From: a virus
Taxonomy: Duplodnaviria; Caudoviricetes
Direction: 5' to 3' (one strand)
Virus record (IMG/VR): IMGVR_UViG_3300032282_003292
Location: 1-56,001 of that record
Length of the DNA stretch: 56,001 nt
Under the pieces are notes generated by a model. That model saw nothing but the letters and a program-made list of their open reading frames with translations. It did not search any database and was not told the origin of the DNA. The position numbers and the translations under genes were made by a program. Shown here one piece after another: positions 1-56,001 of this stretch. Position 1 is the first letter of the stretch, and every line of letters begins with the position of its first letter.

Positions 1-201
1 CTCCAGTTCATCAAGTTTTTCTGAAACAAGACCAGTCAAATCAATCTGATTAACATCAACACCTTCATCATTACAATCAAGGATAAACTCCATGAATGAA
101 CCGAGAATGAGGCAAGCACGACGTTTATCATGCTTGGTGATAGCTGTATGAGGCATAGCAACGTAAGCAACAATGTGCTCGTAAAGTTGGTCGTAAGTCA
201 T
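1..201 (-). CDS. hypothetical phage protein, 3'-truncated by window edge (MTYDQLYEHIVAYVAMPH...)
   Basis: Read manually: ATG at 201, open to the window edge, ATGA overlap with the stop of 198..380. Confidence 0.7.
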   Translation of the reverse strand, partial: MTYDQLYEHIVAYVAMPHTAITKHDKRRACLILGSFMEFILDCNDEGVDVNQIDLTGLVSEKLDELE

Positions 202-380
202 TGGTAATCTCCATCCTCAAAGCTAAAGTATTCGTAGATTTCAGACATCACACAATCCTCAATGCGCTCAGTAATAGCACTTTCGGTGGGATTTTCAACA
301 TGTTTGTGTGCCAGTCTATAACCACGACGCACACCTTGTTCAATCGCCATCTCTAAGATGACACGCATTTTAACTTTCAT
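198..380 (-). CDS. small hypothetical phage protein
   Basis: ORF in tightly coupled (ATGA-overlap) chain of small - strand genes. Confidence 0.75.
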   Translation of the reverse strand: MKVKMRVILEMAIEQGVRRGYRLAHKHVENPTESAITERIEDCVMSEIYEYFSFEDGDYQ

Positions 381-619
381 TCGAATACCTCAAAGTCAGC
401 AGTAATTTCCCAGTGGGAATCAGATTTATCACCAAAACGATTTGTGCCAGTGCGAGTGCTGACCCACATAAAGTATTTACGATTCTCAGAAGCGAGAAAC
501 AACTCACCTCCAGTATCCTGGTCTACAATACAAACAGGATTGCCTTCCATAATATTAGCAAGGCGATTCTTTGCCTTGCTACTCTTAGGTTTTACAATAA
601 CTTTTCTGACTTTTCTCAT
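377..619 (-). CDS. small hypothetical cyanophage protein
   Basis: ORF coupled by 4-nt overlaps on both sides. Confidence 0.75.
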   Translation of the reverse strand: MRKVRKVIVKPKSSKAKNRLANIMEGNPVCIVDQDTGGELFLASENRKYFMWVSTRTGTNRFGDKSDSHWEITADFEVFE

Positions 620-813
620 TTTTGTCGAAGAAAAAGAATGATAAAAGCAAAACTAAAAAAGGCAATAGCAAGTAGAAAAGAAATCCAAAGAGGAGACAGC
701 ACCCACCACCAAGACCAAGTAATATGTCCTGTGAGTTTCAGACCAATAAACAATACAGTCAGAAGACCAGGGAATCCGATACCACTGGAAGAGGAAGAAT
801 TGTTGTTAGACAT
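616..813 (-). CDS. small membrane protein (GIGF.GLLT..FI.LKL.G.I.WSWWWV..PLW family, common in phages)
   Basis: Two hydrophobic segments with WSWWWVLSPLW motif; start moved to MSNNN (813) because a sigma70 promoter lies at 839-867. Confidence 0.75.
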   Translation of the reverse strand: MSNNNSSSSSGIGFPGLLTVLFIGLKLTGHITWSWWWVLSPLWISFLLAIAFFSFAFIILFLRQK

Positions 814-838
814 GAAGTGTCTTTCGTTGTATGAATAC

Positions 839-867
839 AATATAACATCCATTAACAGAATTGTCAA
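839..867 (-). promoter_or_regulatory. sigma70-type early promoter TTGACA-17-TATATT
   Basis: Near-consensus hexamers, 17-bp spacer, upstream of 616..813. Confidence 0.75.
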
Positions 868-884
868 GGGATGATTGATAAGCA

Positions 885-1163
885 TTACTGATATGATTCT
901 CCATAACGATGGTATCTGTTATAATTGCGTGGTGAGAATGTTAGAAAATCACAGCGAATCTCAAACCACTTCCAGCGGAATGAGAATCCTGTGAGTGAGC
1001 GACTACCGAAGCTAATTAGTAGCATTGGAAATATATCAGTGGCAGGGTATTCATCCCACTGAATGACAACATCCATCAGTGCGAAATGTGGATACCATCC
1101 AAGCAGTTGGAAATACCATTCGTGCCCGTAATCTTCGTAGTGGTAGTAGTTAAAAAGTTTCAT
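885..1163 (-). CDS. hypothetical phage protein (aromatic-rich)
   Basis: ORF in coupled chain. Confidence 0.7.
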   Translation of the reverse strand: MKLFNYYHYEDYGHEWYFQLLGWYPHFALMDVVIQWDEYPATDIFPMLLISFGSRSLTGFSFRWKWFEIRCDFLTFSPRNYNRYHRYGESYQ

Positions 1164-1372
1164 TTTGGACAGTATAAAAAATATTTAAATTGGGCACCTA
1201 AATCTAGCCACCTCACAATCTCACACCCTTTGTATGAATCCACCACCTCAAAATTGCTTTGAGGTTTTTGTGATTTATTTTCTTTTTTGAAGACATAAAA
1301 CATAGAAAGAAAGAATGTAGCAACTACAGCACCAAATAATACTGCTTTTTCAATATCAGATTTGTAAGTCAT
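1160..1372 (-). CDS. small membrane-anchored protein with FEVVD.Y..C..VR...YFL.C domain
   Basis: N-terminal TM helix; paralogous to 2692..2922. Confidence 0.75.
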   Translation of the reverse strand: MTYKSDIEKAVLFGAVVATFFLSMFYVFKKENKSQKPQSNFEVVDSYKGCEIVRWLDLGAQFKYFLYCPK

Positions 1373-1378
1373 TTTTTT

Positions 1379-1732
1379 TTAATCCCAAGGTGCTTTACGA
1401 TTCATAATTTCTTTAATTCTTTCTACCACAGCAGGGTCTGGTGGTTCATTGATTTGTCGCACAAGTTCATCGTATGCTTCTGCGGATACAATAATCCTTT
1501 CTGGTTCTTGCCCTAATCTCAACCTGCGTTCTGGACTGATAGTTGGATTGTAAGGGTCATCATAATCATAGATGTATTCTTGAAACCAACCAATACTCAA
1601 ACTCTCCCAGAACTCACCATATCCCCATTCATCACCGTCATTATAACAGTCAAGAATATACAGGACATTACGAAATCCATCAAGGAAATCTTGCCACTTT
1701 GATTGAGTTTCAAATCTCATTCCATTCCTCAT
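1379..1732 (-). CDS. hypothetical protein with DUF1778/TacA-like C-terminal tail
   Basis: C-terminus IIVSAEAYDELVRQINEPPDP...IKEIMNRKAPW resembles DUF1778 C-terminus. Confidence 0.65.
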   Translation of the reverse strand: MRNGMRFETQSKWQDFLDGFRNVLYILDCYNDGDEWGYGEFWESLSIGWFQEYIYDYDDPYNPTISPERRLRLGQEPERIIVSAEAYDELVRQINEPPDPAVVERIKEIMNRKAPWD

Positions 1733-1901
1733 ATCTGGTATTTATTTTACCACAGTTGTTGAAGATATTCAAGTGCCCTGTGCGACCATCCTCAAAATAG
1801 AATGCCATCCACACATGCTCACCTTCATCCATCACCTCGTAATGGTATGATTTAATGTTATCAAGAAGAATCTCGTCTGGATTATAAAGTTCTTTATCCA
1901 T
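1710..1901 (-). CDS. small hypothetical phage protein
   Basis: ORF in coupled chain. Confidence 0.7.
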   Translation of the reverse strand: MDKELYNPDEILLDNIKSYHYEVMDEGEHVWMAFYFEDGRTGHLNIFNNCGKINTRYEEWNEI

Positions 1902-2203
1902 TATGAATAGTTAACGTGTAAATGTGTTTGCCAAGTAAATGCTGGTTGATCTTCACGAGCAATCATCTCTATAACATAATCTGGAACTAATTTACCATAC
2001 TTGTTCAAGAATTCGTCTTGCGTGAGTTCATCAAATCCGTGCATATAATGATCGCAATCAACAAATTTTGCGAACTTTTCATACTCTCGGTCTCTATCAT
2101 CAATTTTTTGATAGTTACGGCAGATTGTTAAGAAATAAGACCTGCCCTCACCAGTTGCACAGTAATCAATCACAAAGAAACGATAAAAAGGTTTGTCATC
2201 CAT
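1901..2203 (-). CDS. hypothetical phage protein (DY.ATGEGR motif)
   Basis: ORF in coupled chain. Confidence 0.7.
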   Translation of the reverse strand: MDDKPFYRFFVIDYCATGEGRSYFLTICRNYQKIDDRDREYEKFAKFVDCDHYMHGFDELTQDEFLNKYGKLVPDYVIEMIAREDQPAFTWQTHLHVNYS

Positions 2204-2537
2204 TCTTTTGGTTCCTCACTCTATTAAGAAATTCAGTTGCCTGATCATCCAATCCTTCAATCAAATCTTCAATATCAGAAATGGCAATTTCATTATACTC
2301 ACGGTTGAGGTTCTCACAACGCAAAGCATCAATCATAGATTGAAATGCAATCATTTGTTGGTGTTCTGGTGTGATTGGTGTCCCGTAAGGGAGACCAGAA
2401 CATTCCATATTGTAAAAGTCATTGTATCGTTGAAGAACACGATTACTTTTTTGTCTTCTTTCTGCTTCTTCAAGCATTTCTTCGTGTGTCATCTCAAGTT
2501 TTTTAATATTTGTTGTGTCCATTTCTTTTATTTTCAC
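2196..2537 (-). CDS. hypothetical phage protein
   Basis: GTG start overlapping upstream stop; coupled chain. Confidence 0.7.
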   Translation of the reverse strand: MKIKEMDTTNIKKLEMTHEEMLEEAERRQKSNRVLQRYNDFYNMECSGLPYGTPITPEHQQMIAFQSMIDALRCENLNREYNEIAISDIEDLIEGLDDQATEFLNRVRNQKNG

Positions 2538-2695
2538 GTTGGTTGTTCTTGTTTTTGAGTATAGACTGTATCAAAAAGTTGATTCAAAATTTCATCACAT
2601 TCCCAATATTCTGAACCATCATGAACACATTTTTCTAATTGATACCTACGAACAGAATTGTAAATAAGTTTGTATTGATTTGTTGTAAAATTCAT
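2534..2695 (-). CDS. 53-aa hypothetical protein (MNFTTNQYKLIYNSVRRYQLEKC...), missing from ORF track
   Basis: Read manually; fills gap exactly with 4-nt overlaps at both ends. Confidence 0.7.
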   Translation of the reverse strand: MNFTTNQYKLIYNSVRRYQLEKCVHDGSEYWECDEILNQLFDTVYTQKQEQPT

Positions 2696-2922
2696 AGTGT
2701 TTTTTTGTTACTGCAATCTAAAAAATAAATCCATTGATCACTTACACTTGTATACCTAACAACCGAACATTCATTATAAGTATCCACTACTTCAAATTTT
2801 GATATCGGTTTGTATGGAATTAAAATCTCTTTTAATGTTGCTACTGAAAAACATACCAAAAAAAGTATTATCAATCCAACAATTATTTTGTTTTTAATTT
2901 TTTCAAATTCTTCCTTCGTCAT
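2692..2922 (-). CDS. small membrane-anchored protein, paralog of 1160..1372
   Basis: TM helix then FEVVDTYNECSVVRY...YFLDC; start likely MTKEEF. Confidence 0.7.
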   Translation of the reverse strand: MTKEEFEKIKNKIIVGLIILFLVCFSVATLKEILIPYKPISKFEVVDTYNECSVVRYTSVSDQWIYFLDCSNKKTL

Positions 2923-3124
2923 GATAATTTTCAATTTCGTTGGCAAGTGCAATCATATCATTTTTATCAATGACTGTCAAGTTATTCATTTTCTGAGCAA
3001 CCATAGTTCTACAATGTTCTGTTGCTTTTTTTAAAATAACAGATATTAATTTATTTTCTGTATTTGCCCAGATATTTCTTTCATTCCAAATTTCATCTAT
3101 TAATTTTTTAGCTCTATCAGTCAT
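2903..3124 (-). CDS. small hypothetical phage protein
   Basis: ORF in coupled chain. Confidence 0.7.
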   Translation of the reverse strand: MTDRAKKLIDEIWNERNIWANTENKLISVILKKATEHCRTMVAQKMNNLTVIDKNDMIALANEIENYHDEGRI

Positions 3125-3491
3125 TTAATTCCACATCTTCTTCAAGATCTTTTAATTGTTTCATAAAATCTTCATCCATGGGATATACTTTTTCTTTACC
3201 AGTTTCAATATCATGCATCATTTTCATCAGATATTCAAGAAATTCTTTAGGATACACTTCATCTTCGCCAAGAGTTACCCAAAACCATTCAAGACATTCT
3301 TGTTCTGGATCTTCTACAGTTCTTAGTAGAGCATAATTCTCATAGTTTGATCCCATGAGATCTGCCCAGATTCGAAATGTTCCACGAATAGATTGCCATC
3401 CAGTCATCCAACAATGATCAATCCAGTATTCCCACCAATTGAGTGTAATGTTTTGTTTATCTGTTGCCAATACTTTTTTAGTATAAGTCAT
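3117..3491 (-). CDS. hypothetical cyanophage protein (Trp-rich)
   Basis: ORF in coupled chain. Confidence 0.75.
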   Translation of the reverse strand: MTYTKKVLATDKQNITLNWWEYWIDHCWMTGWQSIRGTFRIWADLMGSNYENYALLRTVEDPEQECLEWFWVTLGEDEVYPKEFLEYLMKMMHDIETGKEKVYPMDEDFMKQLKDLEEDVELND

Positions 3492-3494
3492 TTA

Positions 3495-3677
3495 TTAGTC
3501 AGAAGCTCTCCAAAATTTTATGGTAGGTGGCGATTGATATTCTTCAATCATTTCTAAAATTGATTGGGCAGATTTTTTTGCATGATTTTCATCCCAGTTT
3601 TCTTTTTTTTGACCACTATTATAGTAGTCATATAGATATTGTTTGATGCTATCCATAAGTCTATCGTATCTAGTCAT
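3495..3677 (-). CDS. small hypothetical phage protein
   Basis: First ORF behind promoter at 3702-3730. Confidence 0.7.
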   Translation of the reverse strand: MTRYDRLMDSIKQYLYDYYNSGQKKENWDENHAKKSAQSILEMIEEYQSPPTIKFWRASD

Positions 3678-3701
3678 AAAAAAATTTGTTTCAATCGTGT
3701 T

Positions 3702-3730
3702 ATTGTAGCTTAATCATTTCTATCTGTCAA
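3702..3730 (-). promoter_or_regulatory. sigma70-type early promoter TTGACA-17-TACAAT
   Basis: Near-consensus hexamers, 17-bp spacer. Confidence 0.75.
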
Positions 3731-3973
3731 GTCCTTCGAGTCAAGGTTCAAATCTTTCTCTAACTGTCTTGTCATTTTATTAATTCTTCTTTCAAAATTC
3801 CATTTTGTGATTGGATTTTTGGGATGAAAATTAATTAACCACCAAGCTCTTTTTATCTGTATCCCCAAAAATTTAAATTGTAATACAATGTAATCTGCAA
3901 TATTTTTATCCATTACAATTAAATAACAGATAATTGCAAATACTGAAAATAGCGAGTAATAATAAATCATCAA
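3710..3973 (-). CDS. small membrane-anchored hypothetical cyanophage protein
   Basis: N-terminal hydrophobic helix; CTAAATA late-like box at 3991-3997. Confidence 0.7.
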   Translation of the reverse strand: MMIYYYSLFSVFAIICYLIVMDKNIADYIVLQFKFLGIQIKRAWWLINFHPKNPITKWNFERRINKMTRQLEKDLNLDSKDLTDRND

Positions 3974-3993
3974 TTAATTTGCTTGTAAAATAT

Positions 3994-4182
3994 TTAGGAT
4001 TGATCTTCCCAATTTTCTTTTTCTTTTTTACGAAGCTTTTTGAGTTCCTTTAACATATCTTTAATTTCTTGATATGCAATTTCTGGCTTCATTTTATTGC
4101 TGATCTCAAGACCAACAATGTATTGCACTTTATCTCCAAAACGGGCAAGGGCACGTTCAAATTCAGTAAGTGTTTCGTACAT
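3994..4182 (-). CDS. small hypothetical cyanophage protein (MYE.L..FERAL.RFG family)
   Basis: Recognisable recurrent cyanomyovirus ORF. Confidence 0.75.
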   Translation of the reverse strand: MYETLTEFERALARFGDKVQYIVGLEISNKMKPEIAYQEIKDMLKELKKLRKKEKENWEDQS

Positions 4183-4190
4183 AAGATTAA

Positions 4191-5429
4191 TTAGCGAACA
4201 TCAATAGCGGGTTGACCTTTAACAAAAATGGTATCGACAACTTCTTCCAGACAACGCTGAGTTTTCTTACCATAGTTTTTGAACACAGGAACCGTCACGA
4301 AACCTGTGGGTTTTCGGTACATTTCAAAATTACCTGCTTCAATTTTACCACAAGAAATGTCTTTTGCGTCATCTTTGTTAAGACGAATGACACGACCAAT
4401 AGTTTGTGCCATTTCTACGATAGGAAGATTGCGAAGCAGAATAGTATGAGTCAGACCATGAACGTTGATACCTTCAGACAAGATGCTATAGTGGAAAATG
4501 ATAAATTTACGCTCAGGATCTTGACCCCAGGTGTTAAAAGTATCGAAAAAAGTTTCACGATCTACTTTAGTACCATTAACATAAGCACCAAATTTACTGG
4601 TGATATGCAAAACATCATAGCCACGCTCGGCAAGGTCTGTGAGGACCGTGGTGCGTGAAAGCATCTGCCACAAGACTTTGCTACTGGGAGATGCCACAAG
4701 CACCTTCTGGGCGTTCCTAGAGTCCAATCCGTCGATCATATCAATTAGAATGCTATGATCGTTATCTGATGCATTCAATCCCTTCTGACGCTCGTAATCA
4801 ACTTCGTGAATGTCAATAGTAGGTCGAAGAATACTTCCTTGAGAAACAAGTTCTGGTGCAGGAATATTAGCAATGATCTGTCCAAAAACAATTTTGTTAT
4901 TCATTCCAGTACCGAGAGAAGAACGTCGATGCTTGGGAGTAGCAGTAAAATAATAATAATTAGTAGCATTACAAGATGCCACAGAATCGAAAAAGTCAAT
5001 ACGAACCGCATTGTGTGCTTCATCATAGTAAGCAACATCAATGTCAATTTCTGATTCATTAATACGACGAAGAGAGTTGTAGGTGGTAAAAATTAATTTA
5101 TGATTATCAACAATTTTATCCCAAGCAGAAATCACTTTCGAGTCTGTTGTGTTTTTGTGGTGTGTTTCTCCACTATGAACGTGAAGAACGTTAGCATTAT
5201 CAATAAACTCAAGAAACTCATTTGATAGTTGTTCGGCAAGAAGAATACGGGGAGCACAGACAACAATAGTCTGTGGAGTAGATGCCTCACGCATACGACG
5301 GATGGCATCATAAATCATCATAAGAGTCTTGCCAGACCCAGTGGGAGCAATAATCTGCCCAAACTGATGACGAATCATCGCATCAAGTGCTCTTTGTTGA
5401 TGTGGGCGAAGTTTCATAACAAAAATCAA
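4191..5429 (-). CDS. superfamily II (DExH/ResIII-like) helicase
   Basis: Q-motif LRPHQ, Walker A APTGSGKT, DEAH, TAT, motif VI QTIGRVIR. Confidence 0.9.
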   Translation of the reverse strand: MIFVMKLRPHQQRALDAMIRHQFGQIIAPTGSGKTLMMIYDAIRRMREASTPQTIVVCAPRILLAEQLSNEFLEFIDNANVLHVHSGETHHKNTTDSKVISAWDKIVDNHKLIFTTYNSLRRINESEIDIDVAYYDEAHNAVRIDFFDSVASCNATNYYYFTATPKHRRSSLGTGMNNKIVFGQIIANIPAPELVSQGSILRPTIDIHEVDYERQKGLNASDNDHSILIDMIDGLDSRNAQKVLVASPSSKVLWQMLSRTTVLTDLAERGYDVLHITSKFGAYVNGTKVDRETFFDTFNTWGQDPERKFIIFHYSILSEGINVHGLTHTILLRNLPIVEMAQTIGRVIRLNKDDAKDISCGKIEAGNFEMYRKPTGFVTVPVFKNYGKKTQRCLEEVVDTIFVKGQPAIDVR

Positions 5430-5439
5430 TTACTCAGAT

Positions 5440-5468
5440 ATTATACACGACAATCAGATGGCTGTCAG
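5440..5468 (-). promoter_or_regulatory. sigma70-type early promoter CTGACA-17-TATAAT
   Basis: Perfect -10, 5/6 -35, directly upstream of helicase. Confidence 0.7.
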
Positions 5469-5484
5469 TATCAAATGTGACAGT

Positions 5485-6312
5485 TTAAGATCTGGTCCAA
5501 ACTTTATGAAACTCATAAACACAAAATGATTCCAATTCTATATGAACAATTTCACTACCTTGCCATCTAAACTTTAAAATAGTTTTTTCTGCCCCAGGAG
5601 AAACTTCAAAAATATAATCATATTGATCTTGAGTTAAAATGCCCAAATCAACAAAATTTTGATACAATTCTTTTTTTAAATTCAAATAATACGAAGCATC
5701 GCGTTTGAAAAAAATGTTGTTGTTATTGTTATCAATTGGTATATTAAACGGATTAATATTTATTCCAAAATTTTGTTCATTTTCCAAATCAATTAAATGC
5801 AACGGAAAAATATTTTTTGCATTTTTTTGATCTATTATAGTCTGCATTTCATTATATTTTTCTAAGGAAGAAAAGTAATCAATTTCAGACAATTTGGAAT
5901 TTAATATAGCAACTTCCATAAATTTTCCATTTCCACCTTTTTCAAAGTAATTGGCGCCAACCAAAATAGGAATATTACTTTCGTGTAATGTTTTTAATAA
6001 TGAATTTTCTGGTGTGTTATAAAAACCACCTAATATTCCACAATCATGATAAGGAATTCCTTGAGTTAAAGATACAGTATATCCAAATATTTCTTCTTGA
6101 TTATCAGTATACCATGTTTTTAAATAATCCAAAATATTTGGATTATTGAATATTTTTTCGTATTCAAGTATTTTTTGATATGTTGTTTCGTCTACATATG
6201 GAGGCGAAATAGTTGCATATCGATAAGGAACTATCTTAGCATAAGATATTTTTTTCTTTAAGTTTAAGTCAAATATCTCAGATCCTATATAATGATCTAT
6301 TACTTCTTCCAT
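5485..6312 (-). CDS. hypothetical protein
   Basis: 275-aa ORF, co-oriented with oxygenase cluster. Confidence 0.75.
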   Translation of the reverse strand: MEEVIDHYIGSEIFDLNLKKKISYAKIVPYRYATISPPYVDETTYQKILEYEKIFNNPNILDYLKTWYTDNQEEIFGYTVSLTQGIPYHDCGILGGFYNTPENSLLKTLHESNIPILVGANYFEKGGNGKFMEVAILNSKLSEIDYFSSLEKYNEMQTIIDQKNAKNIFPLHLIDLENEQNFGININPFNIPIDNNNNNIFFKRDASYYLNLKKELYQNFVDLGILTQDQYDYIFEVSPGAEKTILKFRWQGSEIVHIELESFCVYEFHKVWTRS

Positions 6313-6318
6313 TGGTAA

Positions 6319-6669
6319 TTAAATATCGTTTGCGTAAAATATATATCCTTCATTCGTAAATCCTCTAACAGAAACCCAAAGTTCTGGGTAAGAAACTTTA
6401 TTATTTAAAGGAAACAAATCAGTGGCAAATTCTTCTGCCTTTTCATAAGAATGAAAATTAACAGCAAACGTGTTTTCTTTTTCAAATACAGTATATACTT
6501 CAATTGGTAAAATTTCTTTATAGTGATTCAATGCTTTTTGTATATTTTCTTCGTCTACAGAATTCTTGATACCTATTTTTTTAATTATTAATGTAGGTTT
6601 ATCGACATGTTTCGAATATTTTTCAATAATATCAATATATTCATCTACTTTATAGAATTGATAATCCAT
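6319..6669 (-). CDS. hypothetical cyanophage protein
   Basis: ORF in operon. Confidence 0.75.
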   Translation of the reverse strand: MDYQFYKVDEYIDIIEKYSKHVDKPTLIIKKIGIKNSVDEENIQKALNHYKEILPIEVYTVFEKENTFAVNFHSYEKAEEFATDLFPLNNKVSYPELWVSVRGFTNEGYIFYANDI

Positions 6670-7230
6670 TTACTTTTTCTCCATTTTCCAAACAACAACA
6701 GTTCTTAGTCCAGAATATAATCTAGTAACTTCTTCTGCATAATGAGGAATCAACCCAGGAAAATAAACTGCTCTATTTTTTGCTGGTAATATATATTTAT
6801 TTTTATTATCATCGTCAAAAATAAATGCAGTTTTTCCGCCAAACTCATGACTCCAAAAATTATTTGAATAATATAAAAATGTCATGTGTTTATTAATATT
6901 GCCATCTTGATGCAATTCACTAGGAAGACCAAAAGTATTGCCATTTGCATAGCATCTTCCAAAATTTAATTCATACCCAACAATATTTTGAATTTTATTA
7001 AAAAGATATTCGGTGAAAAATTTTTCTCCCTGCAAATCCATACTCCAAAAAGAAGTAGTTTTTTTTAAATCAGGATTTTTTTTGGATGTATGTCCCCAAA
7101 TCCAATTAGGTCTTTTTAAATAATTTTGTATAGTTTCAATATCTAAAGGAGAAAAAACATTTTCATATATTTTAATATCATCATTACTAAAATTATGAGG
7201 AATAAGATTATATTTTTCAAAAAATTCCAT
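6670..7230 (-). CDS. 2OG-Fe(II) oxygenase
   Basis: HQD ... GG ... NRAVYFPG.IPH ... R motif set of DSBH dioxygenases. Confidence 0.9.
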   Translation of the reverse strand: MEFFEKYNLIPHNFSNDDIKIYENVFSPLDIETIQNYLKRPNWIWGHTSKKNPDLKKTTSFWSMDLQGEKFFTEYLFNKIQNIVGYELNFGRCYANGNTFGLPSELHQDGNINKHMTFLYYSNNFWSHEFGGKTAFIFDDDNKNKYILPAKNRAVYFPGLIPHYAEEVTRLYSGLRTVVVWKMEKK

Positions 7231-7873
7231 ATTCTCTTACTAGTTTAAATTTAATATTTTCAAAATCATAAACTTTCTCTCCCAAAATTTCTTTATTTTT
7301 GTAAAGTATTTCGCAATATTCTGTTATTATAGATCTTATACGAGAATCATGAATTAATGATTCCATCCAAAATACAACAACTTTTCTAGATCCAGATACA
7401 ATTTTATTAACTTTGTGTTCTAGACCAGTAGGATATATAACTGCTTGTCCAGGTTGCAATTTATATTCAAGTTCTTTTCCACCAACTTTTATGATTAATT
7501 CTCCGCCTTCATATTCATCAGGAGAATTTAAAAAACATGTCACACTATAATCAGATTTAATACCATCCATTACATACAAATCATAATGATAATTGTAATG
7601 CATTCCTGGTTCATATTTGACAAAAAGTGGATTAGTAAATCCTTTTGGACTAAAAAGATATTTTAGGTGCAGACAATTATCCACACATTCATCAAAATAT
7701 TTTCTCAATGTATTATAATGAGCTGGATCTAACATTTCTAAGTTATTTTTAATATTTTTGTCATCAGTTCCACTTACAGAACCATCGACAAAATCAGAAA
7801 TTTCATAATAATCTAAAATATTAGAAACTTGTTCTTCATTTAATAAATCAATCGTATGTATCATATATTTCAA
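7217..7873 (-). CDS. PKHD-type (PiuC/YbiX-like) 2OG-Fe(II) hydroxylase
   Basis: HYD, SDYS.T.FLN.PDEYEGGEL, HKV..IVSG.R...V.W.ES...D..IR. Confidence 0.9.
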   Translation of the reverse strand: MKYMIHTIDLLNEEQVSNILDYYEISDFVDGSVSGTDDKNIKNNLEMLDPAHYNTLRKYFDECVDNCLHLKYLFSPKGFTNPLFVKYEPGMHYNYHYDLYVMDGIKSDYSVTCFLNSPDEYEGGELIIKVGGKELEYKLQPGQAVIYPTGLEHKVNKIVSGSRKVVVFWMESLIHDSRIRSIITEYCEILYKNKEILGEKVYDFENIKFKLVREYGIF

Positions 7874-7903
7874 AGCAAAGGGTTGTTTTAATTTTTATTT
7901 TAT

Positions 7904-8776
7904 TCAATTCCCAATTAATTTTTGTAATAAATCTGGGTAATAATTTCTTAATTTTAATTTTTTGATTAATTCAGTAGTTTCTGTAGATAATTTAATTTCA
8001 TTGTTTACATTTGATTGAATATATTCTTGAATATTGTATATATTTCTTGACATGTAATCAAAGGATGCGTTAAACTCATAGCTACTAAATTGATCTTCTG
8101 TAGATAAATATTCTACTTCTTGATTTGGATATTTTTCCAAATACATTTTTGGATCTATTGCAAATTTAAATTCATAACAAAATTTAAAAAGTTCATATGG
8201 CGTGGAGAATTGATCACTACTAGGTAAACACTCACGCAACCATTTTCTCCATTTAATCCACAAGTCAGTTTCTCCTGGAAATTTTTCAATTACATCAGGT
8301 AATACTCTCCAATCACTAAAATATAGCATTTCATTTATTTGTTTTTTTAATATAGACCATTTTTCATCAAAAAATGCTTGATTATTTGATATTAAAGTTT
8401 TTGCATCTTCAAGCCATTTATCAGTTTGTTCTTTTTGTTCAACAAATCCAACAGTTGTGAACATGTCATACACTTCTGTAGCTTGTTCTACTGATTTTTC
8501 ATTAAATTGATATGATTGCCAGTAATAACTTTGATTAGTGTAATCTAAACGTTTACGTTTTTTCTGACAAAAATATGAGTTATCATTATAAAATACAAAA
8601 AATTCAATTTCATCTTTACCAGGATCGTGCCATTCTGGTATTAAAAAATTTAAAACAACTTCATTCCAAATATCATCTGGAATTAAAGTAGAAGTATCAT
8701 AATTTCTAAAATATATTATTTTTTCCAAGCAATTTACTTCTAAAATTGCTTTTTTTTCTATAAATTGCTCTTCCAT
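7904..8776 (-). CDS. tail fibre assembly chaperone-like protein
   Basis: L..SDWRVLPD...W..WR..LR motif typical of phage tail assembly chaperones; follows tail-fibre genes. Confidence 0.7.
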   Translation of the reverse strand: MEEQFIEKKAILEVNCLEKIIYFRNYDTSTLIPDDIWNEVVLNFLIPEWHDPGKDEIEFFVFYNDNSYFCQKKRKRLDYTNQSYYWQSYQFNEKSVEQATEVYDMFTTVGFVEQKEQTDKWLEDAKTLISNNQAFFDEKWSILKKQINEMLYFSDWRVLPDVIEKFPGETDLWIKWRKWLRECLPSSDQFSTPYELFKFCYEFKFAIDPKMYLEKYPNQEVEYLSTEDQFSSYEFNASFDYMSRNIYNIQEYIQSNVNNEIKLSTETTELIKKLKLRNYYPDLLQKLIGN

Positions 8777-8788
8777 TTTATTTTATTC

Positions 8789-9430
8789 TCAGGGAATTTT
8801 TAAATACCATCCAGTTACAATATATTTATCTTTAGTAAAAACAGTATTTCCTTTATGAACATGAGTTAATCCAGCTGGCCAAATTACTACAGTTCCTTGG
8901 GTGGGATTAATTCTTCTTTTTTGGTACATAAATTCGGTTTCTGCTTCATTTTCTGGCATCGTATTTAAATACAATATCCAAACTAATTCTCTATTGCAAA
9001 AATCATATCCAGAATTTTCATAATGCCAATGATGATAGCCTCCCTCAGGAGAAGTTTTTTGAACTTTTAAATCCGTAGATATTAATTTAGATGCCTTTAA
9101 TTGTGAATACTTATCCACATAATGTGCTGCTGTTGCTTGTAAATATTGATTTATATTACTAGAAAGAGGTTGACTAGTTTGATTCAATAATATAGATTGA
9201 TCAGATCTTCCTAATTTTCCATCATGAAATTGATTTTCTCCATCCATATATTCAATTTGTTGTTTTATGGTGCTAGAATTTATCACAATGTCATCGAAAT
9301 GATTTATAACAGATTCACATAAAACAGGGGGAACAAAGCCTTCCCAAACTCCAATAAAATCAGAAAATTCTGATTTAGTTATTGAAGAATCTTTCATTAA
9401 TTCTAATGGTCTAATTGGTTGTATTGTCAT
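8789..9430 (-). CDS. 2OG-Fe(II) oxygenase (prolyl-4-hydroxylase-like)
   Basis: GGYHHWHYE, LVWILYLN, ETEF.YQ, WPAG.THVH.GN, KYIVTGW. Confidence 0.9.
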   Translation of the reverse strand: MTIQPIRPLELMKDSSITKSEFSDFIGVWEGFVPPVLCESVINHFDDIVINSSTIKQQIEYMDGENQFHDGKLGRSDQSILLNQTSQPLSSNINQYLQATAAHYVDKYSQLKASKLISTDLKVQKTSPEGGYHHWHYENSGYDFCNRELVWILYLNTMPENEAETEFMYQKRRINPTQGTVVIWPAGLTHVHKGNTVFTKDKYIVTGWYLKIP

Positions 9431-9437
9431 AATTTTT

Positions 9438-12400
9438 TCAAAAAGCTTTTATAACATATTTTGCCCTATAATATTTAGTTATCAACGGAACAGTTATATT
9501 TGGTCTAAATTTTGCTGTAGGAACTATTGCTTTTTTAGTTGATAAAGTAAACGTTCCAGGATCTGAAATTATTGCAAGTTCAGAAGAAGTAAAAGAAACC
9601 TCGGCAGTTTCTTGCAAAGAAGAAATTGAACCATATTTAGTACCAGGACCATTAACATTTCCATAACCATACGTATAACCACCAAATGGAAGTGGAGAAA
9701 TATAGTGACTATGAGTTAATGTTCCCCCAGGGCTATATCCTATAACATTACCAGTGCCATTATCACCCAAATCTATAGCACCCAATCTTATAGATCCTCC
9801 TGTTGTTACTTTACCTGGAGCATCGCTATTATTTGAATTATTGAGAGGAATATTATTTGATACAGCGGAAGCCCAATAATTATTATATGTAACAGAAGCA
9901 TTCCAAGTATTACTACCTATACCTTGAGCTGGTGGACTTGGTGCCCCAGGATAATAAGCACCTACACCAGATTGACCAAGTGTTCTAGCACCTTGAAGAG
10001 GAAGAACACCAGGGCTTCCCCAAGCTATCAATCCATTTTTAGTTTCTGATAATGAACTAGAAACCAATTCATGAAAATGTTCTGGTGTTTTAACAATAGT
10101 TTCTTTAAGAGGTCCAACTGGAGCAGTACAATCACCAATGATAGTGAATAACGTATCTCCTGTAACATTTTGATAACCATTGGTTTTTATAGTTCCTATT
10201 CTAAAAAATTCACTAGTTATTTCATCTTCAAATAATTGTTCTCTTGGATAAGGTCCTCTGGGATCTATTTTGTCAATATACCAAAATCCCCCTTGAGATC
10301 CAACTGTTGTAGATGAACCAGCATCAGTTCCATCTGGTCCTATAAATGTAGGAACAGACACAGAAGAAGAAACATTTCCATCTACTCTTCCAGTTCCATA
10401 TAATTTTCTATTTCTATAATCAGGAAGATTGAAATCTCCACTATAAACATATGGAGATTCATCAGATTTATTACCTACTCCGCCATAAGTATTACCAATA
10501 ACATTGAATAGATCTGGATAATCAGAAACATTTAAAGTTCTGCCATCACATTCAATAAATCCTGGATATCTAGATTCTGGAGAACCATCTAAAACACCAA
10601 AAGATCCAGAAGAATCTCTAAAAACAGAAATAACAGTTCCTATACTATAACCATCTGCTTTTCCTAATGAACTATACCACGTAGAAGCTTGATCCGTTAC
10701 TGGAGGTTCTGGTAATGTAGTAACTGACCATTGATCTGTTACACCACCAATATTGACATTTATATTAGCAGAATTACTTCCATAACCGCCTGTACGCAAT
10801 CTCAACATTAAAGGATTATTATTAGATATAGATGATGGAGCAGGGGGTGCTGGATGTGTTAGGCCAGTTATATCATACCAATCAGTACCATTGTTAATGC
10901 TGAATTGTGCTTGTGATCCAGTAAAATCTGATGGTTTTGTAATTGAAAGCGAAGATGGAGATGTTATCCCACGAATAATAATTTGATTACTATAAACTAA
11001 AGTAGTTGCTTTTTGATTTGGTCTATCAACAAAAACAAAAGGATCTGGTATGGTATCTCCAGCTAAACTTGTAGTAATTTTCCATTCATCTGCCAAATAT
11101 CCATATTGATTTGTTCCAACAACAATTGTTGATCTAACAGTAGTGCTGGGTTGATTTGGTGCAGTAATTTTTAATTGCAAACTTTGTTGATTTTCTATAG
11201 TAACCGTTTCTGCTGCGGGATTTTTCCAATCACCACCATTAACAGAAACATAAACTGGAATATTTTCATCATTTGAAGTTGTTATATTAGCAGAATAATT
11301 TATGCCCGTAATTTGAACTATATTACTTTCTACGGTTGTGCCACCTACAACATCGGTAAGATTTGTGAAATTATAATATTCTGGTGCAGTATCAATAGTA
11401 GAAGTTGTTGTAACTAACCAGTCTACAACTGGAGAATCTCCAATTGTTATTAAAACAGTTATTTTATCTCCAGGAGTAGAAGATGATTTTACTTTAATTT
11501 GTATATAATCTCCGTTATATATTATTCCCGTGTTTCCTTCTTTTTTTATATTAGCGATGTACAAAGATAAATCACCACTAGCAATTGGAACGCCACTAAT
11601 AGTAGATGCACTAATTGTTACTCTAGCACTTCCATTAACAAGTCCTGTTATTTGAACAGAATCACTACTAATAACTGTATTAGGTAATGCATTCGTAACA
11701 TCAACAAAATCCCAAGGATTTACAATATCTGGTTGTCTATCTTTTGTTCTTATTATATATCTAGATTCTACTTGACTACCTACATCACCAACTCTTAAAT
11801 ATGTTGTTCTTTCTGTATTATATGTATTTGGAGATAATACATATAATTTTATAACAGCTCCATTGGTAACCTGTGCAGTTTTTCCAACCACAACAAGATT
11901 TCCATTTACAATTAATCTAGCATCATCACCAACTACAGTAGCTGAAACAGCTTTATTGATACCAAGAATAGTAACAGAATTTCTAGTAGTATAATAAGTA
12001 TTTAATTCGGCATCATACTCATTTAAAAATGTATCAATTTCATTTGGAGCCCCCTCTGTTCTTGTATATCTAACAGTTACCCTACCATTACCAGCCCCAG
12101 TTATAGGATCTCCAGGACCTCCATATTGAGACAAGCCTATTACTACATTTTTAGTGCCATCCATTCCTAAATTTTCATTACGCCAAGTCAATCCAGTTGT
12201 TCCATTAGGAACATTAGTAGAAGCCAAAGCTTTAGTTGTTCCCCTCCAGGCAATACCAGGATAAAGTTCAGGAGTTTCGTACCAATCTGCAGTACTGGTA
12301 TAATAACCATTTAATCCTGATTTACCCCCTTGACCACCATAAGCCGAAGTTTGGCCATAATAATATAAACGGCCACCACCATTACGAATATATGCAGAAG

Positions 12401-13160
12401 CATACTCATACGACGTAAATTCACCATATATAGAATCTGCAGCTCCTCCAGTTCCACCTCCCCCATAACCTGATCCACCTAAGTAAGCTGCTTGTTGAGC
12501 CCTATTTACCATATCGCCACCATTCGTCGTATTATAATAATAATAATAAGCTCTTCCATGTATAACATTTGTCATGCAATCTAGGCCACGAGCACCAGGG
12601 GCAGAATTATTTAAAACATTTGCTCCAGGACCACCACCACCGCCGCCAGCCCACATCAAAGGAGTAAAATTATTTGAAGTTACTGGAATAGTAGGATTTG
12701 GATCTCTTGGCCACGCATCAGCGTAAGAAAGATGTTCTTTAGTATAAATTGAATTGCTGGCCACAATCCCAACTGTTGTTAACGCTCCTCCTCCACCTCC
12801 TTGCACAGAACCATTATATGAATTGCCCTCACCTCCAGATCCTCCAGTAGCTGTCGTATAAAAACTTTCATTTCCCCATCCACTAATTACACCACCATTA
12901 AATACATTTCCAGAAATAGTTCCATTACCTCCACCATTACCAACGCCAATATGAAGTTCGGATCCACCAGGAACTCCAAACATTGCACCAATATAACCAC
13001 CAGATCCGCCATATCCTCCAGGTAAAAGTCCTACTGGAGTAGTTCCACCCCCACCTCCACCATGAGCATCTATTTGAATCAAACTAATATCCCCAGAAAT
13101 ACCAGGAAGTTTCAAATGATTCAATCCAGTATAATATATTGCCTTTTCTGTAATTGCCAT
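9438..13160 (-). CDS. tail fibre protein: Gly-rich N-domain, about four Ig-like repeats, tail-collar domain
   Basis: GGGGG stretches; D..P..F.F.D repeats; PGFIECDG..L...DYPDLF.VIG.TYG..F.LPD collar motif; HxH metal sites. Confidence 0.85.
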   Translation of the reverse strand: MAITEKAIYYTGLNHLKLPGISGDISLIQIDAHGGGGGGTTPVGLLPGGYGGSGGYIGAMFGVPGGSELHIGVGNGGGNGTISGNVFNGGVISGWGNESFYTTATGGSGGEGNSYNGSVQGGGGGALTTVGIVASNSIYTKEHLSYADAWPRDPNPTIPVTSNNFTPLMWAGGGGGGPGANVLNNSAPGARGLDCMTNVIHGRAYYYYYNTTNGGDMVNRAQQAAYLGGSGYGGGGTGGAADSIYGEFTSYEYASAYIRNGGGRLYYYGQTSAYGGQGGKSGLNGYYTSTADWYETPELYPGIAWRGTTKALASTNVPNGTTGLTWRNENLGMDGTKNVVIGLSQYGGPGDPITGAGNGRVTVRYTRTEGAPNEIDTFLNEYDAELNTYYTTRNSVTILGINKAVSATVVGDDARLIVNGNLVVVGKTAQVTNGAVIKLYVLSPNTYNTERTTYLRVGDVGSQVESRYIIRTKDRQPDIVNPWDFVDVTNALPNTVISSDSVQITGLVNGSARVTISASTISGVPIASGDLSLYIANIKKEGNTGIIYNGDYIQIKVKSSSTPGDKITVLITIGDSPVVDWLVTTTSTIDTAPEYYNFTNLTDVVGGTTVESNIVQITGINYSANITTSNDENIPVYVSVNGGDWKNPAAETVTIENQQSLQLKITAPNQPSTTVRSTIVVGTNQYGYLADEWKITTSLAGDTIPDPFVFVDRPNQKATTLVYSNQIIIRGITSPSSLSITKPSDFTGSQAQFSINNGTDWYDITGLTHPAPPAPSSISNNNPLMLRLRTGGYGSNSANINVNIGGVTDQWSVTTLPEPPVTDQASTWYSSLGKADGYSIGTVISVFRDSSGSFGVLDGSPESRYPGFIECDGRTLNVSDYPDLFNVIGNTYGGVGNKSDESPYVYSGDFNLPDYRNRKLYGTGRVDGNVSSSVSVPTFIGPDGTDAGSSTTVGSQGGFWYIDKIDPRGPYPREQLFEDEITSEFFRIGTIKTNGYQNVTGDTLFTIIGDCTAPVGPLKETIVKTPEHFHELVSSSLSETKNGLIAWGSPGVLPLQGARTLGQSGVGAYYPGAPSPPAQGIGSNTWNASVTYNNYWASAVSNNIPLNNSNNSDAPGKVTTGGSIRLGAIDLGDNGTGNVIGYSPGGTLTHSHYISPLPFGGYTYGYGNVNGPGTKYGSISSLQETAEVSFTSSELAIISDPGTFTLSTKKAIVPTAKFRPNITVPLITKYYRAKYVIKAF

Positions 13161-13179
13161 GAGTAATTAAAAAAAATTA

Positions 13180-14058
13180 TTAATATTTTATTATATATTC
13201 TACTAATATAAATGGAGCTTGAGTATCATCAAAAGTAGTATGAGTAACAGGAGTTGCAATATTTACTGTAGTAACTAAATTATCTGCTCCTACATTAAAA
13301 GTATTATAAGACCACGAAAAATTATGAATATGTTCAGCAGCGGGAGGAATTGTTACATTATGTGAATGAGGAGAATCTGCCATCCCAAAAGTTGTAGTAA
13401 TTTCATAAGTATTGCCACCAATACATCTGCAATTATCTCCACTATGACTTTTTGATGGGGAAACTGGACCAGTTCCACCAGTAAGATAATAATTTCCTGT
13501 ATAATTTAATACGGATTGATTTCCTCCATGCCCGTGAGCTTGAAAATTTATGTCTGTTAAAGATACAGCATCAGTAGATTTATTAACAGTTTTGTATAAC
13601 GGAGATCCAGCAAGTTTTACTGGAGCTGAAGGACCTTGAACAATAAATCTTCCATTATAAGTTATTGTTTCGGTTTGTGTTACATTAGAAGATACATTGA
13701 ATTCAGATCCTACATGATATGTTTTTTCATCTTGTAAAAACATATCATTATATATTCCAGTTCCAGCCCCAGCAACAATATATTTTGACCCCAAATCTGG
13801 TAGCTGAATTTCATCATCAGCTAAAGTAACATTATCTTTTACGTATCTACATGCTTTTCCAATTCCAATTACATTCGCCAAATCTGGATATTCCGAAGCA
13901 GACAAAATACTACCATCACAACGCAAAAATCCAGCTGGCAATAATGATTTGAAAGCAGGATTATTAGGAGAATTTTGTTGTGGTAGTTGACTAGTAAATA
14001 TTTGAATAGTTCCAACCATTCCACCATATTTACTTTTTTCTTTTGTGTAATTTGCCAT
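13180..14058 (-). CDS. tail-collar-domain (short tail fibre/baseplate) protein
   Basis: PAGFLRCDGS.LSA.EYPDLA.VIG..LPDL; HxH motifs; YIIKY terminus. Confidence 0.85.
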   Translation of the reverse strand: MANYTKEKSKYGGMVGTIQIFTSQLPQQNSPNNPAFKSLLPAGFLRCDGSILSASEYPDLANVIGIGKACRYVKDNVTLADDEIQLPDLGSKYIVAGAGTGIYNDMFLQDEKTYHVGSEFNVSSNVTQTETITYNGRFIVQGPSAPVKLAGSPLYKTVNKSTDAVSLTDINFQAHGHGGNQSVLNYTGNYYLTGGTGPVSPSKSHSGDNCRCIGGNTYEITTTFGMADSPHSHNVTIPPAAEHIHNFSWSYNTFNVGADNLVTTVNIATPVTHTTFDDTQAPFILVEYIIKY

Positions 14059-14060
14059 AT

Positions 14061-15959
14061 TTAATAAGCTCTAATTAAATACATCACTAATAAATTAGGA
14101 CTAGTAACGGCCACATTTATATTTAGCGCACCTGGAAGATTATTTGGCTCTATATCTGCAATAACATTATTTGTAACAATTGAAGAAGGCATTCTTAAAG
14201 TTCCATTTGTATAGTCAATATCAAATTGACCATGATCATGACCTTCGATTACTGTAACTGATTGACCTAGATTTGAATTAGTAGTAAAATTTATTGCAGA
14301 ATTATTAAAAGAAACTTTGTATGGTCTATGCTCATCTCCACTTGTAGGCAATCCTGGATCATAATTGGTATTTTCTAAGTATACTCTACCATATAATCCA
14401 AATGGAACATCATCTTTTACTTCCAATTCTTTTTGTTGAAAAAGAGGATTTGATGGAGTTCCATATGGTCTAGAAAATTGAGTATCATTACCAAACCAAT
14501 AAGCTATGGGGTGTGAAGTAGTTCCATATGGTTTTAATACACTAGCTTCTGTAGATATATTAGCTAAAATAACAGGACTGATTCCAGTTCCTACAGCAGT
14601 ACTATTGGCACTAGGAATACTACCATAGTTTGCAGATGTATCTGGCCCATCAAAAACAATTCCAAGTAATTTATCTGCCCATTCATCCCATCTTGGTGAT
14701 GAAAATTTGTATTCTATTTCTCTTGAACAAGACACTCCTCGTCCTGGTTTTGGCTCTTCTACCCCAGAAATAGATACAACACTTCCTGCGTGTGTATGAG
14801 GTTGTAAATGTTTTCTTCCTAATTTTCTTGGAGCGGTGTATAGAGATTTAGTTCCAACTCCCCCATCAATTCTAGCACCAGTTATTGTTCCAGAAAATTC
14901 ACTATCAATTGCATATTCAAATAATATATCCGTAGGAGCTTCCCAATTAGTTGTAATACTATTATCAATATCAGAAGCTGCTACTAACGATCCAATATTT
15001 CCAATAACAATAGTCTTATTAGTTTGAAATCTAGGATTTGATAAATTTTCGATAGGTACATCATTAAGACTTGGAGCTGGATATTTAAATTGCAACGATT
15101 GAGTTAAAACAGAACTAGTTGCTCCTGCTAATATAGCACTAATAGTTAATCTATATGTATGAGATTCTCCGATTGGTGGTTGGGGACCAGAATATCCCAC
15201 TGCACTTACCCCAGAAGTGCCTATTGATCCTAAATAATTTGGTCTGACTGAAGTTCCGACAGGAAGAGTGGTTGCATCGGCAGAAATAAAATTAGTATTA
15301 GCTGGAATATTTGTCAAATACCACAAAGTTAAATTAGTTCCATTAATAGTTTCAGAAAGATCTTCTAGTAAAAGTGTAAAACTAGAAATATTAACTCCAG
15401 GTGGAAATTGATTGGTATTAAATGACCAAGAAAGTGAAGGATTTTTATTTTGCGCTCCAGTTCTTTGAGCCCTAGTCGAAGAAGTGCCGACCATAGAAAG
15501 TGGAGCAACATCATTATTTGTTAATGGAATACCACTACTAGGCGTCACCACAAATGTGCTTCCATTAACAGTTATAACAGTGGTAGTTCCGCCAGTAGAA
15601 CCAACTCCAGTTCCAATATATTTAGCTACTATGTCAGCTGCTTCTGCTGTATCAATATTTTGTCTTTTTGTTCCCAAGGCTCCAGCACCAAAATGTGCCA
15701 CATCCATATCAACTAATGGTCTGGAAATAATTTTTGGCAAAGTAATATTTCCAGAATAATTTGGAAAATTTCCAGAAAATGTAGAACCACCATAAGTATT
15801 TCCAATAATTTGCGCTAAAAGTGGATATTTAGATGCTGATATAGAAGTACCATCACAAATTAACCAACCTTTTGGCAAATCTGTAGTTCCACCCACCCAA
15901 GGTATGATAGTGCCGATAGCGGCAGCTTTCATAGTTTTTAATTTTCCGTAATTTGCCAT
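14061..15959 (-). CDS. tail-collar-domain fibre protein with inserted YbhB/YbcL (PEBP)-like domain
   Basis: IGTIIPW..P.GWLICDG collar; internal P.LSW..LW..IP..GYSGPQPP..H.Y; YLIRAY terminus. Confidence 0.85.
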   Translation of the reverse strand: MANYGKLKTMKAAAIGTIIPWVGGTTDLPKGWLICDGTSISASKYPLLAQIIGNTYGGSTFSGNFPNYSGNITLPKIISRPLVDMDVAHFGAGALGTKRQNIDTAEAADIVAKYIGTGVGSTGGTTTVITVNGSTFVVTPSSGIPLTNNDVAPLSMVGTSSTRAQRTGAQNKNPSLSWSFNTNQFPPGVNISSFTLLLEDLSETINGTNLTLWYLTNIPANTNFISADATTLPVGTSVRPNYLGSIGTSGVSAVGYSGPQPPIGESHTYRLTISAILAGATSSVLTQSLQFKYPAPSLNDVPIENLSNPRFQTNKTIVIGNIGSLVAASDIDNSITTNWEAPTDILFEYAIDSEFSGTITGARIDGGVGTKSLYTAPRKLGRKHLQPHTHAGSVVSISGVEEPKPGRGVSCSREIEYKFSSPRWDEWADKLLGIVFDGPDTSANYGSIPSANSTAVGTGISPVILANISTEASVLKPYGTTSHPIAYWFGNDTQFSRPYGTPSNPLFQQKELEVKDDVPFGLYGRVYLENTNYDPGLPTSGDEHRPYKVSFNNSAINFTTNSNLGQSVTVIEGHDHGQFDIDYTNGTLRMPSSIVTNNVIADIEPNNLPGALNINVAVTSPNLLVMYLIRAY

Positions 15960-15963
15960 ATTT

Positions 15964-18900
15964 TTAGATCTCCATTAACCACCAACCAATTTTTTCACTT
16001 GGAACTATAGTTTGACCTTCTGCGTTTGCACCAGCATATATTAATCCTAAAGCTGCATTTGGAGTATTTACAATCAATTCTCCTCCATTATGTAGTGCAA
16101 GATTAATTGAATTTGGAGCAGATGTATTACTAGAATCTGCTTGTATTGCAACTCCAGTGCTCGCTCTTATAATTAATTTAACATCATATTTTAAATTACC
16201 ACTCAAATCTACAAATCTTATCATATCACCATTAATTGGATTTGTTGGCAATTTAACATATAATGTGCTAATTGGATTTACAAAATAATTTATATTAGAT
16301 TTTAAAGTTCCGCCATCACCAGATAAAGTATTAATATAATCCCATCTTCTACCGCCAGAAGGAGTATTATATCCCGCAATTCCAGCAAAATCTATAGATC
16401 CAGAAGGATTTATACTATAATGATTATAATATTGTAATCTAGTAGTGCCATTATCAAACAAATCATCACTAGTTCTAGTGGGAGGACTAGTTCCCAAATT
16501 ACCACCAATAATTACTTTATAAGTATTTTCATCGGTACGTATATAAGAACCAGTTGCTGCGGCAGCACCAGCTACCCAAGGATCTCCTCTATTTACTCTA
16601 AGATTTCCGCCATTAACTAGTAATGAAGAATTAAATCTATTTGTTCCTTCTGTTGCCGTGCTTAAGAAATTACCATATATAGTTAGATTTCCAGTTCCAT
16701 TTTGTAAATACAATCTATTAGAAGATCCAGAAGAATCTTTTATGGTCAAATCACCACCATTCATGGTAACATGACCAAACTCAGAATTTACTGTCAATTT
16801 ATTATAACTAGAATTTTTACCTACATTTAAATTACCATAGATATTTGTTTTTCCTGTAGCACTATCCACAGAGAATGTTGTGGTTGATGTATCAGTATTA
16901 TAAGAATTTGTGATAATAGTACTATTTGCAACAAAATTAGATCCGCCAGCAGGAACTTCTGTTCCAGAGCCATATTTAAAATCTAATATTTTGGTTAAAA
17001 TATTATTTGTTTGAATATTTCCAGATCCTTGTAAGACTGCACTAATAGATAATCTATAATTATGAATAAATGTAGATGGTGGTTGTGGTGAAGTATATCC
17101 TATGGAATTAACTCCAGAAGTTCCAGGTAATCCAATGTAATTTCTTTGTATCACAGAACCAAAAGGAACTGTAGTAGAATTTGCATTAAATGAAGTTACT
17201 GTATTTGGAATTTCTGTGATCATCCACAATATATTTGGTTTCCCAGAAGTTCCAGAAACACTTAGATTTTCTAAACAAATTGTATAACTTGCTATAGTAT
17301 ATCCAGTAGGAAGTGTTCCAAAAGACCAAGATAATTGCGGGTTAGTCGTAAGACCAGTGGTATATGTAGTTCCATTAGTTATTTGAGCAGATGTAAATGT
17401 TCCTCCAGTTACTGTATTTGTAACTGCTTGAGTTACTGTAATTTGCCCATTATTAATTTTTAAATATTTGGAATTTTCAACTTCAGAACCATGTAATATT
17501 ACAGAATTATAAGAATCTATTTTTCCTTTTACTAAAGTATTGCCAGTTGTAGATTCCACATTAAATAATGTTACGGCAGAATTGCCTCCACCATCATTTA
17601 TATTTAATGATTGTATTTCACTCAATGCTTGATTTATAGATTCAATTTTAACTATTTCTGTACCGTCAATTCTTATGAAATCTCCAGAATTTAAAGATCC
17701 CCCAAATTCTGCTGTTTTAAGAACAGATACTGCTCCAGCAGTATTTGATCCCATAGGAGAAGTAATATAACTCACATTAGCAGATTTATCTAATCTCTTA
17801 ATAGGTGTTTTATCTGGATGAGTTCTTACAGTAGTTCCTTCAGCTCCACGTTCAACTTTAATTCTAATACCTTCTGCATCATTTATATTAAATAAATTAG
17901 TTAATTCAATTACACGCACGATTTCTGATTGGGAAGCATCAGTAGAACTCCTATCAATTAAAATATAAGATCCTAGAGTAATATCACTTGCAAATGGTAC
18001 TATATCCAAAGGAAGATATATGTTAGTACTTTGCCAATTTCCAGTACCTTGTGTATCTACAGCATTTCCAATAGAAACAGTTCTATAAACATCAATATTT
18101 AAGTTATCTGCATCACCAGCCAAATGAGAAGAAACTGGAGTATTAAATTGACCTCTTTTTACATTAAGTGCTCCAGTTCCTAAGCCACCATTCAATATAA
18201 TATTTCCTTCTATTTTTGCAGAACCTTTTACACCCAAACTATTGTTAATTGAAGTTTGACCAGAATCAGCTCCTAAACTTAATGTAGAAGCACCTCTAGC
18301 TATTGTAACATAAGATGGAGAAGAAGAATTAGACAAAAATTCAAAATATCTATTAAATGATGTTATTTTTCCAGTAGAACCAGAAACAAATCCAGATCCA
18401 ACTTCAATATCACCATCTACACGTAAAAGTCTATTTTTAATATTAAATAAACTGTTAGAATTTGAAAAAGCACCACCAACAATAACTGATGACAAATAAG
18501 AATTATTGTCATTTGGTACAGTACCTATCCTAACAGTAGAATTTTGAGAATTTTCATGTATTTTTAAAATACTATAAGTAGCATTAGATCCACTAACAAT
18601 ACTTTGTGAAAGTGCGCTATTTCCAATATTAATTAATTGGGCTTGAGTCGTAGTGTTTGCTAATTGCAAAGTACTAGCATTTTTTGCAAAAGTAATACTT
18701 GTTGGAGTATCAAATGCTACAATAGATGCACTCGTTGTATCTATTTTACTCGAAACTGTCAAATCTCCAATTACTTTCAATGGTCCACCAAAAAAGCTAT
18801 TACCACGAACAAAAAGATTTGATTTTCCAGAAAATGCCGCGTCTAATGCCAAATCTTCAACGCTAGCATTAATAGATACACGTCCTAAAGTACCAGTATA

Positions 18901-21900
18901 GGGATCTACAGGTAAAGTACTACTTACTCTAAATATTGAGGTATCATTAAGAGAAGCACTATTTCCACCAACAACTAAAGCATTATCTAAGTTGGTAGTT
19001 GTTTTTTGTTGCACTCCACCAGAAACAATAATGTTAGTGGTTTTTCCACTAATAATTGTATTACCAACTACATCTAAATTAGCTCTAGGAGCAGTTGTAT
19101 CTTCAATAAAGGCTGTTTTATATCCATCATCAGTAGCTCTAGCAAGAGTATTAATACCTAATTTATAATCTCCAAATATTTCTGTGCTGGTTCTTATTGA
19201 TTCTGATCCAATTATTCCAACTTCTTTCCAACTAGATCTGGATACTTCCATTTTATATGCAGATAACCAATTATATAATTGACCACTAGCAGGAACTGTT
19301 GGTATTGAAATTTTAAAGAATCCAAAATTTGAATTATAATCAGTTTGAAGAACAGTCCATGTTCCATTTAATGGAGCATGAGGAGTAAATCCAGAAATTC
19401 TAACTTGAGATCCAGGAGATATAAATTTATCAACATTTTTAATCCCAGTTACAAATGTTATTGTAACATAAATTCCATCACTGCTAACATTTTGAATGTC
19501 GCCATCAGCAATTTCTGTATAATAATTCGCATATATCCATCCTAAAGGACCAGAAAGACTAACTTCTTTACCTTTTAATAAAACATCTCCTGGTATTGGT
19601 TTGTAAAAATTACTGTATTGAATTATTTGATTTGCACTAAACTTACCAGTTTGATCTGGAGAAATATTAGTTGGTCCTTGAGATGATATAAAATGTGTTC
19701 TGAATGTATAAGGTTGTCCATTAACTTGAGATTGTTGCCTTGGGGAAATTGAGAAAATTGCAGCATTAACTCTATTTTTACTTAAAGTAATATCACCATC
19801 TTGATTATTTGGGTAATTAGTTCTTGATAATGATTGATCGTCATCAGAATTAACTGCACTATAAATCCTTAAAGGAACTCCTTCATTTGGTTCTACATTT
19901 ATTTCTACTGGATTATTGAATGTTGCATTTCCCTCTACAGTAATTCTATCATTAAAAGTTACTGGATCTGGGAAAGTAGTTACAATTCCACCAAGAGAAC
20001 CTTTATCTTCATCTATTGATTGCACCACACCAGCTTGTTCTAGGTATGTTTCTTCGCCAGTAATAGCGTTGATTTTACGGTTACCAATGTATAGGTCACC
20101 GTTAGAGTTTAGACCAGTATAGAATACTACCCCGCCATCTTCTTTTTTAGATTGTGCATAGAAATTTTGAGCATCCGCTAAAACAACATCTTGGCGTAAT
20201 GGGAAGCCAGTTGAATAGTTACCAGGACCAAAACCAAGATATTCGAATGTGTGATTACCAGAACGAGCAATAGATGGTCTGCGAAGTTCTACATATAATC
20301 TCTTTTCTGTTGGATAATCTGAATTTCCAGAAATAGGAATTCTTCTATTTTCAGCCCCCGAAGTAGCATTCCCAACTTGAGCTTCGATGATTGTAGATCC
20401 AGATGATGGATTTATAGTAGCAGTTACTAAATCTTCAGATTTAGTAAAAGTATTTCTATTTAATGGTGGTTGTGTTATTAATTCATATACAACTTCTTTA
20501 GTTTCACTTCTTTTAGAATCATCTGTATATACTAAACCATGTATATAATTATCAGCTACAGAAACAGTATTAGGAACATCATTATAACTAGATTTTATTT
20601 GTTTGAACCATACAGGATCATTTTTATAGTCTATTGGATATAATTGAGAAATTGGTTGTGAGAATTTATAATTTCTAAAATTAGTTCCAACTCCAGTTCC
20701 AGTTGGATATGGAGAAATATTTCCTTTAACACAAGTTAAATAATAAATTCCATCTTGCTGACCAGATATTCTTCTTTGAATTTGTTCAATATCAAAAATA
20801 TAAAAAGTATCTTCAATATCTCCAAGATCAGTAACACTTGTTATTTTATAAGAATTAGCTCCTATTGTTACAGTATCTCCTGGAACAACAGTATATACAT
20901 TAGCTCCATCAATTCTATAGAGAAAATCTTTTCTATTAGATTTATCTCTACCTAAAGAATCTCCAATACTATTTGGTTTTGTTAATAATGTTGCAGTTAC
21001 ACTTCCCTGGGTAAAAGTTGTGGTAATTGAAGAATCGTATTTAATTCCATCTCTAGAAACATTTTTAAGTAGTAAATAATAATTGGATCCATCAACAAAA
21101 TATCCTTGGACATTACCAGTTCCATTTGTCGTACCAGACCAAGTAATTGCATTAGATGAATCTGATAGATCTTTATTTGAAACAAATGTTCCATCTCCTC
21201 CAGAAGGAGCACTTATTTTTACGGCTACAAAATTTTCTCCTCTAATTCCATCCAAATTAATGTTGTGATCAAATACAGTTAATTCTAATCTGTTGGCTTG
21301 AGAAACAGAAACTATTCTTGCTGATTGAATGGAAAATGAAATTCCACTAGCAGTTTGAGAACTATTAATGATTGCAGGATTTAAATAAGGATCATAATTT
21401 GAAGTTACTCCATATGTTTGATTCAAAACAGTAGAAGTATATCCCAACCTTTCTTCTGGTTGTGCTGGATTCTCTATTTGAGCAACTGCAGGAGCATTTC
21501 CGATTGGTGTTAGTACAAATCTTTGAGGAACTAATCTTCTTTTTTCATCTGTTCTTAATTTAATAGTAAATCCATTCAGTGGATCACGAACTGTTTCCAA
21601 ATACTTAGGTATTACATAACGCAATCTATAGACCCTATCCCCATCAGATCTATCATCATTAACTCTATTAAACCAAGTATCTAAAGTTCTAATTTTATTA
21701 GCACTTGGTCCATAAGCATTGACATCATGAAATCTTGTTAAAATACTATTGGATCTTGGGCTACCGCCAGAAGATTCATCAGTAACTTGTAAATACCACA
21801 AGCCAGTGGTGTTTGTATTATCTCTATACGATGGATCAAATCTTAATGGACTTAATCTTTTATTTGCATAAACGTAAAAATTACCACCGCCATTAAAAGT

Positions 21901-24900
21901 TAATGCATTTCCAGAAATTGCATCAGCATAAGTATTATGCACTGTGAATTGATTAGGAGCTACATATTTAACATAATAAAATCTATTTGTTTGTATAACA
22001 CCAGTTCCAGTTATTGATGGTAAAGTAGATCCTTGTATGTCAGAAGCTACACTGAAAAATACTCTTTGAGGAGTAATAGAAGCATTAGGAACATCAAAAA
22101 TATGATTAGTATCAGTAGTAATTATTTGCGAAGCTCCGCCAACAAAATTACACGTATACTTATGTAAATCATAAACTTCATCTAAAATATATTGATGAAC
22201 TTCTATTTCCACATTAGTGTCAATTGCATCAGTTTCTGAAGAATATATGTATATTCCAGCAGTTGCATTTTCTTTAGTTGCTGCCAAAAGTAATTTTGTT
22301 TGTGCTGTCCCATTGAAAGACGAAGTTCCAGAAAAATCATATGGTTGAGTAGTTCTTCCAGGAGCAATAACATAATATGTTTGATTTGGTTCAAATCCTT
22401 TTGGCAATCTAATTAATTTTTTGTTTGGATTTGTGCCAGATTTTGCTCTAGGTACAAGTCTTACTGGTGTTCCAGTTTCAAATTGATGTGGATCTGTATT
22501 TCCATTTCCCGTATTAATTGTAAATAAAGTAGCTCTCTTATATTGAGAATTTAATCCACCTGGATCTAATGTAGATAAAGAAGCTTTATATACAGTAAAA
22601 CCTGTTGGTGTTAGAGTAGAATAACATGTACCTGTATCTAATTTAACATATATTTTTTCTTGATTTCTAGCACCCAATCTATAACCAGTTACACTTGCAG
22701 CTGGTTTAATGTTAGGATCATTTGCAGTATCTACACCAAGATAAAGTTTTGTGTGATTACTTTCACCTCTAGATGCAGGAATATTTAAAGTATAATATTG
22801 TATTTTAGTTTGATTTGTTTCCTTGACGACTTTAGGTGGAATAATATCCGTTATGTATCCACCCTTATCTTGATTAAATGCAAACCCCTTAAATCCTTTT
22901 GCGTGTAAAGAAGTATTACCAAAGTTAGAGTTTGAGTTGGTGATAGACATATCACCTCCACTTTCCATCAAGAAGTGATCATGAAAACCAACAGCAAAAA
23001 CAGAAACGCACTGAATAAATGAGTCATCAGAAGCGCGAATGTGGAAGTTTCTCCAATCATCTTTCCAATAAGAATCGCCTTTGGTGTGATAAGGTACTGA
23101 AGCAAATGCACTAGTTAAAGGTGCTTGATTCCAAGTATTAGTAAATTCATCGTAGCGAATAAAAGCACGATCATCTTTTTGAAGTGAAACACCAGTATAC
23201 TGAGCAACAACCATTGATTTGAATCCAGTTGCTTTGGATCCATCCGCCCACATACCACAAATACCCCACGTAGAACGAATAGAGCAGTTGAATACATATG
23301 GAGAGGCAGATTCTACAGAGTCAATTTCTGCTTGAGATACTGCATTAGAATTCAATCCATTTGTAATATAATATGTTGTATTATTAACAAGAGCATTATT
23401 GCCCATTTCACTTATAGTAGCATCTACTTCATATTCAAATATTCTTGGATTTTGTGCATCCAAAGCAGTTACTTTAAATGTTCCATTTAAAGTATCACTC
23501 AATCCAGTATTTAAAATAGCAATATATTGATCAATAAAGTAACCATGATCAATTTTTGTGGTTACAATTGCTCTAGTTTTACCAGATACCTCAATTAATT
23601 TTATACTTTCAATTCTTCTAGTATCGGAAAGTGGACCCACAATTCTATTTTCTTGTACGAGAGATTCAAATTCCCCATCATCAATTTCTGGCTGGAATCT
23701 AGAAAAAGCTCTACCAACTTTTTCATAATAATTATCAAGCTCTTCTGTATCCGCATATTCCATAATACAAATTTTATGGTGCGAATATTCAGGAATTGCT
23801 TTTTGAATACTATTATTATATTGATAATATACTTTACCTACTCTAGCTACTTCATCATATAAAGGAGAATTTGCGGACAAATCTCCATCTTTAATAGTAA
23901 ATTGCCATAAATAACAACCACCAGTTAAATTGAATACAGAAGTTCTTGGTTGAGTTGAATCTGCTGGATCTGGTACATATAATGGACGCACAACAGTTCT
24001 GCGAAGATCATATCCAATTAAAGAACATCCTCTAGGTACAATAGCGCCACCAGTGGAAGCATTAAATTTATATAAAACGTTATTGGGATTCGAAAGATCA
24101 AGGATTGAATTATCAGTCCATTCTTCCAATGCTTTGTTATAATTAAATATAGGAACATCACCAGTAACAGTAATTGCATTGAAATATGAAACTACATCGT
24201 TTGCCGTAGTTTTTGTCAATGCAGTTGTTACAATAGCAATTAATGTGGTGATTGTATTTTGTACATCAACACAAGATAAAGAATTTCCTGATGGAGATAC
24301 TGGTTGAATTGGTCCAGTGCCACCATATTCCGAAGGACCTGCTTGTAAAGTCAAATCTTTAGAATATAATTGATTAGTAACCGCTTTTTTCATCATATCT
24401 CTAGCGGCATTAAATGCAAATGTCGCTTGAGTTACTTCACCAATCAACCCATTGGTCAATGGTAAATTATTTGAACCAAAATAAGCTCTGGCAGCTTGAA
24501 CTGAGTTGCTATTTCCACCAGATTTTAGATCAGAAATTACAGCATCAACAATATAACCAATATCTCTCTTACAAATAGATTCTCCATCTCCTAAAGGAGG
24601 AGCAGACTCTTCTACAATTCCAGAAAGATTGCCAGTAGTAAGAGTAGTTGTTACAATAGTGGTTAAATTGTCAATAAAAGTTCTTACATTAGCACAAGAA
24701 TTAACACTAATATTAGATCCAGTAGCACTATCAGCGGTTATTGATGTATCTTTATAAGTAAGCTGATTAGTTACAGCTTTTCTCATTTCATTTCTAGCTG
24801 TTTCAAAAGCAGCATTTGATTGACTTACTTCACCTTCTAATGAAGCATCTATCCAATCATCGCCAGTAGAATTGAAATAATTTCTTAAAAATTTAACTGT

Positions 24901-25518
24901 ATATGTGTTTCCACCGCCAAGAAGTACATCAAGAGAAACTGCATCTATAAAATATCCAATATCTCTTTTGCATTTAGTTTCTAAATTTGCTGGTGCTGGA
25001 GATGGAGGATTAGCAGATACGGTAGCATATGCAGTGTTTATAATATCTGCTCTATTTTTTTGAATTAAACGATATGAATCAAAATATCTAGATTTGTCAG
25101 TAGTTACTCCATCACCAGGGGGTATCCAATTATTACCCCACGTAGATTCGTTATATTCAATGGCAATTTGACCATAGGCACGATCAACAATTTCTTGATA
25201 ATTAGCTTCAATTAAATTAGACGCATCATAATAACGCTGAATTGGATTAACAATATTTACAGATCCTGGTCTATTATCAATATAATGATTACCAGGCATC
25301 AACATGATGCTGAATTGATCAAATCTATCGTTGCCCTTTCCTGGCAAATATGAATATCTTGCTACTTCAATAAAAGCTCTTTGAATAGTTTTAAAAGGTC
25401 TTAAGGGAGAATTTCCCCTATTATCAAGTTCATCTGTAGCGTTAAAATCATCTGGTGATACATATAGATATTTTCCAGTTTTACTTGAATAGAGATTATC
25501 AAGTCTTGTAAGAGACAT
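15964..25518 (-). CDS. giant virion structural/tail fibre protein (3184 aa)
   Basis: Conserved cyanomyovirus N-terminus (LYV.PDDFNATD...GNS..RPFKTIQRA..E.AR.SY), KCKRDIGY repeats, C-terminal LP..P..GD.IRFVD...GWWL motif; TATAAATA late promoter upstream. Confidence 0.85.
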   Translation of the reverse strand: MSLTRLDNLYSSKTGKYLYVSPDDFNATDELDNRGNSPLRPFKTIQRAFIEVARYSYLPGKGNDRFDQFSIMLMPGNHYIDNRPGSVNIVNPIQRYYDASNLIEANYQEIVDRAYGQIAIEYNESTWGNNWIPPGDGVTTDKSRYFDSYRLIQKNRADIINTAYATVSANPPSPAPANLETKCKRDIGYFIDAVSLDVLLGGGNTYTVKFLRNYFNSTGDDWIDASLEGEVSQSNAAFETARNEMRKAVTNQLTYKDTSITADSATGSNISVNSCANVRTFIDNLTTIVTTTLTTGNLSGIVEESAPPLGDGESICKRDIGYIVDAVISDLKSGGNSNSVQAARAYFGSNNLPLTNGLIGEVTQATFAFNAARDMMKKAVTNQLYSKDLTLQAGPSEYGGTGPIQPVSPSGNSLSCVDVQNTITTLIAIVTTALTKTTANDVVSYFNAITVTGDVPIFNYNKALEEWTDNSILDLSNPNNVLYKFNASTGGAIVPRGCSLIGYDLRRTVVRPLYVPDPADSTQPRTSVFNLTGGCYLWQFTIKDGDLSANSPLYDEVARVGKVYYQYNNSIQKAIPEYSHHKICIMEYADTEELDNYYEKVGRAFSRFQPEIDDGEFESLVQENRIVGPLSDTRRIESIKLIEVSGKTRAIVTTKIDHGYFIDQYIAILNTGLSDTLNGTFKVTALDAQNPRIFEYEVDATISEMGNNALVNNTTYYITNGLNSNAVSQAEIDSVESASPYVFNCSIRSTWGICGMWADGSKATGFKSMVVAQYTGVSLQKDDRAFIRYDEFTNTWNQAPLTSAFASVPYHTKGDSYWKDDWRNFHIRASDDSFIQCVSVFAVGFHDHFLMESGGDMSITNSNSNFGNTSLHAKGFKGFAFNQDKGGYITDIIPPKVVKETNQTKIQYYTLNIPASRGESNHTKLYLGVDTANDPNIKPAASVTGYRLGARNQEKIYVKLDTGTCYSTLTPTGFTVYKASLSTLDPGGLNSQYKRATLFTINTGNGNTDPHQFETGTPVRLVPRAKSGTNPNKKLIRLPKGFEPNQTYYVIAPGRTTQPYDFSGTSSFNGTAQTKLLLAATKENATAGIYIYSSETDAIDTNVEIEVHQYILDEVYDLHKYTCNFVGGASQIITTDTNHIFDVPNASITPQRVFFSVASDIQGSTLPSITGTGVIQTNRFYYVKYVAPNQFTVHNTYADAISGNALTFNGGGNFYVYANKRLSPLRFDPSYRDNTNTTGLWYLQVTDESSGGSPRSNSILTRFHDVNAYGPSANKIRTLDTWFNRVNDDRSDGDRVYRLRYVIPKYLETVRDPLNGFTIKLRTDEKRRLVPQRFVLTPIGNAPAVAQIENPAQPEERLGYTSTVLNQTYGVTSNYDPYLNPAIINSSQTASGISFSIQSARIVSVSQANRLELTVFDHNINLDGIRGENFVAVKISAPSGGDGTFVSNKDLSDSSNAITWSGTTNGTGNVQGYFVDGSNYYLLLKNVSRDGIKYDSSITTTFTQGSVTATLLTKPNSIGDSLGRDKSNRKDFLYRIDGANVYTVVPGDTVTIGANSYKITSVTDLGDIEDTFYIFDIEQIQRRISGQQDGIYYLTCVKGNISPYPTGTGVGTNFRNYKFSQPISQLYPIDYKNDPVWFKQIKSSYNDVPNTVSVADNYIHGLVYTDDSKRSETKEVVYELITQPPLNRNTFTKSEDLVTATINPSSGSTIIEAQVGNATSGAENRRIPISGNSDYPTEKRLYVELRRPSIARSGNHTFEYLGFGPGNYSTGFPLRQDVVLADAQNFYAQSKKEDGGVVFYTGLNSNGDLYIGNRKINAITGEETYLEQAGVVQSIDEDKGSLGGIVTTFPDPVTFNDRITVEGNATFNNPVEINVEPNEGVPLRIYSAVNSDDDQSLSRTNYPNNQDGDITLSKNRVNAAIFSISPRQQSQVNGQPYTFRTHFISSQGPTNISPDQTGKFSANQIIQYSNFYKPIPGDVLLKGKEVSLSGPLGWIYANYYTEIADGDIQNVSSDGIYVTITFVTGIKNVDKFISPGSQVRISGFTPHAPLNGTWTVLQTDYNSNFGFFKISIPTVPASGQLYNWLSAYKMEVSRSSWKEVGIIGSESIRTSTEIFGDYKLGINTLARATDDGYKTAFIEDTTAPRANLDVVGNTIISGKTTNIIVSGGVQQKTTTNLDNALVVGGNSASLNDTSIFRVSSTLPVDPYTGTLGRVSINASVEDLALDAAFSGKSNLFVRGNSFFGGPLKVIGDLTVSSKIDTTSASIVAFDTPTSITFAKNASTLQLANTTTQAQLINIGNSALSQSIVSGSNATYSILKIHENSQNSTVRIGTVPNDNNSYLSSVIVGGAFSNSNSLFNIKNRLLRVDGDIEVGSGFVSGSTGKITSFNRYFEFLSNSSSPSYVTIARGASTLSLGADSGQTSINNSLGVKGSAKIEGNIILNGGLGTGALNVKRGQFNTPVSSHLAGDADNLNIDVYRTVSIGNAVDTQGTGNWQSTNIYLPLDIVPFASDITLGSYILIDRSSTDASQSEIVRVIELTNLFNINDAEGIRIKVERGAEGTTVRTHPDKTPIKRLDKSANVSYITSPMGSNTAGAVSVLKTAEFGGSLNSGDFIRIDGTEIVKIESINQALSEIQSLNINDGGGNSAVTLFNVESTTGNTLVKGKIDSYNSVILHGSEVENSKYLKINNGQITVTQAVTNTVTGGTFTSAQITNGTTYTTGLTTNPQLSWSFGTLPTGYTIASYTICLENLSVSGTSGKPNILWMITEIPNTVTSFNANSTTVPFGSVIQRNYIGLPGTSGVNSIGYTSPQPPSTFIHNYRLSISAVLQGSGNIQTNNILTKILDFKYGSGTEVPAGGSNFVANSTIITNSYNTDTSTTTFSVDSATGKTNIYGNLNVGKNSSYNKLTVNSEFGHVTMNGGDLTIKDSSGSSNRLYLQNGTGNLTIYGNFLSTATEGTNRFNSSLLVNGGNLRVNRGDPWVAGAAAATGSYIRTDENTYKVIIGGNLGTSPPTRTSDDLFDNGTTRLQYYNHYSINPSGSIDFAGIAGYNTPSGGRRWDYINTLSGDGGTLKSNINYFVNPISTLYVKLPTNPINGDMIRFVDLSGNLKYDVKLIIRASTGVAIQADSSNTSAPNSINLALHNGGELIVNTPNAALGLIYAGANAEGQTIVPSEKIGWWLMEI

Positions 25519-25554
25519 AATTACTCAAACCTATGGTGTGCTTCTTCTTCAATA

Positions 25555-25562
25555 TATTTATA
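25555..25562 (-). promoter_or_regulatory. T4-type late promoter TATAAATA
   Basis: Exact T4 late consensus 37 bp upstream of the giant structural gene. Confidence 0.8.
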
Positions 25563-25566
25563 CAAC

Positions 25567-25592
25567 AAATCCTCCCCTGAAAGGAGGATTTG
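25567..25592 (-). terminator. hairpin terminating the tRNA transcript (CAAATCCTCC/GGAGGATTTG)
   Basis: 10-bp inverted repeat followed by UUUGUUGU on - strand. Confidence 0.55.
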
Positions 25593-25631
25593 AGGCACAC
25601 GGAAGGGGTTGATTCTTGGCAGTATCGCCAA

Positions 25632-25713
25632 TGGGCAGGGAGGGATTTGAACCCCCGTAGGCAGAGCCAAACGGTTTACAGCCGTTCTCCATTAACCACT
25701 CGGACACCTACCC
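25632..25713 (-). tRNA. tRNA-Tyr(GTA)
   Basis: Cloverleaf, loop CTGTAAA, long variable arm, GTTCAAATC. Confidence 0.95.
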
Positions 25714-25723
25714 AAGTTAACTC

Positions 25724-26506
25724 TTAAGAGAAAATAATTTTTTGAAGTGAAGTAACAATATAAACAATACCAATAAAACAAACCGAAAAACCAAAAATAA
25801 TTTTCAGCAATCTGTCAGGAAGATATGGCGATAATAATGCACCAATTTGAGCGCCAATCAATGTACCACTTACACTAAAAATTAAAATATCAAAATTGAT
25901 ATTACCTAATTTTAAATTTATCAAAGTAATTAACCAATCACCAAGAGCTTCAATTACAATAGCAGAAGCATTTGCTCGTTTAGTTTCAAGATTACCTTGT
26001 TGCTCAAACAATGGTTGATGTATTTCTGCAATACCAGTGCCAGTGCAAGCAGATCCTATTCCCGCAAAAAATTGTTTAATTCGACTTGGAATTGTCGAAA
26101 GTGCTTTAAGATCTGCCAAATAAGAATTGCCAAAATGATTAAAATATGCAAGATAAAGTTGATATGATGCAATTGAAAAAATTACAAGACCAACCGTAAG
26201 ACGCAAATATTGTTTAGGCAAATGCAAAAATATAAAAATACCAGAAATAACGCCAGCTAGAACAAAAGGTATTACTTTTTTAACTGCAGAAATATCAATT
26301 TTATTCATAAAATAATAACGTACCGCACCACTGGTCATCCCAATAGTTTCAGTTGCAATTCCTGTTGCAATTGATTGTGCAATAGGAACTTTTAAAACAA
26401 AATTAAAAAATGGTTGAAATAAAACACCACCAGAAAATCCAGAAGCATTTGCAAGAATAGCAACAATAATTGCTACGGGAAATACATACCAATATTCAAA
26501 TGTCAT
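25724..26506 (-). CDS. TSUP (TauE/SafE, DUF81) family permease
   Basis: About 8 TM helices, G.SGG.L..P in repeat 1 and GTG repeat 2, G..IGAQIGA terminus. Confidence 0.85.
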   Translation of the reverse strand: MTFEYWYVFPVAIIVAILANASGFSGGVLFQPFFNFVLKVPIAQSIATGIATETIGMTSGAVRYYFMNKIDISAVKKVIPFVLAGVISGIFIFLHLPKQYLRLTVGLVIFSIASYQLYLAYFNHFGNSYLADLKALSTIPSRIKQFFAGIGSACTGTGIAEIHQPLFEQQGNLETKRANASAIVIEALGDWLITLINLKLGNINFDILIFSVSGTLIGAQIGALLSPYLPDRLLKIIFGFSVCFIGIVYIVTSLQKIIFS

Positions 26507-26553
26507 ATTTTTTTATATATCAATAAATGAGAATAATTTATCTTTTACTCAAA

Positions 26554-26625
26554 CTGCCCCGACTGGATTCGAACCAGTAACCTTGGAGTTAACAGCTCCC
26601 TGCACTGCCGTTGTGCTACAGGGCA
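26554..26625 (-). tRNA. tRNA-Asn(GTT)
   Basis: Cloverleaf, GGAG-CTGTTAA-CTCC, GTTCGAATC. Confidence 0.95.
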
Positions 26626-26631
26626 ATAAAA

Positions 26632-26793
26632 TCAGTTGTTTAACATGTATTCAACTGTATTTGCTACATCATTCATAGCAGTTCTTAAATCTGGTTGTTG
26701 ACCAGATTCCTGTTTTATGATTGGTCTAGAATCATCAGTCAATGTCCAACGCCATTGTCCCAAAATTTTACAATACCACAATTTAATGTTCAT
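26632..26793 (-). CDS. 53-aa hypothetical protein (MNIKLWYCKILGQWRWTL...), missing from ORF track
   Basis: Read manually; coupled to upstream ORF. Confidence 0.7.
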   Translation of the reverse strand: MNIKLWYCKILGQWRWTLTDDSRPIIKQESGQQPDLRTAMNDVANTVEYMLNN

Positions 26794-26937
26794 TTAAAAT
26801 TTATCTTTTGATTTTATTTTTACCCAATTTAATAAATTATTGTATTCAATTGTATCGCTTTGTTCTCGTTTTGCTTGTATCAAAGCCTCTAATGCTTCAA
26901 TAACCATTTCGTGATCTTTTTTTGAAAGTAAGCTCAT
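26794..26937 (-). CDS. 47-aa hypothetical protein (MSLLSKKDHEMVIEALE...), missing from ORF track
   Basis: Read manually; GAGGG upstream, stop abuts next ATG. Confidence 0.65.
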   Translation of the reverse strand: MSLLSKKDHEMVIEALEALIQAKREQSDTIEYNNLLNWVKIKSKDKF

Positions 26938-27033
26938 TTATTTGCCCTCGACTTTTTTGGCGATTTTTTGGCGGGGATTTTTTTCCCGATTTCATGGATT
27001 TGGTTTTTGAATTTCGGATTTTATAATCCGAAG

Positions 27034-27113
27034 TGCCCAAGAGAGGACTCGAACCCCCACGCCGAAGCACATGATCCTAAGTCATGCGTGTATACCAATT
27101 TCACCACTTGGGC
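27034..27113 (-). tRNA. tRNA-Leu(TAG)
   Basis: Cloverleaf, CATGA-CTTAGGA-TCATG, long variable arm. Confidence 0.95.
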
Positions 27114-27116
27114 AGT

Positions 27117-27250
27117 GACCCCTCTGTTTGAGCATCATTCGGCGTCCCGAGATAGGCTTGAGGGGTGTTCTTAATAAGGCAGGTGCGGTATCCGTCGTGC
27201 GTTTCAGAAGTGTCACCGACTCCCATGCTCCTTTTTCTTTCCTTACCTTA
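27117..27250 (-). ncRNA. two adjacent unassigned structured RNAs in tRNA transcript (27117-27166; 27175-27250)
   Basis: GC-rich, closed by terminal helices ACCCCTC/GAGGGGT and TAAGGTAAGG/CCTGCCTTA. Confidence 0.45.
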
Positions 27251-27254
27251 TTGT

Positions 27255-27328
27255 TACCTCTGTCTAGGAATCGAACCTAGTTTCCAAGTGCATTGTCTGC
27301 CTGTCCTTACCAATAGACTACCAGAGGT
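27255..27328 (-). ncRNA. tRNA-like RNA with abnormal short anticodon arm
   Basis: Acceptor ACCTCTG/CAGAGGT, D arm GTCT-ATTGGTAA-GGAC, T arm CTAGG-TTCGATT-CCTAG; anticodon arm only GCA-GACAA-TGC. Confidence 0.7.
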
Positions 27329-27332
27329 TGTG

Positions 27333-27493
27333 GTAGGAGGGGGGAGCATCACCTTAAGCCCCCCTCTTTACTTCACTTGGACACAGAATACTAAGACCAA
27401 GGAGAGGTTTTGGTTCCTACATTTGGAGGGAAGATTCGGATATTTCCAACCCCCCCCTCCATCAATCTCCTTCTAGGCTATCTGCCTAGCGAG
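27333..27493 (-). ncRNA. unassigned structured RNA (multibranch 27333-27420) plus two hairpins (27424-27461, 27473-27489)
   Basis: GTAGGA/TCCTAC closing helix, internal ACCAA/TTGGT and GAGGGGGG/CCCCCCTC helices. Confidence 0.45.
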
Positions 27494-27499
27494 TATTGA

Positions 27500-27572
27500 A
27501 GCCCTCGACAAGACTTGAACTTGCGACATCAGCTTTACAAAAGCTGCGCTCTACCAGCTGAGCTACAAGGGC
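27500..27572 (-). tRNA. tRNA-Thr(TGT)
   Basis: Cloverleaf, CAGCT-TTTGTAA-AGCTG. Confidence 0.95.
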
Positions 27573-28087
27573 ATTCTAACAAATTCAAACCTATCATATT
27601 TAGATCCCCAAAGTTGATGTCCATGCTGAGCACAGAAACCACGATCCATAACATAGTAGTGAGTTGGGGTCAACTCAATTTCATTTTGAAGATAAGTTTC
27701 ACGACCATTCCATTCTACCATACAATTACATCCAGTAAGACCACCTTTAAATATCTCACGCTCTTGTGTTAAAATAATATCACAACCAGATTTCAATTCC
27801 AAATCTTTATAATTTAGAGTATATAAATTTTTAAAATTTACAAATTCTTGTGGATTTTTTAATTTATAATTTATAATTTTTATATAATTGTCTTCTTGAA
27901 TAGGTTGCAAAACAAATTGGCGATATGGAGTTTTTAAATCATAGTTATATGCTTGTTCTCCATAAAATAATCCGTTACCTATATTGATATGAGTAACTCT
28001 TATGTGTGCATATTTAGATGGGTGAGAAAATGCTTGATACTGATTTTCAAACTTGCCTTCAACTAATTTAAAGAAATATTCAATCAT
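27563..28087 (-). CDS. cpeT: CpeT/CpcT-family phycobilin lyase
   Basis: G.F.N..QA...P..YAHI, EQAY....PYRQ, GC.I, MDRG....G.Q.WGS. Confidence 0.9.
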   Translation of the reverse strand: MIEYFFKLVEGKFENQYQAFSHPSKYAHIRVTHINIGNGLFYGEQAYNYDLKTPYRQFVLQPIQEDNYIKIINYKLKNPQEFVNFKNLYTLNYKDLELKSGCDIILTQEREIFKGGLTGCNCMVEWNGRETYLQNEIELTPTHYYVMDRGFCAQHGHQLWGSKYDRFEFVRMPL

Positions 28088-28346
28088 CTTTAGGCAACAA
28101 TTCAGGATTTAGACATTCAACTTCATACATCAAAGGATGCATTTCTTCCATTACTAGATAATTTGATACTCTAAATAACTCTTCGTCATCATAATCTTTG
28201 TGTGATAATGCTTCGGTTTGAACAGATGGATGTTCTTGAATTATTAGTGGTAACTCATCAAAAGTATAGGGAAGATCTTGTATGAAATACATACGCACAA
28301 CCTCACCCATATAAAAACAATATGCCTGAGATAGTGTGTATTTCAT
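28080..28346 (-). CDS. conserved cyanophage hypothetical protein
   Basis: ORF preceded by CTAAATA late-like box at 28368-28374. Confidence 0.75.
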   Translation of the reverse strand: MKYTLSQAYCFYMGEVVRMYFIQDLPYTFDELPLIIQEHPSVQTEALSHKDYDDEELFRVSNYLVMEEMHPLMYEVECLNPELLPKDD

Positions 28347-28380
28347 TACGTTTTCCCACTACTAGTGTATTTAGTGAGAA

Positions 28381-28453
28381 TAGGAGTGGTGGGATTCGAA
28401 CCCACCCTTGAACGATTTTAAGTCGTTTGCCTCTTCCGCTGGGCTACACTCCC
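28381..28453 (-). tRNA. tRNA-Leu(TAA), short variable loop
   Basis: Cloverleaf, AACGA-CTTAAAA-TCGTT. Confidence 0.9.
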
Positions 28454-28462
28454 GATAGAACA

Positions 28463-28491
28463 ATCATAGCAGGTGGTGCTGAGATTGTCAA
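28463..28491 (-). promoter_or_regulatory. sigma70-type promoter TTGACA-17-TATGAT
   Basis: Between tRNA-CAT and tRNA-Leu(TAA). Confidence 0.75.
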
Positions 28492-28492
28492 G

Positions 28493-28565
28493 TGCTGGTT
28501 GTCGGGATCGAACCGACCTGTCTTGCCTTATGAGGGCAGTGCTTTCTCCAGAGAGCTAAACCAGC
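28493..28565 (-). tRNA. tRNA with CAT anticodon (elongator Met or lysidine Ile2)
   Basis: Cloverleaf, TGCC-CTCATAA-GGCA; no initiator GGG/CCC stem. Confidence 0.85.
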
Positions 28566-28590
28566 ATTTGCTATTTGCAAATAGCAAATG
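28565..28590. repeat. 26-bp perfect palindrome CATTTGCTATTTGCAAATAGCAAATG
   Basis: Identical to its reverse complement; forms the whole spacer between two tRNAs. Confidence 0.9.
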
Positions 28591-28660
28591 GGAATACTGG
28601 GAGTTGAACCCAGACTAAGCCCTTATAAGGAGCCCGCTCTAACCATTAAGCTATACTCCC
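28589..28660 (-). tRNA. tRNA-Ile(TAT)
   Basis: Cloverleaf, GGCTC-CTTATAA-GGGCT. Confidence 0.9.
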
Positions 28661-28661
28661 T

Positions 28662-28736
28662 TGGTAGGACTGCAGGGAATTGAACCCCGTTCACACCGTT
28701 ATAAGCAGTGGGCTTTAACCAATAAGCAACAATCCC
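28662..28736 (-). tRNA. tRNA-Ile(TAT), CCA encoded
   Basis: Cloverleaf, CACTG-CTTATAA-CGGTG, ends ACCA. Confidence 0.9.
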
Positions 28737-28752
28737 ATGTCATTATCTGATG

Positions 28753-28782
28753 ATTGTATCATATTCGGCCCGTTGCTGTCAA
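28753..28782 (-). promoter_or_regulatory. sigma70-type promoter TTGACA-18-TACAAT (extended TG) for tRNA cluster
   Basis: Hexamers just upstream of tRNA-Ile. Confidence 0.7.
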
Positions 28783-28890
28783 GAGGTTTTTCAGTGCCTG
28801 TCTGCGCTTTTTAGCACTTCGTAACGCTTGGGGCTTGAGGTGCCTCTTCTGTTCTTTTTTGCTGTGGTGTTGCCAATTTGGAACTTTCAT
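28759..28890 (-). CDS. 43-aa basic cyanophage protein (MKVPNWQHHSKKEQKRHLKPQALR...), missing from ORF track
   Basis: GAGG RBS, promoter at 28912-28945; recurrent PNWQHHSKK cyanophage peptide. Confidence 0.75.
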   Translation of the reverse strand: MKVPNWQHHSKKEQKRHLKPQALRSAKKRRQALKNLLTATGRI

Positions 28891-28911
28891 GGTTTCCTCG
28901 ACCCGTGTATG

Positions 28912-28945
28912 TATTTATAGTACCACAGAATCTCTCCCGTGTCAA
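28912..28945 (-). promoter_or_regulatory. composite promoter: TTGACA-17-TACTAT overlapping late TATAAATA
   Basis: Both consensus types visible in ...TGGTACTATAAATAC. Confidence 0.75.
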
Positions 28946-28973
28946 TCCCATGTGCCAGATCAATAACTGTCTA

Positions 28974-30068
28974 CTAATTTAAATATATTTGCTTTCCTTT
29001 AATTGTCATATTTTCAACAGCTTTAAATTCTGCAGTTGATTTAGAAGAAATTACCATCTTTTTGGTTGATTCTATTTCAATTTGACCCACTGTAGAAGTT
29101 TTAATATCTGCATTTGCTTTTGTTTGCATAGAAACAGTGCCACCATCTGACGGAGAACCTACATCAAGAAGATAAGTTTCTTTCTGTTGTGTTTTATAGG
29201 GATCAATACCTTTAATTTTAACTGTTTTTTTGCCTTCAATTTCTTCTACGTAATTACCTTTTGTGGATAGAAAATAATTTTTTTTACCAGCAATTGAACA
29301 AGCACCAGCAATATTCAAATTATAATCTCCAGTAACACCAACAGTATAATTGCCATTAACAATATAATTGATACTTCCAGGTGTAGATATTTCTGTTACA
29401 GCTCCTGGTTTAGTTTGTTCTACTTTAAATTCTCCAGATCCTTTAGAATATTCCCCACCAGTTATTTTTTTATTAAAATTCATAGCAGTCAAATTTAAAT
29501 TTCCAGTAAAAATATTTAAATTTCCAGCTCCCGATCCAGAACTTATTTTAACTGCTTCTCCTGCTTCTAGTATTAAATTATTATTTGCTTTTATAGAAAC
29601 ATTATCTCCTTTTATACCAACTTCTCCACCTATAGCTTCTATAGCTATATCACCAAAAACAGCTAAAGAATATGCAGGAGTTTTTTCTTTGGTACTATTT
29701 CCTTTGTTGTCTTTTTTAGAAGTTTCTTTCTCATCATTACCTGAAACTTCAATAGCAACTGATCCTGTTTTTTGCAAAAATTCAGAAGAACTTATAATTG
29801 CTTTTCCACCACAGCCACCCAAGGGTTTTCCAGTAGCTAAAATCATATTTCCACTGGAATCAAAATGAAAAGCTGTTTGTCCATTAGTCAACATAAATCC
29901 AGACGAATCATCTTCGTTTGTATATGTAGCTAATGTCCATCCTTTATCTTTAAATACTACATTACAACTAGCAGGAGGAACACCAGGAGATGGTGGCGTT
30001 CCTCCTTGAGGTTTTGCTGCTGGAGTTCCTTTATTTTTTCCTGTTGCTGGTTTAGTCATTACGGACAA
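28974..30068 (-). CDS. gp5 C-terminal-like (beta-helix needle) baseplate hub protein
   Basis: V.G.Y...V.G.Y 8-residue repeats, IKGKQIYLN terminus; immediately downstream of gp5 N-domain gene. Confidence 0.65.
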   Translation of the reverse strand: MSVMTKPATGKNKGTPAAKPQGGTPPSPGVPPASCNVVFKDKGWTLATYTNEDDSSGFMLTNGQTAFHFDSSGNMILATGKPLGGCGGKAIISSSEFLQKTGSVAIEVSGNDEKETSKKDNKGNSTKEKTPAYSLAVFGDIAIEAIGGEVGIKGDNVSIKANNNLILEAGEAVKISSGSGAGNLNIFTGNLNLTAMNFNKKITGGEYSKGSGEFKVEQTKPGAVTEISTPGSINYIVNGNYTVGVTGDYNLNIAGACSIAGKKNYFLSTKGNYVEEIEGKKTVKIKGIDPYKTQQKETYLLDVGSPSDGGTVSMQTKANADIKTSTVGQIEIESTKKMVISSKSTAEFKAVENMTIKGKQIYLN

Positions 30069-33000
30069 TCAATATATTTACCTGTACCAATCTTAGCGTA
30101 TCCTTTTGCTTCCAAATCTTTCGAATCTAAACAGCTTAAACTTGCTAAAAATTTTGCTCCCATTCCACCGCCACCCATAATTACAACCGATGGCAACTTA
30201 TTATATTTAACTGTTCTATCCAAAATATTTATGCCCTTAACAAAACCGTCTTCAATTATAGCTGTTGCTATAGTAGGATCTCCATTAATATAAACAGTTG
30301 GTTCTGAAGTATAATTTTGTCCTGGTCTTATCATAGTAAAAGAATCTATAATACAATTCAAATTTGTAGGCACATTTTTTTTATAATTTAATCCTGTTCT
30401 AGTAATTCTTATTTCGGAAACATATCCTTTATCATCAAGTAATGGAATAGCTGCTGCTCCATATCCATCTCCAGTAATAATAACTTCTGGTTTAACTACA
30501 TATGGGCATCCTTTATCATCAATTTTTATACTTATAATTTTTCCATCTTCGTCTGTTAAAGCAGTGGCTATAGGAGATTTTAAACAAGGTTCAACTGGTT
30601 TTTTATCTTTATCAGCAAATGTACCTTCTATAATAACATCAGCAAATGCATTTGTTTTGTCAATAGAAAAAGTTACAGTTTCATTATTTTCAATTGCAGT
30701 ATCTTCTTCAATACCAATTTGAACTATTGCTTGATTATTTTTAATAACAAATTGACCATATAATGAATTCAAAATAAAATCAGAAGAAGTTATATTAGCT
30801 CCATACAATCTATAAGTTAATATAGTATCATCCGAAACATTTTCTGTTGTAATAGTGTAAATTATAGTTTCTCCTTCTTTGTAAGAAAGTTTATCTGTAG
30901 AAATGGAATATCTTTTATCTAAAACATTTACTACATTTTGCTCAGGAAAAACTTGATCTGCATTTATTACTACATTCACATAAACATTTGTATCCACTAA
31001 AGAAAATTTTAAAATTTTTGAATAAATTTCTATAATATTATCTTGATTAATTTGAACACTTACCTTAGCTTGATTAGATGTAATTGTAACTGTTCCGCTT
31101 AATACACCACCAAAAATATCACTTTGAGTAATATTTTCCCCAGATAAAGTATAATTTAATATTGTGCCATCAGAAACATTTGTTGTAGTAATAGTATAAA
31201 CAATAGTTTCTCCTTCATTTACAGAAACTTTATCTGCATTTACATTATAAGTTGGAGATGTAGAAATTGTTTGACTAATTACAACAGTTTTACTAGCATT
31301 AGTGTCATCTATGCTAAAAGTTAAACTTTCGTCATCTGTATTTCCATCATTATTAGTTGCTATTTGAATCGTAACAGTGGAACTATTAGAAGATATTACA
31401 AAAGATCCAGTCAAAGATCCACCAACAATATCGGAATTAGTAATATTAATACCAGATAAGGTATAGTTTAATACTGTACCATCGGAAACATTTGTAGTTA
31501 TTATATTAAATACTACACTATCTCCTTCCAAAACTTGTTCTTTATTTGAGGTAACATTGTAAGTTGGGAGTTCAATTATTGGAGAATTTGGAGATGAACT
31601 TCCAGAAATTTCCGTCAAAGAAATATTAGGAGTATTAATAATTGGAGGATTTTCTGCATCCACAACATTATTTTCAATGTTATCTTCAATGTTATCTTTT
31701 ATAGTACATCTTAAATAATTTGTAGTTTCAAACACCACATAATGCCCATCAGGTGTTGATGCTTCATTCAATTCAACTTCAAATATTTCATTACCTTCTA
31801 TTAAATTATCAATAAAAGTATTAAATTCTAATGTTTTGCTAGATTCTCCAGGAGCAAAAGCAATAATACCACTTGTTTCTAATGGTTCATAATCAAGATT
31901 AAGAGTTGCTCCTATATTAGTATTGCCTTCATTTATTTTATATCTAAGACTACTTGCAACATCTATAGATCCAGATCTTTTAATTGTAAATACAGCTGTC
32001 TCCCCTTCATAAACTTCTATATCAGATGAAGAATAATTTATACTTCCAAATGTAGTTCCATTAAATCTATCCTCATCAGTAGCAATATTATCTGTATTAT
32101 CTGGTAATGTATTTGGATTATCAGGTGGTTCATATACTCCCCCAACAAATATTATATCGGTAGGCAACTGCGATGGATATTTTTTAGCATCATTACATAT
32201 ACCACTACTATAATCTAAATTTCCGTCTTCAATTGTTTTAATTAATTTATCAAGATCATCTTCATTATCTCCAGATGTAGCACAATCAGTGCATGTAATT
32301 TGAATTTTTTCGCATTGTGCAGAACCACTACAACTAATACCAAGTAAATCCATTATTTTTTTAAGAGCGGTTCCAAGAATGTTTAATGGAGATGCTATTA
32401 CACTCAATAACATTTCAACACCACCTAGTATATCATTAATTAAAGTATCAATATAACCTAATATTTGATTTAATATACCATTTACAAGTTGATCTACCAA
32501 ACATGTAGCTGCACTAAAAGCATTCTGTATATAACCAAGCAATAAATTAGTTAGCCATTGTGCTAATCGATCTGTAAGATCTTCCATCTTACAACCAAGC
32601 TCTTTAAGTATATTATCAAGCCATGTTTGTATGCCTTTGATTCTAGACTTTCTTTTTTTTACTCCAGGATGACCTCTACTTTCGTTAATTTGTTTAACAA
32701 CACGATCATATTCTTCTAACGCAGCTTTAGCAGAAGCAGTATCTCCATTTGCTTCTGCAATAGCCAATACTTCTTTAGCTCCTTCTAAAGCATTTTTTTC
32801 TTCTGTAGTTAATGGCTTATTGATATCGTCAGGAATTATAGAAGTATCTTTTGTATATAATGTAGCATTAATTAATTTTGTGGTAGCCTCTTTCATTAAA
32901 CTAATAATTTCTCCTTTAGCTCTAGCCATAAGACTTCTAATTAGTCTAACAGCTCGATTGATATGATATCTTCCCACTGATATTTGATCCTGCAAATACC

Positions 33001-33757
33001 CAGTAGCTTTACTGACATAAAAATCTCCAAGTTGTCCACCAGATTGTTGATTTGCTCGAAGCATATCTCCAATAATATGAGTCAACGAAGATTTTAAATT
33101 TTTTTCAGTTCCACAATTTGGATTAGCAACAACTACACAAAGTTTTCCTCCAGTGGGATTTGTTTCGGAATTTTCCCCAAAGGCTGCCATTAATGCTGGG
33201 GGCCAGCCACCTTCTTCTCCTGCTCTGCTAGATGCAATCGGATCTCCGCCTAAAATATTAGTTCCTTCTTCATATCCAGGACCGTTATCAGCAGATGCTT
33301 TTCCTTTAGATTCTTTTTGTGGTAAATCTGTTGCTGGATTTATTTCAGATGCATACCTCGTAAAAGATTTACATGTACCTGAAGGATTTGGGTCTTCATT
33401 CATTATAGTTGTAGATCCAGGAACATGCCCAACGGATCCCATTATAATTGGTTTTTGTTTATCATTATCTAAATAAAAACCAATTACCCAATCACCTTGA
33501 TCTAAATTTACAGAAGCTCCTGTACTATTTGAACTACTTCTAGGAGTTGTTACTGGCATCATAGTAGATGCCCATGGTAGATCTTTAGTTGGCATTGCAT
33601 CGCAATTTTTTAAATGCTGACCTACAATTCTTACTTTATATCTACCCGCTTTTTTTGGATCTCCATTTCTTTTTGTTTCTACTTGCCCAATCCACCAATT
33701 AAAACCATCTGATCCTATTTGATTTAATGGAAATAGAGATGCTAATGTTTGATCCAT
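30059..33757 (-). CDS. gp5-like baseplate hub protein (OB-fold) with Calx-beta/Ig-like repeats
   Basis: IG.DGF.WWIGQVE...R.KVRI.G.H...LPWA...G..VIGF.LD...Q.P.IMG; Calx-beta signature. Confidence 0.85.
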   Translation of the reverse strand: MDQTLASLFPLNQIGSDGFNWWIGQVETKRNGDPKKAGRYKVRIVGQHLKNCDAMPTKDLPWASTMMPVTTPRSSSNSTGASVNLDQGDWVIGFYLDNDKQKPIIMGSVGHVPGSTTIMNEDPNPSGTCKSFTRYASEINPATDLPQKESKGKASADNGPGYEEGTNILGGDPIASSRAGEEGGWPPALMAAFGENSETNPTGGKLCVVVANPNCGTEKNLKSSLTHIIGDMLRANQQSGGQLGDFYVSKATGYLQDQISVGRYHINRAVRLIRSLMARAKGEIISLMKEATTKLINATLYTKDTSIIPDDINKPLTTEEKNALEGAKEVLAIAEANGDTASAKAALEEYDRVVKQINESRGHPGVKKRKSRIKGIQTWLDNILKELGCKMEDLTDRLAQWLTNLLLGYIQNAFSAATCLVDQLVNGILNQILGYIDTLINDILGGVEMLLSVIASPLNILGTALKKIMDLLGISCSGSAQCEKIQITCTDCATSGDNEDDLDKLIKTIEDGNLDYSSGICNDAKKYPSQLPTDIIFVGGVYEPPDNPNTLPDNTDNIATDEDRFNGTTFGSINYSSSDIEVYEGETAVFTIKRSGSIDVASSLRYKINEGNTNIGATLNLDYEPLETSGIIAFAPGESSKTLEFNTFIDNLIEGNEIFEVELNEASTPDGHYVVFETTNYLRCTIKDNIEDNIENNVVDAENPPIINTPNISLTEISGSSSPNSPIIELPTYNVTSNKEQVLEGDSVVFNIITTNVSDGTVLNYTLSGINITNSDIVGGSLTGSFVISSNSSTVTIQIATNNDGNTDDESLTFSIDDTNASKTVVISQTISTSPTYNVNADKVSVNEGETIVYTITTTNVSDGTILNYTLSGENITQSDIFGGVLSGTVTITSNQAKVSVQINQDNIIEIYSKILKFSLVDTNVYVNVVINADQVFPEQNVVNVLDKRYSISTDKLSYKEGETIIYTITTENVSDDTILTYRLYGANITSSDFILNSLYGQFVIKNNQAIVQIGIEEDTAIENNETVTFSIDKTNAFADVIIEGTFADKDKKPVEPCLKSPIATALTDEDGKIISIKIDDKGCPYVVKPEVIITGDGYGAAAIPLLDDKGYVSEIRITRTGLNYKKNVPTNLNCIIDSFTMIRPGQNYTSEPTVYINGDPTIATAIIEDGFVKGINILDRTVKYNKLPSVVIMGGGGMGAKFLASLSCLDSKDLEAKGYAKIGTGKYIDCP

Positions 33758-33780
33758 ATCAAAAAATGATTTTTATTTTA

Positions 33781-33787
33781 TATTTAT
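33781..33787 (-). promoter_or_regulatory. late promoter ATAAATA
   Basis: 24 bp upstream of gp5-like gene. Confidence 0.55.
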
Positions 33788-35196
33788 CTAACATTCGAAA
33801 CAGTTTTTCCATAAGAATCTCGTATTAAAGTTAAAAATGTAAATGTTTTTTTAGATTTAGGCATGAATACATTGTTTACAGATTTAATTAAATATACTCC
33901 GCTATGTGTTTCGTCATATGGTTGTTGTGATCTATTTGCAGTTGGAATTTGATTGGGTATTCTGATTTCAATTTTATCACCAGCAACTAAAGATGGATTG
34001 CCTGGAATTTTTATATTTACTTGTTGATTGACCAAGGAATTTATTCTTGATATTGATTGAGCCATGAAATATTTTTGAAAATCTTGATAGGGAGCAGAAG
34101 AAGTTGAATTAATTCCTTTTCTGTCATTAGTTTCTGCTGAAGCTATAGTTGCTTCATTAAACCATAATTCATGATCAAGAACCACACTCATTATTCTAGT
34201 AGGATATTTAGATAGCTCACGTTGACCCTGAGGTAATTTTTCTTGCTTTCCTAAATGAGCCATGTTGTCATAACTATTTGCTAATGAATAAGTATATTCT
34301 TCATAAGATCCTGTACTGTGATTGTAAAAACAAATTAGTGAAGAAAATGCTCCTGTTCGTAGTTTACTTAAAATATCAATTTCTTCCACGAAATCAATGT
34401 CCAAAATTTTATACGCTGGATTACCACCAACACTAATATTTTCTTGAGTGTAAATAGCTACAGGTGGAGTACCATTAAATTTACTAGTAGTAGAACAAAG
34501 ACTATCAATTGATCTAAAATTAAATCCATTTTTATTTTCATAAAATAAATATCCTCCAGTTCCCATCAATTTATTTTCAGAAGAATTTATTAATGAAGAA
34601 GCAGAATTGGATTCTGTTTTATTTAAATTTAGATTAGAATTGGTTGTCTGTTGATTGGTGCTATCATTCGGCACCGCTTTGTTTTTTATAGAATCTATAA
34701 TTGAAAATGGAGTTCTTTTTCCAGGATTATATTTTATATCGAATTTTGTTTTATCATAGTTAAAATCTTTATTTGTTTTTATATTATCTTTCAACATTTG
34801 GCTAATTATAGTTTCTGCCTTTCCACTTAATGTTTTTGGTATTCTTATTCCTTCATTCAATAATGCTTCCAAAGACATTAAACCTAATGTATATTTTTGA
34901 AATCTGTCAGCGGTGAATCTATTATAAATTTTATACACTCTAAATTCATATCTATGCTTTTTATCAAATGAATCTTGCAATTCAATTTTAACTTTCTCAA
35001 ATCCTTGAATAGAAGAAACCAAATTATAACCAGTATCAACTAAATCTAAAGTAGCAGATATAGTTGGCATTAATATATCTTCAAAATAATCAAACCTAAC
35101 AATTAAATCCATAATATTTTTGTAGCCAGTGTCACCTATTAGTTGAATTTGAGCATCAATTAAATAAAAATTACTAGAAAATTGTATTTGTGCCAT
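33784..35196 (-). CDS. baseplate hub (gp27-like) protein
   Basis: YFEDI..P.ISA.L..VD, GYLFYE...GF.F.SID.L, IPG...L.AGD.I, SGVYLI..V...LIRDSYG; position next to gp5; start likely MAQIQF. Confidence 0.7.
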   Translation of the reverse strand: MAQIQFSSNFYLIDAQIQLIGDTGYKNIMDLIVRFDYFEDILMPTISATLDLVDTGYNLVSSIQGFEKVKIELQDSFDKKHRYEFRVYKIYNRFTADRFQKYTLGLMSLEALLNEGIRIPKTLSGKAETIISQMLKDNIKTNKDFNYDKTKFDIKYNPGKRTPFSIIDSIKNKAVPNDSTNQQTTNSNLNLNKTESNSASSLINSSENKLMGTGGYLFYENKNGFNFRSIDSLCSTTSKFNGTPPVAIYTQENISVGGNPAYKILDIDFVEEIDILSKLRTGAFSSLICFYNHSTGSYEEYTYSLANSYDNMAHLGKQEKLPQGQRELSKYPTRIMSVVLDHELWFNEATIASAETNDRKGINSTSSAPYQDFQKYFMAQSISRINSLVNQQVNIKIPGNPSLVAGDKIEIRIPNQIPTANRSQQPYDETHSGVYLIKSVNNVFMPKSKKTFTFLTLIRDSYGKTVSNVR

Positions 35197-35200
35197 GAGT

Positions 35201-37756
35201 TTATGCGTTAATAAAATCTGAATAATGACCGCTATTTGATAAAGGATTGAGCCCACGACTTGTATTATCAGTTGCAGGCAAAGCAGAAGAAGATGTTTTA
35301 GTTTGTTGACTTGAAGGTAAAGTTAATGCAACTATATTGGGTACACCAGAAATAAAATTATCAGTAGCTATATCACCAGAAGAAGTTCTAGCAGAATTCC
35401 TAGGATTAAAAGAAACTTTATCGTCTGGTTTACTTATAGAATCGGTTTGCATATATTGTTCAAATGCTTGTAATATTTTTGGTGCCTGAACAGTATTAGA
35501 TTTCATATCAATTTTTTGATTGTTTGAATTATAAAAATCAAAACCATGTGTTGTTTTATATGCCTGCACTTTACCGTAGCCAGGAACATTAAAATATTTT
35601 TTTACATTGGGTTGAATAATATTGTCATAACTAATAAGTTGTTGACCAAGATCAACTGGAGCTATTGGGGTAGTGGGTGTTTGTTGTACTGGGGCTAAAG
35701 ATCCAACTTGAGTTCCTATAGGCATAACTCTTTGCAGAAATTTATGTTTATTAGCAGTAGAAGCAGTCGGCAAAGGTGCTCCAGATATATGGTCAGTGAA
35801 TGGTATGCTGTTAGCACTTGTTGGATTATAATAAGTTTCAGATAAAGCTAATGCATTAGCTTCTGCTTCCGATTTCCCAGACGCTATAGCATTTTGTTTT
35901 ATTTTAGCTGGATCTAATCCACCTCCTCTAATCGCAGCGTTTAAAGAAGTAAGAGCTTGTTTTTCACTAATACCAGGAAGTTTTGGTATTGATTGACTAT
36001 ACTGACCAGTGGCCATTAAAATATCACTTATAGTAACTTCTGATGCTTTTTTTCCAGTAACCCCCCATGCTTCTGGAGTTACTAATCCTTGTTTTATTTC
36101 TCTTTGTCTATTCAAAATAGAATTTAAAACATGAGCAGTTCCTTCTTGTGAAGTTCCTGCTTCAGCATTTAACATTTTACCCAACAAAATGGTGTCCTGT
36201 TGACTCATTCCTTGTAGACTAACTGGAGATAAATCAGGATTGTCACCTGGAGGTGGAGGAGGATTAGTAGGAATTTCATCAACTTTTTTACCAAAGCTTT
36301 CGAGAAGTTTAGAAAACCCTTCAGTAAGTTTAGCTATGATATCTTTTTTGCCAAGAGAATCTTCTTCTGGTTTTTTGATATTTGTCAATCCAGATTTTGC
36401 TTTACGTGTTAGCGATGCAGGTAATCCAAAAGAATCTGCAATTGGTTTTGTTATTTTTTCTATTTCTGGAGAAATATTTTCCCCAGCAGAACCCATTGAT
36501 TTCATCATTTGTGTAGTTGTTGCTAATATAGTTCCGCCAGTAGCCATCATTGGAAGAGACATAGCATCAACAAGTGGTTGAGCTATTTTAGAACCAGAAG
36601 TTGTTCCTCCACCAGCAATTCCCATCATATTAGTAATACCAAATCCCATTCTTCCTCCAACAGGAGAATAACCAGTTCCTCTTTCGTATGGTTTTGGTCT
36701 TCTAATTCCATCAACGGCACTTGGCTTTCCTTCTGTGTATCTATTTTTCAAAGGCACAACCATCTCATCTCCATGAAGCTTTGCCAGATATCCAGTATCT
36801 GGTCCAGAAATTATTCCACCTCTTTCCGCTTGAGGATAACCATAAGCTTCCATCTGTTTCATTTCTGCTTCTCTAGCAGATCCAACACCAATATTTTGAA
36901 TATTAGTTATAGAAGTAGTTGGTGTTATAGTTTCTGTTGTATTAGATTCATTAACTTTTGTTGATAAATTATCTGGAGTTTCTGATGCAGCAACATCTCT
37001 TTGCTGAGCTAGTTTTTGTTTTTGTTCATAATCTTTTGATGTATCAATAGTTTGTTTTTGGAATTGAGTTTGATTGTTAATAGCATTTATTAATGCGTCA
37101 AGTTTATCTTCTATAGTATTATTTCTAACTTTTAATTGCTCTGCTATATCTGCTTGAGCAACAGAAGATCTCATAATACCAGAAGAAACTTGCTCACTAT
37201 TTTTTCCAAGTTTTTCTGCTGTTTTATTTAATGAATCTATTAATATATTAAATGTACTTAATATTTCTTCTCTTGATATTCTGCTTGTTCTTCTAGTAGT
37301 TGCTTTTTGTATTTTTTTAGCAGTACTAGGAATTTTTTTATCTACTGCCTTTACTGAAGGATTTCCATCAGTATAATCAAATAATTTTCTAAAACTTTTT
37401 ACCTTTTTGGGTTTTACTTCAACATTTATAAATTTTCTTTTTAATAAAGCTCCAATAGCTTTGGGATTGTTTTTTATTCTATTTGCTAATTTTATATTTT
37501 TACCAATTCCTTTTACTTTAGAAATTTTTTCTCCAATTTTTTCTCCGCCAAATTCATGCTTTAAAGCTTTCTTGAAAAAATGTCCTTCTTTTATTCCAAG
37601 TTCTTCTAAAGTTACTCCTTGTTCTAATGCTTTCTTTTCAGCATAATTTCTTTCATCTTCTGCCAGTTGTCTTGCAATAAGAACTTTTTGCACTAGATTT
37701 CCTACGGGATTTTTATATCCTCTAGTATCTTGTGGGGTTTCTAATCCAGCAGTCAT
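35201..37756 (-). CDS. gp29/tape-measure-like virion protein with SleB-type cell wall hydrolase domain
   Basis: Coiled-coil N-half; L.K...AEAG...V...ILNR...I..I....GQYS...YY...HKF Hydrolase_2 motif. Confidence 0.7.
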   Translation of the reverse strand: MTAGLETPQDTRGYKNPVGNLVQKVLIARQLAEDERNYAEKKALEQGVTLEELGIKEGHFFKKALKHEFGGEKIGEKISKVKGIGKNIKLANRIKNNPKAIGALLKRKFINVEVKPKKVKSFRKLFDYTDGNPSVKAVDKKIPSTAKKIQKATTRRTSRISREEILSTFNILIDSLNKTAEKLGKNSEQVSSGIMRSSVAQADIAEQLKVRNNTIEDKLDALINAINNQTQFQKQTIDTSKDYEQKQKLAQQRDVAASETPDNLSTKVNESNTTETITPTTSITNIQNIGVGSAREAEMKQMEAYGYPQAERGGIISGPDTGYLAKLHGDEMVVPLKNRYTEGKPSAVDGIRRPKPYERGTGYSPVGGRMGFGITNMMGIAGGGTTSGSKIAQPLVDAMSLPMMATGGTILATTTQMMKSMGSAGENISPEIEKITKPIADSFGLPASLTRKAKSGLTNIKKPEEDSLGKKDIIAKLTEGFSKLLESFGKKVDEIPTNPPPPPGDNPDLSPVSLQGMSQQDTILLGKMLNAEAGTSQEGTAHVLNSILNRQREIKQGLVTPEAWGVTGKKASEVTISDILMATGQYSQSIPKLPGISEKQALTSLNAAIRGGGLDPAKIKQNAIASGKSEAEANALALSETYYNPTSANSIPFTDHISGAPLPTASTANKHKFLQRVMPIGTQVGSLAPVQQTPTTPIAPVDLGQQLISYDNIIQPNVKKYFNVPGYGKVQAYKTTHGFDFYNSNNQKIDMKSNTVQAPKILQAFEQYMQTDSISKPDDKVSFNPRNSARTSSGDIATDNFISGVPNIVALTLPSSQQTKTSSSALPATDNTSRGLNPLSNSGHYSDFINA

Positions 37757-37777
37757 TTATGTATTCCTATACTTGTG

Positions 37778-37784
37778 TATTTAG
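37778..37784 (-). promoter_or_regulatory. late promoter CTAAATA
   Basis: 22 bp upstream of 37756 start. Confidence 0.55.
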
Positions 37785-40700
37785 TTAGCACCAAGACGAA
37801 GCATAAGTAAATTTCTAGCAGAAGAATTAAGTTCAGTAGTGGATCTCCAAGAACCATCTCCGATAGATTCAAAACTAGTTGAAGTAGAACCATTAATTGT
37901 TGGAGCTGATGCTTGATTAATAATTAAAAATTTTGTATCTTCCTTTTTATCAGGTCCTTGTAGAGTTTGAAATTTAGTTTTTTGAGATGGAGGGTGTAAA
38001 TTTAATCCAACTGCAATAGATCTTTCAAGAGGAGCAGTTAATGCATTTAATTGATCAGCAGAAACTTTATTAGATTTTACATTTTTTTGTAATTCAGGAG
38101 ACATATTACCCAATTCAAATATACCTCCACCTCTATTACTCAAAGCAAGATCTCTAAATCCTCTATCATATGCTCCATAATTTTTAGCAAAATAAGCTTC
38201 AACAGGATTCATTTCAGACTTAGAAGTAATAACTCCTCTACCCTTTCCCTCACCAGATTCAATAGAAGCATCCATATGCACTTCTAAAATTTCCCACCCT
38301 TCTTTTTCTTTTTGTTTGTACCAATCTTTTTGTTTATTCCAACCAGAATCATCATCAGTAAACATTGAATCTGGATCCATATATTGAATATTTGCAGAAG
38401 GGTATTTGGATTTTAAATTATCATAAGCATTTTTTGCCAACATTCTTACAAGAGATTTTTCTTCTGGAGCACCACCACCAGAAGCATGACCAGGAACAAT
38501 TAAATAACCCTTATTTCCTACCCCAGAAGTTTGACCAAAATCTTGATTGCTCACGACACCTTGTTTACCAAGACCTTTTGCAGTTGGTAATGATTTATTT
38601 GCAGTTGTTTGTTGAGCTTGGTATGCTTGTTGCCTTGTTTTTTCAATTTCACCTTGAGGACCTTTTCTAAGTTCTTTTAAAATATAATCACCAATTTCTC
38701 TTGCTTTCGAATGTGCTTGGTGTGATCCTGGTTTAAAAAAATCTAAACTTGTATGAGCACCAGTACCACTTCCAACTTGTGGTCTAGTTCTAGGATCAGC
38801 AAATTCTTGTTCTGTTGCCATTCTACCAAGATCTTGACCAACTGATACTTGATCTCCTTGATTAACTTTTATTTCTCCTTGCGGGAAATGTGCATATAAC
38901 ATATCAACTTGAGATCCATCAACAGGATTTGTGGATCTTATTACAACATAATTACCATACCCAGCACCCTTCCTATTATCCCCACCCGTTACATTTGGAT
39001 TATATTGATGATCAATTTCAACCACAGTACCAGCAAAAATTGCTCTATTTTGAGTGCCTTTTAAAGTAAAATCAATTCCTGCTTGCCCAGGATCTTGACT
39101 ACCACCAAGCAATACAAACGGTTCAGCACCTACTTGTCCTGGGGGACCAGGGGGTAATAAAGGATTTCTAAAATTCAAAAATTTTGTTTTAATATCATCA
39201 ATTATTTTTAAAAATTTTCCTTCGGGATCTATCATTTTATAAAGCATCTCAGAAAATATAGTTTCATTAGGAGTATTCATAAGATCTTTTTCTTCCAAAG
39301 ATAATTCATCAGTAGAAGTTTTTGTTTTGAATTGTTTAAATGTAGAAGATAATCCTGACATATTTCCACCAACAGGAGTAGTAACAACTACATTTGGAAC
39401 ATCATATATTTTTGTTAAAGGAGATGCCACTTGTTTTATCATTGGCGCTATAGAACTTGCTTCTGGACCAGCATTTTTCATGTAATTGAGAGTTGCTGAT
39501 AATAAGATTCCTCCAATAGGATCAACTGGTGTTGTACGATTCTTAGGAATAACCGCTTCGGTGCCATGAAGCATAGATATTCCTGGTTTAGTAAGACCAC
39601 CAACTTCATAATCTCCTTCTTTTATTCCTAATGCATCGGCAAAGAAGGCTGCTATGTGTTCATTACCATTTCCAGTAGTAATATCACTTAAATTAGACTC
39701 AATATGTTTTGTGTATGCTGTAGTATCTAAATCTCTAAGCACATCAATCGCAGCAAATCCCCATCCAGCTACTGGAATCGCACTACCAAAAGATAAAAAT
39801 CCTCCTTTAATATCACCCATAGCCATACGAGCAAGACCTTCCCCAAGACCATAAACAGTAGAAATTCCAGGAATTAATTTACCAGCTAGTTTAACAGATA
39901 GTTTTTCTGCACCTTCTTTTCCTAATTTTTTAACTAATGCTTCCTGAACCTTACGACTTTTTAAGATTTTAATTAAAATATTATCTGTTTGAGTAGAAAA
40001 TGCTTTGGCTATTGGTTTATCTACAGAAGAAGCAACTGATTTTTCTACTCCAGGTAATGCAATATGTTCCCATCCCTTTACTACTCCTGTTCTTGCTACT
40101 GTTGTTGCTACCTTTGGAGCTAATCTTTGAGAAGCTTTATTAATTATTGATCTAGAAATTTTAGATGCTATTTTTGATGGTAGTTTAGCAATTTTATTAA
40201 TTCCAAATAAAACTGATTTTAATCTAGCTGGTATATGTTTTTCTATCAAACGCCACAAAAATTTACCAACATTAGTTTTAAAGAATTTTCTCAGTTTACT
40301 AATAAAACCAGAACCATTAGAAGAATTATTTAAATTTCTAGTATCAATTGGAGTTTCTAATCCAGAAACTTTTCTTGATCTTTCCAATGCAGTTTCATTT
40401 CTTTTAAATTCTTGTTTATCATATACTTCTTTTGCTAAGTGATTTTGATTTAAATATGCATCAGTTAAAGCATCAATTTTGTTCGCTAAAATTTGATCCT
40501 GTTCTTCTACTCTTTCAATTGCTTTAAAAGATAACTCTATAGAATTCCTTAATAAATTATTTTGTTCTTGTAAAGAAGCATCTATAGAATTTAATTTATT
40601 TTGTATCTGTGTTATTCCAGTAGTCAAAAATTTATATATTTTACTATTACTTACTGAAGATGATTTGTTAGTTTTTTCTTGTTGTGGTATAACTTCCCTA

Positions 40701-42403
40701 CCAGTTTTTTTATTGATGTGATTTGCCAAAGCTTCTCGCAATCCTTCTGGCAAATCATCAAGAACATCCTCATTGATTTCTTCGGTAGTTTTTTCTTGAG
40801 CAATATCATTCAATAATTCATCAAGCCCTTCAGGTTCTTCTTCGTTTTCATCATCTTGAGCATCAGTTTCATAAATTTTTTTAATTCTTTCTTCTAGTCT
40901 TTTTGCTTCTTCTTCTTTAAATTTTTCTAGTTTTTCTTGGTCTTTTCTAAGAAGTTCATCAATAGCATCCATGATGCCATCAGAAGTTTCTTCTAAAGCA
41001 TCTTCTGCTTTATGAATAATATTATCAAAAATTTCTTTTTGATCATCTACAAATTTTTCTCCAGGTTTATATACAGAAGTTTCTGATCCCATGTAGACTT
41101 CCATTTCAAACTTAGGATCTATCCTAGGAATTTTAAGATAAGGATAATTTCCTCCTTCCCACGCTCCTGGAGTTAGTTCTCTAATCTTATCGAGAATTTT
41201 TTCTCTATGCTCAGAAATTTCTTTGTATGTTAATCCTAAAGTATCCTGAAGCCAATCTAATATTTCTGCTTGCTTTGCTCCTTTAGGAAACGGAGATTTG
41301 CCTGCAAAATATATTGCGTGATCTAAAATAGATTCAAAGTCTAATTCCCAAACTCCTGATTGCCCCTGAATATATCGTGCAGCAGGAACGTTAATATCGT
41401 CCAGAGGAATTACTGCCTCCGTTCCATGTAGTATTATCGGATATCCAGATTCAGGACCAGAGAATACTCCTCCTTCTGATGCTTGTGGAATAGTACCTTT
41501 GAAACTATACTTTTTATTAATAGAAGAAGCAATTCCAGAAGTTTTAGATGCAATAGATGTTTTAGGTACAATAGTTCGTATTTTTTTAGGATTTTTTGTA
41601 TTAATTTTGAGTGTTTTATCTAAAGCACTATAAAAATTTCCAACATCAGTATAGTCATTTTCAACATGATGAGCTATGATTTCTAAATTATCAAAATATT
41701 CTCTTTCTTTTTTATCGTCACCTTCAATAGCTTCATATCCTCGTAATATAATATTGAAATCAACTCCTTTCTTTTTACAAATAACTTTTATAGCATTTAT
41801 TAATATTTTTTTATATACTTTATATGAATTAGTATCAGTAAATAAATGTGCAATTAATCCCAATGATCCTTCAGTTGGATCATTGTTATTTCCAAAAAAG
41901 GTTTCAAAAAAAGTTATTGCATAACCTTTACGTGCTTGTCCGTAATCAAGAATTTTAACTTGATAATCATTAGTAATAAAAATATTACCAGCATGAAGAT
42001 CTCGTTGAGCAATATTTTTCCTATGTAAAGCTCCAATTGCTTCTACAATTTTTCTAAAAATATAATCAGCAAAAACAGGATCATTTTTTATTTTCTTCAA
42101 CCATTCCGAAAGAGGTTTGCCTTCAAATTTTTGCATCGTAGCAAATCCTTTTCCAGATCCAAGTAACTTAGGAGCAACTCCTATGCCACTAGTTTCTTGA
42201 AGCATTTGTATTTCATTTTCTAGGCTCGGTAACCCTCGTGAGTGAGATACTTTTACAGCATTACCCTTAGAAGAATATACTGTGCCAAAAGCTCCTTGAC
42301 CAAGTTTTTTATCTCCAAATATACTAAAAGCCGTATTGTAGCCAAAAAGTTTCCCAGCTAATCTAATTCTTTTTGATAGTTTAAACTGTGTGGAAGATTT
42401 CAT
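37781..42403 (-). CDS. gp29/tape-measure-like virion protein: N-terminal protein kinase, M23-like and Amidase_3 domains
   Basis: GQGAFG/AVK/E/RDLHAGN/DYG kinase motifs; GYGNYV..YAH..GSGTGAH M23-like; PGH..E..EVH..FELG amidase. Confidence 0.8.
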   Translation of the reverse strand: MKSSTQFKLSKRIRLAGKLFGYNTAFSIFGDKKLGQGAFGTVYSSKGNAVKVSHSRGLPSLENEIQMLQETSGIGVAPKLLGSGKGFATMQKFEGKPLSEWLKKIKNDPVFADYIFRKIVEAIGALHRKNIAQRDLHAGNIFITNDYQVKILDYGQARKGYAITFFETFFGNNNDPTEGSLGLIAHLFTDTNSYKVYKKILINAIKVICKKKGVDFNIILRGYEAIEGDDKKEREYFDNLEIIAHHVENDYTDVGNFYSALDKTLKINTKNPKKIRTIVPKTSIASKTSGIASSINKKYSFKGTIPQASEGGVFSGPESGYPIILHGTEAVIPLDDINVPAARYIQGQSGVWELDFESILDHAIYFAGKSPFPKGAKQAEILDWLQDTLGLTYKEISEHREKILDKIRELTPGAWEGGNYPYLKIPRIDPKFEMEVYMGSETSVYKPGEKFVDDQKEIFDNIIHKAEDALEETSDGIMDAIDELLRKDQEKLEKFKEEEAKRLEERIKKIYETDAQDDENEEEPEGLDELLNDIAQEKTTEEINEDVLDDLPEGLREALANHINKKTGREVIPQQEKTNKSSSVSNSKIYKFLTTGITQIQNKLNSIDASLQEQNNLLRNSIELSFKAIERVEEQDQILANKIDALTDAYLNQNHLAKEVYDKQEFKRNETALERSRKVSGLETPIDTRNLNNSSNGSGFISKLRKFFKTNVGKFLWRLIEKHIPARLKSVLFGINKIAKLPSKIASKISRSIINKASQRLAPKVATTVARTGVVKGWEHIALPGVEKSVASSVDKPIAKAFSTQTDNILIKILKSRKVQEALVKKLGKEGAEKLSVKLAGKLIPGISTVYGLGEGLARMAMGDIKGGFLSFGSAIPVAGWGFAAIDVLRDLDTTAYTKHIESNLSDITTGNGNEHIAAFFADALGIKEGDYEVGGLTKPGISMLHGTEAVIPKNRTTPVDPIGGILLSATLNYMKNAGPEASSIAPMIKQVASPLTKIYDVPNVVVTTPVGGNMSGLSSTFKQFKTKTSTDELSLEEKDLMNTPNETIFSEMLYKMIDPEGKFLKIIDDIKTKFLNFRNPLLPPGPPGQVGAEPFVLLGGSQDPGQAGIDFTLKGTQNRAIFAGTVVEIDHQYNPNVTGGDNRKGAGYGNYVVIRSTNPVDGSQVDMLYAHFPQGEIKVNQGDQVSVGQDLGRMATEQEFADPRTRPQVGSGTGAHTSLDFFKPGSHQAHSKAREIGDYILKELRKGPQGEIEKTRQQAYQAQQTTANKSLPTAKGLGKQGVVSNQDFGQTSGVGNKGYLIVPGHASGGGAPEEKSLVRMLAKNAYDNLKSKYPSANIQYMDPDSMFTDDDSGWNKQKDWYKQKEKEGWEILEVHMDASIESGEGKGRGVITSKSEMNPVEAYFAKNYGAYDRGFRDLALSNRGGGIFELGNMSPELQKNVKSNKVSADQLNALTAPLERSIAVGLNLHPPSQKTKFQTLQGPDKKEDTKFLIINQASAPTINGSTSTSFESIGDGSWRSTTELNSSARNLLMLRLGAN

Positions 42404-42564
42404 CTTTTATTATTTGCTTCCCGTTTTGCTTCTTGTTCTTGTAAATATTGTTTTAATAAAGCAATGTAAACTTCTCGTTCCCAAGGGATTAAATTTTCAA
42501 CTTCAGTCAAAGAATACTTATGATATTGTAATAGAGCAAAATTAGTTTTATAATACCCTTCCAA
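42400..42564 (-). CDS. gp51-like baseplate hub assembly protein (no ATG; probably translated as -1 frameshift extension of gp26)
   Basis: Read manually: LEGYYKTNFALLQYHKYSLTEVENLIPWEREVYIALL; missing from ORF track. Confidence 0.8.
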   Translation of the reverse strand: MEGYYKTNFALLQYHKYSLTEVENLIPWEREVYIALLKQYLQEQEAKREANNKR

Positions 42565-42581
42565 ACTATTTTGAAAGAGTG

Positions 42582-43295
42582 CTATGCGAAAAAATTCTGA
42601 AGCCCCTCAATAGTATACGATGATTTTATATTAGTGTTTGGATTAACAACTTCAAACTCATGTTTTAATCTAGGCATTGTATCATAAAATTTTTGTACTT
42701 GTTCAAATTGTTTTATAGTTAATGTGTCAAGAAATTCCAAAAATTCTTTTTTTGTTGTTGTACTTGAATCGTATACTACATCTTTATCAAAAATTTGTTC
42801 CATATGATCAGCAATAAAATCAAAAACTTCAGTAGTTTTCAAATCTTTTCCTAAAAATTCGGCTTCTATAAATCTTTTCATACTAGGATATTTCATAATA
42901 ATACCAGTATCATCAGATAACATAATTTTATTTGTATGCCCCTCTGGTTTATAAATTTGAACATCATTTATATTAATATCAACATCAACTTGAGTAGTGT
43001 TATCATCTTGACACGTAACTTTCATATTGATAATTTCTCCCACAGAAGCAGCTCTAATTTTCAAAAACAAATATTCTAAATCAAATGAAGGAAGATCATC
43101 AACCTTAATTCTAGTAATAACACAATTTTTTAATAGCTCTTTGACTGCACTAGTAATTTGAGCATCATCTTCAGATTCCAATGCAAGTAAAAGAATTTTT
43201 TCTTCTTTAACGAGAAAAGGTCTATATTTAATATCCTTTCCAGAAGAAGGCAATTTCAATTCAAGAGAAGGAATTCCAATTTTAGGTAAAGTCAT
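42582..43295 (-). CDS. gp26-like baseplate hub assembly protein
   Basis: LPS.G..IKYRPFLVKEEKILL, FD.EYLFL.IRA.SVGE, IEGLQNFF. Confidence 0.9.
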   Translation of the reverse strand: MTLPKIGIPSLELKLPSSGKDIKYRPFLVKEEKILLLALESEDDAQITSAVKELLKNCVITRIKVDDLPSFDLEYLFLKIRAASVGEIINMKVTCQDDNTTQVDVDININDVQIYKPEGHTNKIMLSDDTGIIMKYPSMKRFIEAEFLGKDLKTTEVFDFIADHMEQIFDKDVVYDSSTTTKKEFLEFLDTLTIKQFEQVQKFYDTMPRLKHEFEVVNPNTNIKSSYTIEGLQNFFA

Positions 43296-43320
43296 ACGAT
43301 TAGTAAAGATTTCATATCAT

Positions 43321-43327
43321 TATTTAT
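43321..43327 (-). promoter_or_regulatory. late promoter ATAAATA
   Basis: 26 bp upstream of gp26 start. Confidence 0.55.
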
Positions 43328-44052
43328 CCAGTATAACCATTAGATATATTGTTGTATATTATAGTATGTTTTCTATAATAAAAATTGGCACTGACTTTTG
43401 TTATTTGCGAAGTGCCATATGAAAGTGGAATAGCATCTATTGAATATGGATAACACTCTTGAATCAAATAACTAATTGGTGCTCTACTATTTGGAGCACT
43501 TTTACCTTTTTCTGTTTTAGTAATTCTAACGTCACACAAATATCGTTCTGGAAAATTTAATCTTACTGCTCTATCAATTTGATTAGCTTTAAGTGATTTT
43601 ATTTTTTCTAAATTTTTTGCAGTAGTAGTATTATTAGTAATAGCTTCATCTTTTGAATATGCACCAAAGATATAATCATACCATGCAGTCAAAAATTTTA
43701 ACGGTGTCATATTTGAATCACACATCCAAGATAAACTAAAATCACTATAAAGTTTTGTGTGTGGATAACTAATTGCACCTTCTCCCATTATAACTCCAGT
43801 AACTTGTCCAGTAGCAGATTGAACATTTGGCAACTGAGCTTCATCACACAAATGTTTTATTAAATATCCTGGTGAAGATGGGTCGGAATTTTTAGTTGGA
43901 TCTCCCCCAATTGCTCTAGTAATAGCTCCAAGCAATCCTGCTGTCTTTGGATTACTACTTAGTTGAAACTCAACATCATATCCATTTGTCATGGACATGC
44001 CACCAGCTTTTGATATTGCTGTTAGAAAACTACTTATTGATGATTGAGCCAC
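43324..44052 (-). CDS. gp54-like baseplate tail-tube initiator (tube fold)
   Basis: LCDEAQLP, YP.SI..IPLSYG..QI.KV...F.Y; synteny with gp4/gp26. Confidence 0.75.
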   Translation of the reverse strand: MAQSSISSFLTAISKAGGMSMTNGYDVEFQLSSNPKTAGLLGAITRAIGGDPTKNSDPSSPGYLIKHLCDEAQLPNVQSATGQVTGVIMGEGAISYPHTKLYSDFSLSWMCDSNMTPLKFLTAWYDYIFGAYSKDEAITNNTTTAKNLEKIKSLKANQIDRAVRLNFPERYLCDVRITKTEKGKSAPNSRAPISYLIQECYPYSIDAIPLSYGTSQITKVSANFYYRKHTIIYNNISNGYTG

Positions 44053-44053
44053 T

Positions 44054-44080
44054 CTAAATATCTTTGAAGACCTATTTATA
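44054..44080. promoter_or_regulatory. face-to-face late promoters: CTAAATA (+, 44054-44060) and TATAAATA (-, 44073-44080)
   Basis: 31-bp spacer between divergent gp54 and gp4 contains both boxes. Confidence 0.7.
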
Positions 44081-44083
44081 TTT

Positions 44084-44521
44084 ATGGCTTATTCTGGTAT
44101 TTACAAACCATCAAATCCAAAAAAATATAAGGGCAATCCCCAAAGAATTATCTATCGTTCTTTGTGGGAAAGAAAGTTATTTGTTTATTGCGACACAAAT
44201 AAAAATGTGGTCGAATGGGGTAGCGAAGAAATTATAGTGCCATATATTTGTCCAACTGATGGTAAAGCACATAGATATTACCCAGATGTTTATATAAAAA
44301 TATTAAGTAATACAGGTGAATACAAAAAATATATTATTGAAGTAAAACCAAAGCGTCAAGTTGAAGGACCAGATCCCAATCCAAAAAGAAAAACTGCTAA
44401 TTGGAAAAAAGAAATTAAAACATTTATAAAAAATCAAGCTAAATGGAAAGCTGCTAGAAAATATTGTGAAGATAGAAAAATGGAATTTGTAATATTAACA
44501 GAAGACCACCTAAAGGTATAA
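44084..44521 (+). CDS. gp4-like head completion nuclease
   Basis: Y.P.NP.KY.G....I.YRS.WE, W.SEE, HRY.PD, IEVKP, NQAKW.AA, TE..L. Confidence 0.92.
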   Translation: MAYSGIYKPSNPKKYKGNPQRIIYRSLWERKLFVYCDTNKNVVEWGSEEIIVPYICPTDGKAHRYYPDVYIKILSNTGEYKKYIIEVKPKRQVEGPDPNPKRKTANWKKEIKTFIKNQAKWKAARKYCEDRKMEFVILTEDHLKV

Positions 44522-44524
44522 AAA

Positions 44525-45421
44525 ATGTCAGAAAGAAAGAATGATTTAAAGCCAAAACCATATGCAAAAACCAACCCAGAAAAATGGGGGTATCTTACTG
44601 GGTATGAATTAGAAGGAGGTCTATCAGCAGATACTTATACTAGAGATCAAATAAGAGCATTAGCATCAAAATATGGTGTACCTAGATATTCGTCAGAAAA
44701 AAATATGCATACTTTGGTTGAAGTAATAAAAAAAACCAAAGGTTACATTGAAGCAAATCCAAATCCCAAACAATCATCTAGAGAAAATAATTATAAAACA
44801 ATATTTGAAATCATAAGAGATAAATCAAAAGGATCGGCAAGACCATTTAGTTGGTACAAAAATACAATCAAAACTTTATCGAATTCTTTTTCTAGAGAAC
44901 CAACTAAATTAATTCTCAGTGAAAAAAGAGATGCATTAGATGATTTAATTTATCAAGATAGAAATATAAACAGAAAATTTGTTTATACTGGTCATTTATA
45001 TTTTTTTGATTACAGAGCAGAAACAAAAGAACTACCTTACTATGACAAATTTCCTTTAGTATATGTTCTGAAAGTTGAAAATGATTGTTTTTATGGAGCA
45101 AATTTACATTATGTAGAACCAAAAAAAAGATTGAAAATTATTTTAAATTTAGAACACGACAAAATAGACATCCCTAAAAAAATCATACATAAATATTTAA
45201 AGACTAGATGCGGTGAATATTACTTAGATCTAGCAAAACAAGAATGGCAGTCTGCAATTCTTTTGCCAGTTGAAGATTTTGTTTTGATGCGTGGTAATGG
45301 AAGCATATCTTACGATAAAGAATTGGTTTGGGAAGAAATGAAACAATACTACAGCAATAGATTGTTAGGAACTAGAATCGTAAGAGGAAAAAACAAAAAA
45401 GATATCGAGAGAGTTGACTAA
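44525..45421 (+). CDS. gp2-like DNA end protector with N-terminal extension
   Basis: G.LY.F.Y.A....LPYYD.FPLV...F.GANLHY, W..AI.LPVE.F. Confidence 0.85.
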   Translation: MSERKNDLKPKPYAKTNPEKWGYLTGYELEGGLSADTYTRDQIRALASKYGVPRYSSEKNMHTLVEVIKKTKGYIEANPNPKQSSRENNYKTIFEIIRDKSKGSARPFSWYKNTIKTLSNSFSREPTKLILSEKRDALDDLIYQDRNINRKFVYTGHLYFFDYRAETKELPYYDKFPLVYVLKVENDCFYGANLHYVEPKKRLKIILNLEHDKIDIPKKIIHKYLKTRCGEYYLDLAKQEWQSAILLPVEDFVLMRGNGSISYDKELVWEEMKQYYSNRLLGTRIVRGKNKKDIERVD

Positions 45422-46521
45422 TGCCACAACTAGGAGAAAGAAAAGCAAATGGAGCAGGAACAGTAGATGGATACTGGGATGGTAGTAAGTATGTGCCTAA
45501 AGAAGTCTGGGATAAAAATCCATCTAATCCCGACAATAAATCATCTTCAAATAAAGAAGATATACATACTGATAAAATAACTATTAGAACTCCAGCAGTT
45601 AATAATTCAACTCCCGTATCAGGTTCATTAAGATATCCCCACGATTATAAAATAGCATCTTCAAGTGATTACATAGTATTTGAATTTTTTGAATACACAC
45701 CTCCATTCGGAAGAGCTGCAGGGGAAAGTTTCGGAACTCTTGGAGACAATCTTTTTGCGAAAGATGGTTATGATTTATATAACCTATCAGGTGTAGTGGG
45801 AAAGCACACTAGAGTATCAAAAGAAGTGAAGCCTATTGTGATGTATATGCCAGAAGATTTACAATCACAATATGGTTCTAGATGGGGAGGAGCAGACTTT
45901 GCTACAGGTGCAGTTGGCGCTATGAGAACTTTTGGGGGGAAAGCAGATTTAAATCCAAATGTGGCACTAACAAATGTGGCAGGAATGGTAAAAAACACTT
46001 TATACGATGCACTATTAAAACAAATAAATGAATATACAGGATCAAATATAAATTTAAATCAAATACTTGGTGCTGTTTCTGGGACAATTTTAAATCCAAA
46101 TACAGAAATGCTTTATCAAGGTCAAGATTTAAGAACTCTTTCTTTGTCTTTTAAAATGACTCCAAGATCAGATAAAGAAGCAAAAGTAATAAAACAAATA
46201 TGCAATAGATTCAAAAAAGCTTCTATGCCTTATGTGGGAGGACAAGCATTGGGAGGAACAGTTACTGCAGCAAATTTATTAAAAGTTCCTTTAGTTTGTC
46301 AAGTAACATTCATGAAGGGAAATACAGTTCATGAATATTTACCACAATATAAATTGTGTGCTATAACTGGAGTAGAAGTAAATTACACACCAGATGGATC
46401 ATATGCAACTGTTGGAGTAAATGGATCTCCAGTTTCTACACAACTAACAATAAGTTTTAAAGAGACTAAGATTTTATTTGGTAATGATATAAATATCGAC
46501 GAAACGGGAGCAAGTTATTGA
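45421..46521 (+). CDS. gp48-like baseplate tail-tube cap
   Basis: LRYP, I..YMP, NPN.E.LY.G..LR..S..FK..PR...EA, V.YTPDG, ..FKE. Confidence 0.88.
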   Translation: MPQLGERKANGAGTVDGYWDGSKYVPKEVWDKNPSNPDNKSSSNKEDIHTDKITIRTPAVNNSTPVSGSLRYPHDYKIASSSDYIVFEFFEYTPPFGRAAGESFGTLGDNLFAKDGYDLYNLSGVVGKHTRVSKEVKPIVMYMPEDLQSQYGSRWGGADFATGAVGAMRTFGGKADLNPNVALTNVAGMVKNTLYDALLKQINEYTGSNINLNQILGAVSGTILNPNTEMLYQGQDLRTLSLSFKMTPRSDKEAKVIKQICNRFKKASMPYVGGQALGGTVTAANLLKVPLVCQVTFMKGNTVHEYLPQYKLCAITGVEVNYTPDGSYATVGVNGSPVSTQLTISFKETKILFGNDINIDETGASY

Positions 46522-46522
46522 T

Positions 46523-47170
46523 ATGTATTTTAAAAACATACCAGCTATTCAATACGATACAAAACCAATAAGCTATCCATTCTCAAATTCGGATTATGTT
46601 TTAGCGAAAAATTTTTTTAGAAGATATCAAGTCAATCCAGATGTCTTTTCTTATGCAATATTCTTCAAAAAATATGCAATTGTTGATGGAGAAAGGTTAG
46701 ATCAGATAGCACAAAAAGCATATGACGATCCATTTTTAGATTGGATTATAATACTAACAAACAATATAATCAATCCATCATTTACAATGCCAATGACAAA
46801 CAGTGAACTTAGAAAATATTGTGAACAGGTTTACGAAGATCCATATTCTTCTATACATCATTACAAAACATATGAAGTAAAAAATTCATTGGGTCAGGTT
46901 GTATTACCAAAAGATCTAATTGTAGATTCATATTTTAAAAATAAACCATTCAAATATTGGGACAATGGATCAGTTACACAAAAAGCAGGAAGTCAAATCA
47001 CAACGCCAGTAACTATATTTGAATACGAAGAAGAAAAAAATGAAAAGAAAAGAAATATATATTTACTTAAAGGAGAATATATAGAACCTTTTATGTCTGA
47101 TTTTAGAAATACTATGTTGTATAAAAAATCAAATAGTTATATTTCAGCAACAGTCAAAAAAACAAACTAA
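46523..47170 (+). CDS. gp53-like baseplate wedge protein
   Basis: YF..IP...Y, KN.FRR, GER.D.IA...Y.D...DW.I.L.NNI, EYE...NE.KR.I..LK. Confidence 0.9.
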   Translation: MYFKNIPAIQYDTKPISYPFSNSDYVLAKNFFRRYQVNPDVFSYAIFFKKYAIVDGERLDQIAQKAYDDPFLDWIIILTNNIINPSFTMPMTNSELRKYCEQVYEDPYSSIHHYKTYEVKNSLGQVVLPKDLIVDSYFKNKPFKYWDNGSVTQKAGSQITTPVTIFEYEEEKNEKKRNIYLLKGEYIEPFMSDFRNTMLYKKSNSYISATVKKTN

Positions 47171-47194
47171 AAAAGGGGGCGTAAGCCCCCTTTA
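47168..47194. terminator. bidirectional rho-independent terminator GGGGGC-GTAA-GCCCCC
   Basis: GC hairpin flanked by A/T tracts between convergent gp53 and gp32. Confidence 0.85.
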
Positions 47195-47199
47195 AACTA

Positions 47200-48081
47200 T
47201 CAATCTTCTTCAGCCAAACGAGCAAAGTAACTCAGGGCATCATCGTCATCATTGGTTGATGATGTAGAAGCAGAAGTTTTCCTAGTAGCAAAGGATTCTG
47301 CAACCGAAACTGGCTCTTCTTCCTCTTCTGCTTGTGTTGCTTGACTACTAGCAGAAGCACCTAGAACTGCATTCAATCGAGTTTCCAGTTCATCATAAGT
47401 TTTAAATTCAGAAGCAGAAGTGAACGCTGTAAGTGAGTGTTCTTGTTTCCAAATCTGTTCCATTTCATCATCATCAGAACTCAATGCAGTTGGAGCAGAA
47501 AATTCAGAACTATCATAGTTCCAATATCCACCAACAGTTTTGATCTTGACTTTGAAGTTAGCTCCTTCCCAAAAATCAAAAACATTTACAGGAGTTTCAT
47601 CTTGAAATTGTGGTTTCATAGCTGCCAAAATTTTATCATGAATTTTCTTGCCGTATTTAAACAAGAATGTTTTACCTTCGTTATGAGGATTTTTGGGGTC
47701 CTTCACTACATATATATTGCTATAATAAGAAAGCTTGCGTTTGCGTTGGCGAGCAATTTCTTTATCAGGTTCAAAACCACTGTTCCAAAGTTTAGTGTTT
47801 TCTGCACAGATTGGACAACGTTCCCCATTTGTAGTTAGGCAGTTATCAATCAGCCATCCACCAGGACCTTGAAAGGCATGGGAATAAACTTTAGCCCAGG
47901 GAACAGATTCTCCTTCTGGAGCTGGTAGAAAACGAATGACAGCATATCCATTTCCAGAAGAATCAAGTTCTGGTTTCCAGAGCCTATCATCGGAATTGTT
48001 TTGTGTTGTAGATTTCTCCAATTCTTTTTGAAGAAATTCAAAATTATTTTGGTTTTTGCGCTTAAGTTCAGCAAAAGACAT
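47200..48081 (-). CDS. gp32 single-stranded DNA-binding protein
   Basis: D.R.WK...D.SGNGYAVIRFLP, HAF.GPGGW..NC, GANFK.K, acidic tail DDALSYF..LA. Confidence 0.95.
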   Translation of the reverse strand: MSFAELKRKNQNNFEFLQKELEKSTTQNNSDDRLWKPELDSSGNGYAVIRFLPAPEGESVPWAKVYSHAFQGPGGWLIDNCLTTNGERCPICAENTKLWNSGFEPDKEIARQRKRKLSYYSNIYVVKDPKNPHNEGKTFLFKYGKKIHDKILAAMKPQFQDETPVNVFDFWEGANFKVKIKTVGGYWNYDSSEFSAPTALSSDDDEMEQIWKQEHSLTAFTSASEFKTYDELETRLNAVLGASASSQATQAEEEEEPVSVAESFATRKTSASTSSTNDDDDALSYFARLAEED

Positions 48082-48133
48082 ATATTACCTCGGATTTTTT
48101 GGATTCGGCTTGTGTGACTCCCATCACTTTATT

Positions 48134-48162
48134 AGTATATCATGGGTTGGGCTGGGTGTCAA
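48134..48162 (-). promoter_or_regulatory. sigma70-type promoter TTGACA-17-TATACT for gp32
   Basis: Near-consensus hexamers. Confidence 0.75.
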
Positions 48163-48500
48163 GTGCCCTCTTGATTCAATTTTTTACGCATATCAAGTAC
48201 TTTATTTAGTAGGCTGTCAAACATAACATTTATATTATCTGATGGATTTGCGCCTAACATAACAGCAGCTTGTTTCATACTATTCAACATATCAATTGCT
48301 TCTGGATCATCACTTAAAGACAATCTAGCATTAAATATTTTTTGTTTTTCGATTAATGTTTCTAGAACATCAAAGTATTCTAATTTTTTTTCTTTAGCAA
48401 GAACGGGGAATGCTGATGCAGATTGAAAACAATAACGTTGTAATTCCATTATCTGCTGTAAATCTCCACGTACCATTTCCGATTTAAAAAATTCAGACAT
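48159..48500 (-). CDS. DUF1825-family cyanophage/cyanobacterial protein
   Basis: FF.SE.V...., L.EKQK....RL.LSDDPEA. Confidence 0.8.
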   Translation of the reverse strand: MSEFFKSEMVRGDLQQIMELQRYCFQSASAFPVLAKEKKLEYFDVLETLIEKQKIFNARLSLSDDPEAIDMLNSMKQAAVMLGANPSDNINVMFDSLLNKVLDMRKKLNQEGT

Positions 48501-48501
48501 A

Positions 48502-48840
48502 TTATACTAGCATTAGTTTTGCTCTAGATGTTTTTTTCATGTAATTTAATTTTTGTGCATCATATTTTAGTTTTTCTTTCAAAGGTTTAGAAACTAATTT
48601 AGATACAGATTCTATTTCTATTTCATTAATTTCGCAATAGTGAATTATTGCATCAATATAATTCATTGAATTATTGAGTGCTAATTTTTCAATCTCCTGC
48701 GAAAATTTCGCAGTGGTCATAAATTTATCCTCCAGATTTTCTGGCGTAATTTTCTTCATACTCCTTAAGGTATTTTTGTAATGTGATAAAATATTCTTTT
48801 CTAGGAGGAACGATGCTAACTTGAACATCGCCATTTTCAC
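48502..48840 (-). CDS. gp33-like late-transcription coactivator (true start probably 48720-48760)
   Basis: F...IE......YIDAI..YC....IE.E.V.KL.SKPLKEK...A..LN. Confidence 0.85.
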   Translation of the reverse strand: MKMAMFKLASFLLEKNILSHYKNTLRSMKKITPENLEDKFMTTAKFSQEIEKLALNNSMNYIDAIIHYCEINEIEIESVSKLVSKPLKEKLKYDAQKLNYMKKTSRAKLMLV

Positions 48841-49414
48841 AAGCGACTATTGTTACAAGTTGCTCAACTTTCAAACCATATAATTCCTGCAACATACAAG
48901 CATAGGTTATTTCTTGTACATAATAATCATATAGGTATTCTTCTTTTTTTTCTTCTGCCGAAGTTTTAAAATCAATAATTGAAAGTTTTCCGTTGTATTC
49001 AGCTATACAATCTACCCGACCAGCGATTTTCAAGTAATCAGAATATAACGCAGCCTCCTGAAGGTATATATTATTTATATTATCAAGAATCTTTAAGGAA
49101 GAATTAAACATGATCCATATTAAAGGTTGATCCCTATATAAGTTTGGATCATGTTTATTGTTTAAATAGTTTTCCACAAGTTTGTGATACTTGTTTCCTC
49201 TATTTGTGGAATAAGCAGATATTCGATTAGCTTCTTCTACTCCAACTCGTTTTCTCCATCGATTAATAATTTCAACTTTTTTCGGATTATTACTAATCAC
49301 GGTGGTTGCTGAGGCATACTTATTTCCAGAAGGAGTAAGGTAATGACGTTTGCCATTTATATTAATAGTTTTTAATTGAATTGGCTCTAAACCGACGTGA
49401 TTAAATATTTTCAT
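48725..49414 (-). CDS. PD-(D/E)XK exonuclease (Cas4/lambda-exo-like, core cyanomyovirus exonuclease)
   Basis: Y.S.TTV, RG..YH, E..LYS....AGRVDCIAE....IIDFKTS, Q..AY. Confidence 0.88.
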   Translation of the reverse strand: MKIFNHVGLEPIQLKTININGKRHYLTPSGNKYASATTVISNNPKKVEIINRWRKRVGVEEANRISAYSTNRGNKYHKLVENYLNNKHDPNLYRDQPLIWIMFNSSLKILDNINNIYLQEAALYSDYLKIAGRVDCIAEYNGKLSIIDFKTSAEEKKEEYLYDYYVQEITYACMLQELYGLKVEQLVTIVACENGDVQVSIVPPRKEYFITLQKYLKEYEENYARKSGG

Positions 49415-50163
49415 AAACCCAAATTAATTTTTGCAATGATATACGATTTAATTAATCCAGAGCGGACAATATCTTCAACACCAAATTCAACAAGAGATAC
49501 TTCTTTCATTTGCTGAAGAATTTTTTGAAAATCAATAATTCCAGAACGTTCGTTATTACGTTGAAGATCAGATTGAGTAGCATCACCACAAAAAATAATC
49601 TTAGTATCTTCGCCAACACGAGTAATAATAGAATCAAGTTCGTGAAAATTTAAATTTTGACATTCATCTACAATAACAATAGCTTTATCTAAAGTAGTAC
49701 CACGAAGAAAAGAGGTTGACCAAAAAGAAATTGTTTCTTGATGTTTTAAGTTTTCATAAAGCATTTCAAAGCTACTATCATCTGGCATCTCAAACATATA
49801 CTTTACCATATTCTTATATGGAATTTGATAAAGGGATGATTTATCTTCATGTGTTCCAGGAAGGAATCCAATCTCTCTAGTAGCAACTAGAGAACGAACA
49901 ACATATACTTTTTCATATGGTGTGTTTTCATCTAACACATCACGGAGAGCTAGATACATAGCAACAAATGTTTTACCAGTACCTGCAGCTCCATAAACAA
50001 ATAAGTTTTGGCCTTTACCATACTCCTCAAACATAACACGTTGGTTATCTGTAAGAGGTTCAATGTTTAGAAGATAATCATAATTGATTGGTTTTCTTCT
50101 TTTTAATTGTTTGGTACTCATACCATTAATATCAGGTTGATTTCTTTTTCTTGCTCTAGGCAT
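49411..50163 (-). CDS. phoH: PhoH-family ATPase
   Basis: GAAGTGKT, R.IGFLPG, SFLRG.T....IVDE.QN, GD..QSD, DIVRSG. Confidence 0.95.
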   Translation of the reverse strand: MPRARKRNQPDINGMSTKQLKRRKPINYDYLLNIEPLTDNQRVMFEEYGKGQNLFVYGAAGTGKTFVAMYLALRDVLDENTPYEKVYVVRSLVATREIGFLPGTHEDKSSLYQIPYKNMVKYMFEMPDDSSFEMLYENLKHQETISFWSTSFLRGTTLDKAIVIVDECQNLNFHELDSIITRVGEDTKIIFCGDATQSDLQRNNERSGIIDFQKILQQMKEVSLVEFGVEDIVRSGLIKSYIIAKINLGL

Positions 50164-50164
50164 A

Positions 50165-50404
50165 TTACCACTCCACTTGTGATCTAGGCATTTTTGACAC
50201 TCTATTCATAATATCATTCCATCCAGGATGTGTTTTCCCCATTTTATTTCTCCAATCTCCAACTTCCCCAACACCAGCAACACCAGCGGTCCAATCTTTA
50301 TCCCATTCGGGATTGTCTTTTTTCCACTGTTCGTATTGTAACATCGACATATAAAGTTCTTGTTTTTCTCCAGTTTCTTTATGTACAACAGGATATGTAG
50401 GCAT
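50165..50404 (-). CDS. conserved cyanophage hypothetical protein (MPTYPV...TGE)
   Basis: Recurrent ORF upstream of phoH; start at MPTYP. Confidence 0.75.
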   Translation of the reverse strand: MPTYPVVHKETGEKQELYMSMLQYEQWKKDNPEWDKDWTAGVAGVGEVGDWRNKMGKTHPGWNDIMNRVSKMPRSQVEW

Positions 50405-51132
50405 TAGTTCCACTCCAAAGCATTAGCGACTGTCGGAAATTGTGTAGAGAAAATTTTCTTAGACATCTGAGCAATTTCCATGTGCTCTTTTTGAGTGCCA
50501 TTTGCTGAACGCAATTCTATATAATGTATCCAAGAACGAACAGAACCAGTCATGTAAATTCTTGTCGGTACTGCCAAAGGAAGCACAAACCTTGAACATT
50601 CCTTAGCAATTCCAGCATCAAGCATATCATCATATAGTTCTTGTGCTTCAGCAAACAACATTCGAATTCGTTGTTGGAAAGCAATTACAAGTTCAGTATC
50701 AAGATCATCGATAGAGTTTTGGCGATTTTTTGTATCTTGGCGACGAAGTTCTGGTACAGGAATCTCTTCTGATAAAAGATTTGTATCAGCATATCGCTGA
50801 GAAAATTCTTGATAAGTAAAGCTTCTGTGACGAAGAATTTGTGCAGCAAGACCCCTGGTTGTATTAATTTCAAGAGTCATGTGTGCTTGTTCAAACACAC
50901 TCCAATGACCATGTTCAATACAATATTTAAGTAGTCCCGAAATCTTCGGGTTTTCCTGATTGTTCGGATTGCTCACCCTCGCTATGTACGCCATTGCTTC
51001 CTCCGCCTTCGGAGTCGATGTTATCAATTTCACTGATTGATGATTCATAGAGAGATGAGTCAAGTTTGTATCCAAATCCACGGGTTGATCGCTCATATTC
51101 TTGTAGGTTTTTACGAAGTTTTTTAATCTCAT
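50404..51132 (-). CDS. thyX: FAD-dependent thymidylate synthase (true start probably 51048)
   Basis: H.S.FE, RHRSFTYQEFSQRY signature, R....TQ.EH. Confidence 0.95.
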   Translation of the reverse strand: MRLKNFVKTYKNMSDQPVDLDTNLTHLSMNHQSVKLITSTPKAEEAMAYIARVSNPNNQENPKISGLLKYCIEHGHWSVFEQAHMTLEINTTRGLAAQILRHRSFTYQEFSQRYADTNLLSEEIPVPELRRQDTKNRQNSIDDLDTELVIAFQQRIRMLFAEAQELYDDMLDAGIAKECSRFVLPLAVPTRIYMTGSVRSWIHYIELRSANGTQKEHMEIAQMSKKIFSTQFPTVANALEWN

Positions 51133-51229
51133 GACGACGTTTCAAAATTTCAACGTATTGATCATGGTTGTAGTTTGGGTTATCTAGTGCTTTTGAAAGC
51201 ATTTTAGTAGCCCGTTTTAATGATGGCAT
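50927..51229 (-). CDS. hypothetical protein overlapping thyX 5' end
   Basis: First ORF behind promoter 51253-51281; basic N-half ending in RGFG. Confidence 0.55.
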   Translation of the reverse strand: MPSLKRATKMLSKALDNPNYNHDQYVEILKRRHEIKKLRKNLQEYERSTRGFGYKLDSSLYESSISEIDNIDSEGGGSNGVHSEGEQSEQSGKPEDFGTT

Positions 51230-51252
51230 ATAATCAAAATAGATCTATACAC

Positions 51253-51287
51253 ATCATAACACAAAAAAAGAGGGGTGTCAACCCCTC
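51253..51287 (-). terminator. terminator GAGGGG-TTGACA-CCCCTC-T7 whose loop is the -35 of a TTGACA-17-TATGAT promoter
   Basis: Hairpin plus U7; -10 at 51253-51258. Confidence 0.8.
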
Positions 51288-51292
51288 AGTTA

Positions 51293-51373
51293 TTAACGCA
51301 TTGCCATATGAAGTTGTGCCTCTTTGAGGCGCTTCTCCTTCAGCATTTTTTGTTTAATTAATATAAGTGCCAT
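51293..51373 (-). CDS. 26-aa basic peptide MALILIKQKMLKEKRLKEAQLHMAMR under riboswitch control (missing from ORF track)
   Basis: Strong TAAGGAG RBS, double stop TAATAA, followed by terminator. Confidence 0.75.
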   Translation of the reverse strand: MALILIKQKMLKEKRLKEAQLHMAMR

Positions 51374-51404
51374 AGGTTTTCTCCTTAGTTGTTTAGGTTA
51401 AAGA

Positions 51405-51489
51405 GCGTTCCTTCAAACAACGTTGCGTCCTAAAAGGATGAACGTTCCGTTCCTAGTCGTTTTACTTCCGTCCCATATGGGATGAACGT
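51405..51489 (-). ncRNA. tandem glutamine-I (glnA motif) riboswitch
   Basis: Two CGTTCATCC...GGACG...GGAACG units with GGAAGTA and GAAGGAACGC elements. Confidence 0.8.
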
Positions 51490-51495
51490 TGGTGT

Positions 51496-51525
51496 ATTAT
51501 AGCATACGCCAATGTATATAGTCAA
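51496..51525 (-). promoter_or_regulatory. sigma70-type promoter TTGACT-18-TATAAT (extended TG)
   Basis: -10 lies 7 nt before riboswitch start. Confidence 0.75.
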
Positions 51526-51533
51526 ATAATTTT

Positions 51534-51547
51534 GTATCGTATGTTAC
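51534..51547. promoter_or_regulatory. NtcA box GTA-N8-TAC (GTAACATACGATAC)
   Basis: Exact consensus incl. favoured GTAAC/GATAC half sites, 8 bp upstream of the -35. Confidence 0.6.
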
Positions 51548-51870
51548 CGTTCAATATAATCAATTCTGTGTGTTTTAGCTTGTAACTGTTTGATAATCAT
51601 ATCACAAGCAATTTTTGGATTTGAATCGCCACATGTAAAAACATCTACTGCTGCTTCCCCTTTCTCTGGCCAAGTATGAATGCTAATATGACTTTCAGAA
51701 AGTAAACAAATAGCAGTAACTCCTTGGGGATTAAATTGATGTGACATTGTTTGCAAAACTTGGGCTCCACACGATACGGCAGCATTTTCAAGTAAATTAC
51801 ACAGAAAAATTTCATTGTTTAATAAAAACAATGAACAATCATATAAATTTAATAAGTAATGCTTTCCCAT
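51544..51870 (-). CDS. speD: S-adenosylmethionine decarboxylase proenzyme
   Basis: G.H.L, F.PQGVT...LL.ESHISIHTWPE...A.D.FTCG. Confidence 0.93.
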   Translation of the reverse strand: MGKHYLLNLYDCSLFLLNNEIFLCNLLENAAVSCGAQVLQTMSHQFNPQGVTAICLLSESHISIHTWPEKGEAAVDVFTCGDSNPKIACDMIIKQLQAKTHRIDYIER

Positions 51871-52146
51871 TTATTTTTTCTTTTTTTCAGTTTTTTTCTC
51901 ATTGGGCCAAAGCCTTGGATTAACACGTCCTTCAGTTTGTTTAAAAGATTTTAATCCTTCTCTGTAACGATCCCAATAATAATCAAATATGTCAGCCCTT
52001 TTATTGCAAGTTACAATATCATAATTTATATTATTGTTTATTTCATATGTTACCAAAAAAGCATTATATGGAAGTGTTCGATCATCAGCTAATTTTTTTT
52101 CACACTTCTCGTGAAGTATAGTAATCTTCAAGAACGACCACCCCAT
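51871..52146 (-). CDS. conserved cyanophage hypothetical protein
   Basis: LPY.AFLV.Y...YD......DIFD.Y.D.Y....GR.NP.LW. Confidence 0.75.
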   Translation of the reverse strand: MGWSFLKITILHEKCEKKLADDRTLPYNAFLVTYEINNNINYDIVTCNKRADIFDYYWDRYREGLKSFKQTEGRVNPRLWPNEKKTEKKKK

Positions 52147-52559
52147 TTAATTTGAGGGAAAGCTTCTTCTACACATGCTCTAGTAATTTTATATCTTTTG
52201 CCCAATTCTTTATCTTTAACTAAAATTAAAACTTGAGCTTCTTCTTCATGCAATCCTTCTAACATTTGTATAAAAAGATTTTCACGTTGAGCTTGTCTCA
52301 AAGATGAACCGCCCTTAAAGAAAACATAAAGGCGACGATATTCTTTTTCCAAAACAGTATGTTCAGTTCCTTTAGGTGCATCATTTACAACAAATGGTAC
52401 TTCACCTTCAGGAAGAACTGAAACAACACTTTCGTCAAAATTTGCAATGAGTATAGCTCTTAGTGCTGGGGTATTATATTGATTAAGCAGATTTATTTTT
52501 TCTGCTTTTGTTTTAGCATTACTTACTTTTTGTAATACTTCGGAAATTAATAGTTTCAT
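52128..52559 (-). CDS. conserved T4-like hypothetical protein (follows RNase H)
   Basis: LP.G.VP, RE..FIQ.LE.LH..EA motif. Confidence 0.8.
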   Translation of the reverse strand: MKLLISEVLQKVSNAKTKAEKINLLNQYNTPALRAILIANFDESVVSVLPEGEVPFVVNDAPKGTEHTVLEKEYRRLYVFFKGGSSLRQAQRENLFIQMLEGLHEEEAQVLILVKDKELGKRYKITRACVEEAFPQIKWGGRS

Positions 52560-53419
52560 TTTTCAAATGGCGATTTATTAGTACGAAAAAAATAATCTTG
52601 CATTAAGTCATTCAATTTATGTTTAGAAAAATAATCTAATGGTAGTTTTTTCTCACCTATATTTATAGAACTATATTCTTCTAGTATTTTATTTTCTATC
52701 TCTTCTGGTATGCAATCAAAATCAATTAAAACTTTATTTCTACAATAATTTCTATATTGTTCTTCCGTTTCACAAAATTTAGAAGGCTCTGTCTCCAACC
52801 ATTTGGAAATTTTTTTCTGGCTTATGGGCTTTTGTCTTTCTCCAGAAACAAATACATCATCTTTAGATAAAATATTTGGTATCCCATCTGATTTATCGCC
52901 CCTTATTATATGTTCTTTTATAAACATATAAGGATCATCAGAAAAAATATAAGATTTGGTAGCTGGATTATATTGTTTTACTCCAGGATATTTTTGTAAC
53001 TGAATAAAATCTTTATCTCCCGAAAGAATCAATATTTTTTCTTTAGATTTATTTTTACACAAAACAGAAACAACATCATCTGCTTCTGCTCCATCTACTT
53101 CGACAACTTTATATGGAAAATATAATTTTATTTCATCTCTTATTTTATTTAATAATTCAAATATAGATTTCCAATCGTGAGAAGATTTTTCTCGATCTTT
53201 TTTTCTATTTTGTTTATAAAAACTAAAATGAATTTTTCTCCAATAATGTTTAGAATCATATGCTAAAACAACTTCACCATATTCAGATTCAAATTGTTTT
53301 TCATATGCTCTTAAACTAGAGAGTACCATATGACGAACAAGATCTTCGTCCATTTCTTTATTTTTTATCTGCATCATCAGATTTGATATCATAATCTGAT
53401 TCATATCAATAATAATCAT
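52556..53419 (-). CDS. rnh: T4-type RNase H / 5'-3' exonuclease
   Basis: IIID.NQ, D...YWR......YK..R, EADD, S.DKDF.QL, GD..DG.PN. Confidence 0.92.
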   Translation of the reverse strand: MIIIDMNQIMISNLMMQIKNKEMDEDLVRHMVLSSLRAYEKQFESEYGEVVLAYDSKHYWRKIHFSFYKQNRKKDREKSSHDWKSIFELLNKIRDEIKLYFPYKVVEVDGAEADDVVSVLCKNKSKEKILILSGDKDFIQLQKYPGVKQYNPATKSYIFSDDPYMFIKEHIIRGDKSDGIPNILSKDDVFVSGERQKPISQKKISKWLETEPSKFCETEEQYRNYCRNKVLIDFDCIPEEIENKILEEYSSINIGEKKLPLDYFSKHKLNDLMQDYFFRTNKSPFEK

Positions 53420-53425
53420 TTAATT

Positions 53426-53656
53426 TTATTCCTCTTCGTCTTCAAATTCATCTTCGTCCACAAATCTAACTGACAAAAGTTCTTCGTTAATCCAAATACC
53501 ATCTTCATCATACATTTCGGGATGAAATTGAACTGTGTTAGGTTTAATCAAATAATTATAAGCAAACTCATTTAATGTCCACCCAATCATAAGTCCTACC
53601 ATCAAACAAAGAATCATAAAAAATGCAGAAAAAAATAATACTACTGAGATAGACAT
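53426..53656 (-). CDS. small membrane protein (HPEM.DE.G motif)
   Basis: N-terminal TM helix; AGGAG RBS. Confidence 0.75.
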   Translation of the reverse strand: MSISVVLFFSAFFMILCLMVGLMIGWTLNEFAYNYLIKPNTVQFHPEMYDEDGIWINEELLSVRFVDEDEFEDEEE

Positions 53657-53671
53657 TTGTTTCTCCTATTA

Positions 53672-53836
53672 CTACAGGTTTTTTTGTCCTTCCCATGTAA
53701 ATTCAAATTTTATAGTATATTTTTTGCTTAGGAAAGAAATTGTTTTTTCTATTAGAAATTGTTTTTTATTAGATTTTTTAATTTCCCTCCTGAGCATTAG
53801 CTCCATACCTCTATTTATTCCAGTTTGTTCATTCAT
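53672..53836 (-). CDS. 54-aa hypothetical protein (MNEQTGINRGMELMLRR...), missing from ORF track
   Basis: Read manually; overlaps glutaredoxin stop and fills gap. Confidence 0.65.
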   Translation of the reverse strand: MNEQTGINRGMELMLRREIKKSNKKQFLIEKTISFLSKKYTIKFEFTWEGQKNL

Positions 53837-54083
53837 TTTTTTTAGACGAAACTAATTTTTTTTCTACAAATAATTTTACTACATCGACTAATCCACCCAC
53901 AGGATTCCCATCTATTATAGTATAAGGAAACCCTGTGGCATTAGGGTACATAGAAGAAAATTCATTTCTACTAATATCTTTTCCGACATGAACTGTTTTG
54001 TATTGAACATTTGCCCTATGCATAAGTTCTTCAATTTTTACACAGTATGAACATCCAGATACTTTATAAATTATTATTTCCAT
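53829..54083 (-). CDS. glutaredoxin (NrdC-like)
   Basis: GCSYC active site, FP...DG..VGG. Confidence 0.9.
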   Translation of the reverse strand: MEIIIYKVSGCSYCVKIEELMHRANVQYKTVHVGKDISRNEFSSMYPNATGFPYTIIDGNPVGGLVDVVKLFVEKKLVSSKKNE

Positions 54084-54084
54084 T

Positions 54085-54759
54085 TTAATTAAAATCCTTC
54101 AATTCTCCTTTGTAGTAAACATACCAATCAATTCCTTTACCAATCGTATCTCCATCGCAATATATATCCTCTCCATCATATTCAATTCCAGATACAATAG
54201 TCCAACATTCGGCAACTTCATTAAGAGTTACAACCAGTTTAGATGAATCGAATTCTTCGTCGTCAGGCAATTCCAACTCACCAATATAACTACCACGTTC
54301 ATAAGAATTATAAAAAATCCAAACACCTTCTGTATTATCCATTTCATAATGAATTCTAGCAAAAGGTCCTTTATATTCTTCATCTTCTGGAAGACCTTCT
54401 TCAATATCTTCTTTTGTATAATATGGAAGTTCTGTAATTGATTTCATCCAAATTTGATTTTCTTCGTCATCTGCTAAACAAACCCCGATGTTTTGATCTG
54501 CTGAATCTGGACCCCAACAAATGCATCCATCAGTAATAGTATCCCACGTAGGAAAATCTCTTTCTGAATCATCCCAATCGCGGTTTATTTCTTCAGATAA
54601 AATATCTGCATCAAATTCAATATCTCCATTTTCATCAAAAGAAAAGTATTTTTCTATTTGTTCTTTATGTAGTTGAACAGCACCCAATTCATTGAAATAA
54701 GTTCTGTGCCATGGGCTATCGCCACAGCTAATCCAAACTTTATATTTTGTCATATTCAA
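54085..54759 (-). CDS. acidic hypothetical protein
   Basis: 224-aa ORF behind promoter 54779-54807. Confidence 0.75.
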   Translation of the reverse strand: MNMTKYKVWISCGDSPWHRTYFNELGAVQLHKEQIEKYFSFDENGDIEFDADILSEEINRDWDDSERDFPTWDTITDGCICWGPDSADQNIGVCLADDEENQIWMKSITELPYYTKEDIEEGLPEDEEYKGPFARIHYEMDNTEGVWIFYNSYERGSYIGELELPDDEEFDSSKLVVTLNEVAECWTIVSGIEYDGEDIYCDGDTIGKGIDWYVYYKGELKDFN

Positions 54760-54760
54760 T

Positions 54761-54807
54761 AAAAAAAATCACCTACGTATTGTAGGTGATTTTAAGAGAT
54801 TTGTCAA
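54761..54807 (-). terminator. terminator AAAATCACCTAC/GTAGGTGATTTTTTTT overlapping a TTGACA-17-TACAAT promoter
   Basis: 12-bp hairpin with U8; -35 at 54802-54807, -10 at 54779-54784. Confidence 0.7.
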
Positions 54808-54943
54808 GTACTTTGGGCGATGGTAAGAAATCTGATTTCAAATATTTTGATGGTGGTTTAAAATCTTTAAAAGGTCTATAAAGATTTGGCCAAGTGTCTC
54901 GAATAATTTCATCTAATTTGTACGGTGTTTTTTCATCAATCAT
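54773..54943 (-). CDS. 56-aa hypothetical protein (MIDEKTPYKLDEIIRDTWPNLYR...), missing from ORF track
   Basis: Read manually; TPYKL.EI.RDTWP motif recurrent in cyanophages. Confidence 0.65.
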   Translation of the reverse strand: MIDEKTPYKLDEIIRDTWPNLYRPFKDFKPPSKYLKSDFLPSPKVLDKSLKITYNT

Positions 54944-54944
54944 T

Positions 54945-55313
54945 TCAATTAATTTTTCTTCTTGGAGGATATCGATATAAATTAGATGGAGCTTCTGGTT
55001 TCATCCAGTTTTTAATTTTTTTACAATTCTCTTCAGAAAAAAACTCTTGATTATAATACCATTCCTCCCAAGGAGTATGTCCCTTAGATTGATTACATGA
55101 ATGGCAACATGCCACCACATTGGTTTTGATATCTAAACCACCTTTACACTGAGGAAGGATATGGTCTAGTGTAATATTTTCTTCTGATCTACAATAAGCA
55201 CATTCGTTGTTCCAAGCATCTTTTATATTTCGTCTCCACAATCGTTTTGCTTCACTTTTAGATGTTGTATGAAGGTTAAACACGTAATCCTTAGGCGAAT
55301 GTAAGGGAACCAT
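54945..55313 (-). CDS. HNH endonuclease (McrA-like, free-standing)
   Basis: CAYC...TLDH..P..KGG....N.V.CC..CN.SKG; ATAAATA at 55334-55340. Confidence 0.92.
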   Translation of the reverse strand: MVPLHSPKDYVFNLHTTSKSEAKRLWRRNIKDAWNNECAYCRSEENITLDHILPQCKGGLDIKTNVVACCHSCNQSKGHTPWEEWYYNQEFFSEENCKKIKNWMKPEAPSNLYRYPPRRKIN

Positions 55314-55341
55314 AAGTGCTTGCGACTTATTGATATTTATT

Positions 55342-55407
55342 TCACAATAGAGACATTAGAAAGAGGAACACTCCGAAGAGTTGGAAGAACAGGAGGATGA
55401 GGAGCAT
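55342..55407 (-). CDS. possible 21-aa single-TM micropeptide MLLILLFFQLFGVFLFLMSLL
   Basis: ATG..TGA exactly filling psbA-HNH spacer; no clear RBS. Confidence 0.4.
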   Translation of the reverse strand: MLLILLFFQLFGVFLFLMSLL

Positions 55408-55434
55408 AAAAAAAGGAGTCCTTTTAGAACTCCT
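55408..55434 (-). terminator. psbA terminator AGGAGTTC/GGACTCCT-T tract
   Basis: Hairpin plus U8 about 25 nt after psbA stop. Confidence 0.75.
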
Positions 55435-55456
55435 CTATTTATTTTTGGGTTTTATA

Positions 55457-56001
55457 TCAACCGATAGAAGGTGCAGTCAAAGCAACTTGAGTTGTTTCAG
55501 CAGCAGCAAGATCTAGGGGAAAGTTGTGGGCATTACGTTCGTGCATAACTTCGAATCCCAACCCAGCAGAATTTAAAATATCTGCCCAAGTTTTGATAAC
55601 GTGATTTTGATTATCCAGAATACTCTGGTTAAAATTCAGTCCGTTGAGATTAAAAGCCATAGTGCTCACACCGAGAGCAGCAAACCAGATGCCTACAACA
55701 GGCCAGGCAGCAAGGAAGAAGTGAAGTGAACGTGAGTTATTAAAGGACGCATATTGGAAAATAAGACGACCAAAATACCCGTGAGCCGCAATTATGTTAT
55801 ATGTTTCCTCCTCTTGTCCGAACTTATAACCATAATTCTGTGACTCAGTTTCTGTTGTTTCACGAACGAGTGATGAAGTAACCAAAGAACCATGCATCGC
55901 AGAGAACAATGAACCACCGAAGACACCAGCAACTCCAAGCATGTGGAAGGGGTGCATCAGAATGTTATGTTCTGCTTGGAAGACAAGCATATAGTTAAAA
56001 G
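55457..56001 (-). CDS. psbA: photosystem II D1 protein, 5'-truncated
   Basis: [16 protein letters not shown]...[29 protein letters not shown]...[13 protein letters not shown]. Confidence 0.99.

Follow-up and report, generated by a model that had tools for sequence, protein, structure and literature searches.

Does a tail protein of a T4-like cyanophage carry a protein kinase that enters the host together with the DNA? The question is raised by an open reading frame (37781-42403, minus strand; 1540 aa) in the window, i.e. the whole stretch of 56,001 nucleotides analysed, which is a 56-kb metagenomic fragment with an estimated completeness of 29%. This fragment, which also carries psbA and cpeT, comes from a T4-like cyanophage, the hosts being marine or freshwater cyanobacteria. 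The initial annotation described the product (protein A) as a kinase fused to a tape-measure/gp29-like protein with two peptidoglycan-hydrolase domains, encoded between gp26/gp51 and the hub genes and coupled translationally (ATGA) to gp51; the reading frame, its placement and the overlap of the gp51 stop with its start were all confirmed (Table 1).

The tail-hub module has the gene order gp3-gp26-gp51-A-B-tail protein-gp5, in which two large proteins, A and then B, are encoded between gp51 and gp5. The equivalents of the gp51-like ORF in S-CAM3, S-PM2 and S-SCSM1 are annotated as baseplate hub assembly catalyst. Proteins A and B share a helical stretch and the motif GG..LHGxExVxPL. The gene string opens with a gp3-like ORF preceded by TATAAATA, which we take to be a T4-type late-promoter motif; this motif is not enriched across the window (6 found, 11.55 expected). 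With TATAAATA before gp3 and the coupling to gp51, the protein A gene looks like part of a putative late operon.

Table 1. Features of protein A and of the surrounding module (positions in the window).
Feature	Position	Strand	Evidence or remark
TATAAATA motif	44073..44080	-	21 nt upstream of gp3-like ORF opening gene string
gp26 baseplate hub	42582..43295	-	phrog_150 E 2e-73
gp51-like ORF, 54 aa	42400..42564	-	stop overlaps kinase-gene start (ATGA)
Protein A: predicted RIO/Bud32-sized protein-kinase domain, residues 1-272	41588..42403	-	Pfam, AF2, fold matches
Protein A: linker, basic, Ser/Thr-rich, predicted disordered, residues 273-305	41489..41587	-	pLDDT, composition
Protein A: motif GG..SGP..GY...LHGxExVIPL, first copy, residues 306-335	41399..41488	-	regex, BLASTP
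Protein A: conserved core, residues 336-1090	39134..41398	-	phrog_11440 E 3e-46, BLASTP
Protein A: M23/LytM-fold domain, degenerate, residues 1091-1235	38699..39133	-	Pfam, Foldseek, MAFFT
Protein A: Amidase_3-fold domain, residues 1296-1470	37994..38518	-	Foldseek, motif positions
Protein A: conserved C-terminal tail, residues 1471-1540	37784..37993	-	alignment
Protein B, 851 aa, PHROG 10925	35201..37756	-	partly paralogous to protein A
Tail/hub protein, PHROG 350	33784..35256	-	next in module
gp5	30059..33757	-	phrog_1922 E 2.2e-257

Residues 1-272 are predicted to form a protein kinase with a full, intact-looking catalytic set. All the Hanks-type motifs proposed earlier are present (GQGAFG, residues 35-40; AVK with K51; ENE with E64; QRDLHAGN, 133-140; DYG, 153-155), the Pfam Pkinase match over residues 32-170 (43.3 bits) exceeds the curated cut-off of 31.7 bits, and B-Raf is matched in the PDB by phmmer (E 1.9e-9). 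The compact Bud32/RIO-sized fold also held up, as the AF2 model (pLDDT 85.6) has an N-terminal helix and a short compact helical C-lobe without activation segment, and its best fold matches in VIA-align are RIO2 (Z 14.5) and RIO1 (Z 14.3), with ordinary kinases trailing by about 1 Z unit, a gap which the tool counts as a tie. G35, G37, G40, K51, E64, D135, N140, D153 and G155 do not vary across 22 aligned rows. The kinase is the best-conserved part of protein A, with a mean pairwise identity of 65.2% against 35-56% in every other region, and 73/272 invariant columns among 21 relatives against at most 19/159 elsewhere. An exhaustive HMMER search recovered only seven representatives of this kinase family at E<=1e-30 (850-1622 aa, kinase N-terminal in all), the next best score being 87 bits.

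A single conserved frame joins the kinase to a large protein of the hub module that has muralytic folds. Of 22 proteins retrieved with residues 1-300, all contain Pkinase and 18 contain M23 as well, and the kinase-fusion architecture recurs in 21 further protein clusters from several sources, five IMG/VR loci and two more representatives; loci L003 and L004 have the same gene order as the window. More distant members combine the kinase with other muralytic modules, such as M23 plus Phage_lysozyme (P0075) or Hydrolase_2 (P0022). Conversely, the kinase-less orthologues P0212 and P0213 are 65-68% identical to protein A over residues 336-1540 and have an unrelated N-terminus of 150 aa, and in a quickly built tree of the core (40 rows) the presence of the kinase requires six changes, five of them forced by well-supported branches. 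On these alignments the kinase-bearing N-terminal 305 residues behave as an exchangeable module, as the initial annotation had suspected. The first motif copy (74% identical to residues 314-344 of Sf-FR1 protein B) travels with this module, the kinase-less orthologues aligning from residue 336 only. As there is no Met codon between residues 91 and 432, an ATG-started kinase-less form retaining the conserved residues 306-432 is unavailable.

The claim of two peptidoglycan-hydrolase domains was upheld for the folds and overstated for the activities, since of the three canonical zinc ligands two are absent from the M23 domain. This domain matches Pfam M23 over residues 1107-1200 (nt 38804-39085; 32.1 bits, cut-off 28.7) and, by Foldseek, EnpA (6smk, E 2.7e-5) and lysostaphin; as aligned by MAFFT with canonical relatives, Q1107 stands where HxxxD has its His and S1219 where HxH has its second His, while D1111, H1172 and H1217 are kept. 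The Amidase_3 fold, which has no Pfam Amidase_3 match in protein A at E<=1, was recognized in the AF2 model of residues 1091-1540 (pLDDT 76) by its similarity to PlyPSA (1xov, E 7.1e-6), Rv3717, CwlV and Nostoc AmiC2 (entries matched besides 1xov: 4m6i, 4rn7, 1jwq and 5emi), and it contains the H/E/H set (H1306, E1314/E1315, H1376) and E1430. Of the two folds only this one looks catalytic in the model and is likely a working wall enzyme; judged from its residues, the degenerate M23 domain probably serves only in peptidoglycan binding or in helping the amidase. Similarly, EnvC and NlpD contain degenerate LytM domains without a full zinc site and activate Amidase_3 enzymes, whereas in protein A both folds lie in one chain; the AmiB-EnvC structure 8c0j is among the fold matches of the C-terminal model. 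Because the amidase types are freely paired with both canonical and degenerate M23 types among 22 relatives, a role as dedicated activator is conjectural.

The core, common to protein A of S-CAM1, S-CAM3 and Sf-FR1 (PHROG 11440), begins with a small conserved domain, followed by the acidic and coiled-coil segments noticed earlier, namely acidic helices (451-560; 39 D/E per 110 residues) and a coiled-coil-like, Q/N/L-rich helical stretch (561-699), then by a stretch that is basic and amphipathic (700-844), by one that is Gly-rich and hydrophobic (845-931) and by a second motif copy, LHGTEAVIP (935-953). The C-terminal tail (PPSQ..F.SLQG.D..DTKFLI.NQ ... R.L.M.RL) is retained regardless of the enzyme modules before it, and protein A of Sf-FR1, S-CAM1, S-CAM3 and S-PM2 ends in a similar strand-plus-terminal-helix pattern; this C-terminal segment is a candidate for anchoring the protein in the tail or hub. 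Like tape-measure and tail-associated proteins, protein A is long and combines coiled-coil and hydrophobic segments with domains of the wall-degrading kind; the mycobacteriophage TM4 tape measure is reportedly a tail protein with a muralytic motif. The gp29-like assignment nevertheless failed, as protein A matches neither the PF25671 profile nor any NCBIfam tape-measure family, comparison by hhalign with an alignment of 15 gp29 members yields a probability of 0.3%, and a language-model lead to gp29/tape measures lies below its own noise level (0.76). PF25671 is also missing from a 171-kb relative (88% complete), in which no canonical tape measure was found. The term tape-measure-like refers to position and architecture only. 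T4 gp29, proposed in the accessible part of a preprint to be expelled and to form an inner-membrane channel (bioRxiv 10.64898/2026.03.06.709160), has no detectable homology to protein A and a stronger hydrophobic stretch (maximum Kyte-Doolittle 2.20 versus 1.42), and no tape measure bearing a protein kinase was found described in the literature searched.

Published precedents include virion kinases that stand alone and polyvalent proteins that bear kinases. The former, in the available text of PMC10665884, include those of S-CRM01, S-TIM5, S-CBWM1 (APH/ChoK/Rio2-like) and S-CREM2 (ORF14); they are found with purified particles (S-CBWM1 and S-TIM5 being reported from virions) and have been suggested to pass into the host when it is infected. 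Several rank with the nearest viral folds to the protein A kinase, which are cyanophage kinases (an 821-aa entry, TMq 0.56; S-H34, 0.54; further, S-CBWM1 RIO-like, APH-like and ChoK-like kinases and S-TIM5); sequence similarity is marginal, with only the S-CBWM1 APH-like kinase matching (30% over 129 residues, E 1e-6). Unlike the kinase of protein A, which is covalently part of a tail-module protein, these are stand-alone and encoded outside the hub module, as far as the source text goes and with S-CBWM1 checked as one example. Polyvalent proteins, as described in the part of Iyer et al. 2017 available (PMC5512222), likewise join Ser/Thr/Tyr-type kinases, peptidoglycan-acting domains and domains of other kinds in one large polypeptide, are predicted to be packaged for delivery into the host, and have modules shuffled among relatives. 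Their kinases, however, are devoid of the C-terminal subdomain, lost in its entirety, and belong to Verrucomicrobia-Chlamydia and Bacteroidetes (pro)phages, whereas protein A retains a compact helical C-lobe and occupies the gp51-gp5 interval of a T4-like cyanophage; Pfam detects no MuF or other known packaging domain in it. T4 Alt ADP-ribosyltransferase, by its annotation text, is packaged in the particle, passes into the cell along with the DNA and modifies proteins of the host, but it is capsid-internal, stand-alone and of different chemistry.

The kinase may instead act in the producing cell, phosphorylating protein A itself (e.g. the linker) or other tail proteins for assembly control, for keeping the muralytic part silent or as a loading mark. 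This is unlikely: co-expression with hub assembly genes, the coupling to gp51, the certainty of ATP at assembly and the disordered linker immediately after the kinase (pLDDT <50 at residues 276-300) favour it, but the linker has 0/33 invariant columns, and the kinase-less orthologues with another N-terminal module imply that the scaffold assembles independently of the kinase. Quite improbable is a RIO-like ATPase or ATP sensor, in which binding of cytoplasmic ATP triggers release, channel opening or DNA entry; the RIO folds, the N-terminal helix, the short C-lobe and weak NCBIfam Bud32 matches agree with it, whereas the sequence is nearer to classical kinases, the RIO1 Pfam profile does not match protein A, the RIO lead is a tie, and the kinase-less orthologues place the domain outside the core ejection step. 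It is very improbable that the domain follows APH/ChoK/Kdo-kinase logic and phosphorylates a small molecule, lipid or wall precursor, so as to weaken the envelope or change host metabolism: the matches pointing that way, ABC1 (E 2.3e-4) and APH (E 0.043), both weak, in Pfam and Kdo kinase (E 9e-4) in NCBIfam, all fall under curated cut-offs and are weaker than Pkinase, and the top solved-structure matches are protein kinases, although the available text of PMC10665884 gives APH/ChoK-like annotations for cyanophage virion kinases and that of PMC5512222 proposes wall precursors as targets of zeta-toxin-like kinases in polyvalent proteins. That the fusion arose in assembly or gene calling, or that the kinase is a decaying remnant, is conceivable in so incomplete a metagenomic fragment; both are rejected by the recurrence of the same build elsewhere and by the kinase being the most conserved region.

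An exchangeable kinase on a tail protein with wall-cutting parts is probably injected with the DNA, and the injected-kinase explanation as a whole is given a probability of about 0.5. The gene, its domains, catalytic residues, conservation pattern, synteny and module swapping are seen directly in the sequences, and packaging, ejection, topology and substrate are inferred. The core and C-terminal tail would form a scaffold placing protein A in the tail lumen or hub; synthesized late and assembled into the tail, it would be expelled at infection before the DNA, C-terminus first, so that the amidase would open the wall, the Gly-rich hydrophobic stretch would aid inner-membrane crossing, and the kinase would exit last, into the cytoplasm, where ATP is available. 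Counting against this, the lumen of a T4-type tube is about 4 nm wide, roughly the width of a folded 270-residue kinase, whose storage would call for partial unfolding or a place outside the tube; the hydrophobic stretch is weak, and protein A has no sequence link to gp29 or other tape measures; the periplasm has no ATP, should the N-terminus stay short of the cytoplasm; and RIO kinases, the closest fold, work mainly as ATPases. Support for delivery comes from the putative late operon, the cyanophage kinases (several of them virion-reported) as nearest folds, and S-SCSM1 ORF213 and ORF214, which by annotation lie in the protein A/B position between gp51 and the hub protein and, in the available text of PMC9602691, were detected by MS in purified virions; against it, BLAST finds no significant similarity of these two to A/B, with one weak match (E 6e-4) to S-CAM1 protein B.

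A model for the possible role is T7 gp0.7, a Ser/Thr kinase which, in the accessible text of the report, phosphorylates many host proteins and disarms defences (Nature 2026, PMC13645617). The gene of protein A belongs to a structural, apparently late operon. The T7 kinase, in contrast, comes from an early gene and is synthesized after entry, whereas the kinase of protein A would phosphorylate host proteins, for take-over or the disarming of defences, prior to the transcription of any phage gene.

Protein A, encoded by an ORF of 1540 open codons, combines an N-terminal kinase-like domain (residues 1–272), a core (residues 336–1090) and a wall-degrading C-terminal end. Its gene lies in the string gp3, gp26, gp51, protein A, protein B, a 490-aa tail protein, gp5 and a hub/lysozyme protein, where the stop codon of gp51 overlaps the start codon of protein A (ATGA). 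When residues 1–300 were used as query among proteins of 847–2695 aa, 22 proteins including protein A were retrieved, all of which carry the Pkinase domain and 18 the M23 domain. Relatives are encoded at five IMG/VR loci, and the two long loci share the gene order of the window. The fusion of a kinase to a tail-module ORF with wall-hydrolase folds, as first observed, stands. Mean pairwise identity among 21 relatives (P0022, 850 aa, omitted) is 65.2% in the kinase region, with 73 of 272 columns invariant, and does not exceed 56.2%, with at most 19 of 159 columns invariant, in any other region of protein A. When 1.84 billion representatives were searched exhaustively with HMMER, 2533 matched at E ≤ 0.001 and just 7 at E ≤ 1e-30, all seven being proteins of 850–1622 aa with an N-terminal kinase, while the next match scored 87 bits. 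This is a genuine fusion, of which the kinase is the best-kept part. More remote kinases of this type form the N-terminus of P0075 (1013 aa, 29% identity), with M23 and Phage_lysozyme domains, and of P0022 (44% identity), with a SleB-like Hydrolase_2 domain; a search of IMG/VR for the genomic context of either yielded no usable locus. As these two relatives carry other hydrolase modules, the kinase-plus-wall-hydrolase design is wider than the protein A clade. No isolate with the protein A gene was found in the phage collection searched (50,697 records).

The window, a 56-kb IMG/VR fragment with a completeness of 29% as estimated by CheckV, is derived from a T4-like cyanophage. Its gp26 shares 70% identity with that of Synechococcus phage S-CAM1 and 64–68% with those of Sf-FR1 and S-CAM3, and phoH, thymidylate synthase, gp32 and giant tail-fibre genes are also encoded. 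A cyanobacterial host is confirmed by the host-like genes psbA, a cpeT-like gene and a 2OG-Fe(II) oxygenase gene. The T4-type late-promoter motif TATAAATA is found 21 nt upstream of gp3, with no enrichment across the whole window. As listed, the gene of the tail protein (490 aa) has an overlap of 56 nt with the end of the protein B gene, and its true start is probably located downstream.

Coordinates of protein A, its domains and other features of the window
Feature	Position	Strand	Remark
gp51	42400-42564	-	just 54 aa
Protein A	37781-42403	-	1540 aa
M23 (LytM) domain of protein A	38699-39133	-	
Amidase_3 fold of protein A	37994-38518	-	
Protein B	35201-37756	-	851 aa
490-aa tail protein	33784-35256	-	listed start codon GTG
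cpeT-like antenna-protein gene	27563-28087	-	host-like gene
TATAAATA motif	25555-25562		immediately upstream of the 3184-aa ORF start
3184-aa ORF	15964-25518	-	matches tail-fibre PHROGs phrog_4527 and phrog_529
2OG-Fe(II) oxygenase	8789-9430	-	host-like gene
psbA	55457-55990	-	host-like gene, cut at window end

By profile, catalytic set and modelled fold, the N-terminal domain belongs to the protein-kinase superfamily and is a predicted kinase. Pkinase (PF00069) matches residues 32–170 with 43.3 bits (curated cut-off 31.7), and a phmmer search against PDB aligned the N-lobe through the DFG motif with B-Raf (E 1.9e-9). The catalytic set of kinases comprises the Gly-rich loop, the VAIK lysine, the αC glutamate, the catalytic aspartate with its asparagine, and the DFG aspartate; the Gly loop GQGAFG (residues 35–40), K51, E64, D135, N140 and D153 do not vary across the alignment of 22 proteins. 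In the catalytic loop, QRDLHAGN, Q133 occupies the position of the HRD histidine and the invariant H137 follows the catalytic aspartate at a position usually taken by lysine in Ser/Thr kinases. The AlphaFold2 model of residues 1–300 (21 relatives in the input; mean pLDDT 85.6) is ordered over residues 5–275 and has helices after the DFG motif (residues 161–265), i.e. the C-terminal subdomain is kept. This bilobal fold matched 284 chains at Z ≥ 8, all kinases among the matches listed; a Foldseek search gave E values of about 1e-9. The "compact Bud32/RIO-sized fold" of the initial annotation is a fair description, because RIO2 (Z 14.5) and RIO1 (Z 14.3) ranked first in the structure search against all representatives, followed by about fifty ordinary kinases (Z 12–13.5) and Bud32 (Z 12.2), though the lead of the RIO proteins falls inside the tie range of the search tool and the RIO1 profile (PF01163) gave no Pfam match to protein A at E ≤ 1. 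A precomputed PF01163 entry exists for one relative, P0021. RIO-type folds are marked by an N-terminal helix and a short C-lobe that lacks an activation segment.

Residues 336–1084 matched protein A of Sf-FR1, S-CAM3 and S-CAM1 by BLASTP, the N-termini of which are different, and residues 1101–1469 matched a protein from the corresponding module of S-H9-1 in its C-terminal part. With residues 330–1090 as query, 44 proteins were retrieved, Pkinase being present in 17 and absent in 27. The kinase-less P0212 and P0213 share 65–68% identity with protein A from residue 336 to the C-terminus and begin with an unrelated N-terminus of 150 residues, and at least two further N-terminal types recur among kinase-less proteins. 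A quick maximum-likelihood tree, built from core residues 560–1090 (40 sequences, 23 with and 17 without the kinase) and midpoint-rooted, with SH-aLRT as its only support measure, requires six changes in kinase presence, and well-supported branches force five of these. One kinase-less protein, P0228, begins where the kinase module ends; its gene call may be truncated, in which case there would be one change fewer. The kinase is an exchangeable module on a conserved scaffold, as had been conjectured.

The kinase-less orthologues (P0212, P0213, P0214–P0227) have N-terminal modules of at least three other kinds, about 100–250 residues long and without a Pfam match, which may be other cargo domains. 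One type (MIPxKAIKK...AYGVFPQT) is also present in protein A of Sf-FR1, and another (MNFTTPPPEG) resembles the N-termini of protein A in S-CAM1 and S-CAM3.

The AlphaFold2 model of residues 1091–1540 (pLDDT 76) matched by Foldseek the M23 peptidases EnpA, lysostaphin and LytM and the Amidase_3 enzymes PlyPSA, Rv3717, CwlV, Nostoc AmiC2 and CD27L (1xov, E 7.1e-6; 4m6i, 4rn7, 1jwq and 5emi, TMt 0.54–0.62); by phmmer, the same residues had no match in PDB at E ≤ 1. The Peptidase_M23 profile scored 32.1 bits (cut-off 28.7). In LytM and lysostaphin, the zinc ligands are the histidine and aspartate of HxxxD and the second histidine of HxH. As aligned with relatives having canonical motifs, protein A retains D1111, H1172 and H1217, while the first histidine is replaced by Q1107 (Q1107-x-x-x-D1111) and the last by S1219 (H1217-T-S1219). 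Among the 22 related sequences, the M23 domain is degenerate in 10, canonical in 8 (HxxxD + HxH kept, as also in Sf-FR1 and S-H9-1) and lacking in 4. Amidase_3 enzymes contain a His/Glu/His zinc site and a catalytic glutamate; H1306, E1314/E1315, H1376 and E1430 are arranged along the chain as expected and retained by the 11 relatives having this variant. Amidase_3 (PF01520) gave no Pfam match to protein A at E ≤ 1, and the four relatives with such a match carry another variant of the domain. The canonical and degenerate M23 types and the two main amidase variants are freely combined among the 22 relatives, and the last 70 residues of protein A are conserved regardless of the preceding modules. 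Of the two peptidoglycan-hydrolase domains in the initial annotation, both folds are present but the M23 domain is degenerate. In the corrected view, the wall-degrading part pairs an amidase that is likely active with a LytM domain that is zinc-less. This arrangement within one chain recalls the activation of Ami enzymes by EnvC/NlpD.

Proteins A and B are partial paralogues, as the motif GG..SGP..GY...LHGxExVxPL, almost identically placed in the two (residue 313 in B, 311 in A), and a helical stretch (B residues 150–272, A residues 574–696) are common to both; protein B belongs to PHROG 10925. In S-H9-1 (locus L002, 3853–9161), both proteins of the corresponding slot open with a B-type N-terminus (MAAGNVGYTDTRSF...); the first matches B over residues 483–705, while the second has an M23-plus-amidase end matching A over residues 1101–1469. 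Each is thus an A-type/B-type mosaic.

Protein A is quite probably a tail-lumen or hub protein leaving the particle at infection. That it is the tape measure itself is a tentative reading, put at somewhat below even odds. The homology to T4 gp29 claimed earlier is not borne out: PF25671 had no match in protein A, in the rest of the window or in a 171-kb relative (88% complete), hhalign of the family alignment against 15 T4-type gp29 sequences gave a probability of 0.3%, no tape-measure PHROG matched protein A, and no NCBIfam tape-measure model matched A, B, S-CAM1_A or S-PM2 p209. Protein A of S-CAM1 and S-CAM3 had a marginal phrog_4200 match (E about 0.005). For residues 306–1090 in the ESM Atlas, the best named cluster, scoring 0.76 and thus under the level that the tool treats as meaningful, was "tail tape measure C-terminal domain". 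Complex prediction of the window's gp48 with residues 1441–1540 scored 0.00 in both runs and speaks neither for nor against. T4 gp29 is described as having coiled-coil, proline-rich and transmembrane parts (bioRxiv 10.64898/2026.03.06.709160). Protein A contains helical acidic, coiled-coil and basic stretches and one weak hydrophobic stretch; their order, from acidic helices through the coiled coil and the basic stretch to the Gly-rich hydrophobic one, bears a loose resemblance to the gp29 parts described there. A tape-measure role is possibly favoured by this order, by the hub-module position, by the paralogous segments of A and B and by the lack of a canonical gp29 in the 88%-complete relative. 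Protein length as a predictor of tail length was rejected, since tails of 173 nm in S-SCSM1 (ORFs of 950 and 1131 aa) and about 418 nm in S-CREM2 (1565 and 1456 aa) fit no consistent rule.

In S-SCSM1, another member of the Kyanoviridae, gp51 and the hub protein are separated by ORF213 and ORF214, both with muralytic annotations in the record, and the products of these two genes were detected in purified virions (PMC9602691). Their BLASTP comparison with the A and B proteins gave one weak match only (S-CAM1 protein B, E 6e-4). By analogy of position, this detection is the best indirect evidence for packaging of protein A. In S-CREM2, two "endolysins" (1565 and 1456 aa, as derived from coordinates) adjoin the central spike and are represented in the virion proteome by 73 and 71 peptides (PMC10665884); they had no match to protein A in the phage-collection search. 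The same paper reports kinase-like proteins from virions of S-CRM01, S-TIM5, S-CBWM1 and S-CREM2, which are stand-alone there, and cyanophage kinases are the closest viral fold matches to the kinase of protein A. Kinase domains are also described in phage "polyvalent proteins", which are predicted to be injected (Iyer et al. 2017, PMC5512222). Protein A resembles these in that a single chain combines a kinase with M23 and amidase domains and in exchanging N- and C-terminal modules among relatives, but the kinases described there are of a C-lobe-less type from other phage groups, whereas the helices after DFG are kept here. No paper on a kinase borne by a tape-measure or hub protein was found in the literature searched, supplementary virion proteome tables apart. 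Stand-alone virion kinases and kinase-bearing polyvalent proteins were thus known before; here the kinase is on a hub-module protein.

The initial annotation, which had proposed a virion-packaged kinase injected into the host, needs correction in three respects, namely the gp29 homology, the state of the M23 domain and the exchangeability of the kinase. Delivery of a packaged kinase at infection is plausible but unproven. A bolder reading, to which we assign a probability of roughly 0.35, is that the N-terminus of cyanomyovirus protein A would be a cargo slot through which the contractile tail delivers, besides DNA, an exchangeable enzyme payload, the kinase being one payload among four or more alternatives that recombination has shifted between lineages; the effector domains of T6SS spike proteins serve as a model for such a slot. 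Phage kinases acting on host proteins are known, and that of T7 is made after phage entry. The T7 kinase is reported to disarm defences broadly (PMC13645617). Carried by an ejected tail protein, a kinase would be active from time zero, ahead of the host defence response and phage transcription. If the cargo-slot reading is true, T4-like cyanophages pre-load a host-modifying kinase that is active before any phage gene expression, and the other N-terminal modules, so far unannotated, would be effectors of unknown kind that are injected as well; new injected functions may be sought among them. Near-identical scaffolds occur naturally in pairs, one bearing the kinase and one lacking it, and offer a practical handle for comparison. 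T4-like cyanophages rank with the most abundant viruses that infect primary producers in oceans and lakes, so that an effector loaded in advance would be relevant to the first steps of infection in picocyanobacteria.
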